A stretch of 62,550 bases of DNA, the filler included, from Nemertoderma westbladi (lineage: Eukaryota; Animalia; Xenacoelomorpha), in the NCBI GenBank assembly GCA_032718475.1. It is 4 parts of 4 records of this genome, joined end to end, with 100 filler letters (N's around TTAATTAATTAA, not from the genome) between each part and the next. Parts side by side here need not be neighbours in the genome. Positions count along the whole stretch, not along the records: positions 1 to 23,932 come from JAUCBJ010002586.1; 3 more parts are not named here. The stretch is one strand, 5' to 3'. Positions 1-62,550 of this stretch are shown piece after piece. The notes below the pieces were generated by a model. It did not search any database, had not been told where the DNA came from, and was given only the letters and a program-made list of their open reading frames with translations. Made by a program: the position numbers and the translations under genes. Numbering within the stretch: the stretch's first letter is position 1; each line of letters opens with the position of its first letter.

Positions 1-940
1 AGGCACTAAACACAGATCGTTGTGTATTTAAATCCTATAATATTTTAACAATTAAGAACATATTAAAAATTCCGATTTATTCAAGTTATATATATAACAT
101 ATAATTTATTGCACTGTGCGGCGTCCTGATTTTTGGGGGTTTTGCACAATCCATTTCGATAACTTTTGGGTGTATGTACATTTTTCAAATTCTAACTTGT
201 TCTGTATTTCGGGGGCAAGGGAAAGAAGGGGGCTTTAATTGAGGCGGGGAATTGAAATCTCGTCTCCGCGAATTAACAATAACTAATACAATTATCGAGA
301 ATTAATACCATATTATGTCGCAATTTAACTTTTTGGGAGTAATCAGCTGTTTCTTATTTGTTATTCGTCTTAGAACAAAAACTGAACTTTTACGTGAAAA
401 TTTACTTTCGATAGATTAATAAAGTGGTGGTCGCAAGAACTAAGGGTCCACAGTAGGTTAACATATACTCTCTCTAAAGTGTAAAACGGTAATTTCAATG
501 TCAAAATATGACAGTCGAAAATGTAAAGGGCTAGTAAAGATCAGTCAGTATATTGATAAGTTGAAAGGAAGAGAGAGTCGCATAAAGTACAATAATTTAT
601 TGTAATAAATTTCGCCTAAAAACTAACAGCTCAACTAATTAGCATAAATAATATTCACAATTAATATTGGTGATATGAGAATTAAGGATGAACAATCTGA
701 GACAATATTGTTACTTACAACAATAATATATAAACCCATACAAGGCATATTACAATAGTATATCTTAATCATAATCATATTATTAATTATTAATTAGGAT
801 ATTATTAATATAATATTGTATAGTTAATATCATCATAATCATTTTATACTCTAGAAATCATTAAATTGAAGAAATAAACTAAATTTAAGTAAAATGGTAA
901 AGAGCCTATTTTGCGTATTTACGGTAGCAGCTAATATTAA

Positions 941-2148
941 CCCTTTCGGTACCTAACTGGAAATTATTCAAACGCCCAAGTGCCCAACACTAATTCATGA
1001 ATTTCTGAAGTCTGTCAGTCTTTCTGTCAGTTTGTCTGTCAAGACTTTAGAAAGACTAAAATCTACTAACATTCTCGCTATCGGGGTTTTCCTTGTCAAG
1101 GATTTCATTTCCGCTGTCAGTTTTCACTTTTAACCATATCCAGACTGTCTGTCGGTCTGTCTGTCAGTCTGTCTGTCAGTCTGTCCGTCAAAAGTATAAG
1201 GAATCACATTAGCTAATTAAAATTATCGCTATGGGGGTTTTTCTGGTCAAGGAATTTATTTCCGGTGTCAGTTTTCACTTTTGACCCTATGCAGACTGAC
1301 TGTCGGTTTGTCCGTCTGTCTGTCAGTCTGTCCGTCGAAAATGTAAGGAATCACATTAGCTAATTAAAATTCTCTCTATGGGGGTTTTCCTGGTCAAGGA
1401 TTTCATTTCCGCTGTCAGTTTTCACTTTTGACCCTATCCAGACTGTCTGTCGGTCTGTCTGTCTGTCTGTCCGTCAAAAATATAAGGAATCACATTAGCT
1501 AATTAAAATTATCCATATGGGGGTTTTCCTGGTCAAGGATTTGATTTCCGCTGTCAGTTTTCACTTTTGACCCTATCCAGACTGTCTGTCGGTCTGTCTG
1601 TCTGTCTGTCTGCCCGTCAAAAATATAAGGAATCACATTAGCTAATTAAAATTATCCATATGGGGGTTTTCCTGGTCAAGAATTTCATTTCCGCTGTCAG
1701 TTTTCACTTTTGACCCTATCCAGACTGTCTGTCGGTCTGTCTGTCTGTCTGTCTGTCCGTCAAAAATATAAGGAATCACATTAGCTAATTAAAATTATCC
1801 ATATGGGGGTTTTCCTGGTCAAGGATTTCATTTCCGCTGTCAGTTTTCACTTTTGACCCTATCCAGACTGTCTGTCTGTCAGTCAGTCTGTTTAGGCTTT
1901 TTCGTTTAGGTGTTTAGTCAGTTTAGGCCTACCTTACTACAGTACTGCCTTATTATGTTATTGCTAAACTCTGGCAGTCTGTAAGCACGTCTGCAATAGG
2001 CCGACCGGTAGTTAAATTACAGTAGATACAAGCTGAAATGCGCCGCTAACATATAGAAGCATGTACTTAAGAGTCCAGCAACATTTTCCCTTCTTAGAAA
2101 TCGATTAAATGTCATGGAACAGACGTGTGTGTCATGGTACCGAAAGAG
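941..2148. mobile_element. piggyBac-like non-autonomous DNA element with an internal tandem array
   Basis: Reads TTAA|CCCTTTCGGTACC ... GGTACCGAAAGAG|TTTA: a 13-bp TIR with one mismatch and a TTAA-like target site. Confidence 0.7.
1065..1890. repeat. About 140-bp tandem repeat (about 6 copies), each carrying a (TGTC)n tract
   Basis: Recurrent ggggttttcctggtcaaggatttcatttccgctgtcagttttcacttttgaccctatccagactgtctgtc. Confidence 0.9.
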
Positions 2149-2272
2149 TTTATGGGAATAAAAACGAAAAGATACAACAAAAAAATGTGACCAGAGGAGT
2201 TATTTAGTCCACTGCTCGCACTTGTACATAGGAATTCACACCTCAACCAGCTACCCCCAACTAACTCCCGCT

Positions 2273-2427
2273 CTACCAGTTAGGGCGCCCGCAATCAGGA
2301 CATAGAATTTCCTCTCCTTCGGTAATAAAGCCCCGGCCAACCAAACTCGTCTCACATCGCCGGCAGACGAAACACTCGTTATGCCAGTGTTTGTCCTCAA
2401 AGGTAATAAATTTAGTGCCGCCAATAC
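2273..2427 (-). CDS. Coding exon 7: LIM4 and stop
   Basis: ttccag|GT acceptor; encodes IGGTKFITFEDKHWHNECFVCRRC...LCPDCGRPNW followed by TAG. Confidence 0.93.
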
Positions 2428-5400
2428 CTGGAAATAATAATAATATATATCAATAATAAAAATAATAAAAGCACAATAAAATATATCTATGACTTGCAGG
2501 TCCTACTACGATAGTAAGACAGTGGTGATCAATAAATTTATAGGGCGTTACCTGTGATTGGTTGACTTCAATCAGTACTTGCTTGTGATTGGTTGACCAC
2601 AATCAGTACTTACCTGTGATTGGTTGACCATAATCAGTATACCTACCTGTAATTGGTTGACCACAATCCGTGCACTTCTTAGCAAATAGTTTCCCAAAAC
2701 AATCGGCGCAGAATGGCCGCTCATCCCGGGTGGTGAACCGTTGTCCGGCCAACGAAACGGCGCATTCGAAGCAGGTGAAGCACTCCCGATGGAAGGGTTC
2801 GCCCCGGTACGTAACTCCACCCGATGTGATCACCTGTAGGGAGAGATGTTGGAAGAACATATGAGTAATATAATGTTACACGAGTCAATGTAAGAAATAA
2901 TGATATGGAGCCTAATTTTTACCTTTAAACTTAGTTTAACTTACAATTATTCTTTATCCACTATAGTACACTTTAATAAACTGTTTTACACATAGTTAAC
3001 ATTAGTACTTACTTACCATTCCATAGTGCACTTAGTTCTTACCGTACTGCACTTAGCTCTTACCTTACTGCACTTAGTTTTTACCTTACTGCACTTAGCT
3101 CTTGCCTTACTGCACTTAGTTCTTACCTTACTGCACTTAGTTCTTACCGTACTGCACTTAGTTCTTACCTTACTGCACTTAGCTCTTACCTTACTGCACT
3201 TTGCTCTTACCTTACTGCACTTAGTTTTTACCTTACTGCACTTAGCTCTTGCCTTACTGCACTTAGCTCTTACCTTAATCCACTTAGTTTTTACCTTACT
3301 GCACTTAGCTCTTACCTTACTGCACTTAGTTTTTACCTTACTGCACTTAGTTCTTACCGTACTGCACTTAGCTCTTACCTTACTGCACTTAGTTCTTACC
3401 TTACTGCACTTAGCTCTTACCTTACTGCACTTAGTTCTTACCTTATTGCATTTAGTTCTTACCTTACTGCACTTAGCTCTTACCTAACTGCACTTAGTTC
3501 TTACCTTATTGCACTTAGTTCTTACCTTACTGCACTTAGTTCTTACCTTATTGCACTTAGCTCTTACCTTACTGCACTTAGTTCTTACCTTATTGCACTT
3601 AGTTCTTACCTTACTGCACTTAGTTCTTACCTTATTGCACTTAGCTCTTACCTTACTCCACTTAGTTCTTACCTTACTGCACTTAGTTCTTACCTTATTG
3701 CATTTAGTTCATACCTTACTGCACTTAGCTCTTACCTTACTGCACTTAGTTCTTACCTTATTGCACTTAGTTCTTACCTTACTGCACTTAGTTCTTACCT
3801 TATTGCACTAGTCAAGTTTTATGAAGAACTGACTGGACTTATTAAGGACATCCCGAAACACAATGTTAAAGTCATTGCTGGTGACCTGAATGCGCAAATT
3901 GGCCCAGAAGACATCAAGGGTTACACCTATAACACCAGTTCTAACAGAAATGGGTACTTACTCTTAGACCTAATGGAAGAATGTGAATTGATACCAACAA
4001 ACAACACATTCGAAAAGAGTAAGTGGAAGCTATGGACCTTTCAATACCCTAATGGAACCAAAGCACAACTGGATTACATCCTTATAAACAAAAAGTGGAG
4101 AAATAGCATGATCAACTGCGAGGCATACAGCTCGTTCAACCTAATTGGTTCGGACCACAGAATTGTGACTGCAGAGATCAGACTCAGTTTGAGAGCCAGC
4201 AAACCCAGGACAAGCAAGCAAATCAACTATGACTGGGAGAAACTCAGAACTGACAATGCTGTAAAGGATGCTTAGACAGTAGAAGTTCAAAACCGCTTTG
4301 AAGCACTTCAGTCAATGGATGAAGACCAATCCACCGATTCAATATACCAGAATATAATAACAGCCCACAAGGTATCAGCTAAGAGGCATATCCCCCAGAA
4401 ACCTAAACGAAAACAGTATGTGCCATGGCAAAACTCTGAGGTTACTTGTAAGAGAGAAGATCTTAAGATAGCCTACAAAGTTAAAACCGAACAACCAACA
4501 ACCGAAAACATTAACAAGGTTGAGAAAGCTAAGGACGATCTTAAATTGGCCTACAACATCAGCCAGGAAAAGTACATACAGGATAAAACTGAAGCAATTA
4601 CAACTGCTCACATACAGCAACAATCAAGACTTACCTGGCAAACTGTAAATGAGGTATCTGGTCGGAAAAGTTGTGCAAAGGGGCGCCTCAAAGCCGATAG
4701 TCCTGAAGAACGTGTTGGGAAGTGGAAAAATCACTTCAGCAACTTGCTTGGGCAGCCACCAAACATCGAGGTCAGCCCTACAAGGAAAATATATGACAAG
4801 ACACTACCTATAGAAACAGGGGACTTCACACCTGCCGAACTCCAAAGAAGCATTAAAAGCATGTCCAATAATAAAGCGAGTGGATTAGATGAAATCCCAG
4901 CGGAGGTATGGAAAACCGGAGTGCTAAATAGACCATTATTGAATGTTTGCAACCGGATGTTAAAAGGGGAAAAGCCACCACCAATTTGGACTAAAGGTCA
5001 ACTAAAGCCTCTCCCCAAGAAAGGAGACCTCGGCATACCAACAAACTATCGTGGGATCTGTCTGCTTGTGGTAGCTTCCAAAATATACAATAAAATGATT
5101 CTATATAGGATTAGGCCTCACATAGAGAAACTACTGCGTAAGAGCCAAAACGGATTTCGACCAAGTAGATCAACAATAGCTCAGATACTTGCACTACGGA
5201 GACTGATTGAAGGAATTAAGTCAAAGAATCTCCCCGCAGTCCTGACTTTTGTGGACTTCAAGAAGGCATTCGACTCCATCCATAGAGTTAAAATGCTTGA
5301 AATCCTAAGAGCTTATGGAATACCAGAAGTAATTGTTGCTGGCATTGGATTGCTATATTGTGACACAGAAGCGCAGGTACTCTCACCAGATGGTGAAACT

Positions 5401-8400
5401 GAGTTTTTCTCAATCCTGGCTGGCGTACTGCAAGGTGACACATTAGCACCATTACTATTTGTAATTGTGCTGGATTACGCAATGAGGACGGCCACAAAGG
5501 GTGAAGATCTGGGATTCACACTTCAAGAACGCAGAAGTAGTAGATATCCGGCAACTACAGTCACAGACACCGACTTTGCGGATGACATCGCCCTGCTCTC
5601 TAATACGCTAGCAGATGCACAGCTTCTACTAAATAAAGTGGAGAGGGCTGCTAAGAAGGTTGGATTGCATATAAATGCTACCAAGACCGAATTCATGACC
5701 TTTAATGTTGATGAAAACTTGACAACCATTGATAATAATTAACTAAGGCAGGTCGATGACTTCCAGTACCTTGGATCATGGATAGAGAGTAGCAAAAAGG
5801 ACATAGAAGTTAGGAAAGCAAAGGCTTGGGTAGCTCTATCAAAAATGGATACCATCTGGAAATCAGATCTCTCCAGGCACCTGAAGACCAAGTTCTTTCG
5901 AGCCACAGTGGAAAGTGTATTTTTATACGGGGGTGAGACCTGGACACTGACTACATCACTTCAACAACGAATTGATGGTTGCTACACAAGACTACTAAGG
6001 GCAGCCCTAAACATCAGCTGGAGACAACACATGACAAACGCCGAGCTTTATGGTACAATACCACCTGTATCAACCACCCTCCGTGAACGCAGATTAAGAT
6101 TCAGTGGGCACTGCTGGCGAAGTAAAGACGAGGTCATACCAGATCTACTTTTCTGGCAACCGACTCATGGAAAGCGTAGTCGTGGACGACCTGCCATAAC
6201 ATATATAGATCAACTTGAAAGGGATACTGAACTTGGGAGAAACGAAATTGCGACAACTATGGAGAATCGGGAAGCCTGGAAGGATCTCATTTCCACTGTC
6301 CGTGTTCGCTCGACCTAGTAGTAGTAGTATTGCACTTAGCTCTTACCTTACTGCACTTAGTTCTTACCTTACTGCACTTAGTTTTTACCTTGCTGCACTT
6401 AGCTCTCACCCTATTGCCATTAGCTCTTACCTTACTGCACTTAGTTCTTACCTTACTGCACTTAGTTCTTACCTTACTGCACTTAGCTCTTACCTTACTG
6501 CCCTTAGTTCTTACCTTATTTAACTTAGTTCTTACCTCACTGCACTTAGTTCTTACCTCACTGCACTTAGTTCTTACCTTACTGCACTTAGTTCTTACCT
6601 TACTGCACATAGTTCTTACCTTACTGCACTTAGTTCTTACCTTACTGCACTTAGCTCTTACCCTATTGCCATTAGCTCTTACCTTACTGCACTTAGTTCT
6701 TACCTTACTGCACATAGTTTTTACCTTACTGCACTTAGCTCTTACCTTACTGCACTTAGTTCTTACCTTACTGCCCTTAGTTCTTACTTTACTGCACTTA
6801 GTTCTTACCTTACTGCACTTAGTTCTTATCTTACTGCACTTAGTTCTTACCTTACTGCACTTAGCTCTTACCCTATTGCCATTAGCTCTTACCTTACTGC
6901 ACTTAGTTCTTCCCTTACTGCACATAGTTCTTACCTTACAGCACTTAGCTCTTCCCTTACTGCACTTTGCTCTTACCTTACTGCACTTAGCTCTTACCTT
7001 ACTGCACTTAGTTCTTACCTTACTGCACTTAGTTCTTACCTTACTGCACCTAGTTCTTACCTTACTGCACTTAGTTCTTACCTTACAGCACTTAGTTCTT
7101 ACCTTACTGCACTTAGCTCTTACCATACTCCACTTAGTTCTTACCTTACTGCACTTAGTTCTTACCTTACTGCACTTAGTTCTTACCTTACTGCACTTTG
7201 CTCTTACCTTACTGCACTTTTCTCTTACCTTACTGCACTTAGCTCTTACCTTACTGCACTTAGTTCTTACCTTACTGCACTTAGTTCTTACCTTACTGCA
7301 CTTAGTTCTTACCTTACTGCACTTAGTTCTTACCTTACTGCACTTAGCTCTTACCATACTCCACTTAGTTCTTACCTTACTGCACTTAGTTCTTACCTTA
7401 CTGCACTTAGTTCTTACCTAACTGCACTTAGTTCTTACCTTACTGCACTTAGTTCTTACCTTACTGCACTTAGTTCTTACCTTACTGCACTTAGTTCTTA
7501 CCTTACTGCACTTAGTTCTTACCTTGCTGCACTTAGTTCTTACCTTACTGCACTTAGTTCTTACCTTACTGCACTTAGTTCTTACCTTACTGCACTTAGT
7601 TCTTACCTTACTGCACTTAGTTCTTACCTTACTGCACTTAGTTCTTACCTTACTGCACTTAGTTCTTACCTTACTGAACTTAGTTCTTACCTTACTGCAC
7701 TTAGTTCTTACCTTACTGCACTTAGTTCTTACCCTACTCCACTTAGTTCTTACCTTACTGCACTTAGCTCTTACCCTACTCCACTTAGTTCTTACCTTAC
7801 TGCACTTAGCTCTTACCTTACTCCACTTAGTTCTTACCTTACTGCACTTAGTTCATACCTTACTGCACTTAGTTCTTACCTTACTGCACTTAGTTCTTAC
7901 CTAACTGCACTTAGTTCTTACCTTACTGCACTTAGTTCTTACCTTGCTGCACTTAGTTCTTACCTTACTGCACTTAGTTCTTACCTTGCTGCACTTAGTT
8001 CTTACCTTACTGCACTTAGCTCTTACCTTACTGCACTTAGTTCTTACCTTACTGCACTTAGCTCTTACCTTACTCCACTTAGTTCTTACCTTACTGCACT
8101 TAGTTCATACCTTACTGCACTTAGTTCTTACCTTACTGCACTTAGTTCTTACCTAACTGCACTTAGTTCTTACCTTACTGCACTTAGTTCTTACCTTGCT
8201 GCACTTAGTTCTTACCTTACTGCACTTAGTTCTTACCTTGCTGCACTTAGTTCTTACCTTACTGCACTTAGCTCTTACCTTACTGCACTTAGTTCTTACC
8301 TTACTGCACTTAGCTCTTACCATACTCCACTTAGTTCTTACCTTACTGCACTTAGTTCTTACCTTACTGCACTTAGTTCTTACCTTGCTGCACTTAGTTC

Positions 8401-11400
8401 TTACCTTACTGCACTTAGTTCTTACCTAACTGCACTTAGTTCTTACCTTACTGCACTTAGTTCTTACCTTACTGCACTTAGTTCTTACCTTGCTGCACTT
8501 AGTTCTTACCTTACTGCACTTAGTTCTTACCTTACTGCACTTAGCTCTTACCTTACTCCACTTAGTTCTTACCTTACTGCACTTAGTTCTTACCCTACTC
8601 CACTTAGTTCTTACCTTACTGCACTTAGCTCTTACCCTACTCCACTTAGTTCTTACCTTACTGCACTTAGCTCTTACCTTACTCCACTTAGTTCTTACCT
8701 TACTGCACTTAGTTCATACCTTACTGCACTTAGTTCTTACCTTACTGCACTTAGTTCTTACCTAACTGCACTTAGTTCTTACCTTACTGCACTTAGTTCT
8801 TACCTTGCTGCACTTAGTTCTTACCTTACTGCACTTAGTTCTTACCTTGCTGCACTTAGTTCTTACCTTACTGCACTTAGCTCTTACCTTACTGCACTTA
8901 GTTCTTACCTTGCTGCACTTAGTTCTTACCTTACTGCACTTAGTTCTTACCTTACTGCACTTAGCTCTTACCTTACTCCACTTAGTTCTTACCTTACTGC
9001 ACTTAGTTCTTACCTTACTGCACTTAGTTCTTACCTTACTGCACTTAGTTCTTACCTTACTGCACTTAGTTCTTACCTTGCTGCACTTAGTTCTTACCCT
9101 ACTCCACTTAGTTCTTACCTTACTGCACTTAGCTCTTACCCTACTCCACTTAGTTCTTACCTTACTGCACTTAGCTCTTACCTTACTCCACTTAGTTCTA
9201 CCTTACTGCACTTAGTTCATACCTTAAATGCACTTAGTTCTTACCTTACTGCACTTAGTTCTTACCTTACTGCACTTAGTTCTTACCTTACTGCACTTAG
9301 TTCTTACCTAACTGCACTTAGTTCTTACCTTACTACACTTAGTTCTTACCTTACTGCACTTAGTTCTTACCTTACTGCACTTAGTTCTTACCTAACTGCA
9401 CTTAGTTCTTACCTTACTGCACTTAGTTCTTACCTTGCTGCACTTAGTTCTTACCTTACTGCACTTAGTTCTTACCTTACTGCACTTAGCTCTTACCTTA
9501 CTCCACTTAGTTCTTACCTTACTGCACTTAGTTCTTACCCTACTCCACTTAGTTCTTACCTTACTGCACTTAGCTCTTACCCTACTCCACTTAGTTCTTA
9601 CCTTACTGCACTTAGCTCTTACCTTACTCCACTTAGTTCTTACCTTACTGCACTTAGTTCATACCTTACTGCACTTAGTTCTTACCTTACTGCACTTAGT
9701 TCTTACCTTACTGCACTTAGTTCTTACCTTACTGCACTTAGTTCTTACCTACCTGCACTTAGTTCTTACCTTACTGCACTTAGTTCTTACCTTACTGCAC
9801 TTAGTTCTTACCTTACTGCACTTAGTTCTTACCTTACTGCACTTAGTTCTTACCTAACTGCACTTAGTTCTTACCTTACTGCACTTAGTTCTTACCTTAC
9901 TGCACTTAGTTCTTACCTTACTGCACTTAGTTCTTACCTTACTGCACTTAGTTCTTACCTTACTGCACTTAGTTCTTACCTAATTGCACTTAGTTCTTAC
10001 CTTTGCACTTAGTTCTTACCTTGCTGCACTTAGTTCTTACCTTACTGCACTTAGTTCTTACCTTACTGCACTTAGCTCTTACCTTACTCCACTTAGTTCT
10101 TACCTTACTGCACTTAGTTCATACCTTACTGCACTTAGTTCTTACCTTACTGCACTTAGTTCTTACCTTACTGCACTTAGTTCTTACCTCACTCCACTTA
10201 GTTCTTACCTTACTGCACCTAGCTCTTACCCTACTCCACTTAGTTCTTACCTTACTACACTTAGCTCTTACCTTACTGCACTTAGTTCTTACCTTACTGC
10301 ACTTAGTTCTTACCTTACTGCACTTAGTTCTTACCTTACTGCACTTAGTTCTTACCTAACTGCACTTAGTTCTTACTTTACTGGACTTAGTTCTTACCTT
10401 ATTGCATTTAGTTCTTACTTTACTGCACTTAGTTCTTACCTTATTGCATTTAGTTCTTACCTTACTGCACTTAGTTCTTACCTTGCTGCACTTAGTGCAT
10501 CGAGTAGCGAAACGGTCTTCGTAACAGGTTGTGCAGTAAGGGTGATCGTCTTTTGGCACGAAGGCTTTAGTTCCAATCGCGATCCTACAGACAAAGCAGG
10601 TGAAACATTCTTCGTGGTAAGAGTGACCTCGCCATTCCAGTTTCTTCGTTCCTGTTGAATAAAGGTTAAGAATAAATATAAGTACTCCAGGTGAAGCAGT
10701 ACTAGTATACGGCATAGGAATAAAAGTAAAAATACACCATTTTTAAGAAAAAAGTAAATACCATGTATTTGTAGGAAATAAAATCTATATTCTTGAAAAG
10801 TCGGCCACATCGGCTAAAAAGACAATTGGTCCGCGTAATTAAATAATATAAATAAATAAATAAATAAATCGAATTAATAATAGTTTGACAAATAATTAAT
10901 TAATGAAAAATTTATCTGTTTTATAACAGATTTATTTATAACAAATCACCACTGTGACGGGAAATTTTAAATCAGTTTGGTCACGGGTTTCAAATAAATT
11001 TTAAATTTGGTGATATCATGTGAATACTATTAATATACAAAGTTAAATGAGGTAATAAATCCTGCGTGCGTCATATTAGTTCAAACATACAAATTTCCCA
11101 GTCGAAAAACCATACACTAAGTGAGATACATTGTATTTATTAGAAAAAATGAAAATAAACGACTCACCAGCTTTAAATACTTTTCCGCAACTGTCGCAAC
11201 GGGAGGCGAAGTGTTCGTCGTGGCAGTCGGCGCAGTAAAGTCGCTCGTTCTTCGCTCCGAACGGTTTATCTACCAGAGAGATTTTACAACTGGAACAGCT
11301 GAAGCAGCGCTCGTGCCAATGTTTGTCTTTGTACGAAAGATCCTAAAAAAAGGAACGACAGATCCTAAAAAAGGTACGAATAATCCTAAAAGGTACGAAT

Positions 11401-13756
11401 AATCCTAAAAGGTACAACGACAGATCTTAAAAGGTACGACAGATCCTATAAGGTACAACTAATCCTAAAAGGTACGGCGACAGATCCTAAAAGGTACGAC
11501 ACATCCTAAAAATAGGTATGACAAATCCTAAACCGTACGACAGATCCTAGATCCTAAAACGCACGAACTAAGAGAAAAAAATGCAGGACCGACCCTAAAA
11601 GGTACGACAGATCCGAAATGAAAGGTACGACAGATCCTAAAAAGGTACGACTCAGCCTCAAAAAAAAGTACGACTGAGCCTCAAAAAAGGTACGGCTGAT
11701 CCCAAAAGGCACGGCAGATCCTAAAAAAACGTACGACAGATCTTAAAAAGAACGGCAGATCCTAAAAGGTACGGAAGATACTAAAAGGTACCACAGATCC
11801 AAAAAAGGTACCTACGACAGATCCTAAAAGTTAATCATGACATCACATTAGAGAAGTTTTGATTCGGGGGAGCATCAAATTGATACTATTTAAAGTGTGA
11901 CTAAAACGTCACAACATACGCCTTATAATATTCATGAATGATGACGTCACGAGACCCACTTTACTGTCTGTGCCATTGATGACGTCACTAGACCCACCTT
12001 ACTGTCTGTGCCAATGATGACATGGCATTCCTCGCACGTGTTGGCGAATATATCCTCGTAACAGCGGACGCAGTAGGGGTGGTCCTCTCGGAGGATGTAA
12101 CGGTGTCCCACCAGCGTCTTGTCGCAGTTCCAACACGCGAAATGACTGCCTGAGCCGCCGCCGCCGCCGCTTGTTGTCTTGACGACGGTGCGTTCGGTGC
12201 GTTGGCCCCCGCCTCCGAAGCTAACGGCACGAGAGGACAGCTCCCTCCAGTTCTTGCTGCGCACAAAATTCTATAGAATATAAACGAAATTAAACAGTAA
12301 TTTATATATTCCTATGAATTAAGAAACAATATGTAAATATAACTGTCACTCTACTAGCTTTACCACCCAGAGAAAGGCTTGCTTCCTGATTCAATGACGA
12401 AATCTACCATATGTTGTGGGGCGATGGGTTACAATGTTTGAACGTGGTCGGTCGGTCGGTCGGTCGGTCGGTCGGTCGGTCGGTCGGTCGGTCGGTCGGT
12501 CGGTCGGTCGGTCGGTCGGTCGGTCGGTCGGTCGGTCGGTCGGTCGGTCGGTCGGTCGGTCGGTCGGTCGGTCGGTCGGTCGGTCGGTCGGTCGGTCGGT
12601 CGGTCGGTCGGTCGGTCGGTCGGTCGGTCGGTCGGTCGGTCGGTCGGTCGGTCGGTCGGTCGGTCGGTCGGTCGGTCGGTCGGTCGGTCGGTCGGTCGGT
12701 CGGTCGGTCGGTCGGTCGGTCGGTCGGTCGGTCGGTCGGTCGGTCGGTCGGTCGGTCGGTCGGTCGGTCGGTCGGTCGGTCGGTCGGTCGGTCGGTCGGT
12801 CGGTCGGTCGGTCGGTCGGTCGGTCGGTCGGTCGGTCGGTCGGTCGGTCGGTCGGTCGGTCGGTCGGTCGGTCGGTCGGTCGGTCGGTCGGTCGGTCGGT
12901 CGGTCGGTCGGTCGGTCGGTCGGTCGGTCGGTCGGTCGGTCGGTCGGTCGGTCTTACAGACCGATACTTACGTCGTTTTGTTGGAAGAATGCCTGGTCCA
13001 CGTTAAAGAATTCCGCTAACTCCATGATGGATATCCTCCCGTCGTTGTTTGTATCGTAAACGCGAAGCAACAGCTGCACCATGTCATCGATATCGCGTTG
13101 TCCGGCGTTGGGGTTCTTGGCCCTGACTGTGTCCCGGCATAGCTCCTAAACAATAGAACAACAATTTTCTCTATAGGCACGCGGTCCACCCTCATGGTTG
13201 CTATACAAAATAATATTTTATGATTCGTTTGGTATACAAAAAATAAATAATATTACATTCACTAATTCAAAAAGTAAGAAAATATTATCCAAATGGCAAA
13301 AATAAACTAAAATAGACCAGTAAATTAATGTTATTATACCTGGTATAAAAAGTAATGCATTATTCCACATAAAGTAATATATTATTCAGACATCTGGTAT
13401 AAAAAACAAAACATTATTCCACCTGATGCAGAACGTAGATTATTCTGACACCTGGTATAAAAAGTAATACATTATTCTACCTGGTATAAAAAGTAAGATA
13501 TCATTCCACCTGGTATAAAAAGTAATACATTATTCTACCTGGTATAAAAAGTAAGATATCATTCCACCTGGTATAAAAAGTAATACATTATGAAACTAAC
13601 CCGCAACTCGCGCGCGGCAACGTGACCGCTGAAGTTAGTGTCGTAACGGCCCCACAGGGAGAAGAAATCTCCAACACCCACGTTATAGGTGCTGCGCTGA
13701 CCGTGTTGGAGGGGGGACCCGGTCCCAGAGTGGGTGGAGTAGCTGTGTCGAGACAT
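2273..13756 (-). CDS. FHL: EF-hand pair + four-and-a-half LIM domain protein (FHL/Limpet family); join complement(2273..2427,2647..2833,10482..10651,11168..11342,11998..12270,12972..13145,13601..13756), 429 aa
   Basis: All six introns are GT-AG and the phases are compatible (0,0,0,1,0,1). The spliced product has a half LIM plus four LIM domains and ends GTKFITFEDKHWHNECF...LVGRGFITEGEEILCPDC, as in FHL2/Limpet. Confidence 0.88.
2548..2672 (-). repeat. Four tandem copies (steps of 33/31/31 bp) of the exon-6 end plus its splice donor
   Basis: gattgtggtcaaccaatcacag|gtaag is repeated; donor-equivalent positions are 2646, 2613, 2582 (GC) and 2551. Confidence 0.9.
2647..2833 (-). CDS. Coding exon 6: LIM3 and start of LIM4
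   Basis: ctacag|GTG acceptor and G|gtaggt donor; encodes VITSGGVTYRGEPFHRECFTC...FCADCFGKLFAKKCTDCGQPIT. Confidence 0.93.
3025..10496 (-). repeat. 21-bp minisatellite (ACTAAGTGCAGTAAG GTAAGA)n, about 235 copies, derived from the exon-5 donor junction and split by an RTE insertion
   Basis: The array is continuous with the exon-5 3' end (...ACTAAGTGCAGCAAG|GTAAGA). It lies in two blocks, 3025-3809 and 6328-10496. Confidence 0.97.
3810..6327 (+). mobile_element. 5'-truncated RTE-clade LINE (partial APE endonuclease + RT), two premature stops
   Basis: The motifs AGDLNAQIG, QLDYIL, GSDH, NYRGI, QNGFR, DFKKAFDS, GVLQGD and DFADD all lie in one frame, with stops at 4273 and 5740. There is a (TAG)4 tail and a 9-bp TSD TATTGCACT at 3801-3809 and 6328-6336. 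Confidence 0.95.
10482..10651 (-). CDS. Coding exon 5: LIM2 and first CxxC of LIM3
   Basis: caacag|GA acceptor and AAG|gtaaga donor; encodes YHEECFTCFVC...PYCTTCYEDRFATRCTKCSK. Confidence 0.93.
11168..11342 (-). CDS. Coding exon 4: LIM1 and start of LIM2
   Basis: ttttag|GAT acceptor and G|gtgagt donor; encodes DLSYKDKHWHERCFSCSSC...YCADCHDEHFASRCDSC. Confidence 0.93.
11335..11835 (-). repeat. Degenerate 19-23 bp tandem array (about 20+ copies) of the exon-4 acceptor junction
   Basis: The unit CTTTTAG|GATCTGTCGTAC matches the true junction TTTTAG|GATCTTTCGTAC. Confidence 0.88.
11938..12020 (-). repeat. 38-bp duplication of the exon-3 end plus donor
   Basis: tggcacagacagtaa(g/a)|gtgggtct(a/c)gtgacgtcatc occurs twice. 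Confidence 0.88.
11998..12270 (-). CDS. Coding exon 3: Gly-rich linker, half LIM and start of LIM1
   Basis: ctatag|AAT acceptor and AAG|gtgggt donor; encodes HFACWNCDKTLVGHRYILREDHPYCVRCYEDIFANTCEEC. Confidence 0.92.
12446..12953. repeat. Perfect (GGTC)n microsatellite, about 127 units
   Basis: Uninterrupted ggtc run in intron 2. Confidence 0.99.
12972..13145 (-). CDS. Coding exon 2: canonical EF-hand (YDTNNDGRISIMELAEFF)
   Basis: tttag|GAG acceptor and GAC|gtaagt donor; 174 nt open; 12-residue EF loop D-x-N-x-D-G-x-I-x-x-x-E. Confidence 0.85.
13330..13592 (-). repeat. About 29-bp tandem repeat (about 8 copies) containing TTTTTATACCAG|GT
   Basis: Recurrent acattattc(c/t)acctggtataaaaagtaa on the + strand, starting just inside intron 1. 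Confidence 0.85.
13601..13756 (-). CDS. Coding exon 1: ATG plus first, degenerate EF-hand (DFFSLWGRYDTNFSGHVAARELR)
   Basis: ATG at 13756 and donor CGG|GTTAGT at 13600. An acceptor-like ttcccctag ends at 13767, which suggests a further upstream exon, probably UTR. Confidence 0.75.
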
Positions 13757-16079
13757 CGTGAGATAACTAGGGGAACAATGGCGACGTAATGAAAGTTAAA
13801 AAAGAGACGTAATGAAAGCAACGGTAATGGGATATTATTAATTATTAGTAGAGGGCATCAAATAAAAGTAAACAATATTGACGATTGGATATTTACATAA
13901 ACTAAAAACTACCTATCTCCACATACATAAATAAATAAAATACATATAATACCTAATTAAGCGTTATATTTATTAGTAAATTATGGCTATTTAAAATATT
14001 TACTTACCAGAATTATAATAATTGTTATAACAGGTCAATCAATAATAATAGTAACAGCGTGAGTTGGTTAAGATTTTGGGTGTGGCGTTCCTAGCATTCC
14101 CGTAACTTATTATATAGCCAAACCACGTGAGTTTATACCGGTAGCCAAGCAACGGTCAAGGATAACTCTCTTGGTAGAGATAGTGGAGCCATTATGGGGT
14201 GAGTCTAAGTATGCGGGGGGTTTTGGCAATAATACGAGTTTGAGTAAGCTTATCCTTAATAATTGATTGTATTCGTGTGCAAGTAAGTATTGCGTACAAA
14301 CTAATGACATTTTTTTGGCATAAACAATTATCAAAACTTGCATGTGACATGTTCTCTACAGTAGCAATAATAGTTATATACCAATGCAGTTCGCCGACTA
14401 AGAGGTAAAACACAAAAGGATGTCAATTAGGGGCTGAAATAATTCTAACAAACTAAATAACCATAAATAACTAAAGAATAATAGCGTATTAGTTAGTTGT
14501 GGGGCGAGACACGCAGTAAAGGTAGCGCACAATTATAATTAGTTAATAGCGCAAAATTTAATGTCTGTATGTAATGAAAAATTCAATCGTAAATAACTTT
14601 TGAAGATTTTAACCATTTTCAACCAAAATATTAAAAAATATAAATATATACAATATAAAATATTTTTGAAAGTTACGGGCAAATACCTCTCAAACTTTTG
14701 ACTCCAGATCAAATCGAACTTGTTTCGACTTGCTCAAGTTCGCGTGCTGCGCGACGCCCCACGAACGTGTATTTATCAATAAATGCAGGAAACAAGTCAA
14801 CCCAATTTCTGAACTCTATTAATTAGCACGCTCTGAAAGCTATTTTATATTTTTAAAACTATTCTTTGTGTTCTTATTATGCACGAGTTCAAATTGCTGA
14901 CTATGTATGATATTTGTTTATGAAACTTTCAACAATGTTAAGTTAACATGAAAACATTATAACAATGTTTATTGTAACAAATTAAAATTTTACACAAATA
15001 AAAAATAGAGTAAAGTTTTCTTCGGTCGTAAGCCCAGGGATTACACACAAAGTTATATTGTAGTTCCGGGAGCCTTCAAGTGACAAAAAAGTAATCACTT
15101 GAGGTTACTTATACACTGAATTAAGGGAAAGGCCCATGTTTGAGTGGCATGTTATTCTGACCAAAATAATAAACGTGAGTCCAAAGCACAGGTTACAGTT
15201 TCATGATTTTACACTCATAATCAGTTGATATTTAAGTAGATTTTCCCTGGAGGGTGGGAGAGGGGGGTTCAGGAGTCACTTTCAGTCTGTAATATTGTCT
15301 GGATTGGAAACCCAGATGTCCGAAGCGACCAGATATACAAGAGGAGTATCCGAAGGATCCATTCCGCCGCATTCAAACCCAAGCACAGTTTATTTGGCTA
15401 CCAAAAGAAAGGCGACGATTTATTCGACTAACACTTAACAATCACTCATTTAGGAGGGCGGTACTGTTAGTACATACACGATAATTAATAGCCGAATAAA
15501 GTAAAACCACATTCCACGGTATTTGCCAGCATATAACAATACGGTACCGGGAAATTACTAATGGGAAACAGGTTGTGGTAGCCAAATTAGCGACACCAAA
15601 TAGTTTGTTTGATTGTTGTAAGTTAAGTATATTCGATATAGAAAGTTATAAAGCGAACAATGGCTATAGAATGCATTGTAGTGTACAACCCGTTCACTGG
15701 GTCTTGAGAACATAAAATCTATGTATGGGAGTAATGTATCAATACTTGTTGCAAAGTAATTTCACAGTGTTCCGATCCTCGTTTCTGTATTTTAACTCGC
15801 TAGGTTCGTTCTTGCTGCACACCTCTCGGATACTGCACAGTGTGAAGCGTTACTTTACACATTCAAGTATGTAAATATTTGATACTGGCAAATTAAGATT
15901 TCGGCATAAAGTGTTAAGAATGTTGGTAATGTAAATATGTAAAGTGTGCCATGACGTTGGTGTAAATTGATAGAGAACTAGAAATACAGCAAGCTGGCTG
16001 GAAGAAGCCTGGGGGAAGAATCCTAGCCAAGACTACAAAAATGAACTATGTCAGTCAGCAGTAAGTAAACTAAACAATC

Positions 16080-17190
16080 GGATCTAGGACACTTCCCCCC
16101 GCCCAAGTAGGACTCTTCCCTCCCGGACACTTCCCCCCCGGACACTTCCCCCCCGGACACTCCCCCCCCCCCCCAGTTAAAGTGTTAAAATTAATCTGGG
16201 TGCATCAAAGCAATAAACAAAAGTTTAACATGGTTACAGGACAAGTTGTATCTAGTCAAGTTTTTTCAAAATTATAAAAGAAACATTGTTATAGTCAAAT
16301 TTTGTTTGTGTTTCTTTAAATTGGGAGCTGCCGCCCCCAAACCCCCGCTTCTTTGGTTGGGGGCTGCGCCCCCAAACCCCCGCTTCTTTGGTTGGGGGCT
16401 GCGCCCCCAAACCCCCGCTTCTTTGGTTGGGGATCGCCCCCAAATCCCGGCATTCCCTGTGTGCCCGTGGTGAAAAACTTTGAGACCATTTTAAATAATT
16501 AATTCACGTTTGTATCATCAGATAAACAATTGACTAACAAAGCCTAAAGTAGGAGCTGTATTGAATGTTAACCAAATTAATATATAAATCACTACAATAT
16601 TATATAATTCCACAAAATCCTATTAAAAATATTGCAAGTAACCAGGAAATTTAATATGTAGTGTGTATAATATCTATATAGTATGTATAGTAGTAATATG
16701 TATATCAATATGTAATGCTGAACACAGAATACAGGTCGACGCATGTCGATTTTACCCTGGAGAGGTATAATTTTGATTGGAACAATAATATTCATCCCCA
16801 TCTGCTACAATTTGAAGAAGACTATATTAGATAATAATACATATAATTAAAACAATTAATTATTATAATTCTATAGTTAATAAAAACTGTATATCATTCG
16901 GGGGATAGAATTTATAGGTCATCTAATTAATTGTTAAAAATTAGCAAACAATACGGTGTAATTGCATTGATAAAACCCATAAATAAAACTTGGATATAAA
17001 ATGTAAAATCAGGATGCAAAAGATCACTTTCTGAGCTAAGAAAGGAAAATTGGATACAACTTGTCTGGATACAAGCGGTCCGTTTACCTTACAAAATGAA
17101 AATAAGAATGTGTGAAGTTAAGATCAGTCGGGGTGGGGGGGGGGGGGGGTGTCCGGGGGGGAAGTGTCCGGGGGGGAGTGTCCGTACAGC
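16080..17190 (+). mobile_element. Non-autonomous DNA transposon with GG-type terminus and 8-bp TSD (Merlin/MULE-like), copy 1
   Basis: Subterminal GGACACTTCCCC repeats are inverted at the two ends; flanks are AAACAATC and AAACAATT. An inverted homolog lies at 30024-31160. Confidence 0.8.
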
Positions 17191-17287
17191 AAACAATTGT
17201 CTAAACTGTAAGGCGTGAGGCTAGCTAACTTTGTGGCTCGTCCCAGTCCCACATAATTTGATAAAATTTGGCATTTAAAACGAGCCA

Positions 17288-20200
17288 TTATATCATTATG
17301 ACCGCGCCCTATAATGATTTATCCGGCCTGTAATGCTTAACATTTCATTATAAATTCATTGTAAATATATCATTATGACCGCGCCCTGTAATGATTTGTC
17401 CCGCCTGTAATGCTTAACATTTCATTATAAATTCATTGCAAATATATCATTATGACCGCGCCCTGTAATGATTTGTCCGGCCTGTAATGCTTAACATTTC
17501 ATTATAAATTCATTGTAAATATATCATTATGACCGCGCCCTATAATGATTTGTCCGGCCTGTAATGCTTAACATTTCATTATAAATTCATTGTAAATATA
17601 TCATTATGACCGCGCCCTATAATGATTTGTCCGGCCTGTAATGCTTAACATTTCATTATAAATTCATTGTAAATATATCATTATGACCGCGCCCTATAAT
17701 GATTTGTCCGGCCTGTAATGCTTAACATTTCATTATAAATTCATTGTAAATATATCATTATGACCGCGCCCTGTAATGATTTGTCCGGCTTGTAATGCTT
17801 AACATTTCATTATAAATTCATTGTAAATATATCATTATGACCGCGCCCTATAATGATTTGTCCGGCTTGTAATGCTTAACATTTCATTATAAATTCATTG
17901 TAAATATATCATTATGACCGCGCCCTATAATGATTTGTCCGGCCTGTAATGCTTAACATTTCATTATAAATTCATTGTAAATATATCATTATGACCGCGC
18001 CCTATAATGATTTGTCCGGCTTGTAATGCTTAACATTTCATTATAAATTCATTGTAAATATATCATTATGACCGCGCCCTGTAATGATTTGTCCGGCCTG
18101 TAATGCTTAACATTTCATTATAAATTCATTGTAAATATATCATTATGACCGCGCCCTATAATGATTTGTCCGGCTTGTAATGCTTAACATTTCATTATAA
18201 ATTCATTGTAAATATATCATTATGACCGCGCCCTATAATGATTTGTCCGGCCTGTAATGCTTAACATTTCATTATAAATTCATTGTAAATATATCATTAT
18301 GACCGCGCCCTGTAATGATTTGTCCGGCTTGTAATGCTTAACATTTCATTATAAATTCATTGTAAATATATCATTATGACCGCGCCCTATAATGATTTGT
18401 CCGGCTTGTAATGCTTAACATTTCATTATAAATTCATTGTAAATATATCATTATGACCGCGCCCTATAATGATTTGTCCGGCTTGTAATGCTTAACATTT
18501 CATTATAAATTCATTGTAAATATATCATTATGACCGCGCCCTATAATGATTTGTCCGGCTTGTAATGCTTAACATTTCATTATAAATTCATTGTAAATAT
18601 ATCATTATGACCGCGCCCTGTAATGATTTGTCCGGCCTGTAATGCTTAACATTTCATTATAAATTCATTGTAAATATATCATTATGACCGCGCCCTATAA
18701 TGATTTGTCCGGCTTGTAATGCTTAACATTTCATTATAAATTCATTGTAAATATATCATTATGACCGCGCCCTATAATGATTTGTCCGGCTTGTAATGCT
18801 TAACATTTCATTATAAATTCATTGTAAATATATCATTATGACCGCGCCCTGTAATGATTTGTCCGGCTTGTAATGCTTAACATTTCATTATAAATTCATT
18901 GTAAATATATCATTATGACCGCGCCCTGTAATGATTTGTCCGGCCTGTAATGCTTAACATTTCATTATAAATTCATTGTAAATATATCATTATGACCGCG
19001 CCCTATAATGATTTGTCCGGCTTGTAATGCTTAACATTTCATTATAAATTCATTGTAAATATATCATTATGACCGCGCCCTATAATGATTTGTCCGGCCT
19101 GTAATGCTTAACATTTCATTATAAATTCATTGTAAATATATCATTATGACCGCGCCCTGTAATGATTTGTCCGGCCTGTAATGCTTAACATTTCATTATA
19201 AATTCATTGTAAATATATCATTATGACCGCGCCCTATAATGATTTGTCCGGCCTGTAATGCTTAACATTTCATTATAAATTCATTGTAAATATATCATTA
19301 TGACCGCGCCCTATAATGATTTGTCCGGCCTGTAATGCTTAACATTTCATTATAAATTCATTGTAAATATATCATTATGACCGCGCCCTATAATGATTTG
19401 TCCGGCTTGTAATGCTTAACATTTCATTATAAATTCATTGTAAATATATCATTATGACCGCGCCCTGTAATGATTTGTCCGGCCTGTAATGCTTAACATT
19501 TCATTATAAATTCATTGAATGCATGATTGAATGTATTGCTTAACATTTCATTATAAATTCATTGTAAATATATCATTATGACCGCGCCCTATAATGATTT
19601 GTCCGGCTTGTAATGCTTAACATTTCATTATAAATTCATTGTAAATATATCATTATGACCGCGCCCTATAATGATTTGTCCGGCTTGTAATGCTTAACAT
19701 TTCATTATAAATTCATTGTAAATATATCATTATGACCGCGCCCTGTAATGATTTGTCCGGCCTGTAATGCTTAACATTTCATTATAAATTCATTGTAAAT
19801 ATATCATTATGACCGCGCCCTATAATGATTTGTCCGGCTTGTAATGCTTAACATTTCATTATAAATTCATTGTAAATATATCATTATGACCGCGCCCTGT
19901 AATGATTTGTCCGGCCTGTAATGCTTAACATTTCATTATAAATTCATTGTAAATATATCATTATGACCGCGCCCTATAATGATTTGTCCGGCTTGTAATG
20001 CTTAACATTTCATTATAAATTCATTGTAAATATATCATTATGACCGCGCCCTATAATGATTTGTCCGGCCTGTAATGCTTAACATTTCATTATAAATTCA
20101 TTGTAAATATATCATTATGACCGCGCCCTGTAATGATTTGTCCGGCCTGTAATGCTTAACATTTCATTATAAATTCATTGTAAATATATCATTATGACCG

Positions 20201-22773
20201 CGCCCTGTAATGATTTGTCCGGCTTGTAATGCTTAACATTTCATTATAAATTCATTGTAAATATATCATTATGACCGCGCCCTGTAATGATTTGTCCGGC
20301 TTGTAATGCTTAACATTTCATTATAAATTCATTGTAAATATATCATTATGACCGCGCCCTATAATGATTTGTCCGGCTTGTAATGCTTAACATTTCATTA
20401 TAAATTCATTGTAAATATATCATTATGACCGCGCCCTATAATGATTTGTCCGGCTTGTAATGCTTAACATTTCATTATAAATTCATTGTAAATATATCAT
20501 TATGACCGCGCCCTGTAATGATTTGTCCGGCCTGCAATGCTTAACATTTCATTATAAATTCATTGTAAATATATCATTATGACCGCGCCCTATAATGATT
20601 TGTCCGGCTTGTAATGCTTAACATTTCATTATAAATTCATTGTAAATATATCATTATGACCGCGCCCTGTAATGATTTGTCCGACCTGTAATGCTTAACA
20701 TTTCATTACAAATTCATTGTAAATATATCATTATGACCGCGCCCTATAATGATTTGTCCGGCTTGTAATGCTTAACATTTCATTATAAATTCATTGTAAA
20801 TATATCATTATGACCGCGCCCTATAATGATTTGTCCGGCTTGTAATGCTTAACATTTCATTATAAATTCATTGTAAATATATCATTATGACCGCGCCCTA
20901 TAATGATTTGTCCGGCTTGTAATGCTTAACATTTCATTATAAATTCATTGTAAATATATCATTATGACCGAGCCCTATAATGATTTGTCCGGCTTGTAAT
21001 GCTTAACATTTCATTATAAATTCATTGTAAATATATCATTATGACCGCGCCCTGTAATGATTTGTCCGGCCTGTAATGCTTAACATTTCATTATAAATTC
21101 ATTGTAAATATATCATTATGACCGCGCCCTATAATGATTTGTCCGGCTTGTAATGCTTAACATTTCATTATAAATTCATTGTAAATATATCATTATGACC
21201 GCGCCCTGTAATGATTTTTCCGGCCTGTAATGATTAACATTTCATTATAAATTCATTGTAAATATATCATTATGACCGCGCCCTGTAATAATTTGTCCGG
21301 CTTGTAATGCTTAACATTTCATTATAAATTCATTGTAAATATATCATTATGACCGCGCCCTGTAATGATTTGTCCGGCCTGTAATGCTTAACATTTCATT
21401 ATAAATTCATTGTAAATATATCATTATGACCGCGCCCTGTAATGATTTGTCCGGCCTGTAATGCTTAACATTTCATTATAAATTCATTGTAAATATATCA
21501 TTATGACCGCGCCCTATAATGATTTGTCCGGCCTGTAATGCTTAACATTTCATTATAAATTCATTGTAAATATATCATTATGACCGCGCCCTGTAATGAT
21601 TTGTCCGGCCTGTAATGCTTAACATTTCATTATAAATTCATTGTAAATATATCATTATGACCGCGCCCTATAATGATTTGTCCGGCTTGTAATGCTTAAC
21701 ATTTCATTATAAATTCATTGTAAATATATCATTATGACCGCGCCCTGTAATGATTTGTCCGGCCTGTAATGCTTAACATTTCATTATAAATTCATTGTAA
21801 ATATATCATTATGACCGCGCCCTATAATGATTTGTCCGGCTTGTAATGCTTAACATTTCATTATAAATTCATTGTAAATATATCATTATGACCGCGCCCT
21901 GTAATGATTTGTCCGGCCTGTAATGCTTAACATTTCATTATAAATTCATTGTAAATATATCATTATGACCGCGCCCTGTAATGATTTGTCCGGCCTGTAA
22001 TGCTTAACATTTCATTATAAATTCATTGTAAATATATCATTATGACCGCGCCCTATAATGATTTGTCCGGCCTGTAATGCTTAACATTTCATTATAAATT
22101 CATTGTAAATATATCATTATGACCGCGCCCTGTAATGATTTGTCCGGCCTGTAATGCTTAACATTTCATTATAAATTCATTGTAAATATATCATTATGAC
22201 CGCGCCCTATAATGATTTGTCCGGCTTGTAATGCTTAACATTTCATTATAAATTCATTGTAAATATATCATTATGACCGCGCCCTGTAATGATTTGTCCG
22301 GCCTGTAATGCTTAACATTTCATTATAAATTCATTGTAAATATATCATTATGACCGCGCCCTATAATGATTTGTCCGGCTTGTAATGCTTAACATTTCAT
22401 TATAAATTCATTGTAAATATATCATTATGACCGCGCCCTATAATGATTTGTCCGGCCTGTAATGCTTAACATTTCATTATAAATTCATTGTAAATATATC
22501 ATTATGACCGCGCCCTGTAATGATTTGTCCGGCCTGCAATGCTTAACATTTCATTATAAATTCATTGTAAATATATCATTATGACCGCGCCCTGTAATTA
22601 TTTGTCCGGCTTGTAATGCTTAACATTTCATTATAAATTCATTGTAAATATATCATTATGACCGCGCCCTGTAATGATTTGTCCGGCTTGTAATGCTTAA
22701 CATTTCATTATAAATTCATTGTAAATATATCATTATGACCGCGTCCTATAATGATTTGTCCGGCTTGTAATGT
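17288..22773. repeat. 77-bp satellite, about 71 near-identical copies
   Basis: Unit atatatcattatgaccgcgccct(a/g)taatgatttgtccggc(c/t)tgtaatgcttaacatttcattataaattcattgtaa. Confidence 0.98.
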
Positions 22774-23932
22774 GTAAAAGCCTTTGCTGAATTGCCCCGT
22801 TATTTTTATTATCTTTTACATTAAAATACTCTGTAGTTGATTCAATAAGTGTAAGAGACCGTATTATTGCTGTATCGGTGTTTTTAGAGGATCTAAGACC
22901 TATTTCCTCCGTATGTGTACTGTGAAAGGCATATTTTATGATTCTATGGCAATTCGTGACGCAAAGGGGTGATAGCTACTCTTGAACAGTAGTTACTATG
23001 ACTACGGTTAACAGCTGACATTCATACGTGTTGATTTCCTTTGTTCTACGGCGTCTCTCAGTTCAGTCAGCCAATTAGAGCGTTTTGTGGCTCCTTGTAC
23101 AGAAAATTTCCGAGAAATGACGCAATGCCTATGTGCAGTGTTTACATTCAGTCCTAAGCCAAAGAAAGAACGGCTTGGAAGTATTTTGTGCTTTACTGTT
23201 TTTAGTCTTACACTAGTAGGTTTAATTATAAAGGGCATATATCCTTTAACCTAACGACTACCTGACTGATCATACATCCTGACTGCTGAAACATTGCAAA
23301 CTCATAACAATCAGTGTTCAGTTGTTGTTTTATACTGCTATTTACTGTCAGTTCTTCATAATATGGTTGATGAATTATTATATTTGGAATAACGATAAAT
23401 AACCCCGAAACCCAATATTCTTGATATACCGAAGGTAAGAGAGAAAGGTTACCAATAACGATTGTGACTTATGTTAAAGTGGTTTGAAGTGAATCTAATG
23501 TTATTTGATAGACCCTACATGAGTCAGCCTGTGTTCCTTTTATATGTGACTAAAATCAGTGAAGATTGGCAGATTAGTGTGCAGTATTGTGCAGCATTGT
23601 GTATGAGTGAGTCTGTTAAAGAAGCAATTCCTAAAGAATGCGCCATATATGTGAATTATAATTAAGCCATATCGTTGTGAGTAGTTTAAGTCATAACTCT
23701 GTTTATATAGATAAAGCGCCACGTCCTAAAGGAACTGTTAATATTCCCGAAGGTAAATAATATTGTCAGAGATTATATAATACTGTCAGTCGAATAATAC
23801 ATTAGGCTTACATAGCAACAAAATTAAACCGTCGAACCCAATCTCCCGGGAATATCCAGCGGGTGAATGGTCGCGCACGGATTGGTTTCGACTAGTGTAG
23901 TGAATCAAATACGTGTCATAGACTAAAAACTG

Positions 23933-24032
23933 NNNNNNNNNNNNNNNNNNNNNNNNNNNNNNNNNNNNNNNNNNNNTTAATTAATTAANNNNNNNNNNNN
24001 NNNNNNNNNNNNNNNNNNNNNNNNNNNNNNNN
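23933..24032. other. Assembly gap spacer
   Basis: 100 nt: N run with a central TTAATTAATTAA. Confidence 0.98.
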
Positions 24033-24034
24033 AT

Positions 24035-24388
24035 ATGGTTGTTAATGCCGTTACATCGCTGATTCATGGTTCTTCGTCATGTTGGGGATATCGGAGTGTC
24101 TGGCATCAATTACAACTTATGGGCATTCATGTTCCCCGATCAACAGTAGCCCTTATATTACGTACACTTTGTCCTGAGGCAACCGAACTCCGGCGTCGTC
24201 ATCGACTTCAGCGCCGCCAGTACTTCAATGTCGGACCTAATGCAGTTTGGCACGTGGATGGACATGATAAACTTAAACCTTATGGATTTCCAATCCACGG
24301 TGCTATTGATGGTTGGTCGCGTTATATTTTGTGGCTAAAAGTCGTCATTTCTAACAATAACCCTAACAATATATGTTTTTTCATATAA
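24035..24388 (+). pseudogene. Fragment of an rve-like (DDE integrase core) transposase
   Basis: Encodes GYRSVWHQL...RRRHRLQRRQYFNVGPNAVWHVDGHDKLKPYGFPIHGAIDGWSRYILWL; truncated. Confidence 0.8.
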
Positions 24389-24777
24389 TAATAAAATACA
24401 TTTTCATGTAATATTGAAATTTAAAATATGGGGGTGGTAAGAATACACTGAGGGGGGTTAAATTTCACTAAAAAATCACCCAGAGTAAGCCTAGTTTCAC
24501 CCCCGGTTAAAATACCGTATATATAGTGAATTCTAACCGGGGGTGAATTTTTAGGGGGGTGGTAATTTTCTGCTACACCAGTAGTTGTAAAATAATCAGA
24601 TACCGCATCAGGTATGGGGGCTACCGACAACGACGGCGGCCTATGAGCTAAGTAGCAAAGGTGGACGGACACTGACACTACTACAGTAGGCCTGCTACAC
24701 TCTACTGTTGTACTGATACTAGCTAATAAATGGGTTGCTAAGAAACCTTGAAGATGGTTGCTAAGCAATCGAATCTC

Positions 24778-25165
24778 ATGCCAACTACACACACATGCCA
24801 ACTACACATATGCCAACTACACACACATGCCAACTACACACACGTGCCAACTACACATATGCCAACTACACATGCCAACTACACATATGCCAACTACACA
24901 TGCCAACTACACATATGCCAACTACACACATATGCCAACTACACATGCCAACTACACACACATGCCAACTACACACATATGCCAACTACACACACGTGCC
25001 AACTACACACATATGCCAACTACACACACGTGCCAACTACACACACATGCCAACTACACATGCCAACTACACACACATGCCAAATACACACATATGCCAA
25101 CTACACACACACATGCCAACTACACACACGTGCCAACTACACACACATGTGCCAACTACACACTC
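24778..25165. repeat. Variable-length minisatellite TGCCAACTA(CA)n
   Basis: About 23 units of 13-21 bp. Confidence 0.95.
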
Positions 25166-25917
25166 ATAAAAAATCAGATTTTATGTGTAAAGTTGACTGG
25201 CACTTGTGGGCTTCCGTAGTATGCAAGCACACCTACTGCAATGCAGTATCGGAGTAGGCCTATTGATGTATTGTTGGTAAGTTCATTTAGTTGAGTAAAC
25301 CTATCACTGTAACACTCTGAAGCCCTGTTTATACTTCGTCTGCAGACATCATCAGACACGTCTGTAGCACGTCTGCGTCAGACACCATAAGACATGCTTC
25401 AGTGTCTGACACTACACCGACATGCTCACCAATGTCTGTGACAGACACAATTACGTCTGTGGCGTTTTATAAATGGTTAAAAAAATATATGTCTGATATC
25501 AGATACATGAAGTGGGGCTTTCGCGCAGCACCTGAGATAAACTTATGTTAAGTGTCAAATCAAAGAATTATACACGCAAGAAATGGCTAAAGGTTTTCAT
25601 TTCAGACATTTATAAAATGTTTTAATTTCATACCACTAGCGCGAGACTGGTGAACTGCCTAGGGATTACTGTCCTCACAAAGACGTGTATCTTGAAACGG
25701 ATAACAAAATTTGTTATTATATATTATTTAATAATGATAACTGCGAGTATATAATTGTGAATTTATTCATTTAATCAATGTTAATCACCATGAATTTAAT
25801 TAATTGTGGTGTCAAAAAACGTACAACACTCTCCGCTTTCAATTTGATATAAGCCACGTGTGAAATAATTGAGATTAAATGTGTTTTCGACCGTTTCCTC
25901 GTGTGTTTACAAAAAAA

Positions 25918-26541
25918 GCAAGTGGATGACTTCTGCTACCTGGGATCATGGATCCGGAAGTCAGGTGAGGACCTTCAAATACGTAAGGGAAAGGCATGGG
26001 CAGCCTTGAATAGGCTTTCCAGGACTTGGAAGTCACCGAGAATTAATCGGAAACTTAAGGTCCGATTATTTAGAGCAGCAGTAGTTCCAGTACTCCTCTA
26101 TGGGAGTCCATGCTGGGCTCTAGCTGCTGAGGACACAAAATCTCTGGATGGCACATTCACAAGAATGCTACGCCGGGTTCATTGTGTCAATTACAATGCA
26201 CACATCTCAAACCAGACACTATATAACATTGGAGGTGTCTCATTGGTTCCCCCAAGCTTGACACTAGAACAAAATCGCCTCCGCTTTGCAGGACATTGCT
26301 TTCGCCGTGAGGACCAGCCAGTGCATAATCTTGTACTTTGGCAGCCTCATGGAGTGAATAAGCATTGTGGACAGCCCATGACTTTCTTGAGACGCATTTT
26401 AAAGGACACTGGCCTTGAAGATGCGGATGATCTAGCAAATGTCATGGGTGATAGGGAGTTGTGGCGGTGCAATTTTGTCGATAAGCCGGCACAGCATTCT
26501 TAAAAATGCAGCTGCAATGCTGCATGCCGATCCTAGTAGTA
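25918..26541 (+). mobile_element. 3' fragment of a second RTE family
   Basis: Encodes VDDFCYLGS...VLLYGSPCW...RLRFAGHCFR; ends gatcctagtagta, a TAG-type tail. Confidence 0.85.
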
Positions 26542-26674
26542 CAAAAAAACACACCCCGCCACTCGATTCAGGGCACATTGTTACCCCTTATTCGATTGTT
26601 TCTAGCCCAACAATTTTTTCGCACACCAACCCTATTAAATTACAAAGACAAATAATGATATACTGTACCCATAA

Positions 26675-28705
26675 AGGCTGGTTTACACGTGGCAACATTT
26701 TGAGCAACTTTGTCGGCAACTACAGTAGTTAACTGTTTTGGACCATCTTAACTTGTCTGTTGTTTACACGTGGCAACTTTACAAACTACTTGGCCGGCAA
26801 CTTTTTGAGCAACTTAGTTGATTTGATGCAAAATAATGGTCTCTTTAGAAACTGGGCTATTATTGTATTATTGCACTGCCTCCCAATAATTGTGGAACAA
26901 TTCGTATTCCCACTGTCCCTACTTTACATTATGAATTACAGTAAAACTGAAAAACGGTACAATTTACAGTGAAATATTCAAAAGAAAATCGGCCGCAATT
27001 GCCTACGTCTCATACAGTAAGCCCCTATAAAGTAAGTTGGATGAACCGGCAAGGAATATGCGGAAGTGTACCAATGCCAGTGGTGCATGCATATCTTATG
27101 TATATCATGCATATCTTACATATCTATGCATTTATTAGAGTGTGATGCACAACAATATCGGCGATATGCGGATGCATTGCCGACACATTTGAGTATCTCA
27201 TTATGTCAATCAAACCATTATTAGTATAACAATACTGTAACATGAGACTAACGCGGGAAGGTGTCCCAGAACAACTCATACCATACATAATTTATCTTCC
27301 GTGTTGTTTAACCTTCCGTGTTTGGCATTACTACACTTTGGGAACCCACTTTTTGAGAGAATTTTCTCTTATGAACATTACGAAAATCGAATATGTAAAA
27401 TACTAGGCCTTAGGCCTACTAATAATAGTGTCAGAAGATAATCTCCTGTCACTAATATGTTAGCTAGTAATTTTGATTTTGTGTTAGCTAGTACTTTTGA
27501 TTTTGTGTTAGCTAGTACTTTTGATTTTGTGTTAGCTAGTAATTTTGATTTTGTGTTAGCTTGTACTTTTGATTTTGTGTTAGCTAGTACTTTTGATTTT
27601 GTGTTAGCTAGTACTTTTGATTTTGTGTTAGCTAGTACTTTTGATTTTGTGTTAGCTAGTACTTTTGATTTTGTGTTAGCTAGTACTTTTGATTTTGTGT
27701 TAGCTAGTACTTTTGATTTTGTGTTAGCTAGTACCGTACTTTTGATTTTGTGTTAGCTAGTACTTTTGATTTTGTGTTAGCTAGTACTTTTGATTTTGTG
27801 TTAGCTAGTACTTTTGATTTTGTGTTAGCTAGTACTTTTGATTTTGTGTTAGCTAGTACTTTTGATTTTGTGTTAGCTAGTACTTTTGATTTTGTGTTAG
27901 CTAGTACTTTTGATTTTGTGTTAGCTAGTACTTTTGATTTTGTGTTAGCTAGTACTTTTGATTTTGTGTTAGCTAGTACTTTTGATTTTGTGTTAGCTAG
28001 TACTTTTGATTTTGTGTTAGCTAGTACTTTTGATTTTGTGTTAGCTAGTACTTTTGATTTTGTGTTAGCTAGTACTTTTGATTTTGTGTTAGCTAGTACT
28101 TTTGATTTTGTGTTAGCTAGTACTTTTGATTTTGTGTTAGCTAGTACTTTTGATTTTGTGTTAGCTAGTACTTTTGATTTTGTGTGTTAGCTAGTACTTT
28201 TGATTTTGTGTTAGCTAGTACTTTTGATTTTGTGTTAGCTAGTACTTTTGATTTTGTGTTAGCTAGTACTTTTGATTTTGTGTTAGCTAGTACTTTTGAT
28301 TTTGTGTTAGCTAGTACTTTTGATTTTGTGTTAGCTAGTACTTTTGATTTTGTGTTAGCTAGTACTTTTGATTTTGTGTTAGCTAGTACTTTTGATTTTG
28401 TGTTAGCTAGTACTTTTGATTTTGTGTTAGCTAGTACCTTTGATTTTGTGTTAGCTAGTACTTTTGATTTTGTGTTAGCTAGTACTTTTGATTTTGTGTT
28501 AGCTAGTACTTTTGATTTTGTGTTAGCTGGTACTTTTGATTTTGTGTTAGCTAGTACTTTTGATTCTGTGTTAGCTAGTACTTTTGATTTTGTGTTAGCT
28601 AGTACTTTTGATTTTGTGTTAGCTAGTACGGTACTTTTGATTTTGTGTTACTAGTACTTTTTTTGATCGAAGTTGCTCTATACGTTACCACGTGTAAACC
28701 GGCCT
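26675..28705. mobile_element. PIF/Harbinger-like non-autonomous element
   Basis: Reads TAA|AGGCTGGTTTACACGTGGCAAC ... GTTACCACGTGTAAACCGGCCT|TTA: a 22-bp TIR with TWA flanks. Confidence 0.75.
27457..28662. repeat. 24-bp tandem array, about 50 copies
   Basis: (gttagctagtacttttgattttgt)n inside the Harbinger-like element. Confidence 0.98.
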
Positions 28706-30023
28706 TTAGTGCAATGATTTGTAAAGGTAGGTCTACTGGCTACTGTATACCGGACTGTCCGTGTACTGTAGAGTATAGTACTACTCCCTCTATACTGTAC
28801 AATACATTATATGCTGTATGTAGGCCTATGTAATTGACTGAAATTAATTGAATAATACTATATTGGAGCAATAAAGATGAACTGAGATACATAGCACTCC
28901 ACGACTCCAGCAGTCCACCCCAGCTTCACGCAATCCATCACCAACGCTCAATATCTATCCATTCACCAATTCTTCTTATTGAACGCCACCTACCGACGCA
29001 ACGCCGAACATTAGTAACCAACAGGAAATCATAAGGCCACCGAAAGTTGAGATGCGAACTAAACCCGCTGTATGAGTTCAGCTGCGTCGCAAAACATCAA
29101 CAAAAGGAACGTTATACCGTCGCGAAAAGCCAACAAAAGGGACGTATACCGTCTCTCAACACCGATCAATAGGCTAATTATTGCGTTCCATTGTTTGACT
29201 TCTCTAACGAGCATCTGTCCCTTCCTTCAATGTAAACAAAAACACAACAACATAGAAGGGTATTGATTAAAATATTTTACTGGTCTTATAAAGAAACCAT
29301 CTGCCGAGTCGATTACCGTAGCATAGATATGGGGACGGCGCTGTGATGCAACCATTCGACTGCAATAAGAACACACCCACGAATGGAGCCAGCATCCATC
29401 TACCCTGTTTTAATTGTTAATCGTAAATACGCCATAAAATTGCTTCGTATTGATTTACAAAAGGTTCTTTGGTACCACGGCTTAATTAAACAATGCGAAA
29501 ACAACAGGTCGAGGTCGCTTCGCTTACAAAAGCTGAAAGTGGCAGTTAACCAGTTTAATTAACCATACTGTACCATCGCCTATTATTTATCTTAATTGCC
29601 AAATTCGAAGAATAAGCAAGACACATGTGCAGTGCAATTTTTTTATATTTTATAGCGTATTGGGTCTAAAGTCCAAATGGGACGAAGGTCGTACGAGGAT
29701 CAGAGGCTCCGGTTCGTCATTTAACTGCAAGTAAACCTGTGTTATTAACTCTAGTTTATTGTTTTGGTTAGAATAACGTACCCATATAACCTGATCCTTT
29801 CCCGTAATCAACCTATGCGGAAATACATCCCATACGGACCTTTTGTTATGGAACCCTTTATAACTATAATATATCACTCACTGTAACATCATGATGCTTC
29901 ATACATAAAAAGATCCAGGATATACTGCAGAAGTAAAAGCGAAGTAGTGCATTAGTACAGGTAAGATGATCCACATGAGATCCAAGGTGGGTGGGTTAAT
30001 TACCGGTAGTTAAACAATCATTT

Positions 30024-31160
30024 GGTGTTCGGACACTTCCCCCCCCCCGGACACTTCCCCCCCCCCCCCCCGGAAAGTCCCCCCCCCCCCCGCTCAAGTA
30101 GGACACTTCCCCCCCCCAGACACTTCCCCCCCCCCCCCGGACACTTCCCCCCCGACTGTTCTTAACTTCGCACATTCGTATTTTTCATTTTGTAAGGTAA
30201 ACGGACCGCTTGTATCCAGACAAGTTGTATCCTATTTTCCTTTCGTAGCTCAGAAAGTGATCTTTTGCATCCCGATTTTACATTTTATATCCAAGTTTTA
30301 TTTATGGGTTTTATCAATGCAATTACATCGTATTGTTTGCTAATCTTTAAACAATTAATTATATGACCTATAAATTCCATCCCCCGAATGATAAACTGTT
30401 TTTATTAACTATAGAATTAGAATAATTAATTGTTTTAATTATAGGTATTATTATGTAATACCGTAGTCTTCTTCAAATTGTATCAGATGGGGATGAATAT
30501 TATTGTTGCAATCAAAATTATACCTCTCCAGGGTAAAATCGACATGCGTCGACCTGTATTCTGTGTTCACCATTATATATTGATATACATATTTACATAA
30601 ACATATTACTACTATCCATACTATATAGATATTATACACACTACATATTAAATTTCCTGGTTTCTTGCAATATTTTTAATAGGATTTTGTTGAATTATAT
30701 AATATTGTAGTAATTTATATATTAAATTGGTTAACGTTCAATACAGCTCCTACTTTAGGCTTAGTCAATTTATTATCTGATGATACAAACATGAATTGAT
30801 TATTTCAAAACGGTCTCAAAGTCTTTCACCACGGGCACACAGGGAAATGCCGGGGTTTGGGGGCAGCAGACCCGAACAAAAGAAGCGGGGGTTTGGGGGC
30901 GGCAGCCCCCAAGAAAAGAAGCAGGGGTTTGGGGGCGGCAGCCTCCAATTAAAAGAAAAACAAACAAAATTTGACTATAAAAATGTTTCTTTTATAATTT
31001 TGAAAAAACTTGTCTAGATACAACTTGTCCTGTAACCATCTTGAACTTTTGTTTATTGCTTTGACGCACCCTGATTAATTTTAACACTTTAACTGGGGGG
31101 GAAGTGTCCGGGGGGCAAGTGTCCGGGGGGGAAGTGTCCGGGGGGAAGTGTCCTAGATCC
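30024..31160 (-). mobile_element. Same family, copy 2, in inverted orientation
   Basis: Reverse-complement match to 16080-17190, with GG...CC ends and a perfect TSD AATCATTT at 30016-30023 and 31161-31168. Confidence 0.85.
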
Positions 31161-32202
31161 AATCATTTCGGTAGTTATGGTACGGCAAAATGCAGTGAAA
31201 TGGATCAAATACAGTAGGCACATATTTGTTCAGATAGGTTAGAAATTGTGGACATTAGGGAGCTAGGGTAGTGCAGATATTGGGGGGGGGGGGGGGGGGG
31301 GGGACTTTCGAGTTTCGACGCAATAAAAATTAATTCATCCCTCTGCAGGGGAAATTCGATGCAAATAACAACTGATTACTCTCAAAAATAAAACTATAAC
31401 CTGTTCTATTGACTCATTGAGGCGGCATATTAATTCGCTGAGATGGTATTTTCGTCAAGTTTCCTCCCTCTCTCTATTTGATTAAAAAAAGGTTGCCCAC
31501 ATACGAAACTGTACAGATCAATTATTATCGTGACTATCCTTTCCCAGAAAATAAAAGGTGAACGAACCTCGACAAAAGAAACACCTTCTGCCACCCAATT
31601 GGTAATATATTCTACACTCCAACCTGTTTTCCTATTTCAGCAACATTGTACTTAACTGTCAGATTTAATCCACTGACGACACGCTTAATTGGAGATCCGA
31701 AATTCGCATTCCATAAAGGTAATTATGTAATATAGGGCTGGGTAGGGTTTCGTGAATTACCTATGCACACTATCTCACTCCTTACAGTGATAGAAGGGGG
31801 TAATTATTGCTAGGCTCTGGTAATTCCAGCTAATGACATCCTTTCTGCAACAATAGAGCACGAGCACTAGCATGGCCTACTGGTGTACTGCTCTGTACCT
31901 ATCCCCGCATTCCCTATTATAAGGTGGTTTAATGAACCACCACGCTGCCTTGCATTCACGCTTGCAATCACGTTCCCCTTTCAAGTTCAGCCTCCGCAAA
32001 TAGCGGAAACCAAATCCAAAATTTGATTTAAGAGAAAAATTTGATTTCTCTGTTAATAATTTATATTTGAACAGAATTTCCAGAAACGAAGAACCCAAAT
32101 TGTCATTATGAATCGTTGTTTAGGTAATTAAATATAAGCGATGAGATATCAGGTGTTGGACAGAAACAACACTAAAATATACACAATTGTCCTGGAATAT
32201 AA

Positions 32203-34315
32203 TAGTGTCGTTATTCAGGTACCTGGAACCCCCCCCCCCCCCCCCCAAATGTTTTTACAAATCGTAATGAGATTGCATGAAATTTGAAACAGAGATAGTT
32301 TCACATCCCTCCTTCTTGCTCGGTGAGCCAGCATTTTTATTTTTGCTTTCAATCTTTAGCTGCAAGCGTTTGAAAAAGGTGTCTCCGTCGGTATTGCACC
32401 AGTTACACTTATTCTTCAACCATAAAGCGATTTGTTGATATTGACGGAAAGCTGACCGTGCAAGGATATGGATATAATACAAGATATGGATAGATAAGGT
32501 AAAAACTACACACCTCAAAATAATGTTTTCTCTCTACCAAACCGCTTTATAAAACCGCGTAAAAACTAGCAGATCAAAAATTATTTATACTAAAACTTCC
32601 TAAACTAGAACTAAAACTAAACCTTCAAATTTTATTTATAAGCGTTTTAAAAAAGTGTCCTTTGCGAAATCGCACCCTCTGTATCATTGCCATTCTTCAC
32701 TTTAGTCGTAAATTTTTCACATCAATAGAAAGCTTGCGTTGAAAGGATACCAAATATGTAGCAATATCTGAATTTCATTGAGAAACAGCTGAAAAATAGG
32801 CGTTCAAAGATTGTAAGAATTATTGTTCGCTGCAGGCCATTTATCTATATATAATATATACACCATAACCCTTAATACAACAACCATTTTTAGGGGGTCG
32901 GAGCCCCCCCCCCCCCCCCCAAATTTTTTCCAAATTTCATTAAAATTCTACGAAATTTGGTATGATGATAGATCGACACCTTTTCTTACTGGTGGCCTGG
33001 CCGGATTTTTTAATTTATGAGCTATTTCGATACAACAAGCCGTTAGAAATCGTCTATTTCGCAATATTTAGCCATCTCCGTCGGATTTATTTTTCGTCTT
33101 TGGAATGAAATCTAGATATCATTAGATCCGCCTTCATCTGCAGATTCGGAATCTGAAACCCGTTGTAAATTTCACCAAGACTCAATTCTAGAATATTAAT
33201 TATGGGTAATGAAAAAAACAAGATGGAGAGTTTTAAACGCTCAGCTAAATAATAATTAATATTCTAGAATAAAGACAACAAAACATCAGAATTATAGCGA
33301 TTTACGTCTCTAAATTTACACATTAGTATTTTGATAATATCTTTACCAATTTTTGGTTAAATTTAAAACGGTTTTCAGATTCGGAATCTACAGACGAAAG
33401 CGCTTCGAATGATATCTAGATTACATTTCAAAGATGTAAAATAAAGTCTACGGAGGTGGTTAAACATTGCTAAATAGACATTTTTTAAAGGATTGTTGTA
33501 TGGAAATAACTGAGAAATTGAAAAATCCGGCCAGGCCACCAGTAAGAAAAGGTGTCGATCTACTGTATCATCATACCAAATTTCGTAGCATTTTATTGAA
33601 ATTTGAAAAAAATTAGGGGGGGGGCTCCGACCCCCCAAAAATGGTTGTTGTATTAAGGGTTATGGTGTAAATAAAGCCTTATGTTTATTATTGTATGTAG
33701 CTGCAACTAAAACGGGATCAGTCTGTTAGTCTTATGTAAAGTTTTGTTAAGTTAATTAATTAAGTTATTTATGTTTGATATTGTCCATTGATTGATTGAC
33801 TGTATAGAAGCTTGTGAACTAGAAAGCCGTGTTCTAGAACGTGTTATTTATTTTATGAGTTGGCAGGCAACAGCAGTATGCCTATACAATATCTATACTG
33901 CCTAGCTAATCATACATAAACAAATTGTTCCAGATTGTGTATTCTTTACATAGAATAAATGGCCTGCAGCGAACAATAATTCTTGCAATCTTTGAACGCC
34001 TATTTTTCAGCTGTTTCTCAATGAAATTCAGATATTGCTACATATTTGGAATCCTTTCAACGCAAGCTTTCTATTGATGTGAAAAAATTACGACTAAAGT
34101 GAAGAATGGCAATGATACAGAGGGTGCGATTTCGCAAAAGACACTTTTTTAAAACGCTTATAAATAAAATTTAAAGGCGAAATCGAAAATTCCGGCTTCA
34201 TGGTAACAACCACGGTGAGTTGAACTAGTTGTGTTTCAAATTTCAAGCAATATGATAAAGATTTGTAGAAAAATTTGGGGGGGGGGGGGGTCCGTGTCAT
34301 CAGAAAATGACACTA
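32203..34315. mobile_element. Foldback-like DNA element with long inverted arms
   Basis: 32203-32290 is inverted against 34230-34315, and 32630-32850 against 33950-34170. Confidence 0.7.
32861..33667. mobile_element. Nested MITE with about 310-bp TIRs and TA target (Tc1/mariner-type)
   Basis: Reads TA|CACCATAACCCTTAATACAACAACC ... GGTTGTTGTATTAAGGGTTATGGTG|TA. Confidence 0.85.
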
Positions 34316-34342
34316 TATTACGGGTCATGGTGTATAGGAGTT

Positions 34343-34935
34343 GGATGAGCATAAGCTCAAAGGATGGTGTGCGTGAGCATGTAGATGACTTCTGTTCAGA
34401 TGAGGACCTTCGAATAATTAAGGTAATGGCATGGGCACTGGGCAGCATTGAATGGGCTTTCCAGGCTTAGGAAGTCACATAGAATTAATCGGAAACTTAA
34501 GGTCTGATTATTTAGAGCAGCAGTAGTTCCAGTAATCCTCCATGGGAGTCCACGCTGGGCTCTAACTGCTGGGGACACCAAATCTCTGGATGGTACATTC
34601 ACAAGAATGCTACGCCGGGTTTACTGTGTCAAGTACAATGCACACATCTCCAACCAGACACTATAAAATATTGGAGGTGTCTCATTGGTTCCAGATACTA
34701 TAACAAAGCCGCCTCCGCTTTGCAAGACATTGCTTTCGCCGTGAGGACCAGCCTGTGCACAATCTTATGCTTTGGCGGCCCCCTAGGAGAAAATAAGAAT
34801 GGTGGACAGCCCATGACTTTCGTGAGACGCCTCCTTGAAGATGCGGATAATGCGGATACGTCATGGGGGATAGTGAGTTGTGGCGGTGCAACTTTGTTGA
34901 TAAGCCTGCATAGCATTATTAATGCACGCTGCATT
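34343..34935 (+). mobile_element. Decayed 3' fragment of the second RTE family
   Basis: Clear nucleotide similarity to 25918-26520, with indels. Confidence 0.8.
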
Positions 34936-35050
34936 GGGCTTGCCATTTGTGGATTGCATGGTGGTGGCAAGGTTCTTTTGTTAAACCGGCATAGCATCTC
35001 AATGTGCAGTTTCAATGCAGCAGGCCGATTCAAGCAAGCAAAAAGCAGTA

Positions 35051-35905
35051 TGCAATATCGGTGGATACACCGGATACCGGTGCAATATCGGTGGATACAC
35101 AGGATACTGGTGTAATATCGGTGGATACACCGGATACTGGTGCAATATCGGTGGATACACCGGATACTGGTGCAATATCGGTGGATACACCGGATACTGG
35201 TGCAATATCGGTGGATACACCGGATACGGGTGCAATATCGGTGGATACACCGGATATTGTTGCAATATCGGTGGATACACCGGATACTGGTGCAATATCG
35301 GTGGATACACCGGATACTGGTGCAATATCGGTGGATACACCGGATACTGGTGCAATATCGGTGGATACACCGGATACTGGTGCAATATCGGTGGATACAC
35401 CGGATACTGGTGTAATATCGGTGGATACACCGGATACTGGTGTAATATCGGTGGATACACCGGATACTGGTGCAATATCGGTGGATACACTGGATACTGG
35501 TGCAATATCGTGGGATACACCGGATACTGGTGCAATATCAGTGGATACATCGGATACTGGTGCAATATCGGAGGATACACTGAATACTGGTGCAATATCG
35601 GTGGAAACACCGGATACTGGTGCAATATCGGTGGATACACCGGATAATGGTGCAATATCGGAGGATACACTGGATACTGGTGCAATATCGGTGGATACAC
35701 CGGATACTGGTGCAATGTCGGTGGATACACCGGATACTGATGCAATATCGGTGGATACACCGGATACTGGTGCAATATCGGTGGATACACCGGATACTGG
35801 TGCAATATCGGAGGATACACCGGAGTGCAATATCGGTGGATACACCGGATACTGGTGCAATATCGGTGGATACACCGGATACTGGTGCAATATCGGCGGA
35901 TAAAC
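35051..35905. repeat. 30-bp tandem array, about 28 copies
   Basis: (tgcaatatcggtggatacaccggatactgg)n. Confidence 0.98.
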
Positions 35906-38900
35906 CATCTTCACTTTCACTTTAACCCTGAGTTACATGCTAATAACTAGCTCGTGCTGCAACCCATATAATAAAGAAATTGAGAATAAGAAAACATTAT
36001 ACAATACTCATATTTAATTATATTTGATGCATTCGAACTGTAAAAAATAATATTTCATTCAACTATCCAATGTAAAGTAACTAAGAAAGATAGTCTAAAT
36101 AAAAAAAAACACGGTGTTACATATTCGTAAAATATCTCAAGAAACTCAGAATAAAACAGTGAATCATAACACGTTAAAAGTATCAATTAGATGTAATTTA
36201 TAACTTTACAATTCAAAATTATGATAAAACTTGTCAAATAAAAGATAAATTTTGATAAGTTGAAATTATAACTTTTACACATTTCGAAATATAATTGAAG
36301 GTGATAATTATACACAGTGTGAAGGAACATTATTATCAAAAACAAAATCAATTGTTTTTTTAGTTTTTAAACATTGATTCTATTTGCATGAGATGCGAGC
36401 CATGTTGAAACAAAATAATTGATACACTTACAAATTCAAACATCATTTCATCACATTGCATATGGATTGTTTAAAGCCTGTTCACCTAACACTTATGCTG
36501 TTAGCCATAATATTACAAATTTTGAAACATAGACCAAAATAGCTCGTGTAACGAACAGTGCACAAACAAGGCCCACATTAGAAACACAAAACACTGAAAA
36601 TTAACGATGACTTTTCTTGCGAATAACCGGAGCAATTCGTGTTGTGGTTGTCTAAAAATTTTAAATATAAAAAACAAGAATTCTAAGAAGTAAGTTAAAC
36701 ACAATCTAGTAAAATTAAAAGTTGATTCGAAATATTGAAAAAAGCAATAATTATGAGATAATTAATATTTTATCAGAGTGAAGTCTAACTAAAAGATAAT
36801 AATAATTGTAAGGTATTAAATTTGAAGATGAAAATTATTCAAAAATGATAGAAATCGAAACTAAAATTTGTCCAGGGCGGGTCAAACAAATGTTTTTTTA
36901 GTCTACCGTCATAAATTAACAATTATAGTTAACTAGAATATAATACTAAATTTTACCGGTAATATAATAACTAGGAAGTTGTCTACATAATTCAGTGTAT
37001 TATTATAGCCTAATAACATTATCTAAGCTATAACAACTTCTTTCAATTGTCCCAAACAAAATTTCTAAACGATAAAAATTTCACCGATTAAATATTTTTC
37101 CGAATCAGAACATGAAAAATAAAGAACTATCAAACATTAATTATAATGTAAGTCTTAATAATAAAATAGTGAGAAATATGAAACCTACATTAATTACATA
37201 ATAGCAAGAGTCTTAGTGTAAAACTAAATGATTACGTAATATAGTTAATTAAAAAGATAATAATATAACAATAGCTATAGTAAAATGTGATCAATACACA
37301 AAACTGCGGGGTAGGTAATTAATATCTTAAATATAATCATATCAACACGAATTAATAAAATATCTGATTAATTAAAATTTCATAGGACCGGAATCAGTTT
37401 ACCTATCACTGAATCGATTAAAACCAATTTTATATGGGAGGAAAAATACCTCAATATACATAACTTGAAAGTAAAATATTTATTTCATCAGTGCAAATAT
37501 ACCACTAACTACAAAAAACACTATTTAATTAATTAATTAAATAACTACAAGTAAACAAATTAATCATATATGACAATTTAAACTAACGCCAAAAATCATT
37601 AATAGTAATTTCTACTTATTATAATAAATTTAGATTGATAAAATTTGATTAAGAACTGCATCAAAAAACAAATATATATATATTAATTATCAAATTAATA
37701 ATCAAACTTATATATATATATAATATACGTATATATAACAGTTATATAACATTTCATTTATAACTAAAACAATAATTATATTAACTTTGAATGTAGTTAA
37801 TTAATTACAATTTGCAATGCAACTTCAACTAAAATAAAATAAAATATATTATAACAATATTGTGACTTACAGTAGATCTAATAAAAACGTAGGAAAATAA
37901 GGGAGCCAGTTTATTCCTGCTTACAGCTAGACGATGTCATTACCCTGTTTAGTTAGCTAGCCAGTTATACCACTTTGCTACACGGCGAACACAAAAAGTA
38001 TTTATAAAAGTTACAGCATCAATGTTGACGCGATTTTGCACCATTTATCACAAGCACACTACGCCATAATCCCGTAAAAATATCTATAAAGGTGGACATT
38101 TAGTGAACTTATAGCTAGCTAGCTCTTCAACTGTGTATATATGGCCCATTGTGTATATATATTTGGCCAAAATGGTAATGAAAAAATAAGTTTATTGTTA
38201 TATAGGCACCCTGAAGGTACTCTTAGGGGTATAAGTAGCTAGCTGTAAGCATTTAATTACGTGTGCAATAATATCTATTAACGCAATATAATAAATATAT
38301 CATGAGATTAGCCAGACCATGTAGGAATAACGCACACCCTACCAGAAATATATTTAAATGGCTGTAATATAAAGACGCTATTCCACATCATCAGCGGAGT
38401 TAAGTTAACAACACCGGCATACGAAAACGCCTAGAGCTAATAATCAAGCGATTTAAATATAACAATAAATCTAGCTACCAGCAAAAACAACGGCCAGAAA
38501 TTTTATACAAAACTATGAATGCGAAAATAATACGAAAAAAAGACAAACTAATAAATATATCTGATATAATAATTATATATAACACTATTTATAAAGTAAT
38601 AGTAATAATATTCTGTGTGGCGGGAGTAATAATATTGGGTGTGACGGGTGGTGTATGATGGGTGGATCCGTTAATATTGTAAAGCACATTTCCCGCACGC
38701 ACCACAACAGAACTCCGAAATACGCCAAAAATAATGGATTACAACCAGGAAGAAACCGAATTCTTTTAAAACACGAAAAATACGATAGCTTTAAGTCAGC
38801 ATATAATATATATATAGAGAGAGATAGATAGATAGATAGAGAGAGAAATACAGACAGGTATAGGTAGCGAATAGTGCAAATACACATGGCTGGCTAGTAC

Positions 38901-39019
38901 AGAATCCGACAATAATGATTGAGCGAAGTGCGTTAATGATGGAGAGGTCAGCTCGTTAATGCGGTTAATGCGAGCGCTCATCCGTTATATTATAATATTC
39001 CGCTGACATCGACGCATTC

Positions 39020-39088
39020 TCAGGAGAAGATGCGTATCGCTTGACTTATGGGAGCTTCGCAGACGGGACAATAATGCCCAACAAGCAC
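39020..39088 (-). CDS. MEX3: Terminal coding exon of a MEX3-like KH-RING protein (end of the RING finger)
   Basis: ttttcatttccacccccag|GTG acceptor; VLVGHYCPVCEAPISQAIRIFS* resembles the MEX3 C-terminus CPVCxxxxTQAIRIFS. About 3 kb of AT-rich UTR-like sequence follows. Upstream exons were not found. Confidence 0.72.
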   Translation of the reverse strand: MLVGHYCPVCEAPISQAIRIFS

Positions 39089-39790
39089 CTGGGGGTGGAA
39101 ATGAAAACAAGGTTGTATTAGGTTATGGGTTATGGTTAACCTTGTAGTGTGATCTTTGTGAATATAACATACGGGCAGTAAAAAATGTATGGCAGGCGAC
39201 ACACAAAAAAAACCGTTTCATTTGTAGCATTAAATATTCCAAAAGATATTCAATGATAACCCGAAATCATATTGTATCGCAGAGGAGTTCAGCTGGTTGT
39301 TTGAGTATAATTTTGGAGGCGGTTTTTATTATTATTATTATTTTCGTTCTGAAAATCATTCAATTTTGTAATCGATTTTAGTGACCCCATGGTATATACT
39401 CTGAAGGATATACCAAACACATTTTTTATATTATTTATTATGCCATAGAGGAAAATGGTATATTTTTAACTTTTAATTCGTACACATTTTTGAACTGCCA
39501 AACTAACTTTAACTTTGGTTAATAACGGAAATAAAAGCAAACAGTAACTGTCATTCTCACACTATTAATTGGCAAGGCTTGATTTTCCGCTTTGTCAATC
39601 ATGCGAATATGGCCGCATATGCACCAATATTCCTACAACCAATGCCAATTACCACCCAGAGCACGCTGACTGTATACAGATGGCGACCAGTTACATATCA
39701 TATTAATTCGGTAGAATGTAACGACACGCCGACTTAAGGGGATTTTGGTACATATTAGAAAGCAAGATCACCTCCGGCGACTCCCCTCCT

Positions 39791-39890
39791 NNNNNNNNNN
39801 NNNNNNNNNNNNNNNNNNNNNNNNNNNNNNNNNNTTAATTAATTAANNNNNNNNNNNNNNNNNNNNNNNNNNNNNNNNNNNNNNNNNNNN
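39791..39890. other. Assembly gap spacer
   Basis: N run with a central TTAATTAATTAA. Confidence 0.98.
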
Positions 39891-40715
39891 AGAGTTGAGT
39901 TTATTACGGTAAGTTTTATATCTATGATGATTTGTAACTGTCTTATTTGATACGTATATACTAAACAAGCGATTCTTTTTATTTATACATTTTATTAAAC
40001 CGGAAGTGATCCATGGCTTTTTTGGAGTTGATCTTTTTGATGAAATTTTTGATGGTAAATGACGAGTGCATATATTTTCGAAAGCGGAAAAAAAGTTATT
40101 ATATTTGTCTTTATCAGGAATATTTTCATTTTTATAGTTCCAAGTATTAGGGTCTGCGATTTCTTTAAGAAAGGTTGTTTTATCAAACTTAGAATAATCG
40201 TAGCTATATGTACAATCTTCCTCAGAGAAATGGCAGGAATAATTTGCAACAAGTATAAAAGTGGGTAGATCCGTTTTACCGGTTTCAGTTAAAAATACTC
40301 CCGAGTGACAGATTCCATCAGTGATATTTGTTAGTACATGGTCTAGTAGTGTTCTAGAATGGTCAGTGATGCGTGTAGGTTTGGTTATTAATTGGAAAAA
40401 ACCGTTAGATTGTATAAGCTGCAGGTATTCGTCATTTTTATTGTTATTCCTTAATAGGTCAATATTAAAGTCTCCATTAATTATCACGTCATAATTGTTA
40501 GTTGCCATAGTTGTTAAAGTAGTATCCAGTAAAGCTGTAAATTTGTCAATCTGTACGGAGCCAGGCCTGTATAATGTTCCTATAATTAAAGGTTTACGTG
40601 GGGATCGCTTAATTTCTACCCAGCAGTTCTCTACATCTGGCATTTTAAAGTCATCAGTACGTAGAGTTACAGTAAACCCGTCTCTGACATAAGTTGCAGT
40701 ACCACCTCTTTTTGA
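39891..40715 (-). mobile_element. CR1/L2-like LINE ORF2 fragment (APE endonuclease)
   Basis: Motifs GGTATYV, IGTLYRP, GDFNIDLL, KPTRIT...TLLDHVLTN and KPWITSGL; runs into the gap. Confidence 0.88.
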
Positions 40716-41129
40716 CCATTACCTACCGGTAGGCGGGGTATAGCTATATAGCTATATCATTATAACATGGCTCCAAACGCCACTATAAAATATAAGCTAA
40801 CTTATTTATAACATAATTTATGTCATTTTAACATTTATTTATACAGCAACTAATTTAATTTGTGCAGTTTCTATCACTTATAATGTATATGTACAATCAT
40901 TTCGTAATGTTAAAATTTTGGAATAAAACTACATACATACTTGTTGCAAAGTACTTTACAGTGTTCTGATCCTCGTGGCTTTATTTTCATTCACTCACTA
41001 ACGTTCGTTCGTGTAACAAAGCCACTCGGATCATCACACTGTAAAGTGCTACTTTACACTTAATGGATATTATCATGATGCTTGTTTGTTCTAGAACATT
41101 AATTTCACCTTCTGAGAAAGGTTGGCTAT

Positions 41130-41694
41130 TATTTTTTATTATTATTATTATAAATCTTTATTGCAGGCCACAGGGGCCCATAAAACAGTAAAATTTAATT
41201 AATATAATTATTCAGCACAAAATTAATGCTACCTACCTAACCTAAAAACCATAATCTAAATATTTGATAAATTACGCATTTGAACAATTCTACTTTTAAA
41301 AATACGTTTAACTACGTTTAAAAATTTAAATTCTTATTTTTAAATCACTGATTTATTTTATTTTATTTTACGTGATTTTATTGTATTGTATATCGTATCG
41401 TATTTTGAGTGTAATTGTAATTTGCATTTCATCATATTTTCAACTAATAGAGAAATTAATTATCTTTTTGATGATGTACACCATTAGGTGTATTTTGAGT
41501 GCAATAATAATAATAATTGTACTTATTTTAATTTTTTAAACAGTGGAAAACCTACTGTATAATTGTGTAATAATTCTATTTCCCGTGTTTATTATTATTT
41601 AGCAACAATCCCGTGTAACACGCAGTAGCGTATTTATAAGTTGATGCCAGGTATAATTGTTTGTTGTATTTATGTATTTTAACATGTGTGGCGA

Positions 41695-41725
<31 letters not shown>

Positions 41726-43975
41726 CTTGTGAAAGAAGTAGATTCTACGGTAGTACGAACCAACCGGTTGGTTGAATATAAAACACGTGAAAACAAAGAA
41801 TCTATAGCATTAGCCCTAATATGAATAAACTTAGGTAAGTTAAATACACCAAACATGAACGAAACGCATGTACCATAGCTACACCTAAATAAACGCCTAG
41901 CAGCAGTGTTATACGCAACCCGAATTTTATTATGCACGTCACAGGAGTAGTTAAGTTTAGCCCATAACGCGTTGCAATAAAACTGGGTGCAGAAACAGCG
42001 GAATAGGTTGACCTTAACTTCCGTAGAACAACTACCAAATTTCCTTATTAAACTATTAGCCCTCCTATAAAATGACCTAAGTGGGTTAAGTATATCAGGA
42101 TTATCATCGGTATTGCTGCACAAAATATGTCCTAAATATTTAAGTTCTGTAACTATTTTTAATTTATGATTGTTAATATGCACCTGACCAACATCAACAT
42201 TATTGCACGATTTTGGAAAGTAATACATACATTTAGTTTTCTTCAGATTTACTGTGATACAATGCCCTAGGGCGTACTTTTCAAAAATAGATAATAGTTT
42301 TTGTAGACCGTTTATTGAGTTTGCGCACAATGCTAAGTCGTCTGTGTACATAAGATGATTGGTACGAACATCTGCCATAGCACAGCCCACGTTACAGGAG
42401 TTTAATTCCCTGCTGAGGTTATCCAGGTAAACGCTATAAAGGTAGGGCGAGAGGATACCCCCCTGTTTTGTAACGTTTGTAACCTGAAATGTTTCAGAAG
42501 AGAACCCCCCCCCCCCCCCCCCCCCCCCCAAAGAACGCACAGCTGTTGACATCTATACCAAAATCTTAGTACTCTTATATAAAACAATGGAATGTTCCTA
42601 TCAATAAGTTTCTGAAATAAAGTGTAATGGTGTACAAGATCAGATGCTTTGGAAGAGTCAATAAAACATATATACACCGATGAGTCATTCTCTAGGTAAT
42701 ATTGAATAATTTCCTTAGGGTAAATATGCACAATTCGGTCCCATTGCCTTCCTTAAAACCAAATTGTGAATCTGACTTTAATAGCTTATCACAGAGCCGA
42801 TCGATATACATTACTTCAAATATTTTACTGATTGCTGTAGCAATTGCGATACCACGGTAATTATCTGCACTAGTAATATCTTCATTATTATCTTTTACCA
42901 ATGGAATCATATTGCACATCATAAAAGAAGATGGAATGTAACCATGAACATTGATAAAAGTAAATAGATTGGCTAAATGAACAGACAAACTAGTTGGTCC
43001 GTGAATAAAAATACACCTGATATCCCGTCCGGTCCAGTTGCCTTTCCAGCAACTAGTTTGTCTATCGCAAATATTACTTCTATTGGTTGCACAATCATAT
43101 CACTACTAAATCTAATATTAGAAAAACTATTTTCAATCGATTCCTTTCTAGAATCCGGTTGACCCGCATTGTAGAGGTTCTCGAATTTATTCTTGAACAT
43201 GGCGCAGACATTGGCCTCACCCACTGCATCTCCTACTTTATTGGAGATGGGCGTATGAGAGCCCGTTTGTTTGCGAACATTAGACCAAAAATCGTTTTGG
43301 TTGTTTGAATAAATTGATTCCGCTAGTTTGTCATTACGTATTTTTAATGTATTACGTTTACATTCGCGCATACTGCGCTTAAAATCAAGTTTAGCCTTAA
43401 TATATACAATAAAAATAGGTCCACTTCTGGGACACCCATTTGCCTTCCATAATGAAAACATACGCCTAGAATATTCATATTTACTACGCACAAAGTCGTT
43501 CTAGCCAGGAATATTCGAGTTAGTACCATTATAATTTACTGGTTTCACTGGAATATATAACGCCATTGCACTAATTATACTATTATGGTATGCATCAATA
43601 TCGTTTGCGTGATTATTGCATTGCGAATTATTGCATGTAACTGGGCCAATAATATCCGAAAGCAGTGAGTTTAGCATGGTAGTATAATCTTCAAGTTGTT
43701 TCGTCGTCGCCTTTTGCCAATCGTGCTTGACACCTTGGGACGACGGTTTATTACTAGAAGAGTTACTATCAGCTTGCACAAATAAATCTACGTGTAGATC
43801 TATACTACATGATATAGGAAAATGATCAGAGATGGATAAATTGTAGTGTACAGCAAACTCCTTTACTGATGCAAGCAGGCTGCCGGTGCACACAGCATGG
43901 TCAAGCCATGAACAAGTGCCGTGTGCGGCGCTTACATTGGTAAAAGTGTCTTGTGGGAGGTGAGCCAAATCACAA
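41130..43975 (-). mobile_element. RTE-X-like LINE, frameshifted and interrupted near its 3' end
   Basis: Motifs SWLDH, SDHFP, NYRGIA, QFGFK, QGGILSPYL, YTDD and FCTQFYCNALW. A putative 3' end atgggcc..gcctgcaataaa(ata)n lies near 41130-41185. Confidence 0.85.
41520..41726 (+). mobile_element. 3' end of a plus-strand non-LTR element with a (CTAAA)n tail
   Basis: ggcgaaataaa(ctaaa)5 abuts and truncates the RTE-X ORF. Confidence 0.55.
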
Positions 43976-45488
43976 ATGGTTATTGGTGTATGGTATTATG
44001 GTAGCTAGTGTTTTTAAAGGTAACCAGTGATCTTAAAATGACAAAATAAATTTTGTAGTGCCCCTTTTATTTAGACAATTTCCATATCATCAATTTATTC
44101 TCGAAATGACTAATAAAAAGGTAAATAAATCTATAAATTTTTTGGATGGTCTGGAAAAGATCAAGAAAATAATATTATTAAAAACGATAAAGTAGTCCTT
44201 TAATTAACGGTACTGTATTGACTGAGTATAATAAAATGTATATAATTTACATTTCTGAATAGTAAAAACTGTATTTTGACATCTGCCTATATTTTGTATA
44301 AAAAACTAGCTACCGGTATTGAATAATTACTAGCTAGCAAATATTTGTTCTAGAACAAAGAACTCATAATAAAATGCATTTTACAAGAAAAAGTTGGTCA
44401 AACTTTTTTTCAATTTTTCAATTCTAATTTTTTTACTAGCTAATAAAAAGTACTAGCTAACACAAAATCAAAATTACTAGCTACCATCTTACTGGCAGAA
44501 GGTTAAATATTTGTTCTAGTACAAAAAACCTCATGATAAAAGCCATTTTCATATGAAAAATATAACAGAGTAATGCCCAATAACCTAGTAATTAACATCA
44601 CTAAAGCGGCGCTGTTTCGGCGACTAACATTTTGTCAGATGTTGCTTGTGTTTCTCACCCATTTCCTGTGGCGAATTGATTACACACCAAAATCAGCCTG
44701 TTGCACGCAAGGGTTGTCACCCAGTAATCCCAGTTATCATCTAGTTATGTTATCATAGTTATTTCTGTGGGTAACCTGGCAACCATAATTACATCTCGTA
44801 GTTTTCTATATCAGTAATATTAGTGTTCACTTTTAATTAGTATTAGTGTGGTACTAGTGTGTTATGTACACGCCCCCCCCCCCCCCCCCCCCCACCCTCT
44901 CCTTAAAAATTGTTTACTAGCTAGTTGTTGCTATTTCTTTTTATGAACATGTTTCAGAACATGCTAGTTAAATTAAAAAAAAATTATTAAAAAAGAAAAA
45001 AATTTTAGAACAAATAATTTATGTTCTAGAACATTTAAAAAAATTTCAAAATATATTTTCTTTTAAAAATTCGATTTTTTTATCCGCTAAAATGCGGACA
45101 TAAAAGACTTTATTGTCCGCATACAAAAAAGTAATTATCCGATCAAAGTTCCAAAAATGCGGTAATAAAATATTTATCCAATCAACGATCTAGAATATTT
45201 TTCTGATGATTTCACATTATTTATTCTTGATCTTCTAGATTAAATTACGATGGTAATTATTAATAAATTTAGCATGAAAATGTTTAGTTGTAGTATCTTT
45301 TTAACAAGTAGCTAGTTTAATCAAATTTTTGGTAAGATTATATGATTAACGTTCTGGAATATCACCTTCAATAACACAGTATTGTTAATTAATAGTAGCT
45401 AGTATTATTTAATTACGCAATGGTGCAGAATTGACATCAAATTTGCGATAATTCTAATTCAAAAGGGAATATTTTAAAGAAAGATTAA

Positions 45489-47105
45489 GGGGGGGGGGGG
45501 GGGGGGGGTACACCCCCCTATGGACCTTTTTTGCAAATGGCTATAATTTCTGCTTGTTTGTAATTTTGTATATTTTATACCTTTCGGGCGATTAACATAT
45601 GGCCAAAGATTGGGTTCAAAAAAAATTTTCAAATTTGCGTCGCCCTCTAGCGGCCACCAGCGAAATTGTTAATTTCACTAAAAACACTACTAGTCTCACA
45701 ATTTTGGGCGAAAATTTTCGAAACTTTGTTTTTCTGAATCAGCATCCTCGGCTCCACAAAACTTATCGGTTACATTTTTTATTTAGGTCTTAAATATTTT
45801 TTAAATATTATTAACTAATATTAATTATTACTTAATAGATATTAACTTATTTCAAGAAATTAATATGGCACAATTCAAAATTCTAACCGATAACTTTTGA
45901 TCAAAGCCCGAAAAGAAATCAAACAAAAAAAAAATTTCGAAAATTGGTTCAGAAATGGCTGAGTAGTAGTATTTTGAATGTGAAAAATACAATTCCGAGA
46001 TAAACGCATTTAAAGTTTAAGAACAATATATTTCAAATGTTCCCGCTATTTTCAGTACTGGTATCTCCTTTTCTTTTCCCATTGGTTATCCCCTATCCAT
46101 ATTTTGTGATTTCTCAATGGATTTCATGAAATTTGGTTCAAAAAAACCCCTACCCACTTTTAACAACCTGTTAAAATAATTTTAGAGTGCTTGCCAAAAA
46201 ACACTTCGCGCAGCACGTGAACAAATTACATTTTGGCGTATTGATTTGATCGCATACTATTTCGTCATTTAGTAATAAATAGTCATGGAATAATGAGATA
46301 ACCTTAAGAAACATTCAAAATTATATAAAAATTTCCACATAATTTTAAAATAAGCCTTTACACAGAACATTAAGCTTTGCGCAGCACGTGAAACCTTCGC
46401 GCAGCACGTGAGACATTTGCGCAGCAGGTGAAGGTTTCACGTAGCACTTAAATTCTTCATAAAGCACGTTAATTAATCGAGCACCTCGGAAAGCTTTTTG
46501 ATCAGAATGAGAAGCCTTCACACGGCACATGAAAAGTTCATGCTGCACATGAAGACTTCGCGCAGCACGTGAATTATTCTCAGAGCCTGCGGAATTAAAA
46601 AAAAATAAGTTTATGGTTGTTTCCCAGAATAATTATTACTAGCTATTGTTATATGATGGTTCACATTTGTTATTACTAGTAGACAACTAGTCCATTAGAC
46701 AACTGTTCAATATGTAATACAAAACTCACAAATATCTATTAAATACATATTAATTAAAATTTGACGGACATGTTGACAGACAGACAGACATACATACAAA
46801 CAGGCAGACAAACTGAGAGACAGACTGAGATACAGACATAGTGATTAGATAATTCCAAATATTAAAACAGACATCGACATTAAGAAAAATCCCAACAGTA
46901 AACATTTCAGATTGCTTATTTTATGCCCTTTTTAATATTTTGATGGACAGACAGACAGACATACAGACGGAAAACCAGCCATTACTCGAGAAGTAAAAGA
47001 GATCTCGCTAAGCCGTTTCCAGATTTGAAATCCGCATTAAATTCTACTCTAGATGAAATAAAAAAAACAAAAAATGAAAATTTTGACCTGAGGGGGGGGG
47101 TGTAC
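45489..47105. mobile_element. Possible TTAA-flanked non-autonomous DNA element (Kolobok-like)
   Basis: Reads TTAA(G)nTACACCCCCC ... GGGGGGGTGTAC TTAA at the two ends. Confidence 0.45.
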
Positions 47106-48079
47106 TTAAATGGTAGCTACTACTGGTGTGCTCAATGTACCTTTAACTTCCGATAATTTTATTTAATATATTCATACTAATATTAGTATTCTAAATGTGG
47201 GTTGATTTTGTGCAGAGAAAAGCACATTTTTGCGGGGATTATTCCTCTGCTACGCCTCGGAAAAAATGTGCACATTCTACTATTCCTCGAAAATGCGGAT
47301 AAAAAAAAGTCGGACAAAATAATTATTTATTACGTGGGAAAAAAAGTAAAACTTTTTCTTCATTATTCTCGAGGCATTTTATTTACCGAGCGTCAGCGAG
47401 GTTAATAAAGGGTCGAGAGAACATTTTTTCGTTTTTTTTTTGTTCATTTTTTTTTCGCAGATATACGTTTTTTTCCCATGTAATACGTAATTTTATTCTT
47501 AAATAGGTACTTTTTTGTTGCTTAATTCTATAATAGAAGATCGAGCGATATAGTGTTACAAAATAAATTGAACTGTAGTATTTTATTGCTTCCATATTTA
47601 CTGCTATTCATATTATTCAACACTTCAACTCCTGATGCTGCCTTACTCAATGTTAAAATAATTTAGTGTTCTCGAATAATTATTACGCCACTTGAGAGCC
47701 GCTTAACTACATAAACCAATATTGGATATTGAATTCCGTGTTGGAGTTCGACTTTCAGACACTAAAGTTGCAATGACGTTTAAGTGTGGAATGGATTTTG
47801 CTCAAATTACTTGCATACCTTTTCTACGCCGATGCTCTTTCAATATATGTAACAAATTTTGAGAAATTCCACCAAAAATATTTTACTTTACTTTTTTCGC
47901 CGGGAAAAAAAGTAAAATCAATGCAATCCTATGGGTTACTATTTTTCCCTATGGGAAAAGAGCAACTTTACTCCCGATTTTGGGGTATTTTCGAGCGAAA
48001 AAGTAACAATTTAAGAATAAAAATTGTACTTTCTTTTTGTAAAAGAAATAGTATGGAATGACCTATACAATGTATACAT

Positions 48080-48830
48080 ACTACTACTAGGATCGGCATG
48101 CTGCATTGCAGCTGCATTTTTAAGAATGCTGTGCCGGCTTATCGACAAAATTGCACCGCTACAACTCCCTATCACCCATGACATTTGCTAGATCATCCGC
48201 ATCTTCGAGGCCAGTGTCCTTTAAGATGCGTCTCAAGAAAGTCATGGGCTGTCCACCATGCTTATTCACTCCATGAGGCTGCCAAAGTACAAGATTAAGC
48301 ACTGGCTGGTCCTCACGGCGAAAGCAATGTCCTGCAAAGCGGAGGCGATTTTGTTCTAGTGTCAAGCTTGGAGGAACCAATGAGACACCTCCAATGTTAT
48401 ATAGTGTCTGGATGGAGATGTGTGAATTGTACTTGACACAATGAACCCGGCGTAGCATTCTTGTGAATGTGCCATTCAGAGATTTGGTGTCCTCAGCAGT
48501 TAGAGCCCAGCATGGACTCCCATAGAGGAGTACTGGAACTACTGCTGCACTAAATAATCGGACCTAAGTTTCCGATTAATTCTCGGTGACTTCCAAATCC
48601 TGGAAAGCCTATTCAAGGCTGCGCATGCCTTTCCCTTACGTATTCGAAGGTCCTCACCTGACTTCCGGATCCATAATCCCAGGTAACAGAAGTCATCCAC
48701 ATGCTCAAGCATACCATCTTTTGAGCTTATGCTCATCCGATCAGAGACTTGCTGAGGACTTTCAAAGTTAACTGTCAAAATGTTGGTCTTTCTGGAGTTA
48801 ATAAAAAGACCAACACTAGAAGCAGCATAT
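48080..48830 (-). mobile_element. 3' fragment of the second RTE family
   Basis: Closely similar to the reverse complement of 25918-26541; has a (TAG)n tail. Confidence 0.88.
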
Positions 48831-49899
48831 GCTATCAGCCAGTGCTATCACCTTCAGTATGCAATGCATGTGGTCCCAAATTCCCTCTTGAAATTGTGTC
48901 TATGACAAGCATCTTCTTCAACAATAATCTTCTCAGCTCATCTAACAGCCGAGGCTATTCTCATGTCTTTTCTTGCAAGACCTCTCAATCTCACTCTCCA
49001 GTTTTTATCTTATCAGCCTTTAATCCAATAATTACATCATGAATACCGTCACAATCGGGATCGACTACGTATCCCTTTGTACAGTAGCTACTAAAACGTA
49101 CATTAAGGAATCAAGTCTGTGACCTCAGCGTTGGGTCTTCAGTAGCGGTAATTCATCCATTGTGTTCATTACCGTCTCTTCGCATGCTCTGGACAAGTTT
49201 CGTTTAAGTCTAGTCGAGACTTATTACAGTACAGTATGAAGTCCCATACCCAACGACCCGTCATTCCCTGGCCCAACTAGGTTGTGGCCCACCCAGGGTG
49301 TTGATACCAAGATGACCGTTGCAGCCCAGAACACTGCAGATTTAGTGTAGATCTAAAATTATGCACTGGTATACACATGTACTTGTATATTAAACTGTAT
49401 CTTGACTAACAGAGCAAGGCTGGGCAACACGTCAGCTTTATTTATAAATGCTGGTACTGTAGTCTGGAAGTAGATACGCGTATGCTTAATTATTAATTTA
49501 TAATTAATTATTTAATTTTATTTAAATTTAAATTTATTTAATTAAATTTCTAATTGCTTAATTTATAATAATTAATTAATTAATCTTAACTGCTTAATTT
49601 TCTATCTTTTATCATAGGCCTTTCTCAATGTATTAAAATTATACTGTAATTCGTGCTATTTAAGTATCAAAGACAATTGGCTCTTACTGAAAAAACATTG
49701 GCCGGACAACACCTCTGGACAACACTATGGCTGATACCCCAATGAAAGTGGCTTCTCGGTGGTTCCATCTTAGTGACGAAAGATCTTCCAACAGTGTTCA
49801 CTGCAGCACTGGCGACGGGCCACTATACATTCTGTGACCCATCTTCATGGCCACTACACATTGTGTGACCACACACTTCTTGGCCACACTATACATGTA

Positions 49900-50380
49900 A
49901 TTATTATTATTTTTTTATTATATTATTTTTTTATATTTTTATATTTTTCTTATATTTTTTTTATTATTATTTATTTTTTATATGAATTTTTTTTTATATT
50001 TTTTTAATTATATTTTTAATTTTTTTTTAAAGAATCTTTTTATTATTGTTTTTTAATATATTACCTTTTTTTATGAATAATTTTTTATTTTGTTATTATA
50101 TATTTTTAAAATTTTTAAATATTATTTTAATATATTTTTTTATGAATTTATTTTTTATATGAATTTTTTTTTATATTTTTTTAATTATATTTTTAATTTT
50201 TTTTTAAAGAATCTTTTTATTATTGTTTTTTAATATATTACCTTTTTTTATGAATAATTTTTTATTTTGTTATTATATATTTTTAAAATTTTTAAATATT
50301 ATTTTAATATATTTTTTTATGAATTTTTTTTATTCCATTTAATTTTTTTTATGATTTTTTTAAATATATTTAATATGTAT
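49900..50380. repeat. Nearly A/T-only low-complexity tract with an internal duplication of about 177 bp
   Basis: The block from about 49980 is repeated from about 50157. Confidence 0.8.
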
Positions 50381-50589
50381 GATGATCTTATTTAGTTATT
50401 ATTAGGGGCCATACACAAATTATGTCACGTTATTTTTGAGGGGATCCTTCAATGGAGGTATCATATTAGAGTAGTGAACGGTCAGGTAGGAGAAGGGATC
50501 CTATTATAGAGAGATTATTGTTAGGACAGTAGCCCCCGGACAGTACCCCCCCCCCCCCCCCCCCCTGATCATTCAGCTCATTAGAACAG

Positions 50590-50762
50590 GCTGCTTCTAG
50601 TGTTGGTCTTTTTGTTAACTCCAAAAATACCAAAGTTTTGACAGTTAACTTTGAAAGTCCTCAGTAATCTCTGATCGGATGACGGATAGTATGCTTGAGC
50701 ATATGGACGACTTATGTTACTTGGGATCATGGATCCAGAAGTTTGAATACGTAAGGGAAAGT
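50590..50762 (+). mobile_element. Short decayed piece of the second RTE family
   Basis: Matches the reverse complement of about 48630-48825. Confidence 0.7.
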
Positions 50763-50799
50763 CAACTACTTTGAAACCTCTACGTATAAAAATCAATAA

Positions 50800-53700
50800 A
50801 GTACTCCGATGTATTACATTTAGTCATAATCGTATTACAAATCCTTGGGAATTCTCCCTCTAGACCTCTTCTTCAAACACCAAGTGACCCTTCTAATGTA
50901 CCACGTAGATAAACAGGTCATCCCTTCCGCCTCTTCTATTGGTTCTCTCTTCACTAAAATCTCCGCAACACACAACTACTCCATTCCGCATGTGGCAACT
51001 TCTCTATCCCTCTCGTGCGATTAACCTCTTCTCTTAGATCTCTAAATTTCCTGGGCCCGAAGTTGTGGACAGTATCCCATCCGAAATTAAAAGCATATTG
51101 TAAGTGGATTCAATTCCCTGCACTAGTCCCAGCGTAAAATGGGCAAAGTAGCTTTTTACCAATTATAGTTGAGAAGGTGACATTACTAATATAATGTCAC
51201 TTAATAACCAACTTAGGCGATACACACTGCCAGCCACGTATAGAGTTGAGAGGCCATAAGCCATCTCAGGGGACAAAGGGGCTAGCAATTGGGGACAGTT
51301 GCAACAGGGAGTGGCGAGATGGAGATTAATTAGGTTAGCCAATGATGGGAGGGGAAAACAGGTGATTGCAACGCATCCATTGGCCAGGCCGCTTAGAACA
51401 GTAGGAGTAACTAATATGTGTTAGTGATATACCCGTTGTACTTATTGATTATGATTCAGTTGGTATCTGTATAGTTGTGAGACTGGAACGGTTTTTAACC
51501 ATCATCACTACCATGCTATTATATTCTGATTGTGCTATAGAGGTGATATTCTGATTCTGACTGACACTAAAACTCAGTTATTTGAATGGCCTTCTGCCTT
51601 AACATTCAGACTAGAGCCTTTCAGCAGCCTGCGGACGCGGCGACACGTATAGCCCAAAACAACACACCGGTCGGGGTTCAGACTGCCAACTCCTGAGTCC
51701 CGTCACAGTTAAAAACCAAAAGTCAACATCCACTCAAAGAAAATAAACTGTGAAAAGAACACGCCAACGATGAGCAACCAAGAAACACCCCAAGGTCCAG
51801 AGGGAGAAGCGAGCCCGCCCCGAACCCCGAGCTACAGAGACCAGTCGAATCGGGAAGCAGCGACGAGGCAGTACCGGCCTGCCACACCTGATTCGCCAAT
51901 GAGGGACGCTCCAGTCGTTGAAGAGGAGAGCGGTCGAGTATGAGGAAGAGAGGGGAGCGAGTCGACACGAGATCACAGCGGCGAACGAGGTACCAGAGTC
52001 GCCGGCCAACCAATGGCCAAGGGCGGCGAACGGCCCACCGGAACAGCAATGGTGGGGCCGACGGTATGGCGCCGGACAAGGAGGGAAGGTCAAGTCCAGG
52101 AGGAAGACGTTGGGACGAGCGATCGCTTGCAACGAGGATACAACGCCACAAGGAGGTTGTTGAAGGACGCTAAAACTGGAGGAAATGTAGACCAGACCAA
52201 GTTGTACCGGAGGCTAGGTGAGTGCAACAAACATTTTCACTACCTAGTCCGATTTGGGCAGGGGGAACTAGCAAGTGAGAGGGCGAGGGGGGTCGCCACA
52301 GAACTGTTAGAATTATGGCGATCCGAGGTGGTGGCGGCTAGTGTAGTGTCCGTAGGGCCCTATCTAGTGGATGCAAGGGGGATTAAGTTAGTGGGATGGG
52401 TGGATCCACACGACGCCGAACCCGAGGTTAACCCCGAAGATTCAGTGTTGTCAGTTAGTAGGAATGCTAGTAAGCATGGCAAAATCAGTAGGACGAACAG
52501 GTGACGGGAGTCCGTCGCAACCAAAAAGTCCGCTACATCCTCCGCGAAGGATGTTAGAGATAGATCTGGCGTGTCAGCTAGACATGGTCGCGTTAGACCA
52601 AAAGGAACTAGAGAGACAGCTGGATGAGGGGACTGCGTTACTAAAAAGGGAAAGGCAACTAGCCAGAGAGTGTAAAGAGAGGGCCGAGAAGGTGACGAGA
52701 GATTATAGAGAGCTGGAGGCAAGGGAGGCAGAGTGGGCTGAGAAAGAAATGAGTGAGCGCGAAGAGCGGGAGGCGAGAGAAACGAACGAGCGGGAAGAGC
52801 GGGAGGCGAGAGAAATGAACGAGCGCAAAGAGTGGGAGGCGATAGAAATGAACGAGTGCAAAGAGCGGGTTGCGAGGAAGGCTGAGAGGATTGAGAGAGA
52901 GGTGAACAAGCGCAAAGAGCGAGAGGTGAGGAAAGCTGAGAGGATTGCGAGGCGAGTTAGCTGATCAGAGTATTAGAGAGGATAGAGAGAGAGAGGGGGT
53001 GGGTAAACGTATGAGGGATGATATGCATACCTGGTTGAGGGGGTTAATGCAATATCAGACGAAGCAAAACGGCCAATTAGAACTGGCAAAATGGGTTTAT
53101 CAGAGAGCGAGGCTGGTTCGGGAAGTATTTATGAGGTACTTGGGGTGATGGAAACCTTTGTTAATACCCCACTTACAGGTACCGGATGACAGACTCAGAA
53201 CTGGTGTGACCGGATGGATGGGGAGGGGGGGGGGGGGGGGGTGACGACAATATGTTCAATGAGAACGTTAATATTAATAGTACCGTACTATATAACCCTA
53301 ATAATAATGAAACATTTCTTGCAGGAAATAATATTTTTATTAATAATTATGTAAATATTGGTACACCAAATAATGAGAATAACTTAAATAATAACGTTAT
53401 AAATAATCCTGGTGAAATTAATCAAAATAATGCAAGTAATAATACAACAAATCAGCAGGGTGAGGCTAATGGGGGTATAATTAATACAAACGTTGGGGAA
53501 ACAGGTAATTCGCCTAGCGGGGGCCTACAAGGCCACGCGGTTGTGCAGGGAGAGACGCAGGCGAATGAGCCCAGGGAAAATAGAAGTAACGTGTCGACTG
53601 GAGGGGAACATGGGCATGGGGGCGAAAGGGGCAAAGTGAGAAGTGACGGGTGGGGGGGGGGGGGGGCCCACCGCAACCAGTTAGAGGCGAAAGGGGCGAA

Positions 53701-56600
53701 GCGAGAAGTGACGGGTGGGGGGGGGGGGGGGGTGCTACAGGAACCCCGCCGCAACCAGATAGTGATGAGAGGGGGGGGGGGTCAATAAGTGCCCCACAGA
53801 TGTCGACAGGAAATATGCGCTGTGATTCAAGTGAACCGGGGCTCCCAATGACGGAGGAGAATAGAGGGGGGGGCAACAGACACCCCACAGACGTCTGCGG
53901 GAAAGGCGCGTGGTGGATTAAGTGAACCATGGCACCCGACAACGGAGGATAGTAGAAGGGCAATGAATATCCGCGAGGCCATACAACTGGACAGTGGGAG
54001 GGACATTGGTGCTGTAAGCGGCCAAATGAGAAAACGTCGAGCCCACTCGGAAGACGGAAGGAGAACAGTAGAGTTCATCCGGGAGGTCAATACAAGACCT
54101 CATGAAGGAGGACATAACGCCAAAACCAGAAGAAGTGAGGAGGAAAGAGGATATGTTGCCACCAGAGGCGTCGAGACCAGATGGACAGCGAACTGTTGAT
54201 AGTCGAACTAGAGGGGGAGAGCCAGTGGGTTGTACTTCGGGAGATTGCCGTCACGACAGAGAAACACAACCTGTCGAAATATATCACACACCGGGTGAGG
54301 GGTACACTCATACCGGTACAATCTGTAAGTGTACCGGTACAAGGAGGAAGACAGAGGAAGGGATCGGAGGGAAACTTCCCGTCGGAACGTAACTGCCAAT
54401 CGATGATATGGTAGTCGCGGGGAGGAGTTCTCGGAATATTCGAGAAGATTAAACTTCGATCCGGAGGAACACAGGCAGACTGCAAGACATACTGTAGGTC
54501 TTACTGCATATACTATAGGCCATGCTGGGAGAGATAATGTAGGTGATAGGGTGGCGCGAATGCCGGGATTGGACCCGGAGGTCGCGGCTTACATATCGGT
54601 GAGTAGGCAAGAACCTGCTAGGCCTATACCGGTACCTGCACACCAGTATGACTATAATATGCAGGGATATAATACATACCCAGGGGAAGGGGGGGTGGGT
54701 TATTGCAGATAGGTGTATGGGCCCCAATATAAATACATCTACCCCAGTACCAAATATAACATCGGTGGGGGGGGGGGGGGGGGGGGGACAGGGTGACATT
54801 CCCCCATAACTGTATCCACAATACACACAACCAAAATTAAAAACCCTGACCCCCTCAGATCCAAATAAATTGTGTGACACAGAGATATGGAGGGGACTGC
54901 TACCCCCAAAGATATATCCCACTCAGGGAAAGTCGACGAACCCGAGGGGCAAAGCACAGCCAATGTTGAAGGAGCCTGCATCCTTACTGTCGAGCGCGCT
55001 GGAAGTCATGGCAACACTCATCGACACGCTGAAAACTTGAATTGAGATGCCACCCGTGGAGCATCAAGTTTGATGTTAGCAAACCGGAAGAATATCTACA
55101 GTTCCGGAGGATGTACAGTAACGAGATTTTGACGAAAAATCTCACACAGGCGGAATGCCTTAAATATCTACAAGTCTATACAGGGGGGCCAGCCTACGAC
55201 ATCGTGAGGCAATACCAAGGTATTGGAGGAGAATTCACGACCGCATGGAGAGCCCTGGACAGGGAATTTGGCCATCCTGCGAAAATTATCCAACAAACCT
55301 TAAGGGGAATACCATCGGGCGGACTCGCAGATAACCCACCCCGTTAGCATCAAGACTTTCGCTAACAAAGTAGAAAAAGCGCTAATAGTCTTAAAGACTC
55401 TAGATGCACCTTACAAACTCAATGCATCGAACAACATCACCACGATAGCGCAGGCACTACAGATTTGGCTAAGAAACAAATGGAGAAAGATCGCTTTCTC
55501 CACTCGAGAGAAGAAAGGTGCGGAGCCAGGGTTGGAGGAGATGTCGAACTTCCTTAACTCCGAGCGGAGTTAATAATGGATCCAGTCTATAGTGAGGACA
55601 GTCTAGGAAAGGTACCAAAAACCGAATACAGCCGACCTAAACCCGAACATAGTGCAGCAAATGCACTTCCGAAGGTGAGGCAGTCGCTACCGTATGCGGC
55701 CACACAGGGGACTACAAGTCCACAGAGAGCTGGGAGTAGAGCCACACCGTGGCAGGGACAGAAACAAAGCAACAACACCAGTAGATACAAACCCAATACC
55801 CCCAGTAGGCCGAGTCCAAGCAACCAAAACACTAAACCGCTAGATATGAATCTAAGCACAATACGTGAAGCGCTATATGAGGAACGCTACAACCCCGATT
55901 ACAAATGTCAATTGCATAGGTTCGGTACACATAAGACCATAAACTGACATTGGCAGGTGTGCTTAAACAAGATCGGATAGCCTACACCGGTAAGAATGGA
56001 CTATGTCATCGATGCGCGGTAGGAGGACATAGAAAGGATGAATGCCAGGAACCACCGATTAAATATGCCGAGACTGATGGGACTGGAGGCCAGACGATGG
56101 CGACAAGCACCATGGGAGCAAAAGGAAGGGACGGTACTATCGGAGTAGTACCAGTGAGAATAATATGAGAGAACAGGCTGTCGGTTACGATGCTAATGTT
56201 GGTCGATAGCGGAGCAGCATTCACGCTAACGGAGAGTTGGGTGGCCGAGAAGATTGGTTACAAACAAGGCCAAGTAAGATGACGAGGACCACGATCTCAA
56301 GTAAAAACGACAGTCATGAAGATGAGGACGGGACGGTGTGAAATCGAAGCGATAACACCAGGGTGCGACTATGGGGCTACAACGGCCTTAACATGCAGAC
56401 TAGAGCCTTTCAGCAGCCTACGGACGCGGCGACGCGTATAGCCCAAAACAACACACCGGTCGGGGTTCAGACTGCCAACTCCTGAGTCCCGTCACGCATA
56501 TCGAACGCGAAAATGATATTTTCTAAGTACCTAAAATCTTATTTCATTTCAACTCTGTAAATTGCAAAGCCTTTCTTTCACATTATCAACTCTTATTTAA
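50800..56600 (+). mobile_element. CR1/L2 LINE 3' end split by the LTR element (pieces about 50800-51098 and 56497-56600)
   Basis: Reads FLGPKLW..IPSEIKSI|SNAKMIFSKYLKSYFISTL* across the insertion. Confidence 0.7.
51099..56496 (+). mobile_element. BEL/Pao LTR retrotransposon, internally deleted and pseudogenised
   Basis: 5' LTR TG...CA at 51099-51707; 3' LTR remnant at 56385-56496; TSD CATAT. Contains DUF1759-like gag (KFD...EEYLQFRR...LKYLQVYTGGPA...AWRALDREFG), CCHC-like knuckles (LCHRCAVGGHRKDEC) and a protease motif LVDSGA. No RT, RNase H or integrase. Confidence 0.88.
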
Positions 56601-56607
56601 AGATTCC

Positions 56608-56707
56608 NNNNNNNNNNNNNNNNNNNNNNNNNNNNNNNNNNNNNNNNNNNNTTAATTAATTAANNNNNNNNNNNNNNNNNNNNNNNNNNNNNNNNNNNNN
56701 NNNNNNN
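56608..56707. other. Assembly gap spacer
   Basis: N run with a central TTAATTAATTAA. Confidence 0.98.
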
Positions 56708-57402
56708 ACAAATATTAATTAATCAACCTGTCGTTCTGTCACTTTTTTTGCCCTGTTCAATTTTGAACGTTAATAACTCGATCAATCCTCAATGAAATGT
56801 AACCAAACTTGGTAGACAAATAGTCTGTCAAAAGTTTAGAAATTTTCCAAGTTGAATTTGCTTGGGGCCTTCGTTCAGCACCAGTGTAACTGTCTTACAG
56901 TTATAATAAATTTATTTATCCAAAATTACAACGCTTGACATCAGCGGGTTGCTAGGAGACTAAATTAGCTGGGTTTCTGGCAAATTACGAAATTACAGCA
57001 TGGATACTTATACGGCTTAACATGCTTGCGCATAGGCCTGTTTCAAAAGAGGCCAGTTTTTCCAGTACTTTAACTTTACTACTGCACTACACTACCGGTA
57101 GTACTAATTATTTACTTAATGTTGTATTTATACCTGTAATATCTGAATATAAACATGGATGGCCTTTGCTTTTGGTTGTTTATGATAAAAAAAAACATAT
57201 CTACTTGTTATTAATTGTTTTTTCCTGCCTGATTACAGTATTAATTACTACCAGTTGCCAGTAAAGATACGTTGCTGCCTAAAGTGTAAAATATTTAGCC
57301 TACTGGTCTGATATTGTATTCCACCTTAATCTGCTCATTGCTGCATTGCTTAAGTTATTCAATTAAATATTAATTATTCATAATTATTTACATTCAAACA
57401 TT

Positions 57403-58028
57403 ATGGTGAATAAATGCTGCGTCGTTGGCTGCAAGACAGGGTACACTAGTCTAGTGGCGTTCGGAAACCTTCATTTAAGTTTCCGACGGCGCCGGACTTG
57501 CGAGAGCGATGGGTTCGCTTCATTAACCGCCAGGACTACAAAGTCACGAAGTATTCCTGCGTTTGCGTGGACCAATTTGAGGATGATTACTTAACAACAT
57601 CTGGAGCTGAAAACGTGAAATTGGATTGGTCCATTGTCTCCCGTAATAACCATCGCAGTTGCAGTTGCTGGGACAATTCGAGAGTACCACCCTGACGAGA
57701 TGTCCCAATTCCACAGACAATTTGCAGTCTCGTCGCTTGATGATATTACTGTGGATTGCTGTCCCTGGCTATGTCTTCGACAAAACAACCCATCGCGTTC
57801 TGACAGTCTAATCTATAAGTTAGATTTGAGTGGCGATATGCATCGGTTGGATGGAGCGATACGAATATCGGCAGATTTACGAGTTAAACTCGAACTAACT
57901 CACCGCCCTGTTCATCTCCCGAAATGGTTTTGGTTGGCAACCAATCACCACTGCATATTGAATAACACCGCACAGCTCGATAACCTGGTGGTTTATCTTC
58001 GAAACACGACCCCAGAACAACAACTCTA
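57403..58028 (+). pseudogene. THAP-domain (P-element-type) transposase 5' fragment, frameshifted
   Basis: MVNKCCVVGC in one frame and FPTAPDLRERWVRFINR...SCVCVDQF in another, giving the THAP C2CH pattern with H replaced by Q. Cut by the RTE at about 58030. Confidence 0.7.
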
Positions 58029-58029
58029 C

Positions 58030-59640
58030 TATACTACTAGGATCAGCATGCTGCATTGCAGCTGCATTTTTAAGAATGCTGTGCCGGCTTGTCGACAAAA
58101 TTGCGCCACCACAACTCCCTATCACCCAAAACATTTGCTAGATCATCCGCATCTTCAAGGCCAGTGTCCTTTAAGATGCGTCTCAAGAAAGTCATGGGCT
58201 GTCCACCATGCTTATTCACTCCATGAGGCTGCCAAAGTACAAGATTATGCGCTGGCTGGTCCTCCCTGGTCCCACGACCTTTACGGAACCCATTCTGATT
58301 TCCATGGAGCAGTCTCTCAATGGGATTCCTGATGCGATTTAATGGAATTCTATTGTATAGCTTTGCAGCAATCGAGATCAATGAGATTCCCCGAAAAGAA
58401 CCATAGAGTGTTAGGTTGCCCGTCTTGGGAACTGGCACCAACTTATTTGTTTTCATTTCTTGTGGGACTCTTGTTGTTCGGTACATGTCTACTATGATGG
58501 GATAGATGAGCTTTAAACACTCAGGTATTTTAAAGACCTCAGGGGGAACACCATCTACTCCACTGGCACGATTGGTCTTAATGCTCTTTGCAGCAGCCTT
58601 CACTTCTGCAAAGGAGATATCGCCAATGGGAATATCTGGGAGTACAGACTCAGACACTTTTACTTCTATAAAGTTATCAGGCAATACCCTGTCATTATTG
58701 AGGAGCTTTTCAAAGTGGGCCTTCCAACCATTAAGGCGATCGGCTGGTGATTCAGCCTTAACCTTGGTGGTTGGTTGGCTTTTCCGCCCAGTAAGCAAGT
58801 TGATCGAATCCCATGCCTGGGATGATTGCCTGCTGTCGTCAGCATCATTGATGGCATCAACCTGTTGGTTTATTAGCTCCTGTAGGTTAACAGAGTACTG
58901 CTTGTTCAGGAACCTAGATGCCGCCTTAACTGTTTCTTTTCCTTTACTTAACTGTTTGTAACATTCTTTGCCGCTGTAGTCTGTTTGAGTCGGGACTCTT
59001 TCTGCGCCTTATAGAGGTCATTTCGGCACTTATGAACTTTGTTGTCAGTCCAGGGGGCCCTTTTCCTGTTTCGGGGGTAGGAACTGTTTCTGCAGCTGCT
59101 AACTTAACTGCTTCTGTGAAGGCAGTATAGACCTCGCAGTGATCTGCCGCCTCAGAGGCAAGAACCTCATACCTGTTGCTCAGCTGTAGTATGAAGCTGG
59201 ATCTCACACTTGGCTGTTGCAACAGAGAGGACCAGTCATATGCCGCGGCAAGGCAGATTTCGTTGTTCTGCTAGCACGCAGACTGAGTCTTACCGTGGCC
59301 ACAATAAGGCGGTGATCACTGGAGAAGGGTCGAAATGTAAATGCATTACAGTCTTGTATAGAGCTCCTGTATTTCCTACGAAACAGAATATGGTCTATCT
59401 TGGACTTGTGACCACGAGGGTCCACTATGAGTCCATAGCTTTCCAGTTCGCTTCTTGAACTGGGTTCCAGCCGAAAACAACCCATTTCCAGAGGTAAAAT
59501 CCTGAAGATGGACAGAATTTCGGTTAACACTATTGCTATAGACCCCGGGCGATGTAGGTGATTGATGCAGACTTGCATTAAAGTCTCCCAGGAATGTTAA
59601 GAATGCATGCTGATCCACTCCATCAGTAGCTGCTTGTAGA
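58030..59640 (-). mobile_element. Second RTE family copy with APE, RT start and an internal deletion
   Basis: Motifs LGDFNA, KIDHILF, SSDH and SFRGISL; QNGFRKGRGT is joined directly to the C-terminal REDQP; TAG tail present. Confidence 0.88.
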
Positions 59641-60189
59641 TAGCCTGAGAGAACAACAGTAGAGAAACCGGTAGCATGGAACCTAACGGTAAATTTCTGG
59701 AGGACATAAAAAGGGCAGTGATTTTTTATGTCCTTTTATTTGACTTTTTTGTCCTCCTTTTTTTACGAATTGTGCATAATGACTTTTGTTGTCCCTTTAA
59801 TGACCTTTGTTGTCCTTTTAATGACTTTTTATGTATGTATTTCTTCAAACTGTCAGACTGCTGATTTCTGGACTGTCCGACAGTTGATTTCAACATGCCT
59901 ATGCCAAAACATTCAAAATTTGTTGATTTCTGGTCTGTCGGACAGTTGGTTTCACTATGCCTGTGCCAAAACATTCCATGATTTATAGACTATGAGATAT
60001 ATATCCATATGCGCCTGTGGTAAAAGACTCTAAATTTAATAGTTCGTGGTTGTTGTCGATAATCGATTACCACATGACGTAGCAAAACACTCATTTTATA
60101 GCCAAAAACAATTACAAATTGATGGAAAGGAGCAGGTTAAGGCATGGAATACTAAATATAGATATCTATATTTAGTATTCCATGGTTAA

Positions 60190-61000
60190 GGCCGGATTTT
60201 CTAACCAAAACAATAAACAGTCACTTTACCAAATGAAGGTTTAACTAATTGAGATTTAACTATTTGAGGGAAAGGAGCGGCGGGTTACAGAGGCGGGATT
60301 TTATAACCAAAACAATAAACGATAACATTACCAATTGAGAGAAAGGAGCAGGTTACAGAGGCAGGATCTTCTAATCAAAACAATAAACAGTCACTTTACC
60401 AAATCAGGGAAAGGAGCAGGTTACAGAGACGGGATTTTCTAACCAAAACAATAAACGATAACATTACCAATTGAGAGAAAGGAGCAGATTACAGAGGCGG
60501 GATCTTCTAACCAAAACAATAAACAGTCACTTTACCAAATCAGGGAAAGGAGCAGGTTACAGAGACGGGATTTTCTAACCAAAACAATAAACGATAACAT
60601 TACCAATTGAGAGAAAGAAGCAGGTTACAGAGGCGGGATTTTCTAACCAAAACAATAAAACAGTCACTTTACCAAATCAGGAAAAGGAGTAGGTTACAGA
60701 GGCGGGATCTTCTAACCAAAACAATAAACAGTCACTTTACCAAATCAGGGAAAGGAGCAGGTTACAGAGACGGGATTTTCTAACCAAAACAATAAACGAT
60801 AACATTACCAATTGAGAGAAAGTAGCAGGTTACAGAGGTGGGATTTTCTAACCAAAACAATAAAACAGTCACTTTACAAAATGAAGGAAAGGAGCAGGTT
60901 ACAGAGGCGGGTCTTTCTAACCAAAACAATAAACGGTCACTTTACCAAATCAGGGAAAGGAGCAGTTTACAGAGGCGGGATTTTCTAACCAAAACAACCG
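60190..61000. repeat. About 60-bp tandem repeat with alternating A/B variants (about 120-bp dimer)
   Basis: gaaaggagcaggttacagag(a/g)cgggattttctaaccaaaacaataaac recurs about 13 times. Confidence 0.92.
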
Positions 61001-61837
61001 GTACTAAAATACCTAAATCTGAATCTTCCTTTATACCTACATCTGTACAAGCAATACTGCAAAATAGTGCTCTATATACTGTACAGTACTAATACCGGTA
61101 CTGATAGCCTGGGAGAACAGCAATAGAGAAACCGGTAGCATGGAACCTAACGGTAGATTTCTGGAGGACATAAAAAGTAAAAAAAAAGGACAAAAAAAGG
61201 ATTTAAAAGGACAATAAAAATTATTGCGCATAAAAAGTAAAAAAAAAGGACATCATGAGTGATTTAAACGGACAATAAAAATTATTGCGGTTTATTATTG
61301 TTTTGGCTACAACCATCTATGGTAGACGTGGTCACTTTCCCTTGTGGCCTTGTGTGATTGATACTACAGTAATATTCATGATGATTGGACCAGTATTATT
61401 TCTGTAGTTTCCATATTTCATTCCAGCGATTGGACTACCATGTATACTAGCTAGAGATGGCATCATCAGTTTCTCAAGCATGGGATTGGTTCTACTAAGC
61501 GACGTGATAATACTGTTCACTTTGCTTCGATTTATACAATTCATAACGGATGATTCTGATAGCTTCTAGATTTGAAAATAATCCGACGTCCACCCCAAGT
61601 ACTAAAAAATGTAACATTTGTATAATTTATTGAACTGTGTAGCACTGCGGTATGTATACAGTAGTTACCCCTACAACACGAGAGGGGTCTTCGTACAGCA
61701 AAAGCATCTTTGCGAACAATTATAATTATAACATATATGGCAGTAGTTATATCTTGGCTTCCGCGCTTCCGACATACACACACTCCGACATTGGGCCTAC
61801 GAGGCATCTGTCATTATTGATTTATTTATTCATTATA

Positions 61838-62550
61838 AGTCCCCCGAACAGTAGCCCCCCTGGACAGTAGCCACCCGGACAGTAGCCCTCGCGGACAGTA
61901 CCCCCCCCCCCCCCCCCCCCGGACAGTAGCCCCCCGGACAGAAGCCCCCGGACAGTAGCCCCCCGGACAGTAACCACCCGAACAGTAGCCCCCCCCAGAC
62001 ATTAGCCCCCCGGACAGTAGCCCCCCCCCCCCCCCCCACTCCGGACAGTAGCTCCCCGGACAGAAGCCCCCCGGACAGTAGCCCCCCGGAGAGTAACCCC
62101 CCCCCCCCCCCCCAGGACAGTAGCCCCCTGAACAGTAGCCCCCGGACAATAGCCCCCCGGACAGTAGCCACCTGGACAGTAGCCCCCGGACAGTAGCCCC
62201 GCGGACAGAAGCCCCCCGGACAGTAGCCCACCAGACAGTAGCCCCCAGAACAGTACCCCCCCGGACATTACTCCCCCCCCCCCCCGGACAGTAGCCCCCC
62301 AGACAGTACCCCCCCCCCCCGGTCAGTAGCCCCCGGACAGTAGCCCCCCGGACAATAGCCCCCCGGACAGTAGCCACCCGGAAGTAGCCCCCGGACAGTA
62401 GTCCCGCGGACAGAAGCCCCCCGGACAGTAGCCCCCCAGACAGTAGCCCCCCGAACAGTAGCCCCCCGGACAGTAGCCCCCCGAACAGTAGCCCCCCCCC
62501 CCCCCCCAAAAAAAAAAATAGTAGCCCCCCCCCCCCCCCAAAAAAAAATA
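61838..62550. repeat. GC-rich ~15-17 bp repeat GGACAGTAG(C)n, probably a transposon subterminal array
   Basis: About 40 units; the same motif occurs at 50524-50560. Confidence 0.9.

Follow-up and report, generated by a model that had tools for sequence, protein, structure and literature searches.

Minisatellites that begin with a unit lying across an exon-intron boundary have been described in man for F7 (a 37-bp VNTR in intron 7), 6-16, CBS (intron 13), LAMIN B2 and PDGF (intron 4). The account of these arrays (PMC1557585) reports that F7 minigenes used the most upstream functional copy alone and that two extra copies were used in the 6-16 and CBS arrays. The lancelet "mirage" minisatellites of Adh3, the globins BflGb6 and BflGb9, troponin C and PGBD5 are reported to occur without disturbance of splicing (PMC3087553, PMC3902484), and variable internal tandem repeats at exon-intron boundaries have been described for human duplicated genes (PMC2812944). 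When strong donors were duplicated at least 45 nt apart, HeLa cells and extracts spliced almost wholly at the downstream site (PMC3413131), a preference which would predict that splicing drifts into an array of donors. A literature search returned no genome-wide survey of such boundary repeats.

We analyzed a window of 62,550 nucleotides (filler included) from Nemertoderma westbladi, in which a 21-bp unit is repeated about 236 times within intron 5 of an FHL/Limpet-type LIM-domain gene on the minus strand. An earlier note on this DNA had treated the arrangement as new, but the class was already described in the human and lancelet genes, and the array is an unusually large example of it. On the sequence tests reported below, the minisatellite most probably represents a neutral expansion that is likely to be removed whole by splicing at the first donor (probability of about 0.78).

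The host gene and its third LIM domain

The gene model comprises seven coding exons:

13601..13756, minus strand: predicted coding exon 1, putative ATG at 13756, EF-hand-like by eye
12972..13145, minus strand: predicted coding exon 2, EF-hand
11998..12270, minus strand: coding exon 3, with a Gly-rich linker, the FHL half-LIM and the start of LIM1
11168..11342, minus strand: coding exon 4
10482..10651, minus strand: coding exon 5, 170 nt long, covering the end of LIM2 and the first Cys pair of LIM3; unit 1 takes its exonic part from the last 15 nt
2647..2833, minus strand: coding exon 6, rest of LIM3 and start of LIM4
2273..2427, minus strand: coding exon 7, up to the stop codon

The encoded protein carries a half LIM followed by four LIM domains (PF25076 and PF00412), the arrangement of the FHL/Limpet (TES class) proteins, and both its 429-codon frame and its zinc ligands are intact. 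The TES class includes the Fhl and Etes/Limpet families as described in PMC3305314, which are alike in having the half LIM and four LIM domains; the host gene differs from them in that no PET domain was found in the window and an in-frame upstream EF-hand exon is present instead. This upstream exon was confirmed as an EF-hand (Atlas), exon 1 gave no Pfam match, and the search for homologues of the EF-hand exon returned none at E <= 0.001. Judging from exon phase only, the EF-hand exon would be fused in frame upstream of the LIM part, and none of the 131 listed homologues shows an EF-hand plus LIM architecture in its precomputed Pfam list.

Splicing from donor 1 gives a spacer of 16 residues (X16) in LIM3, as the earlier note had stated, and donor 2 would give X23 by the addition of seven residues. 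Spacers were read with a general LIM pattern, which returned an artefactual X30 for one LIM, in the 125 homologues with four full LIM domains (131 fetched, 6 too short), a redundant set of mostly insects and nematodes. The LIM3 spacer was X16 in 124 of them, X19 in one and X23 in none, and the longer form that would mark a regulated 5' splice-site cassette was thus not found among these homologues. A horseshoe-crab isoform model (P0081) carries three extra residues at the exon 5/6 junction, and an Owenia model (P0009) reads out of the exon at the intron 5 junction, from which intron 5, indirectly, looks old. Seven loci were recovered in a metagenome scan, none from a close relative: two (L001, L002) are Limpet-like genes in which the exon 5/6 junction is read through with neither intron nor boundary repeat, two (L004, L006) encode distant LIM proteins, and three (L003, L005, L007) gave no match line in the follow-up search.

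The 21-bp array, its retrotransposon and further boundary repeats

Intron 5 contains the following features:

10476..10484, minus strand: donor 1, AAG/GTAAGA, first intron base 10481; gives the conserved X16 spacer and is the presumed donor in vivo
6331..10496, minus strand: minisatellite segment A, with about 199 units of 21 bp, among which variant units form higher-order repeats (Tandem Repeats Finder: 198.5 copies, 93% matches)
10356..10358, minus strand: first in-frame stop, TAG in unit 7
6328..6336, plus strand: 9-bp target-site duplication, right copy
3810..6327, plus strand: 5'-truncated non-LTR retrotransposon with endonuclease and RVT_1, lying antisense to the gene; its 835 codons include 2 internal stops
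3801..3809, plus strand: 9-bp target-site duplication, left copy
3027..3809, minus strand: minisatellite segment B, about 38 units, further from the consensus (Tandem Repeats Finder: 37.3 copies, 90% matches)
2834..3026, minus strand: unique 193-nt remainder of intron 5, acceptor at 2834

Unit 1 consists of the last 15 nt of exon 5 and the first 6 nt of intron 5, with the donor at 10481. As in mirage and F7-type arrays, the tandem unit straddles a real splice site and holds sequence from both exon and intron, the authentic donor lies in the terminal copy, and the other copies are intronic and mostly retain the splice signal. The roughly 235-fold amplification of the donor proposed in the earlier note was reproduced both by repeat finding and by a unit-by-unit walk, which returned 199 + 38 units when the broken units at the retrotransposon junctions and at the far end were counted; with up to 3 mismatches allowed, a 20-nt piece of the unit matched 229 times, whereas shuffled sequence would yield 0.01 matches. 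The same note had the 15 + 6 nt composition of the unit right, but the consensus it quoted as the exon end is one base off: the Ser codon is AGT in 215 of 231 units and AGC in 15, and the real exon end reads AGC. Its 21-bp period also stands, whereas the exact seven-codon spacing of donors is broken by three indel units (10013, 9238 and 9216). Intron 5 measures 7648 nt, and the 193 nt left 3' of the array agree with the earlier figure of about 190 nt for an intron lacking both array and retrotransposon. A strong donor-like site at 3016 within this remainder is probably a decayed terminal unit of the array.

The array comprises 49 distinct unit types, with higher-order repeats at 12, 29, 41 and 45 units. 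Mean differences per unit amount to 0.42-0.72 for interior units of segment A, to 0.95 at its exon end and to 1.1-1.74 near the retrotransposon and in segment B, the turnover pattern of a tandem repeat with homogenised interior and diverged ends, and 8 of 11 segment B variants are common to segment A. The retrotransposon, whose label "RTE-type" comes from the earlier note and fits its short tandem 3' tail, splits the array into 199 + 38 units between matching 9-bp target-site duplications, and landed in an already existing array. The variety of unit types, the higher-order repeats, the divergence rising towards the ends, the variants common to both segments and the inserted element all argue against an assembly artefact, in which the copy number would be inflated or the array built by the assembler; N gaps elsewhere in the window are the point in its favour, and we hold it to be very improbable, although the exact copy count could be off. 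The two stops of the element correspond to a divergence of about 1.7% (95% interval 0.2-6.2%), so that the array is older than this, the gene having stayed intact meanwhile.

Three further boundary-spanning repeats, missed by the earlier note, occur in the same gene, together with a fourth repeat that lies next to a donor:

2548..2668, minus strand: 31 bp x 3.8, the second repeat to span a donor, at the junction of exon 6 with intron 6; out of frame
11937..12021, minus strand: 38 bp x 2.2, the third repeat to span a donor, at the junction of exon 3 with intron 3; out of frame, the donor of the copy weakened
11348..11830, minus strand: degenerate repeat of about 19 bp x 23 that spans an acceptor and ends where intron 3 meets exon 4
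13331..13591, minus strand: 29-bp x 9 repeat beside the intron 1 donor, with a pyrimidine run and CAG/GT units; adjacent, not spanning

The periods of the three spanning repeats (38, 19 and 31) include no multiple of 3.

Choice among near-identical donors

A pre-mRNA with about 235 donor-like sites had been proposed, and GT at +1/+2 is indeed retained in 227 of the 235 scored units; however, donors 4 and 6 carry a G>A change at -1 and their pairing with U1 is far weaker (-4.5 vs -9.5 kcal/mol), which leaves donors 2, 3 and 5 as strong alternatives free of a stop. These three have the same U1-pairing energy as donor 1 and similar predicted accessibility (0.62-0.70 for the four sites), so that only position can separate them, and predicted RNA structure did not single out donor 1. 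Most array units match the real donor in the strength of their U1 pairing. Of the 878 GT sites in intron 5, 186 equal or exceed donor 1 in U1 pairing, a count that takes in donor 1 itself and 6 sites that exceed it. A polypyrimidine tract with AG followed by GT, the signature of recursive splicing, was not found in the array, whose pyrimidine fraction is 0.29, and none of the 23 acceptor-like sites of intron 5 lies within it.

The frame stays open for about six units, in agreement with the earlier note, up to the in-frame TAG at 10358-10356. An open frame through unit 6, a period that is a multiple of 3 and three donors matching donor 1 in strength are properties expected of a splice-length dial, in which regulated use of donors 2, 3 and 5 would lengthen LIM3 by 7, 14 or 28 residues and alter partner binding, while later donors would tune output via NMD. 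The extra copies used in human 6-16 and CBS, as given in PMC1557585, and the three residues added at the same junction in the horseshoe-crab model point the same way. In-frame stops, however, are present in 18 of 231 units, so that five stop-free units after unit 1 are expected with P = 0.67 and the six open units fit chance. Distinct substitutions numbered 10 over the 7 positions of the donor core and 20 over the 14 positions elsewhere (P = 1.0), and synonymous, missense and stop changes stood at 6/21/3 against 12/47/4 possible; neither selection on the donor motif nor coding constraint on the added reading frame was seen in these 30 distinct substitutions, a number that gives little power. 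When weighted by copy, changed copies per position are fewer in the core (5.6) than elsewhere (10.6), a difference driven by a few expanded variants. The proposal of a dial had rested on the superfamily-wide X16-23 range, whereas X23 is missing from the homologues of this LIM; moreover, the three sister repeats are out of frame and about 230 copies beyond the stop would be needless for it. We consider the dial distinctly improbable.

Binding of many U1 snRNPs by the array might instead shield a long intron from premature cleavage and polyadenylation, or titrate U1, as the number of intact GT units and their pairing with U1 would allow. Yet there is nothing to shield: AATAAA occurs nowhere in intron 5, its only two ATTAAA both lie outside the array segments, and the intron would be short without the array and the retrotransposon. 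Donor positions are no more conserved than the rest of the unit, and a single locus is small relative to the nuclear U1 pool. Such a role, also advanced in the earlier note, appears extremely unlikely.

The array might also be a mildly harmful allele, whose downstream copies compete so that a sizeable share of transcripts is degraded after mis-splicing or skipping of exon 5, leaving the gene hypomorphic or buffered by a paralogue. The preference for the downstream of two strong donors beyond about 30-45 nt (PMC3413131) argues for it, as do the many GT sites that rival donor 1 and the acceptor-like sites, at 4049, 3970 and 3941, supplied by the antisense retrotransposon 142-250 nt upstream of the first donor of segment B at 3798. 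Against it, neither the frame nor the zinc ligands are damaged, even though the element, itself younger than the array, has acquired two stops, purging of donor motifs in the array was tested and not seen, and comparable arrays are described as tolerated in F7 (PMC1557585) and in lancelets (PMC3087553, PMC3902484). We regard this reading as distinctly unlikely.

The sequence tests and the human F7 precedent support neutral expansion tolerated through first-donor choice, as one option of the earlier note had it, and nothing in those tests favours a function for the array. A short tandem duplication across the boundary would leave the working copy on the exon and an extra copy in the intron, at little cost, and slippage, unequal exchange or conversion could then amplify and homogenise the inner copies. 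Donor 1, the first donor downstream of the exon 5 acceptor, would presumably win by position and not by sequence, by the kind of exon definition or oriented scanning demonstrated in human F7. Possible leak would fall mainly on donors 2-3 and amount to noise, and products from donor 7 onward would mostly contain a stop.

Boundary repeats in the gene and in described systems

Boundary repeats occupy 4 of the 12 splice sites of the gene (P ~0.0004; 0.004 without the 21-bp array), an excess that neutrality alone leaves unexplained and that bears on the origin of such repeats, a point also unexplained in lancelets. That exon-intron boundaries are preferred targets of a mutational amplification process in this animal, and that donors 2, 3 and 5 are used often enough to yield LIM3 variants with a longer first zinc finger, is a speculative and unlikely proposal; if true, the locus would be both a 236-site natural ruler for position-based 5' splice-site choice and a source of isoforms dependent on allele length.

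Published work offers two opposing rules for a row of identical donors, first-site scanning as in F7 and downstream preference beyond about 45 nt as in HeLa, and the array provides a test case for them. The "proximal donor" of the earlier note is the exon-proximal one, and "intron-proximal" in PMC3413131 denotes the downstream site. With more than 200 near-identical donors on a 21-nt ladder, position dependence could be read directly in one RNA-seq experiment.

As a class, the boundary array is known and modest, and the remaining interest lies in its size, its 21-nt in-frame period and the 4 of 12 sites. Human duplicated-gene repeats, as described in PMC2812944, are likewise boundary minisatellite expansions able to give alternative splicing or new introns, but concern recent paralogues and intron gain, whereas intron 5 appears old. 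The lancelet mirages, in the reports cited, resemble this gene in their tandem donor or acceptor boundaries, in the presence of several per gene and in inner copies homogenised with ends diverged; the 21-bp unit falls within the 10-72 bp range given for Adh3, but mirages have 2-7 copies (PMC3087553, PMC3902484; Adh3 outside this count) against a 5-kb array holding a retrotransposon here. The F7, 6-16, CBS, LAMIN B2 and PDGF arrays, as presented in PMC1557585, share with it a first unit that spans the exon-intron boundary and identical donors that follow in the intron. They count 5-9 copies in F7 and 10-25 in the other four, compared with about 236 in N. westbladi, whose 21-nt period is in frame as well as shorter; the human splicing patterns come from measurement, and first-donor use in the present array is a prediction from sequence.

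The host gene and its array of 21-bp units

The array-bearing gene was reconstructed from seven predicted coding exons, which together give a frame of 429 codons closed by a single terminal stop.

Predicted coding exons of the host gene (all minus strand)
13756-13601, exon 1
13145-12972, exon 2, encoding an EF-hand
12270-11998, exon 3
11342-11168, exon 4
10651-10482, exon 5 (170 nt)
2833-2647, exon 6
2427-2273, exon 7

Exons 3-7 supply the FHL/Limpet-type part, a half LIM plus four LIM domains, and from the phase and the lack of a Met before the LIM in exon 3 we infer that exons 1-2 belong with them. The best homologues are scattered across bilaterian animals, with no close relative among them. 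The EF-hand exon(s) (12972-13756, minus) appear to lie in frame upstream of the LIM exons, where a PET domain would stand; the EF-hand family was absent from all 131 listed homologues, and a search for homologues with the EF-hand exon found none. The product is possibly a calcium-binding FHL protein, a putative fusion.

In intron 5 one 21-bp unit forms two arrays on the minus strand, segment A (6331-10496) and segment B (3027-3809), in which 199 and 38 units respectively were walked unit by unit. Unit 1 comprises the exon's last 15 nt and the intron's first 6 nt. The GT is kept in 227 of 235 scored units, and a 20-nt piece of the unit returned 229 matches against 0.01 from shuffles, confirming the array across the exon 5 end and its donor described in the earlier note. 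Two further structural claims of that note also held: the reading frame through the units stays open up to a TAG at 10358-10356, and 193 unique nt, at the 3' end, remain of the 7648-nt intron once the array and the retrotransposon are removed. One synonymous base separates the exon's own unit from the unit consensus, and a -1 G>A change weakens donors 4 and 6 (numbered by unit). A second GTAAG occurs 5 bases upstream of the donor (position -5) in 169/235 units (10481-3027, minus) and is missing from the exon's own unit because of a synonymous C; its U1 pairing is weak (-5.1) and its relevance doubtful.

History of the array and neighbouring repeats

The array contains 49 unit types, with blocks of variant units repeated at spacings of 12, 29, 41 and 45 units and the lowest divergence in the interior. 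A 5'-truncated non-LTR element (labelled an RTE in the earlier note), encoding endonuclease and reverse transcriptase, lies antisense within it. Since identical 9-bp target-site copies flank this element within the array, and 8 of the 11 variants of segment B also occur in segment A, the array is older than the insertion. Two internal stops in 835 codons correspond to about 1.7% divergence (0.2-6.2%), if the element was intact on arrival. Such an insertion, with its accumulated divergence, speaks against an artefact of assembly and shows that the gene has been tolerating the array for some time. Within the antisense element, acceptor-like sites placed 142, 171 and 250 nt upstream of the first donor in segment B (3798-4049, minus) could delimit a candidate cryptic exon with that donor.

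Further boundary-spanning repeats were detected in the same gene.

Other boundary-spanning repeats
Intron 3 donor, 38 bp x 2.2
Intron 3 acceptor, about 19 bp x 23
Intron 6 donor, 31 bp x 3.8

A boundary-spanning 16-mer is repeated solely on the intron side at 4/12 splice sites, against a background for such positions of 3.1% across the window (P = 0.0004) and 5.1% within the gene span (P = 0.0025). Without the array from which the analysis started, 3/11 sites remain (P = 0.004 and 0.016, respectively). For a single gene, picked for having an array, this suggests but does not establish a bias toward boundary repeats; the period is divisible by 3 in only one of the four.

In the intron 6 donor repeat, copy 2 (2612-2620, minus) carries a consensus-like donor, out of frame, with -12.3 kcal/mol versus -13.7 for the real donor (the scoring was one base off register). 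A 29-bp x 9 repeat (13331-13591, minus) begins next to the donor of intron 1; its units each end in a pyrimidine run and CAG, mostly followed by GT, resembling a row of recursive-splice-site motifs. A perfect 4-bp microsatellite of 127 copies (12446-12953) starts 18 nt past the intron 2 donor. Seven further arrays show that the window is rich in minisatellites.

Further large tandem arrays
1079-1891, 143-bp period
17289-22772, 77-bp period
24777-25167, 17-bp period
27458-28661, 24-bp period
35051-35906, 30-bp period
60283-60997, 68-bp period
61841-62497, 15-bp period

At about 51600-56500 lies a putative element, LTR-retrotransposon-like by eye, whose two ends share a ~95-bp direct repeat and whose interior holds decayed ORFs. 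At 23932-24032, 39791-39890 and 56608-56707 a fixed 12-bp linker stands within runs of N.

Evidence bearing on function

Predicted U1 pairing, scored against the U1 motif, was identical for donors 1, 2, 3 and 5, and 186 of the 878 GT sites in intron 5 scored at least as high as donor 1, which in the predicted structure is no more exposed than neighbouring donors. Distinct substitutions fell at an equal rate in the donor core (10 at 7 positions) and elsewhere (20 at 14), with low power, and their coding effects agreed with the possible spectrum, again with low power. In-frame stops occur in 18/231 units, and five more open units are unremarkable (P = 0.67, low power).

Intron 5 interrupts a LIM domain whose first-finger spacer is X16 in 124 of the 125 homologues with four full LIMs; X23, the spacer that donor 2 would give, occurs in none. 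One Tachypleus isoform model (P0081) has X19, carrying three additional residues where exons 5 and 6 join; an alternative splice site close by at the homologous intron would fit this. The array contains neither a poly(A) signal nor an acceptor-like site, thus disfavouring telescripting and recursive splicing. The interpretation in the earlier note is supported in part: of the options it offered, neutral expansion was supported and a U1 sink or telescripting element was not.

Proposed origin and comparison with known systems

The array most likely began as a small duplication spanning the exon-intron boundary, which ordinary minisatellite turnover then amplified, and the spliceosome would pick the first donor, adjoining the 170-nt exon, by position. 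Human F7 minigenes show exactly such behaviour (PMC1557585): every pseudo-site can work, but splicing goes only to the intact one lying furthest upstream, and skipping of the exon increases with distance. Against a strict first-donor rule, PMC1557585 also reports two extra copies used in 6-16 and CBS, and in HeLa cells duplicated strong donors at least 45 nt apart splice at the downstream site (PMC3413131), making some leak to donors 2-3 plausible. From donor 7 onward, predicted products would mostly carry a stop at least 187 nt upstream of the last exon junction. If the usual rule applies in this animal, NMD would act on them. That a boundary-directed mutational bias is combined with genuine splicing from donors 2, 3 and 5 seems improbable.

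The class to which the array can be compared is already described, as F7-type VNTRs in humans (PMC1557585) and as "mirages" in lancelets (PMC3087553, PMC3902484), and its three sequence-level defining features are present here; length polymorphism and normal splicing also define the class. The array differs from those cases in its short in-frame period, its internal retrotransposon and its copy number (about 236 versus 2-25 in the cases considered), a difference from the described class in degree.

Follow-up and report, generated by a model that had tools for sequence, protein, structure and literature searches.

A predicted Nemertoderma westbladi gene joining a calbindin-type EF-hand pair to a Limpet/FHL-type LIM module

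Background

In a stretch of the Nemertoderma westbladi genome (62,550 nucleotides in full, hereafter the window), EF-hand exons and LIM exons are predicted to form one spliced gene encoding a protein of 429 residues. Our main reading, to which we give a probability of about 0.5, is that an EF-hand pair of calbindin type, likely EF3-EF4, replaces the region of Limpet made up of PET and 1.5 LIM domains, and would likely act as a calcium switch on an adaptor of 4.5 LIM domains. The fusion itself is likely genuine, an architecture new to the TES/FHL class and restricted to its lineage, with an inferred function.

Proteins of the FHL and Limpet kinds serve as adaptors in muscle and the cytoskeleton; they sense the tension of actin and also move into and out of the nucleus. 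Limpet has six LIM domains (PMC6337844). No calcium-binding domain of their own was found for FHL or Limpet proteins in the portions of the literature available.

Methods

An EF3-4 profile was built from 29 calbindin-family proteins; these had been found via exon 2, so that exon 1 alone is an independent test of it. When exon-sized pieces of held-out family members were put through the search for missing EF and PET exons, 26/26 and 28/28 members were recovered. For the acceptor of intron 2, 11 candidate AGs were listed between 12460 and 12100 and the frame was checked for six of them. Upstream of the gene, 361 ORFs of at least 45 aa were collected, and 88 chosen ORFs, including one in intron 5, were scanned with Pfam.

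Results

Gene model

Seven minus-strand exons, from 13756 to 2273, join into an unbroken 429-codon frame in a model predicted from the genome. The spliced form has 1290 nt and 429 aa, with a single stop at its end. All six introns are GT...AG, with phases 0,0,0,1,0,1, and the modules of the predicted protein follow in the order EF-hand pair, Gly-rich linker, 4.5 LIM domains.

13601..13756, minus strand: coding exon 1 (aa 1-52), with a Ser/Gly/His leader of 29 residues followed by the first EF-hand's helix and loop
13642-13607, minus strand: EF loop of exon 1, aa 39-50; Ala at loop position 9
12972..13145, minus strand: coding exon 2, aa 53-110 (58 codons, phase 0-0); remainder of the first EF-hand (exit helix), second EF-hand and calbindin-type linker
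13055-13020, minus strand: canonical EF loop of exon 2, aa 83-94
12271..12971, minus strand: intron 2, 701 nt, the EF-LIM joint
11998..12270, minus strand: coding exon 3, aa 111-201; linker, half-LIM finger from aa 153, start of LIM1
11168..11342, minus strand: coding exon 4; LIM1 (Phe229 = FHL2 F80) and start of LIM2
10482..10651, minus strand: coding exon 5; LIM2 (Phe290 = FHL2 F141) and start of LIM3
2647..2833, minus strand: coding exon 6; LIM3 (Phe349 = FHL2 F200) and start of LIM4
2273..2427, minus strand: coding exon 7; LIM4 (Phe412 = FHL2 F263) and TAG stop

A preliminary description of this DNA had reported two EF exons, spliced in phase 0 to a Gly-rich linker and 4.5 LIM domains; the peptides lie where it put them, on the minus strand, and the frame is open.

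Identity of the EF-hand pair

Against the EF3-4 profile, exons 1 and 2 scored 15.0 and 40.4 bits, the best of 500 shuffles reaching 4.4 and 7.7 bits, respectively. Among the 2398 stop-to-stop stretches of the window these two exons alone reached E<0.01, and the profile search found no EF1-2, EF5-6 or PET exon among the same stretches. The whole pair (aa 30-108) aligned gaplessly over 79 positions at about 70% divergence, scoring 69.0 bits, gap-free, as EF3-EF4, 61.9 as EF1-EF2 and 56 with the other pair profile. Separate searches with the two exons matched adjoining residues, again gapless, in 2be4_A, 6jlh_A, 2f33_A, 6fie_B and 8ban_C, and in 2be4_A the exons are collinear with residues 105-127 and then 128-182. 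For exon 2 the top seven PDB sequences, and for exon 1 seven of the top eight, were secretagogin or calbindin. An exception was 8bav_C, where exon 2 fits EF6 slightly above EF4 (13.9 vs 13.1 bits). The best full-pair matches were calretinin-like or calbindin-32-like proteins, with an identity of the lobe to any family member of only about 25-35%.

By these scores the pair belongs to the calbindin/calretinin/secretagogin family and is nearer to it than to calmodulin, troponin C or NCS. It is likely the middle EF3-EF4 lobe, the score margin over EF1-EF2 being modest and the EF-pair tree (quick version, 84 rows x 86 columns, 63/81 forks open) not separating EF1-2 from EF3-4. The resemblance to the N-terminal pair of the family, proposed earlier, is supported as to family and, by the profile scores, probably not as to position. 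A reading of the start of exon 3 as an EF5 remnant was rejected, its score being negative with each of the three pair profiles. That this stretch could form an amphipathic target helix has weak support, with a moment of up to 0.54, and we make no such claim.

The end of exon 2 maps gaplessly to the residue after which the amphioxus calretinin-like models P0204 and P0281/P0259 diverge, a point that is likely a shared intron. In human CALB1, codons 124 and 182 are each followed by a phase-0 intron, and the 174 nt between the two equal the length of exon 2. EF3-EF4 of secretagogin is a structural unit of its own (PMC5094748).

The LIM module

The half-LIM finger PF25076 was detected in exon 3 (E 5.7e-12, 46 bits, cutoff 35), PF00412 exceeded its cutoff in exons 3-7, and four LIM patterns lie at aa 189-424. 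The best solved match was FHL2, 2miu_A (E 2.4e-15, exon 3). Over 274 aa the module is 60-71% identical to 33/33 invertebrate Limpet rows (Owenia partial, 167 aa), and by this similarity it is a Limpet/FHL homologue. Its exon ends agree with read-through gene calls of relatives at the half-LIM/LIM1 and LIM3/LIM4 introns. Separate phylogenies of the two modules had been proposed as a check. That of the LIM module gives it a long branch, which falls outside the nematode-arthropod group (98/95) and is otherwise unresolved; vertebrate FHL is represented by a single partial row, also on a long branch and lacking a resolved placement. That of the EF pair did not yield the EF1-2 versus EF3-4 split.

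The FHL2 residues F80, F141, F200 and F263, needed by FHL2 to bind tensed actin, have Phe equivalents in 4/4 LIMs; such Phe residues are necessary, possibly not sufficient (bioRxiv 10.1101/2020.03.06.979245). Force-activated actin-binding LIM proteins (FHL, zyxin, paxillin) have at least three tandem LIMs with a conserved Phe in each (same source), and the predicted array has this same combination of tandem LIMs and conserved Phe.

Exon 3 does not begin as the Limpet exon does: in place of the conserved start it carries 42 unrelated codons, basic at first and then Gly-rich (largely Gly/Thr-rich), so the break on the LIM side is not at the ancestral acceptor. It also lacks the residues that complete the second LIM of Limpet, including the first-finger histidine, which in most relatives directly precede the half-LIM. 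The exon shuffling put forward in the preliminary description therefore fits on the EF side and fails on the LIM side, and the replaced region, given there as PET plus the first zinc finger, does include PET but extends, relative to Limpet, to PET plus 1.5 LIM domains. A search with a PET-region profile and tblastn, covering the 10 kb of contiguous upstream sequence, matched LIM exons only. PET was present in 112/120 homologues among the matches listed and absent from eight. PET-less 4.5-LIM isoforms are common among invertebrates; the N-terminus is therefore an exchangeable slot, and the contrast drawn earlier between LIM-only vertebrate FHL and PET-bearing invertebrate proteins is incomplete.

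Searches for similar fusions

EF-hand and LIM modules occurred together in 0/318 proteins examined, and no published description of the EF-hand plus 4.5-LIM combination was found, in line with the earlier remark that this architecture is not known to have been described; domain architectures are tabulated in Table S1 of PMC3305314, which may be relevant to the novelty of this one. When exon 2 was compared with longer proteins in a word-indexed search, seven candidates came up, none significant; no protein resembling the fusion emerged from these searches. Scanning metagenomes with exon 2 gave two loci, one (L001) that we take to resemble an NCS/recoverin-type EF-hand protein, and one (L002) rejected as an off-frame chance match within a bacterial gene. 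The PET-less P0003 (423 aa), which its length suggested as an orthologue, was ruled out, its N-terminus having no EF-hand. In the ESM Atlas, exon 2 retrieved generic EF-hand clusters and the PET-less P0079 retrieved LIM-only clusters, none of which, among the matches listed, has an EF-hand family.

Discussion

Proposed calcium binding and gating

The second EF loop has D1, N3, D5, G6 and E12, residues that 27-29 of the 29 family members share, and its ligand set is complete. The first retains D1, N3, S5, G6 and E12 and is complete apart from Ala9; its Ala9, Val8 and Phe4, as well as its residue at position 11, each occur in 0/29 family members. We consider it quite probable that loop 2 and, more weakly, loop 1 would bind Ca2+. 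By analogy with the PET domain of testin, binding would act across the flexible linker to change the lobe's covering or release of the LIM array, and this change would tune how the LIMs bind sarcomeric partners or actin under tension, as well as the partition between cytoskeleton and nucleus; taken jointly, these two steps are probable, though less so than binding itself. The PET domain interacts with the LIMs of its own protein and controls localisation (PMC3305314), and the strain sensing of the testin LIMs is hidden in the full-length protein (PMC8684727). More tentatively, a calcium-sensing lobe and a force-activated LIM array in one animal protein, with the middle calbindin-type lobe in the PET slot, would make a coincidence detector for calcium and tension.

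A real fusion whose EF lobe does not gate the LIMs, serving instead as a tethered local calcium buffer, as a dimerisation or docking module, or persisting as a partly decayed passenger, is in our view rather unlikely, yet it is the most serious competitor. It would accommodate the deviations of loop 1 at positions 4, 8, 9 and 11, the length and composition of the 42-residue linker, and the very different N-termini that Limpet/FHL proteins tolerate (P0079, P0129, P0296). The donor family also includes buffers (PMC6396707): calbindin and calretinin are largely such (PMC6396707, PMC3913827), so that descent from this family does not imply a switch. However, positions 1, 3, 5, 6 and 12 are kept in both loops, and the pair remains gapless over its whole length in spite of its divergence, which suggests selection on fold and ligands, and another member of the family, secretagogin, is a conformational sensor linked to actin and focal adhesions (PMC6396707).

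One transcript or two

The lobe was likely acquired after duplication of a Limpet/FHL gene, one copy of which would have taken up two phase-0 exons of a hexa-EF-hand gene. The main reading supposes that the splice 12972-12270 is used, as we think very probable. Most of intron 2 is filled by a perfect microsatellite of 508 bases (127 copies of a 4-base unit, 12446-12953), the only such run in the window and the sort of site at which a false join might arise. The window is moreover a string of short contigs, with spacers at 23933, 39791 and 56608, and the splice is predicted from genomic sequence alone. The EF and LIM exons might then belong to no common transcript, either through misassembly at the microsatellite or as a calbindin fragment that simply lies upstream of a Limpet/FHL gene with its start elsewhere. 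Several observations make this improbable. The methionines of the predicted protein are at aa 1, 74 and 93 only, so exons 3-7 are unable to start translation at an ATG of their own and, exon 3 also lacking the Limpet exon start, upstream coding exons are needed; the nearest that fit are the EF exons. Exon 1 is atypical for calbindin, with its own ATG and an unrelated leader, and there are no EF1-2 exons in the 10 kb upstream. Strand and phase are consistent across the joint, as is GC3 (0.73, 0.71 and 0.73 in exons 1-3; 0.52-0.58 in exons 4-7). Varied tandem arrays of 4-5.5 kb are assembled in this contig without gaps, suggesting that the reads far exceeded 508 bases in length. Among the six acceptors tested, 12270 is the only one from which, with a phase-0 donor, the LIM frame is read. 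Reading through the exon 2 donor meets a stop after five codons, and intron 2 contains neither AATAAA nor ATTAAA.

Upstream of exon 1 the following were noted:

14008..14100, minus strand, 5' end approximate: candidate non-coding first exon, with a consensus GTAAGT donor at 14007
14111..14116, minus strand: TATA-like box of a candidate promoter, a consensus match from a motif scan
about 14132-14137, minus strand: second candidate TATA-like box, from a motif scan
23933..24032: N-spacer at the contig end, leaving about 10.2 kb of contiguous sequence upstream of the ATG

The donor at 14007 is one of just two GTRAG sites within 17300-13757, and joining the candidate first exon to the acceptor before 13766 puts an in-frame stop right before the ATG. 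Further exons may lie upstream, since the contig extends only about 10 kb in that direction and an acceptor AG sits 10 nt 5' of the ATG of exon 1. Of the upstream sequence 5.5 kb is a tandem array of a 77-base unit, and the Pfam scan of the chosen ORFs found transposon domains only.

That this is the ordinary Limpet locus of the species, the EF exons being an alternative 5' cassette and the PET exons lying past the contig end, would suit the short upstream sequence, the prevalence of PET among the homologues and the PET-bearing and LIM-only isoforms that Drosophila Limpet yields from one locus (PMC6337844), but we give it little credit, since a PET isoform spliced to exon 3, which lacks the second-LIM residues noted above, would carry a broken LIM. 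Were it true, the EF-LIM isoform would still be new.

Significance and comparison with known systems

Our preferred reading, an EF3-EF4-type calcium switch in place of PET, is limited in weight by its dependence on one gene model in one fragmentary assembly. If the protein is expressed and functional, it would be a natural test of the TES-class N-terminal slot as an exchangeable gate (PET, short peptides, EF lobe), would mean that one lobe of a hexa-EF-hand protein, the middle one, could function by itself, and could provide a template for reporters that respond to calcium together with tension.

With the Limpet/LIM-9/Etes family (PET and six LIMs; the TES class of Koch et al., PMC3305314) the predicted protein has in common the 4.5 C-terminal LIMs and shared introns, but it lacks PET, the first LIM and the first finger of the second LIM, and has the EF pair and the 42-residue linker. 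With vertebrate FHL1/2/3/5 it shares the half-LIM (PF25076), the four LIMs and the four force-sensing Phe; FHL proteins consist solely of LIM domains (bioRxiv 10.1101/2020.03.06.979245), whereas here a 152-residue N-terminal part carries two EF-hands. With the hexa-EF-hand family (calbindin D28k, calretinin, secretagogin, Cbp53E) it has the gap-free EF3-EF4 fit and the linker that follows in common; those proteins have six EF-hands in three pairs, unlike the single lobe seen here, with its Ala9 in the first loop, fused to a LIM array. The sole combination of LIM and EF-hand found in the portions of the literature available is an EPLIN-class protein of Monosiga (LIM, cyclic-nucleotide-binding, EF-hand; PMC3305314), which, compared by description only, comes from a choanoflagellate, belongs to another LIM class, has an extra cyclic-nucleotide-binding domain and gives no sign of a common origin with the N. 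westbladi protein.

Gene model

The two EF-hand peptides and the 12972-12270 junction quoted in the preliminary description, which had joined an EF-hand pair to 4.5 LIM domains, were found in the sequence where it had placed them. The exons, joined by coordinates, are the following.

Exons of the candidate gene
13756-13601, minus strand, exon 1
13145-12972, minus strand, exon 2
12270-11998, minus strand, exon 3
11342-11168, minus strand, exon 4
10651-10482, minus strand, exon 5
2833-2647, minus strand, exon 6
2427-2273, minus strand, exon 7

Together they make 1290 nt encoding 429 residues, with a single stop at the end; all six introns are GT-AG, with phases 0, 0, 0, 1, 0 and 1. The only methionines of the predicted protein are at 1, 74 and 93, so that exons 3-7 contain no in-frame ATG. 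Among six acceptors tested near exon 3, that at 12270 alone preserves the LIM frame after the phase-0 donor. Read-through from exon 2 into intron 2 meets a stop after five codons, and a motif scan of this intron revealed no poly(A) hexamer. In exons 1-3 GC3 is 0.73, 0.71 and 0.73; that of exons 4-7 lies at 0.52-0.58. The splice predicted across the joint between exons 2 and 3 is very probably in use.

Motif scan upstream of exon 1
14116, minus strand, TATA-like box
14007, minus strand, consensus donor

Because these two sites are accompanied by an acceptor 10 nt upstream of the ATG in exon 1, a candidate non-coding first exon is suggested to precede exon 1.

EF-hand module

Exon 2 matched Pfam EF-hand models with at best 25.6 bits, slightly below the cutoff of 25.9, and exon 1 alone had no Pfam match. 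Pair profiles were derived from the best 150 of 395 matches in a 1.84-billion library, where 29 of 32 hexa-EF-hand family matches cleared the coverage filter; these 29 proteins, the named ones being calretinin-like or calbindin-32-like and coming from amphioxus, echinoderms, corals and a nemertean, were split into EF1-2, EF3-4 and EF5-6. On the EF3-4 profile exons 1 and 2 scored 15.0 and 40.4 bits, against maxima of 4.4 and 7.7 for 500 shuffles of each. Loop 2 is canonical; loop 1 retains positions 1, 3, 5, 6 and 12 and carries at position 9 an Ala found in none of the 29 family members. A profile test of 2398 stretches of the window, which recovered 26/26 and 28/28 held-out members, found no further EF exon.

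The pair had been likened to the N-terminal pair of the calbindin family. When exons 1 and 2 were searched separately against the PDB, secretagogin and calbindin ranked top for both. On chain 2be4_A exon 1 ends at residue 127 and the start of exon 2 extrapolates to 128, a collinearity repeated on 6jlh_A, 2f33_A, 6fie_B and 8ban_C, with the exception of 8bav_C, where EF6 is a little higher than EF4 (13.9 vs 13.1). The whole pair scored 69.0 with EF3-4 (79 positions, gap-free), 61.9 with EF1-2 and 56.1 with EF5-6. The last residue of exon 2 aligns gap-free to the point where P0204 parts from P0281/P0259 among the amphioxus models, suggesting an intron in common between these and the candidate. 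From collinearity, profile scores and this exon end, the middle pair is therefore likelier than the N-terminal one; a quick tree of 84 rows did not separate the candidate between EF1-2 and EF3-4.

Among these Branchiostoma lanceolatum calretinin-like models (P0259, P0281, P0204), two are the same outside the EF4 loop region, suggesting that amphioxus EF4 is encoded by mutually exclusive exons. One transcriptome entry attributed to a protist (P0175, Ancoracysta twista) is a calbindin-like protein with six EF-hands, implying either that the family predates animals or that the entry is a contamination.

LIM module

Pfam placed an FHL half-LIM on exon 3 and LIM domains on exons 3-7. The module shares 60-71% identity with Limpet/LIM-9 proteins of invertebrates, and its exon ends coincide with read-through gene calls in relatives. 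In a 35-row tree the candidate, on a branch flagged as long, fell outside the nematode-arthropod group (98/95); the tree did not separate it from the rotifer, hemichordate and spiralian rows or from the single partial vertebrate row. This placement points to a probable non-ecdysozoan invertebrate as the source. Most relatives have, directly before the half-LIM, a conserved stretch completing the second LIM of Limpet, in place of which exon 3 carries 42 unrelated codons. These codons indicate, at the sequence level, that the exon 3 finger is a true half-LIM and that the ancestral acceptor is not where the LIM-side break falls.

No PET exon was found in the window by PET profile and homology search (about 10 kb contiguous upstream). 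Invertebrates commonly have 4.5-LIM forms without PET: 8 of the 120 matches listed of 687, many insect isoforms and a 143-member arthropod cluster. For Drosophila Limpet, both PET-bearing and PET-less isoform classes are described in the available part of PMC6337844. In an 817-aa Chamberlinius hualienensis model (P0014) a short Limpet isoform seems to be joined to a PET-LIM gene resembling testin, likely through a merge in gene prediction.

Occurrence of the domain combination

LIM-side matches (13 from one search and 120 listed of 687) contained no EF-hand Pfam family, and none of these 130 distinct proteins matched the EF pair. Conversely, no LIM was present in the best 150 of 395 EF-side matches, mostly multi-EF proteins. 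Of 318 retrieved proteins, 161 had an EF profile, 153 a LIM profile and none both. No relative of exon 2 appeared in a word-indexed search of longer proteins or in a metagenome scan. In the literature searched, most subscription journals being outside its coverage, no LIM or FHL protein with EF-hands was found. In the accessible portion of a LIM-architecture survey the sole EF-hand named belongs to a Monosiga EPLIN protein (PMC3305314), and the rows listed in the accessible portion of PMC5888912 give one FHL-LIM orthologue per ambulacrarian genome, with no mention of EF-hands. The architecture is likely new rather than proven so, because literature coverage is partial and non-ecdysozoan invertebrates are thinly sampled.

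Repeats and contig limits

The window comprises at least four separate contigs, with three identical spacers (23933-24032, 39791-39890 and 56608-56707), each of 44 N, a 12-base all-frame stop linker and 44 N; sequence past 23932 is therefore not the genomic neighbourhood of the gene. A 77-base satellite (17289-22772, about 72 copies, 95% alike) lies 3.5 kb upstream of the ATG, and in intron 1 many acceptor-like sites occur within a 29-base repeat. In intron 5 (3027-10496), a 21-base unit comprising the exon 5 end and its donor recurs about 198 + 37 times, so that hundreds of donor-like sites arise. The first of these are in frame; use of a later donor would insert 7-residue units inside LIM3. 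Other splice sites are also tandemly repeated into introns.

Tandemly repeated splice-site regions
11937-12021, exon 3 donor
2548-2668, exon 6 donor
11348-11830, exon 4 acceptor

A LINE-type retrotransposon, presumably RTE-like, lies antisense within the intron 5 array (about 3810-6330, plus strand, RVT_1 E 2e-33), with stops near 4275 and 5742 interrupting its long frame. The other contigs hold a fragmented element with DUF1759, a domain typical of BEL/Pao gag, and a THAP-domain fragment (51700-56400 and 57367-57700), and further reverse-transcriptase fragments (41719-42552 and 58073-59008).

Proposed mechanism and comparison with known systems

The EF lobe would occupy the regulatory slot that PET holds in TES-class proteins, and would make LIM engagement calcium-dependent. 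Judging from its loops, the lobe is likely to bind Ca2+, and by analogy the coupling of binding to LIM engagement is reasonably likely; for splice, binding and coupling together we estimate a probability of about 0.5. The main rival, a real fusion whose EF lobe does not gate the LIM domains, appears rather unlikely. A false assembly join, or two separate genes for the EF and LIM exons, could be imagined from the 4-base unit repeated perfectly 127 times in intron 2 and from a window made of strung contigs, with about 10 kb contiguous upstream of which 5.5 kb is a tandem array, but the contig spans far longer arrays gap-free and this reading is therefore improbable. The observation in the preliminary description stands confirmed, and its interpretation, an EF-hand pair shuffled into the place of PET and the first zinc finger, is partly supported.

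According to the available portions of the cited papers, the PET domain of TES-class proteins binds their own LIMs and determines localisation (PMC3305314), and full-length testin keeps its strain sensing masked (PMC8684727). A single phenylalanine in each LIM mediates the binding of FHL2 to F-actin under tension, and on release FHL2 moves into the nucleus (bioRxiv 10.1101/2020.03.06.979245); all four phenylalanines are retained in the candidate. Brachiopod Limpet is described as mesodermal and muscular (PMC4404124). In calretinin EF3-4 forms a cooperative pair (PMC3913827), in secretagogin it is a separate unit (PMC5094748), and secretagogin is described as a sensor tied to actin and focal adhesions (PMC6396707). 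In the strict sense the candidate belongs neither to FHL, which is LIM-only, nor to Limpet, which has PET and six LIMs, nor to the hexa-EF-hand family. Closest in predicted working is the FHL/Limpet adaptor, from which the candidate differs in bearing a calbindin-derived lobe.
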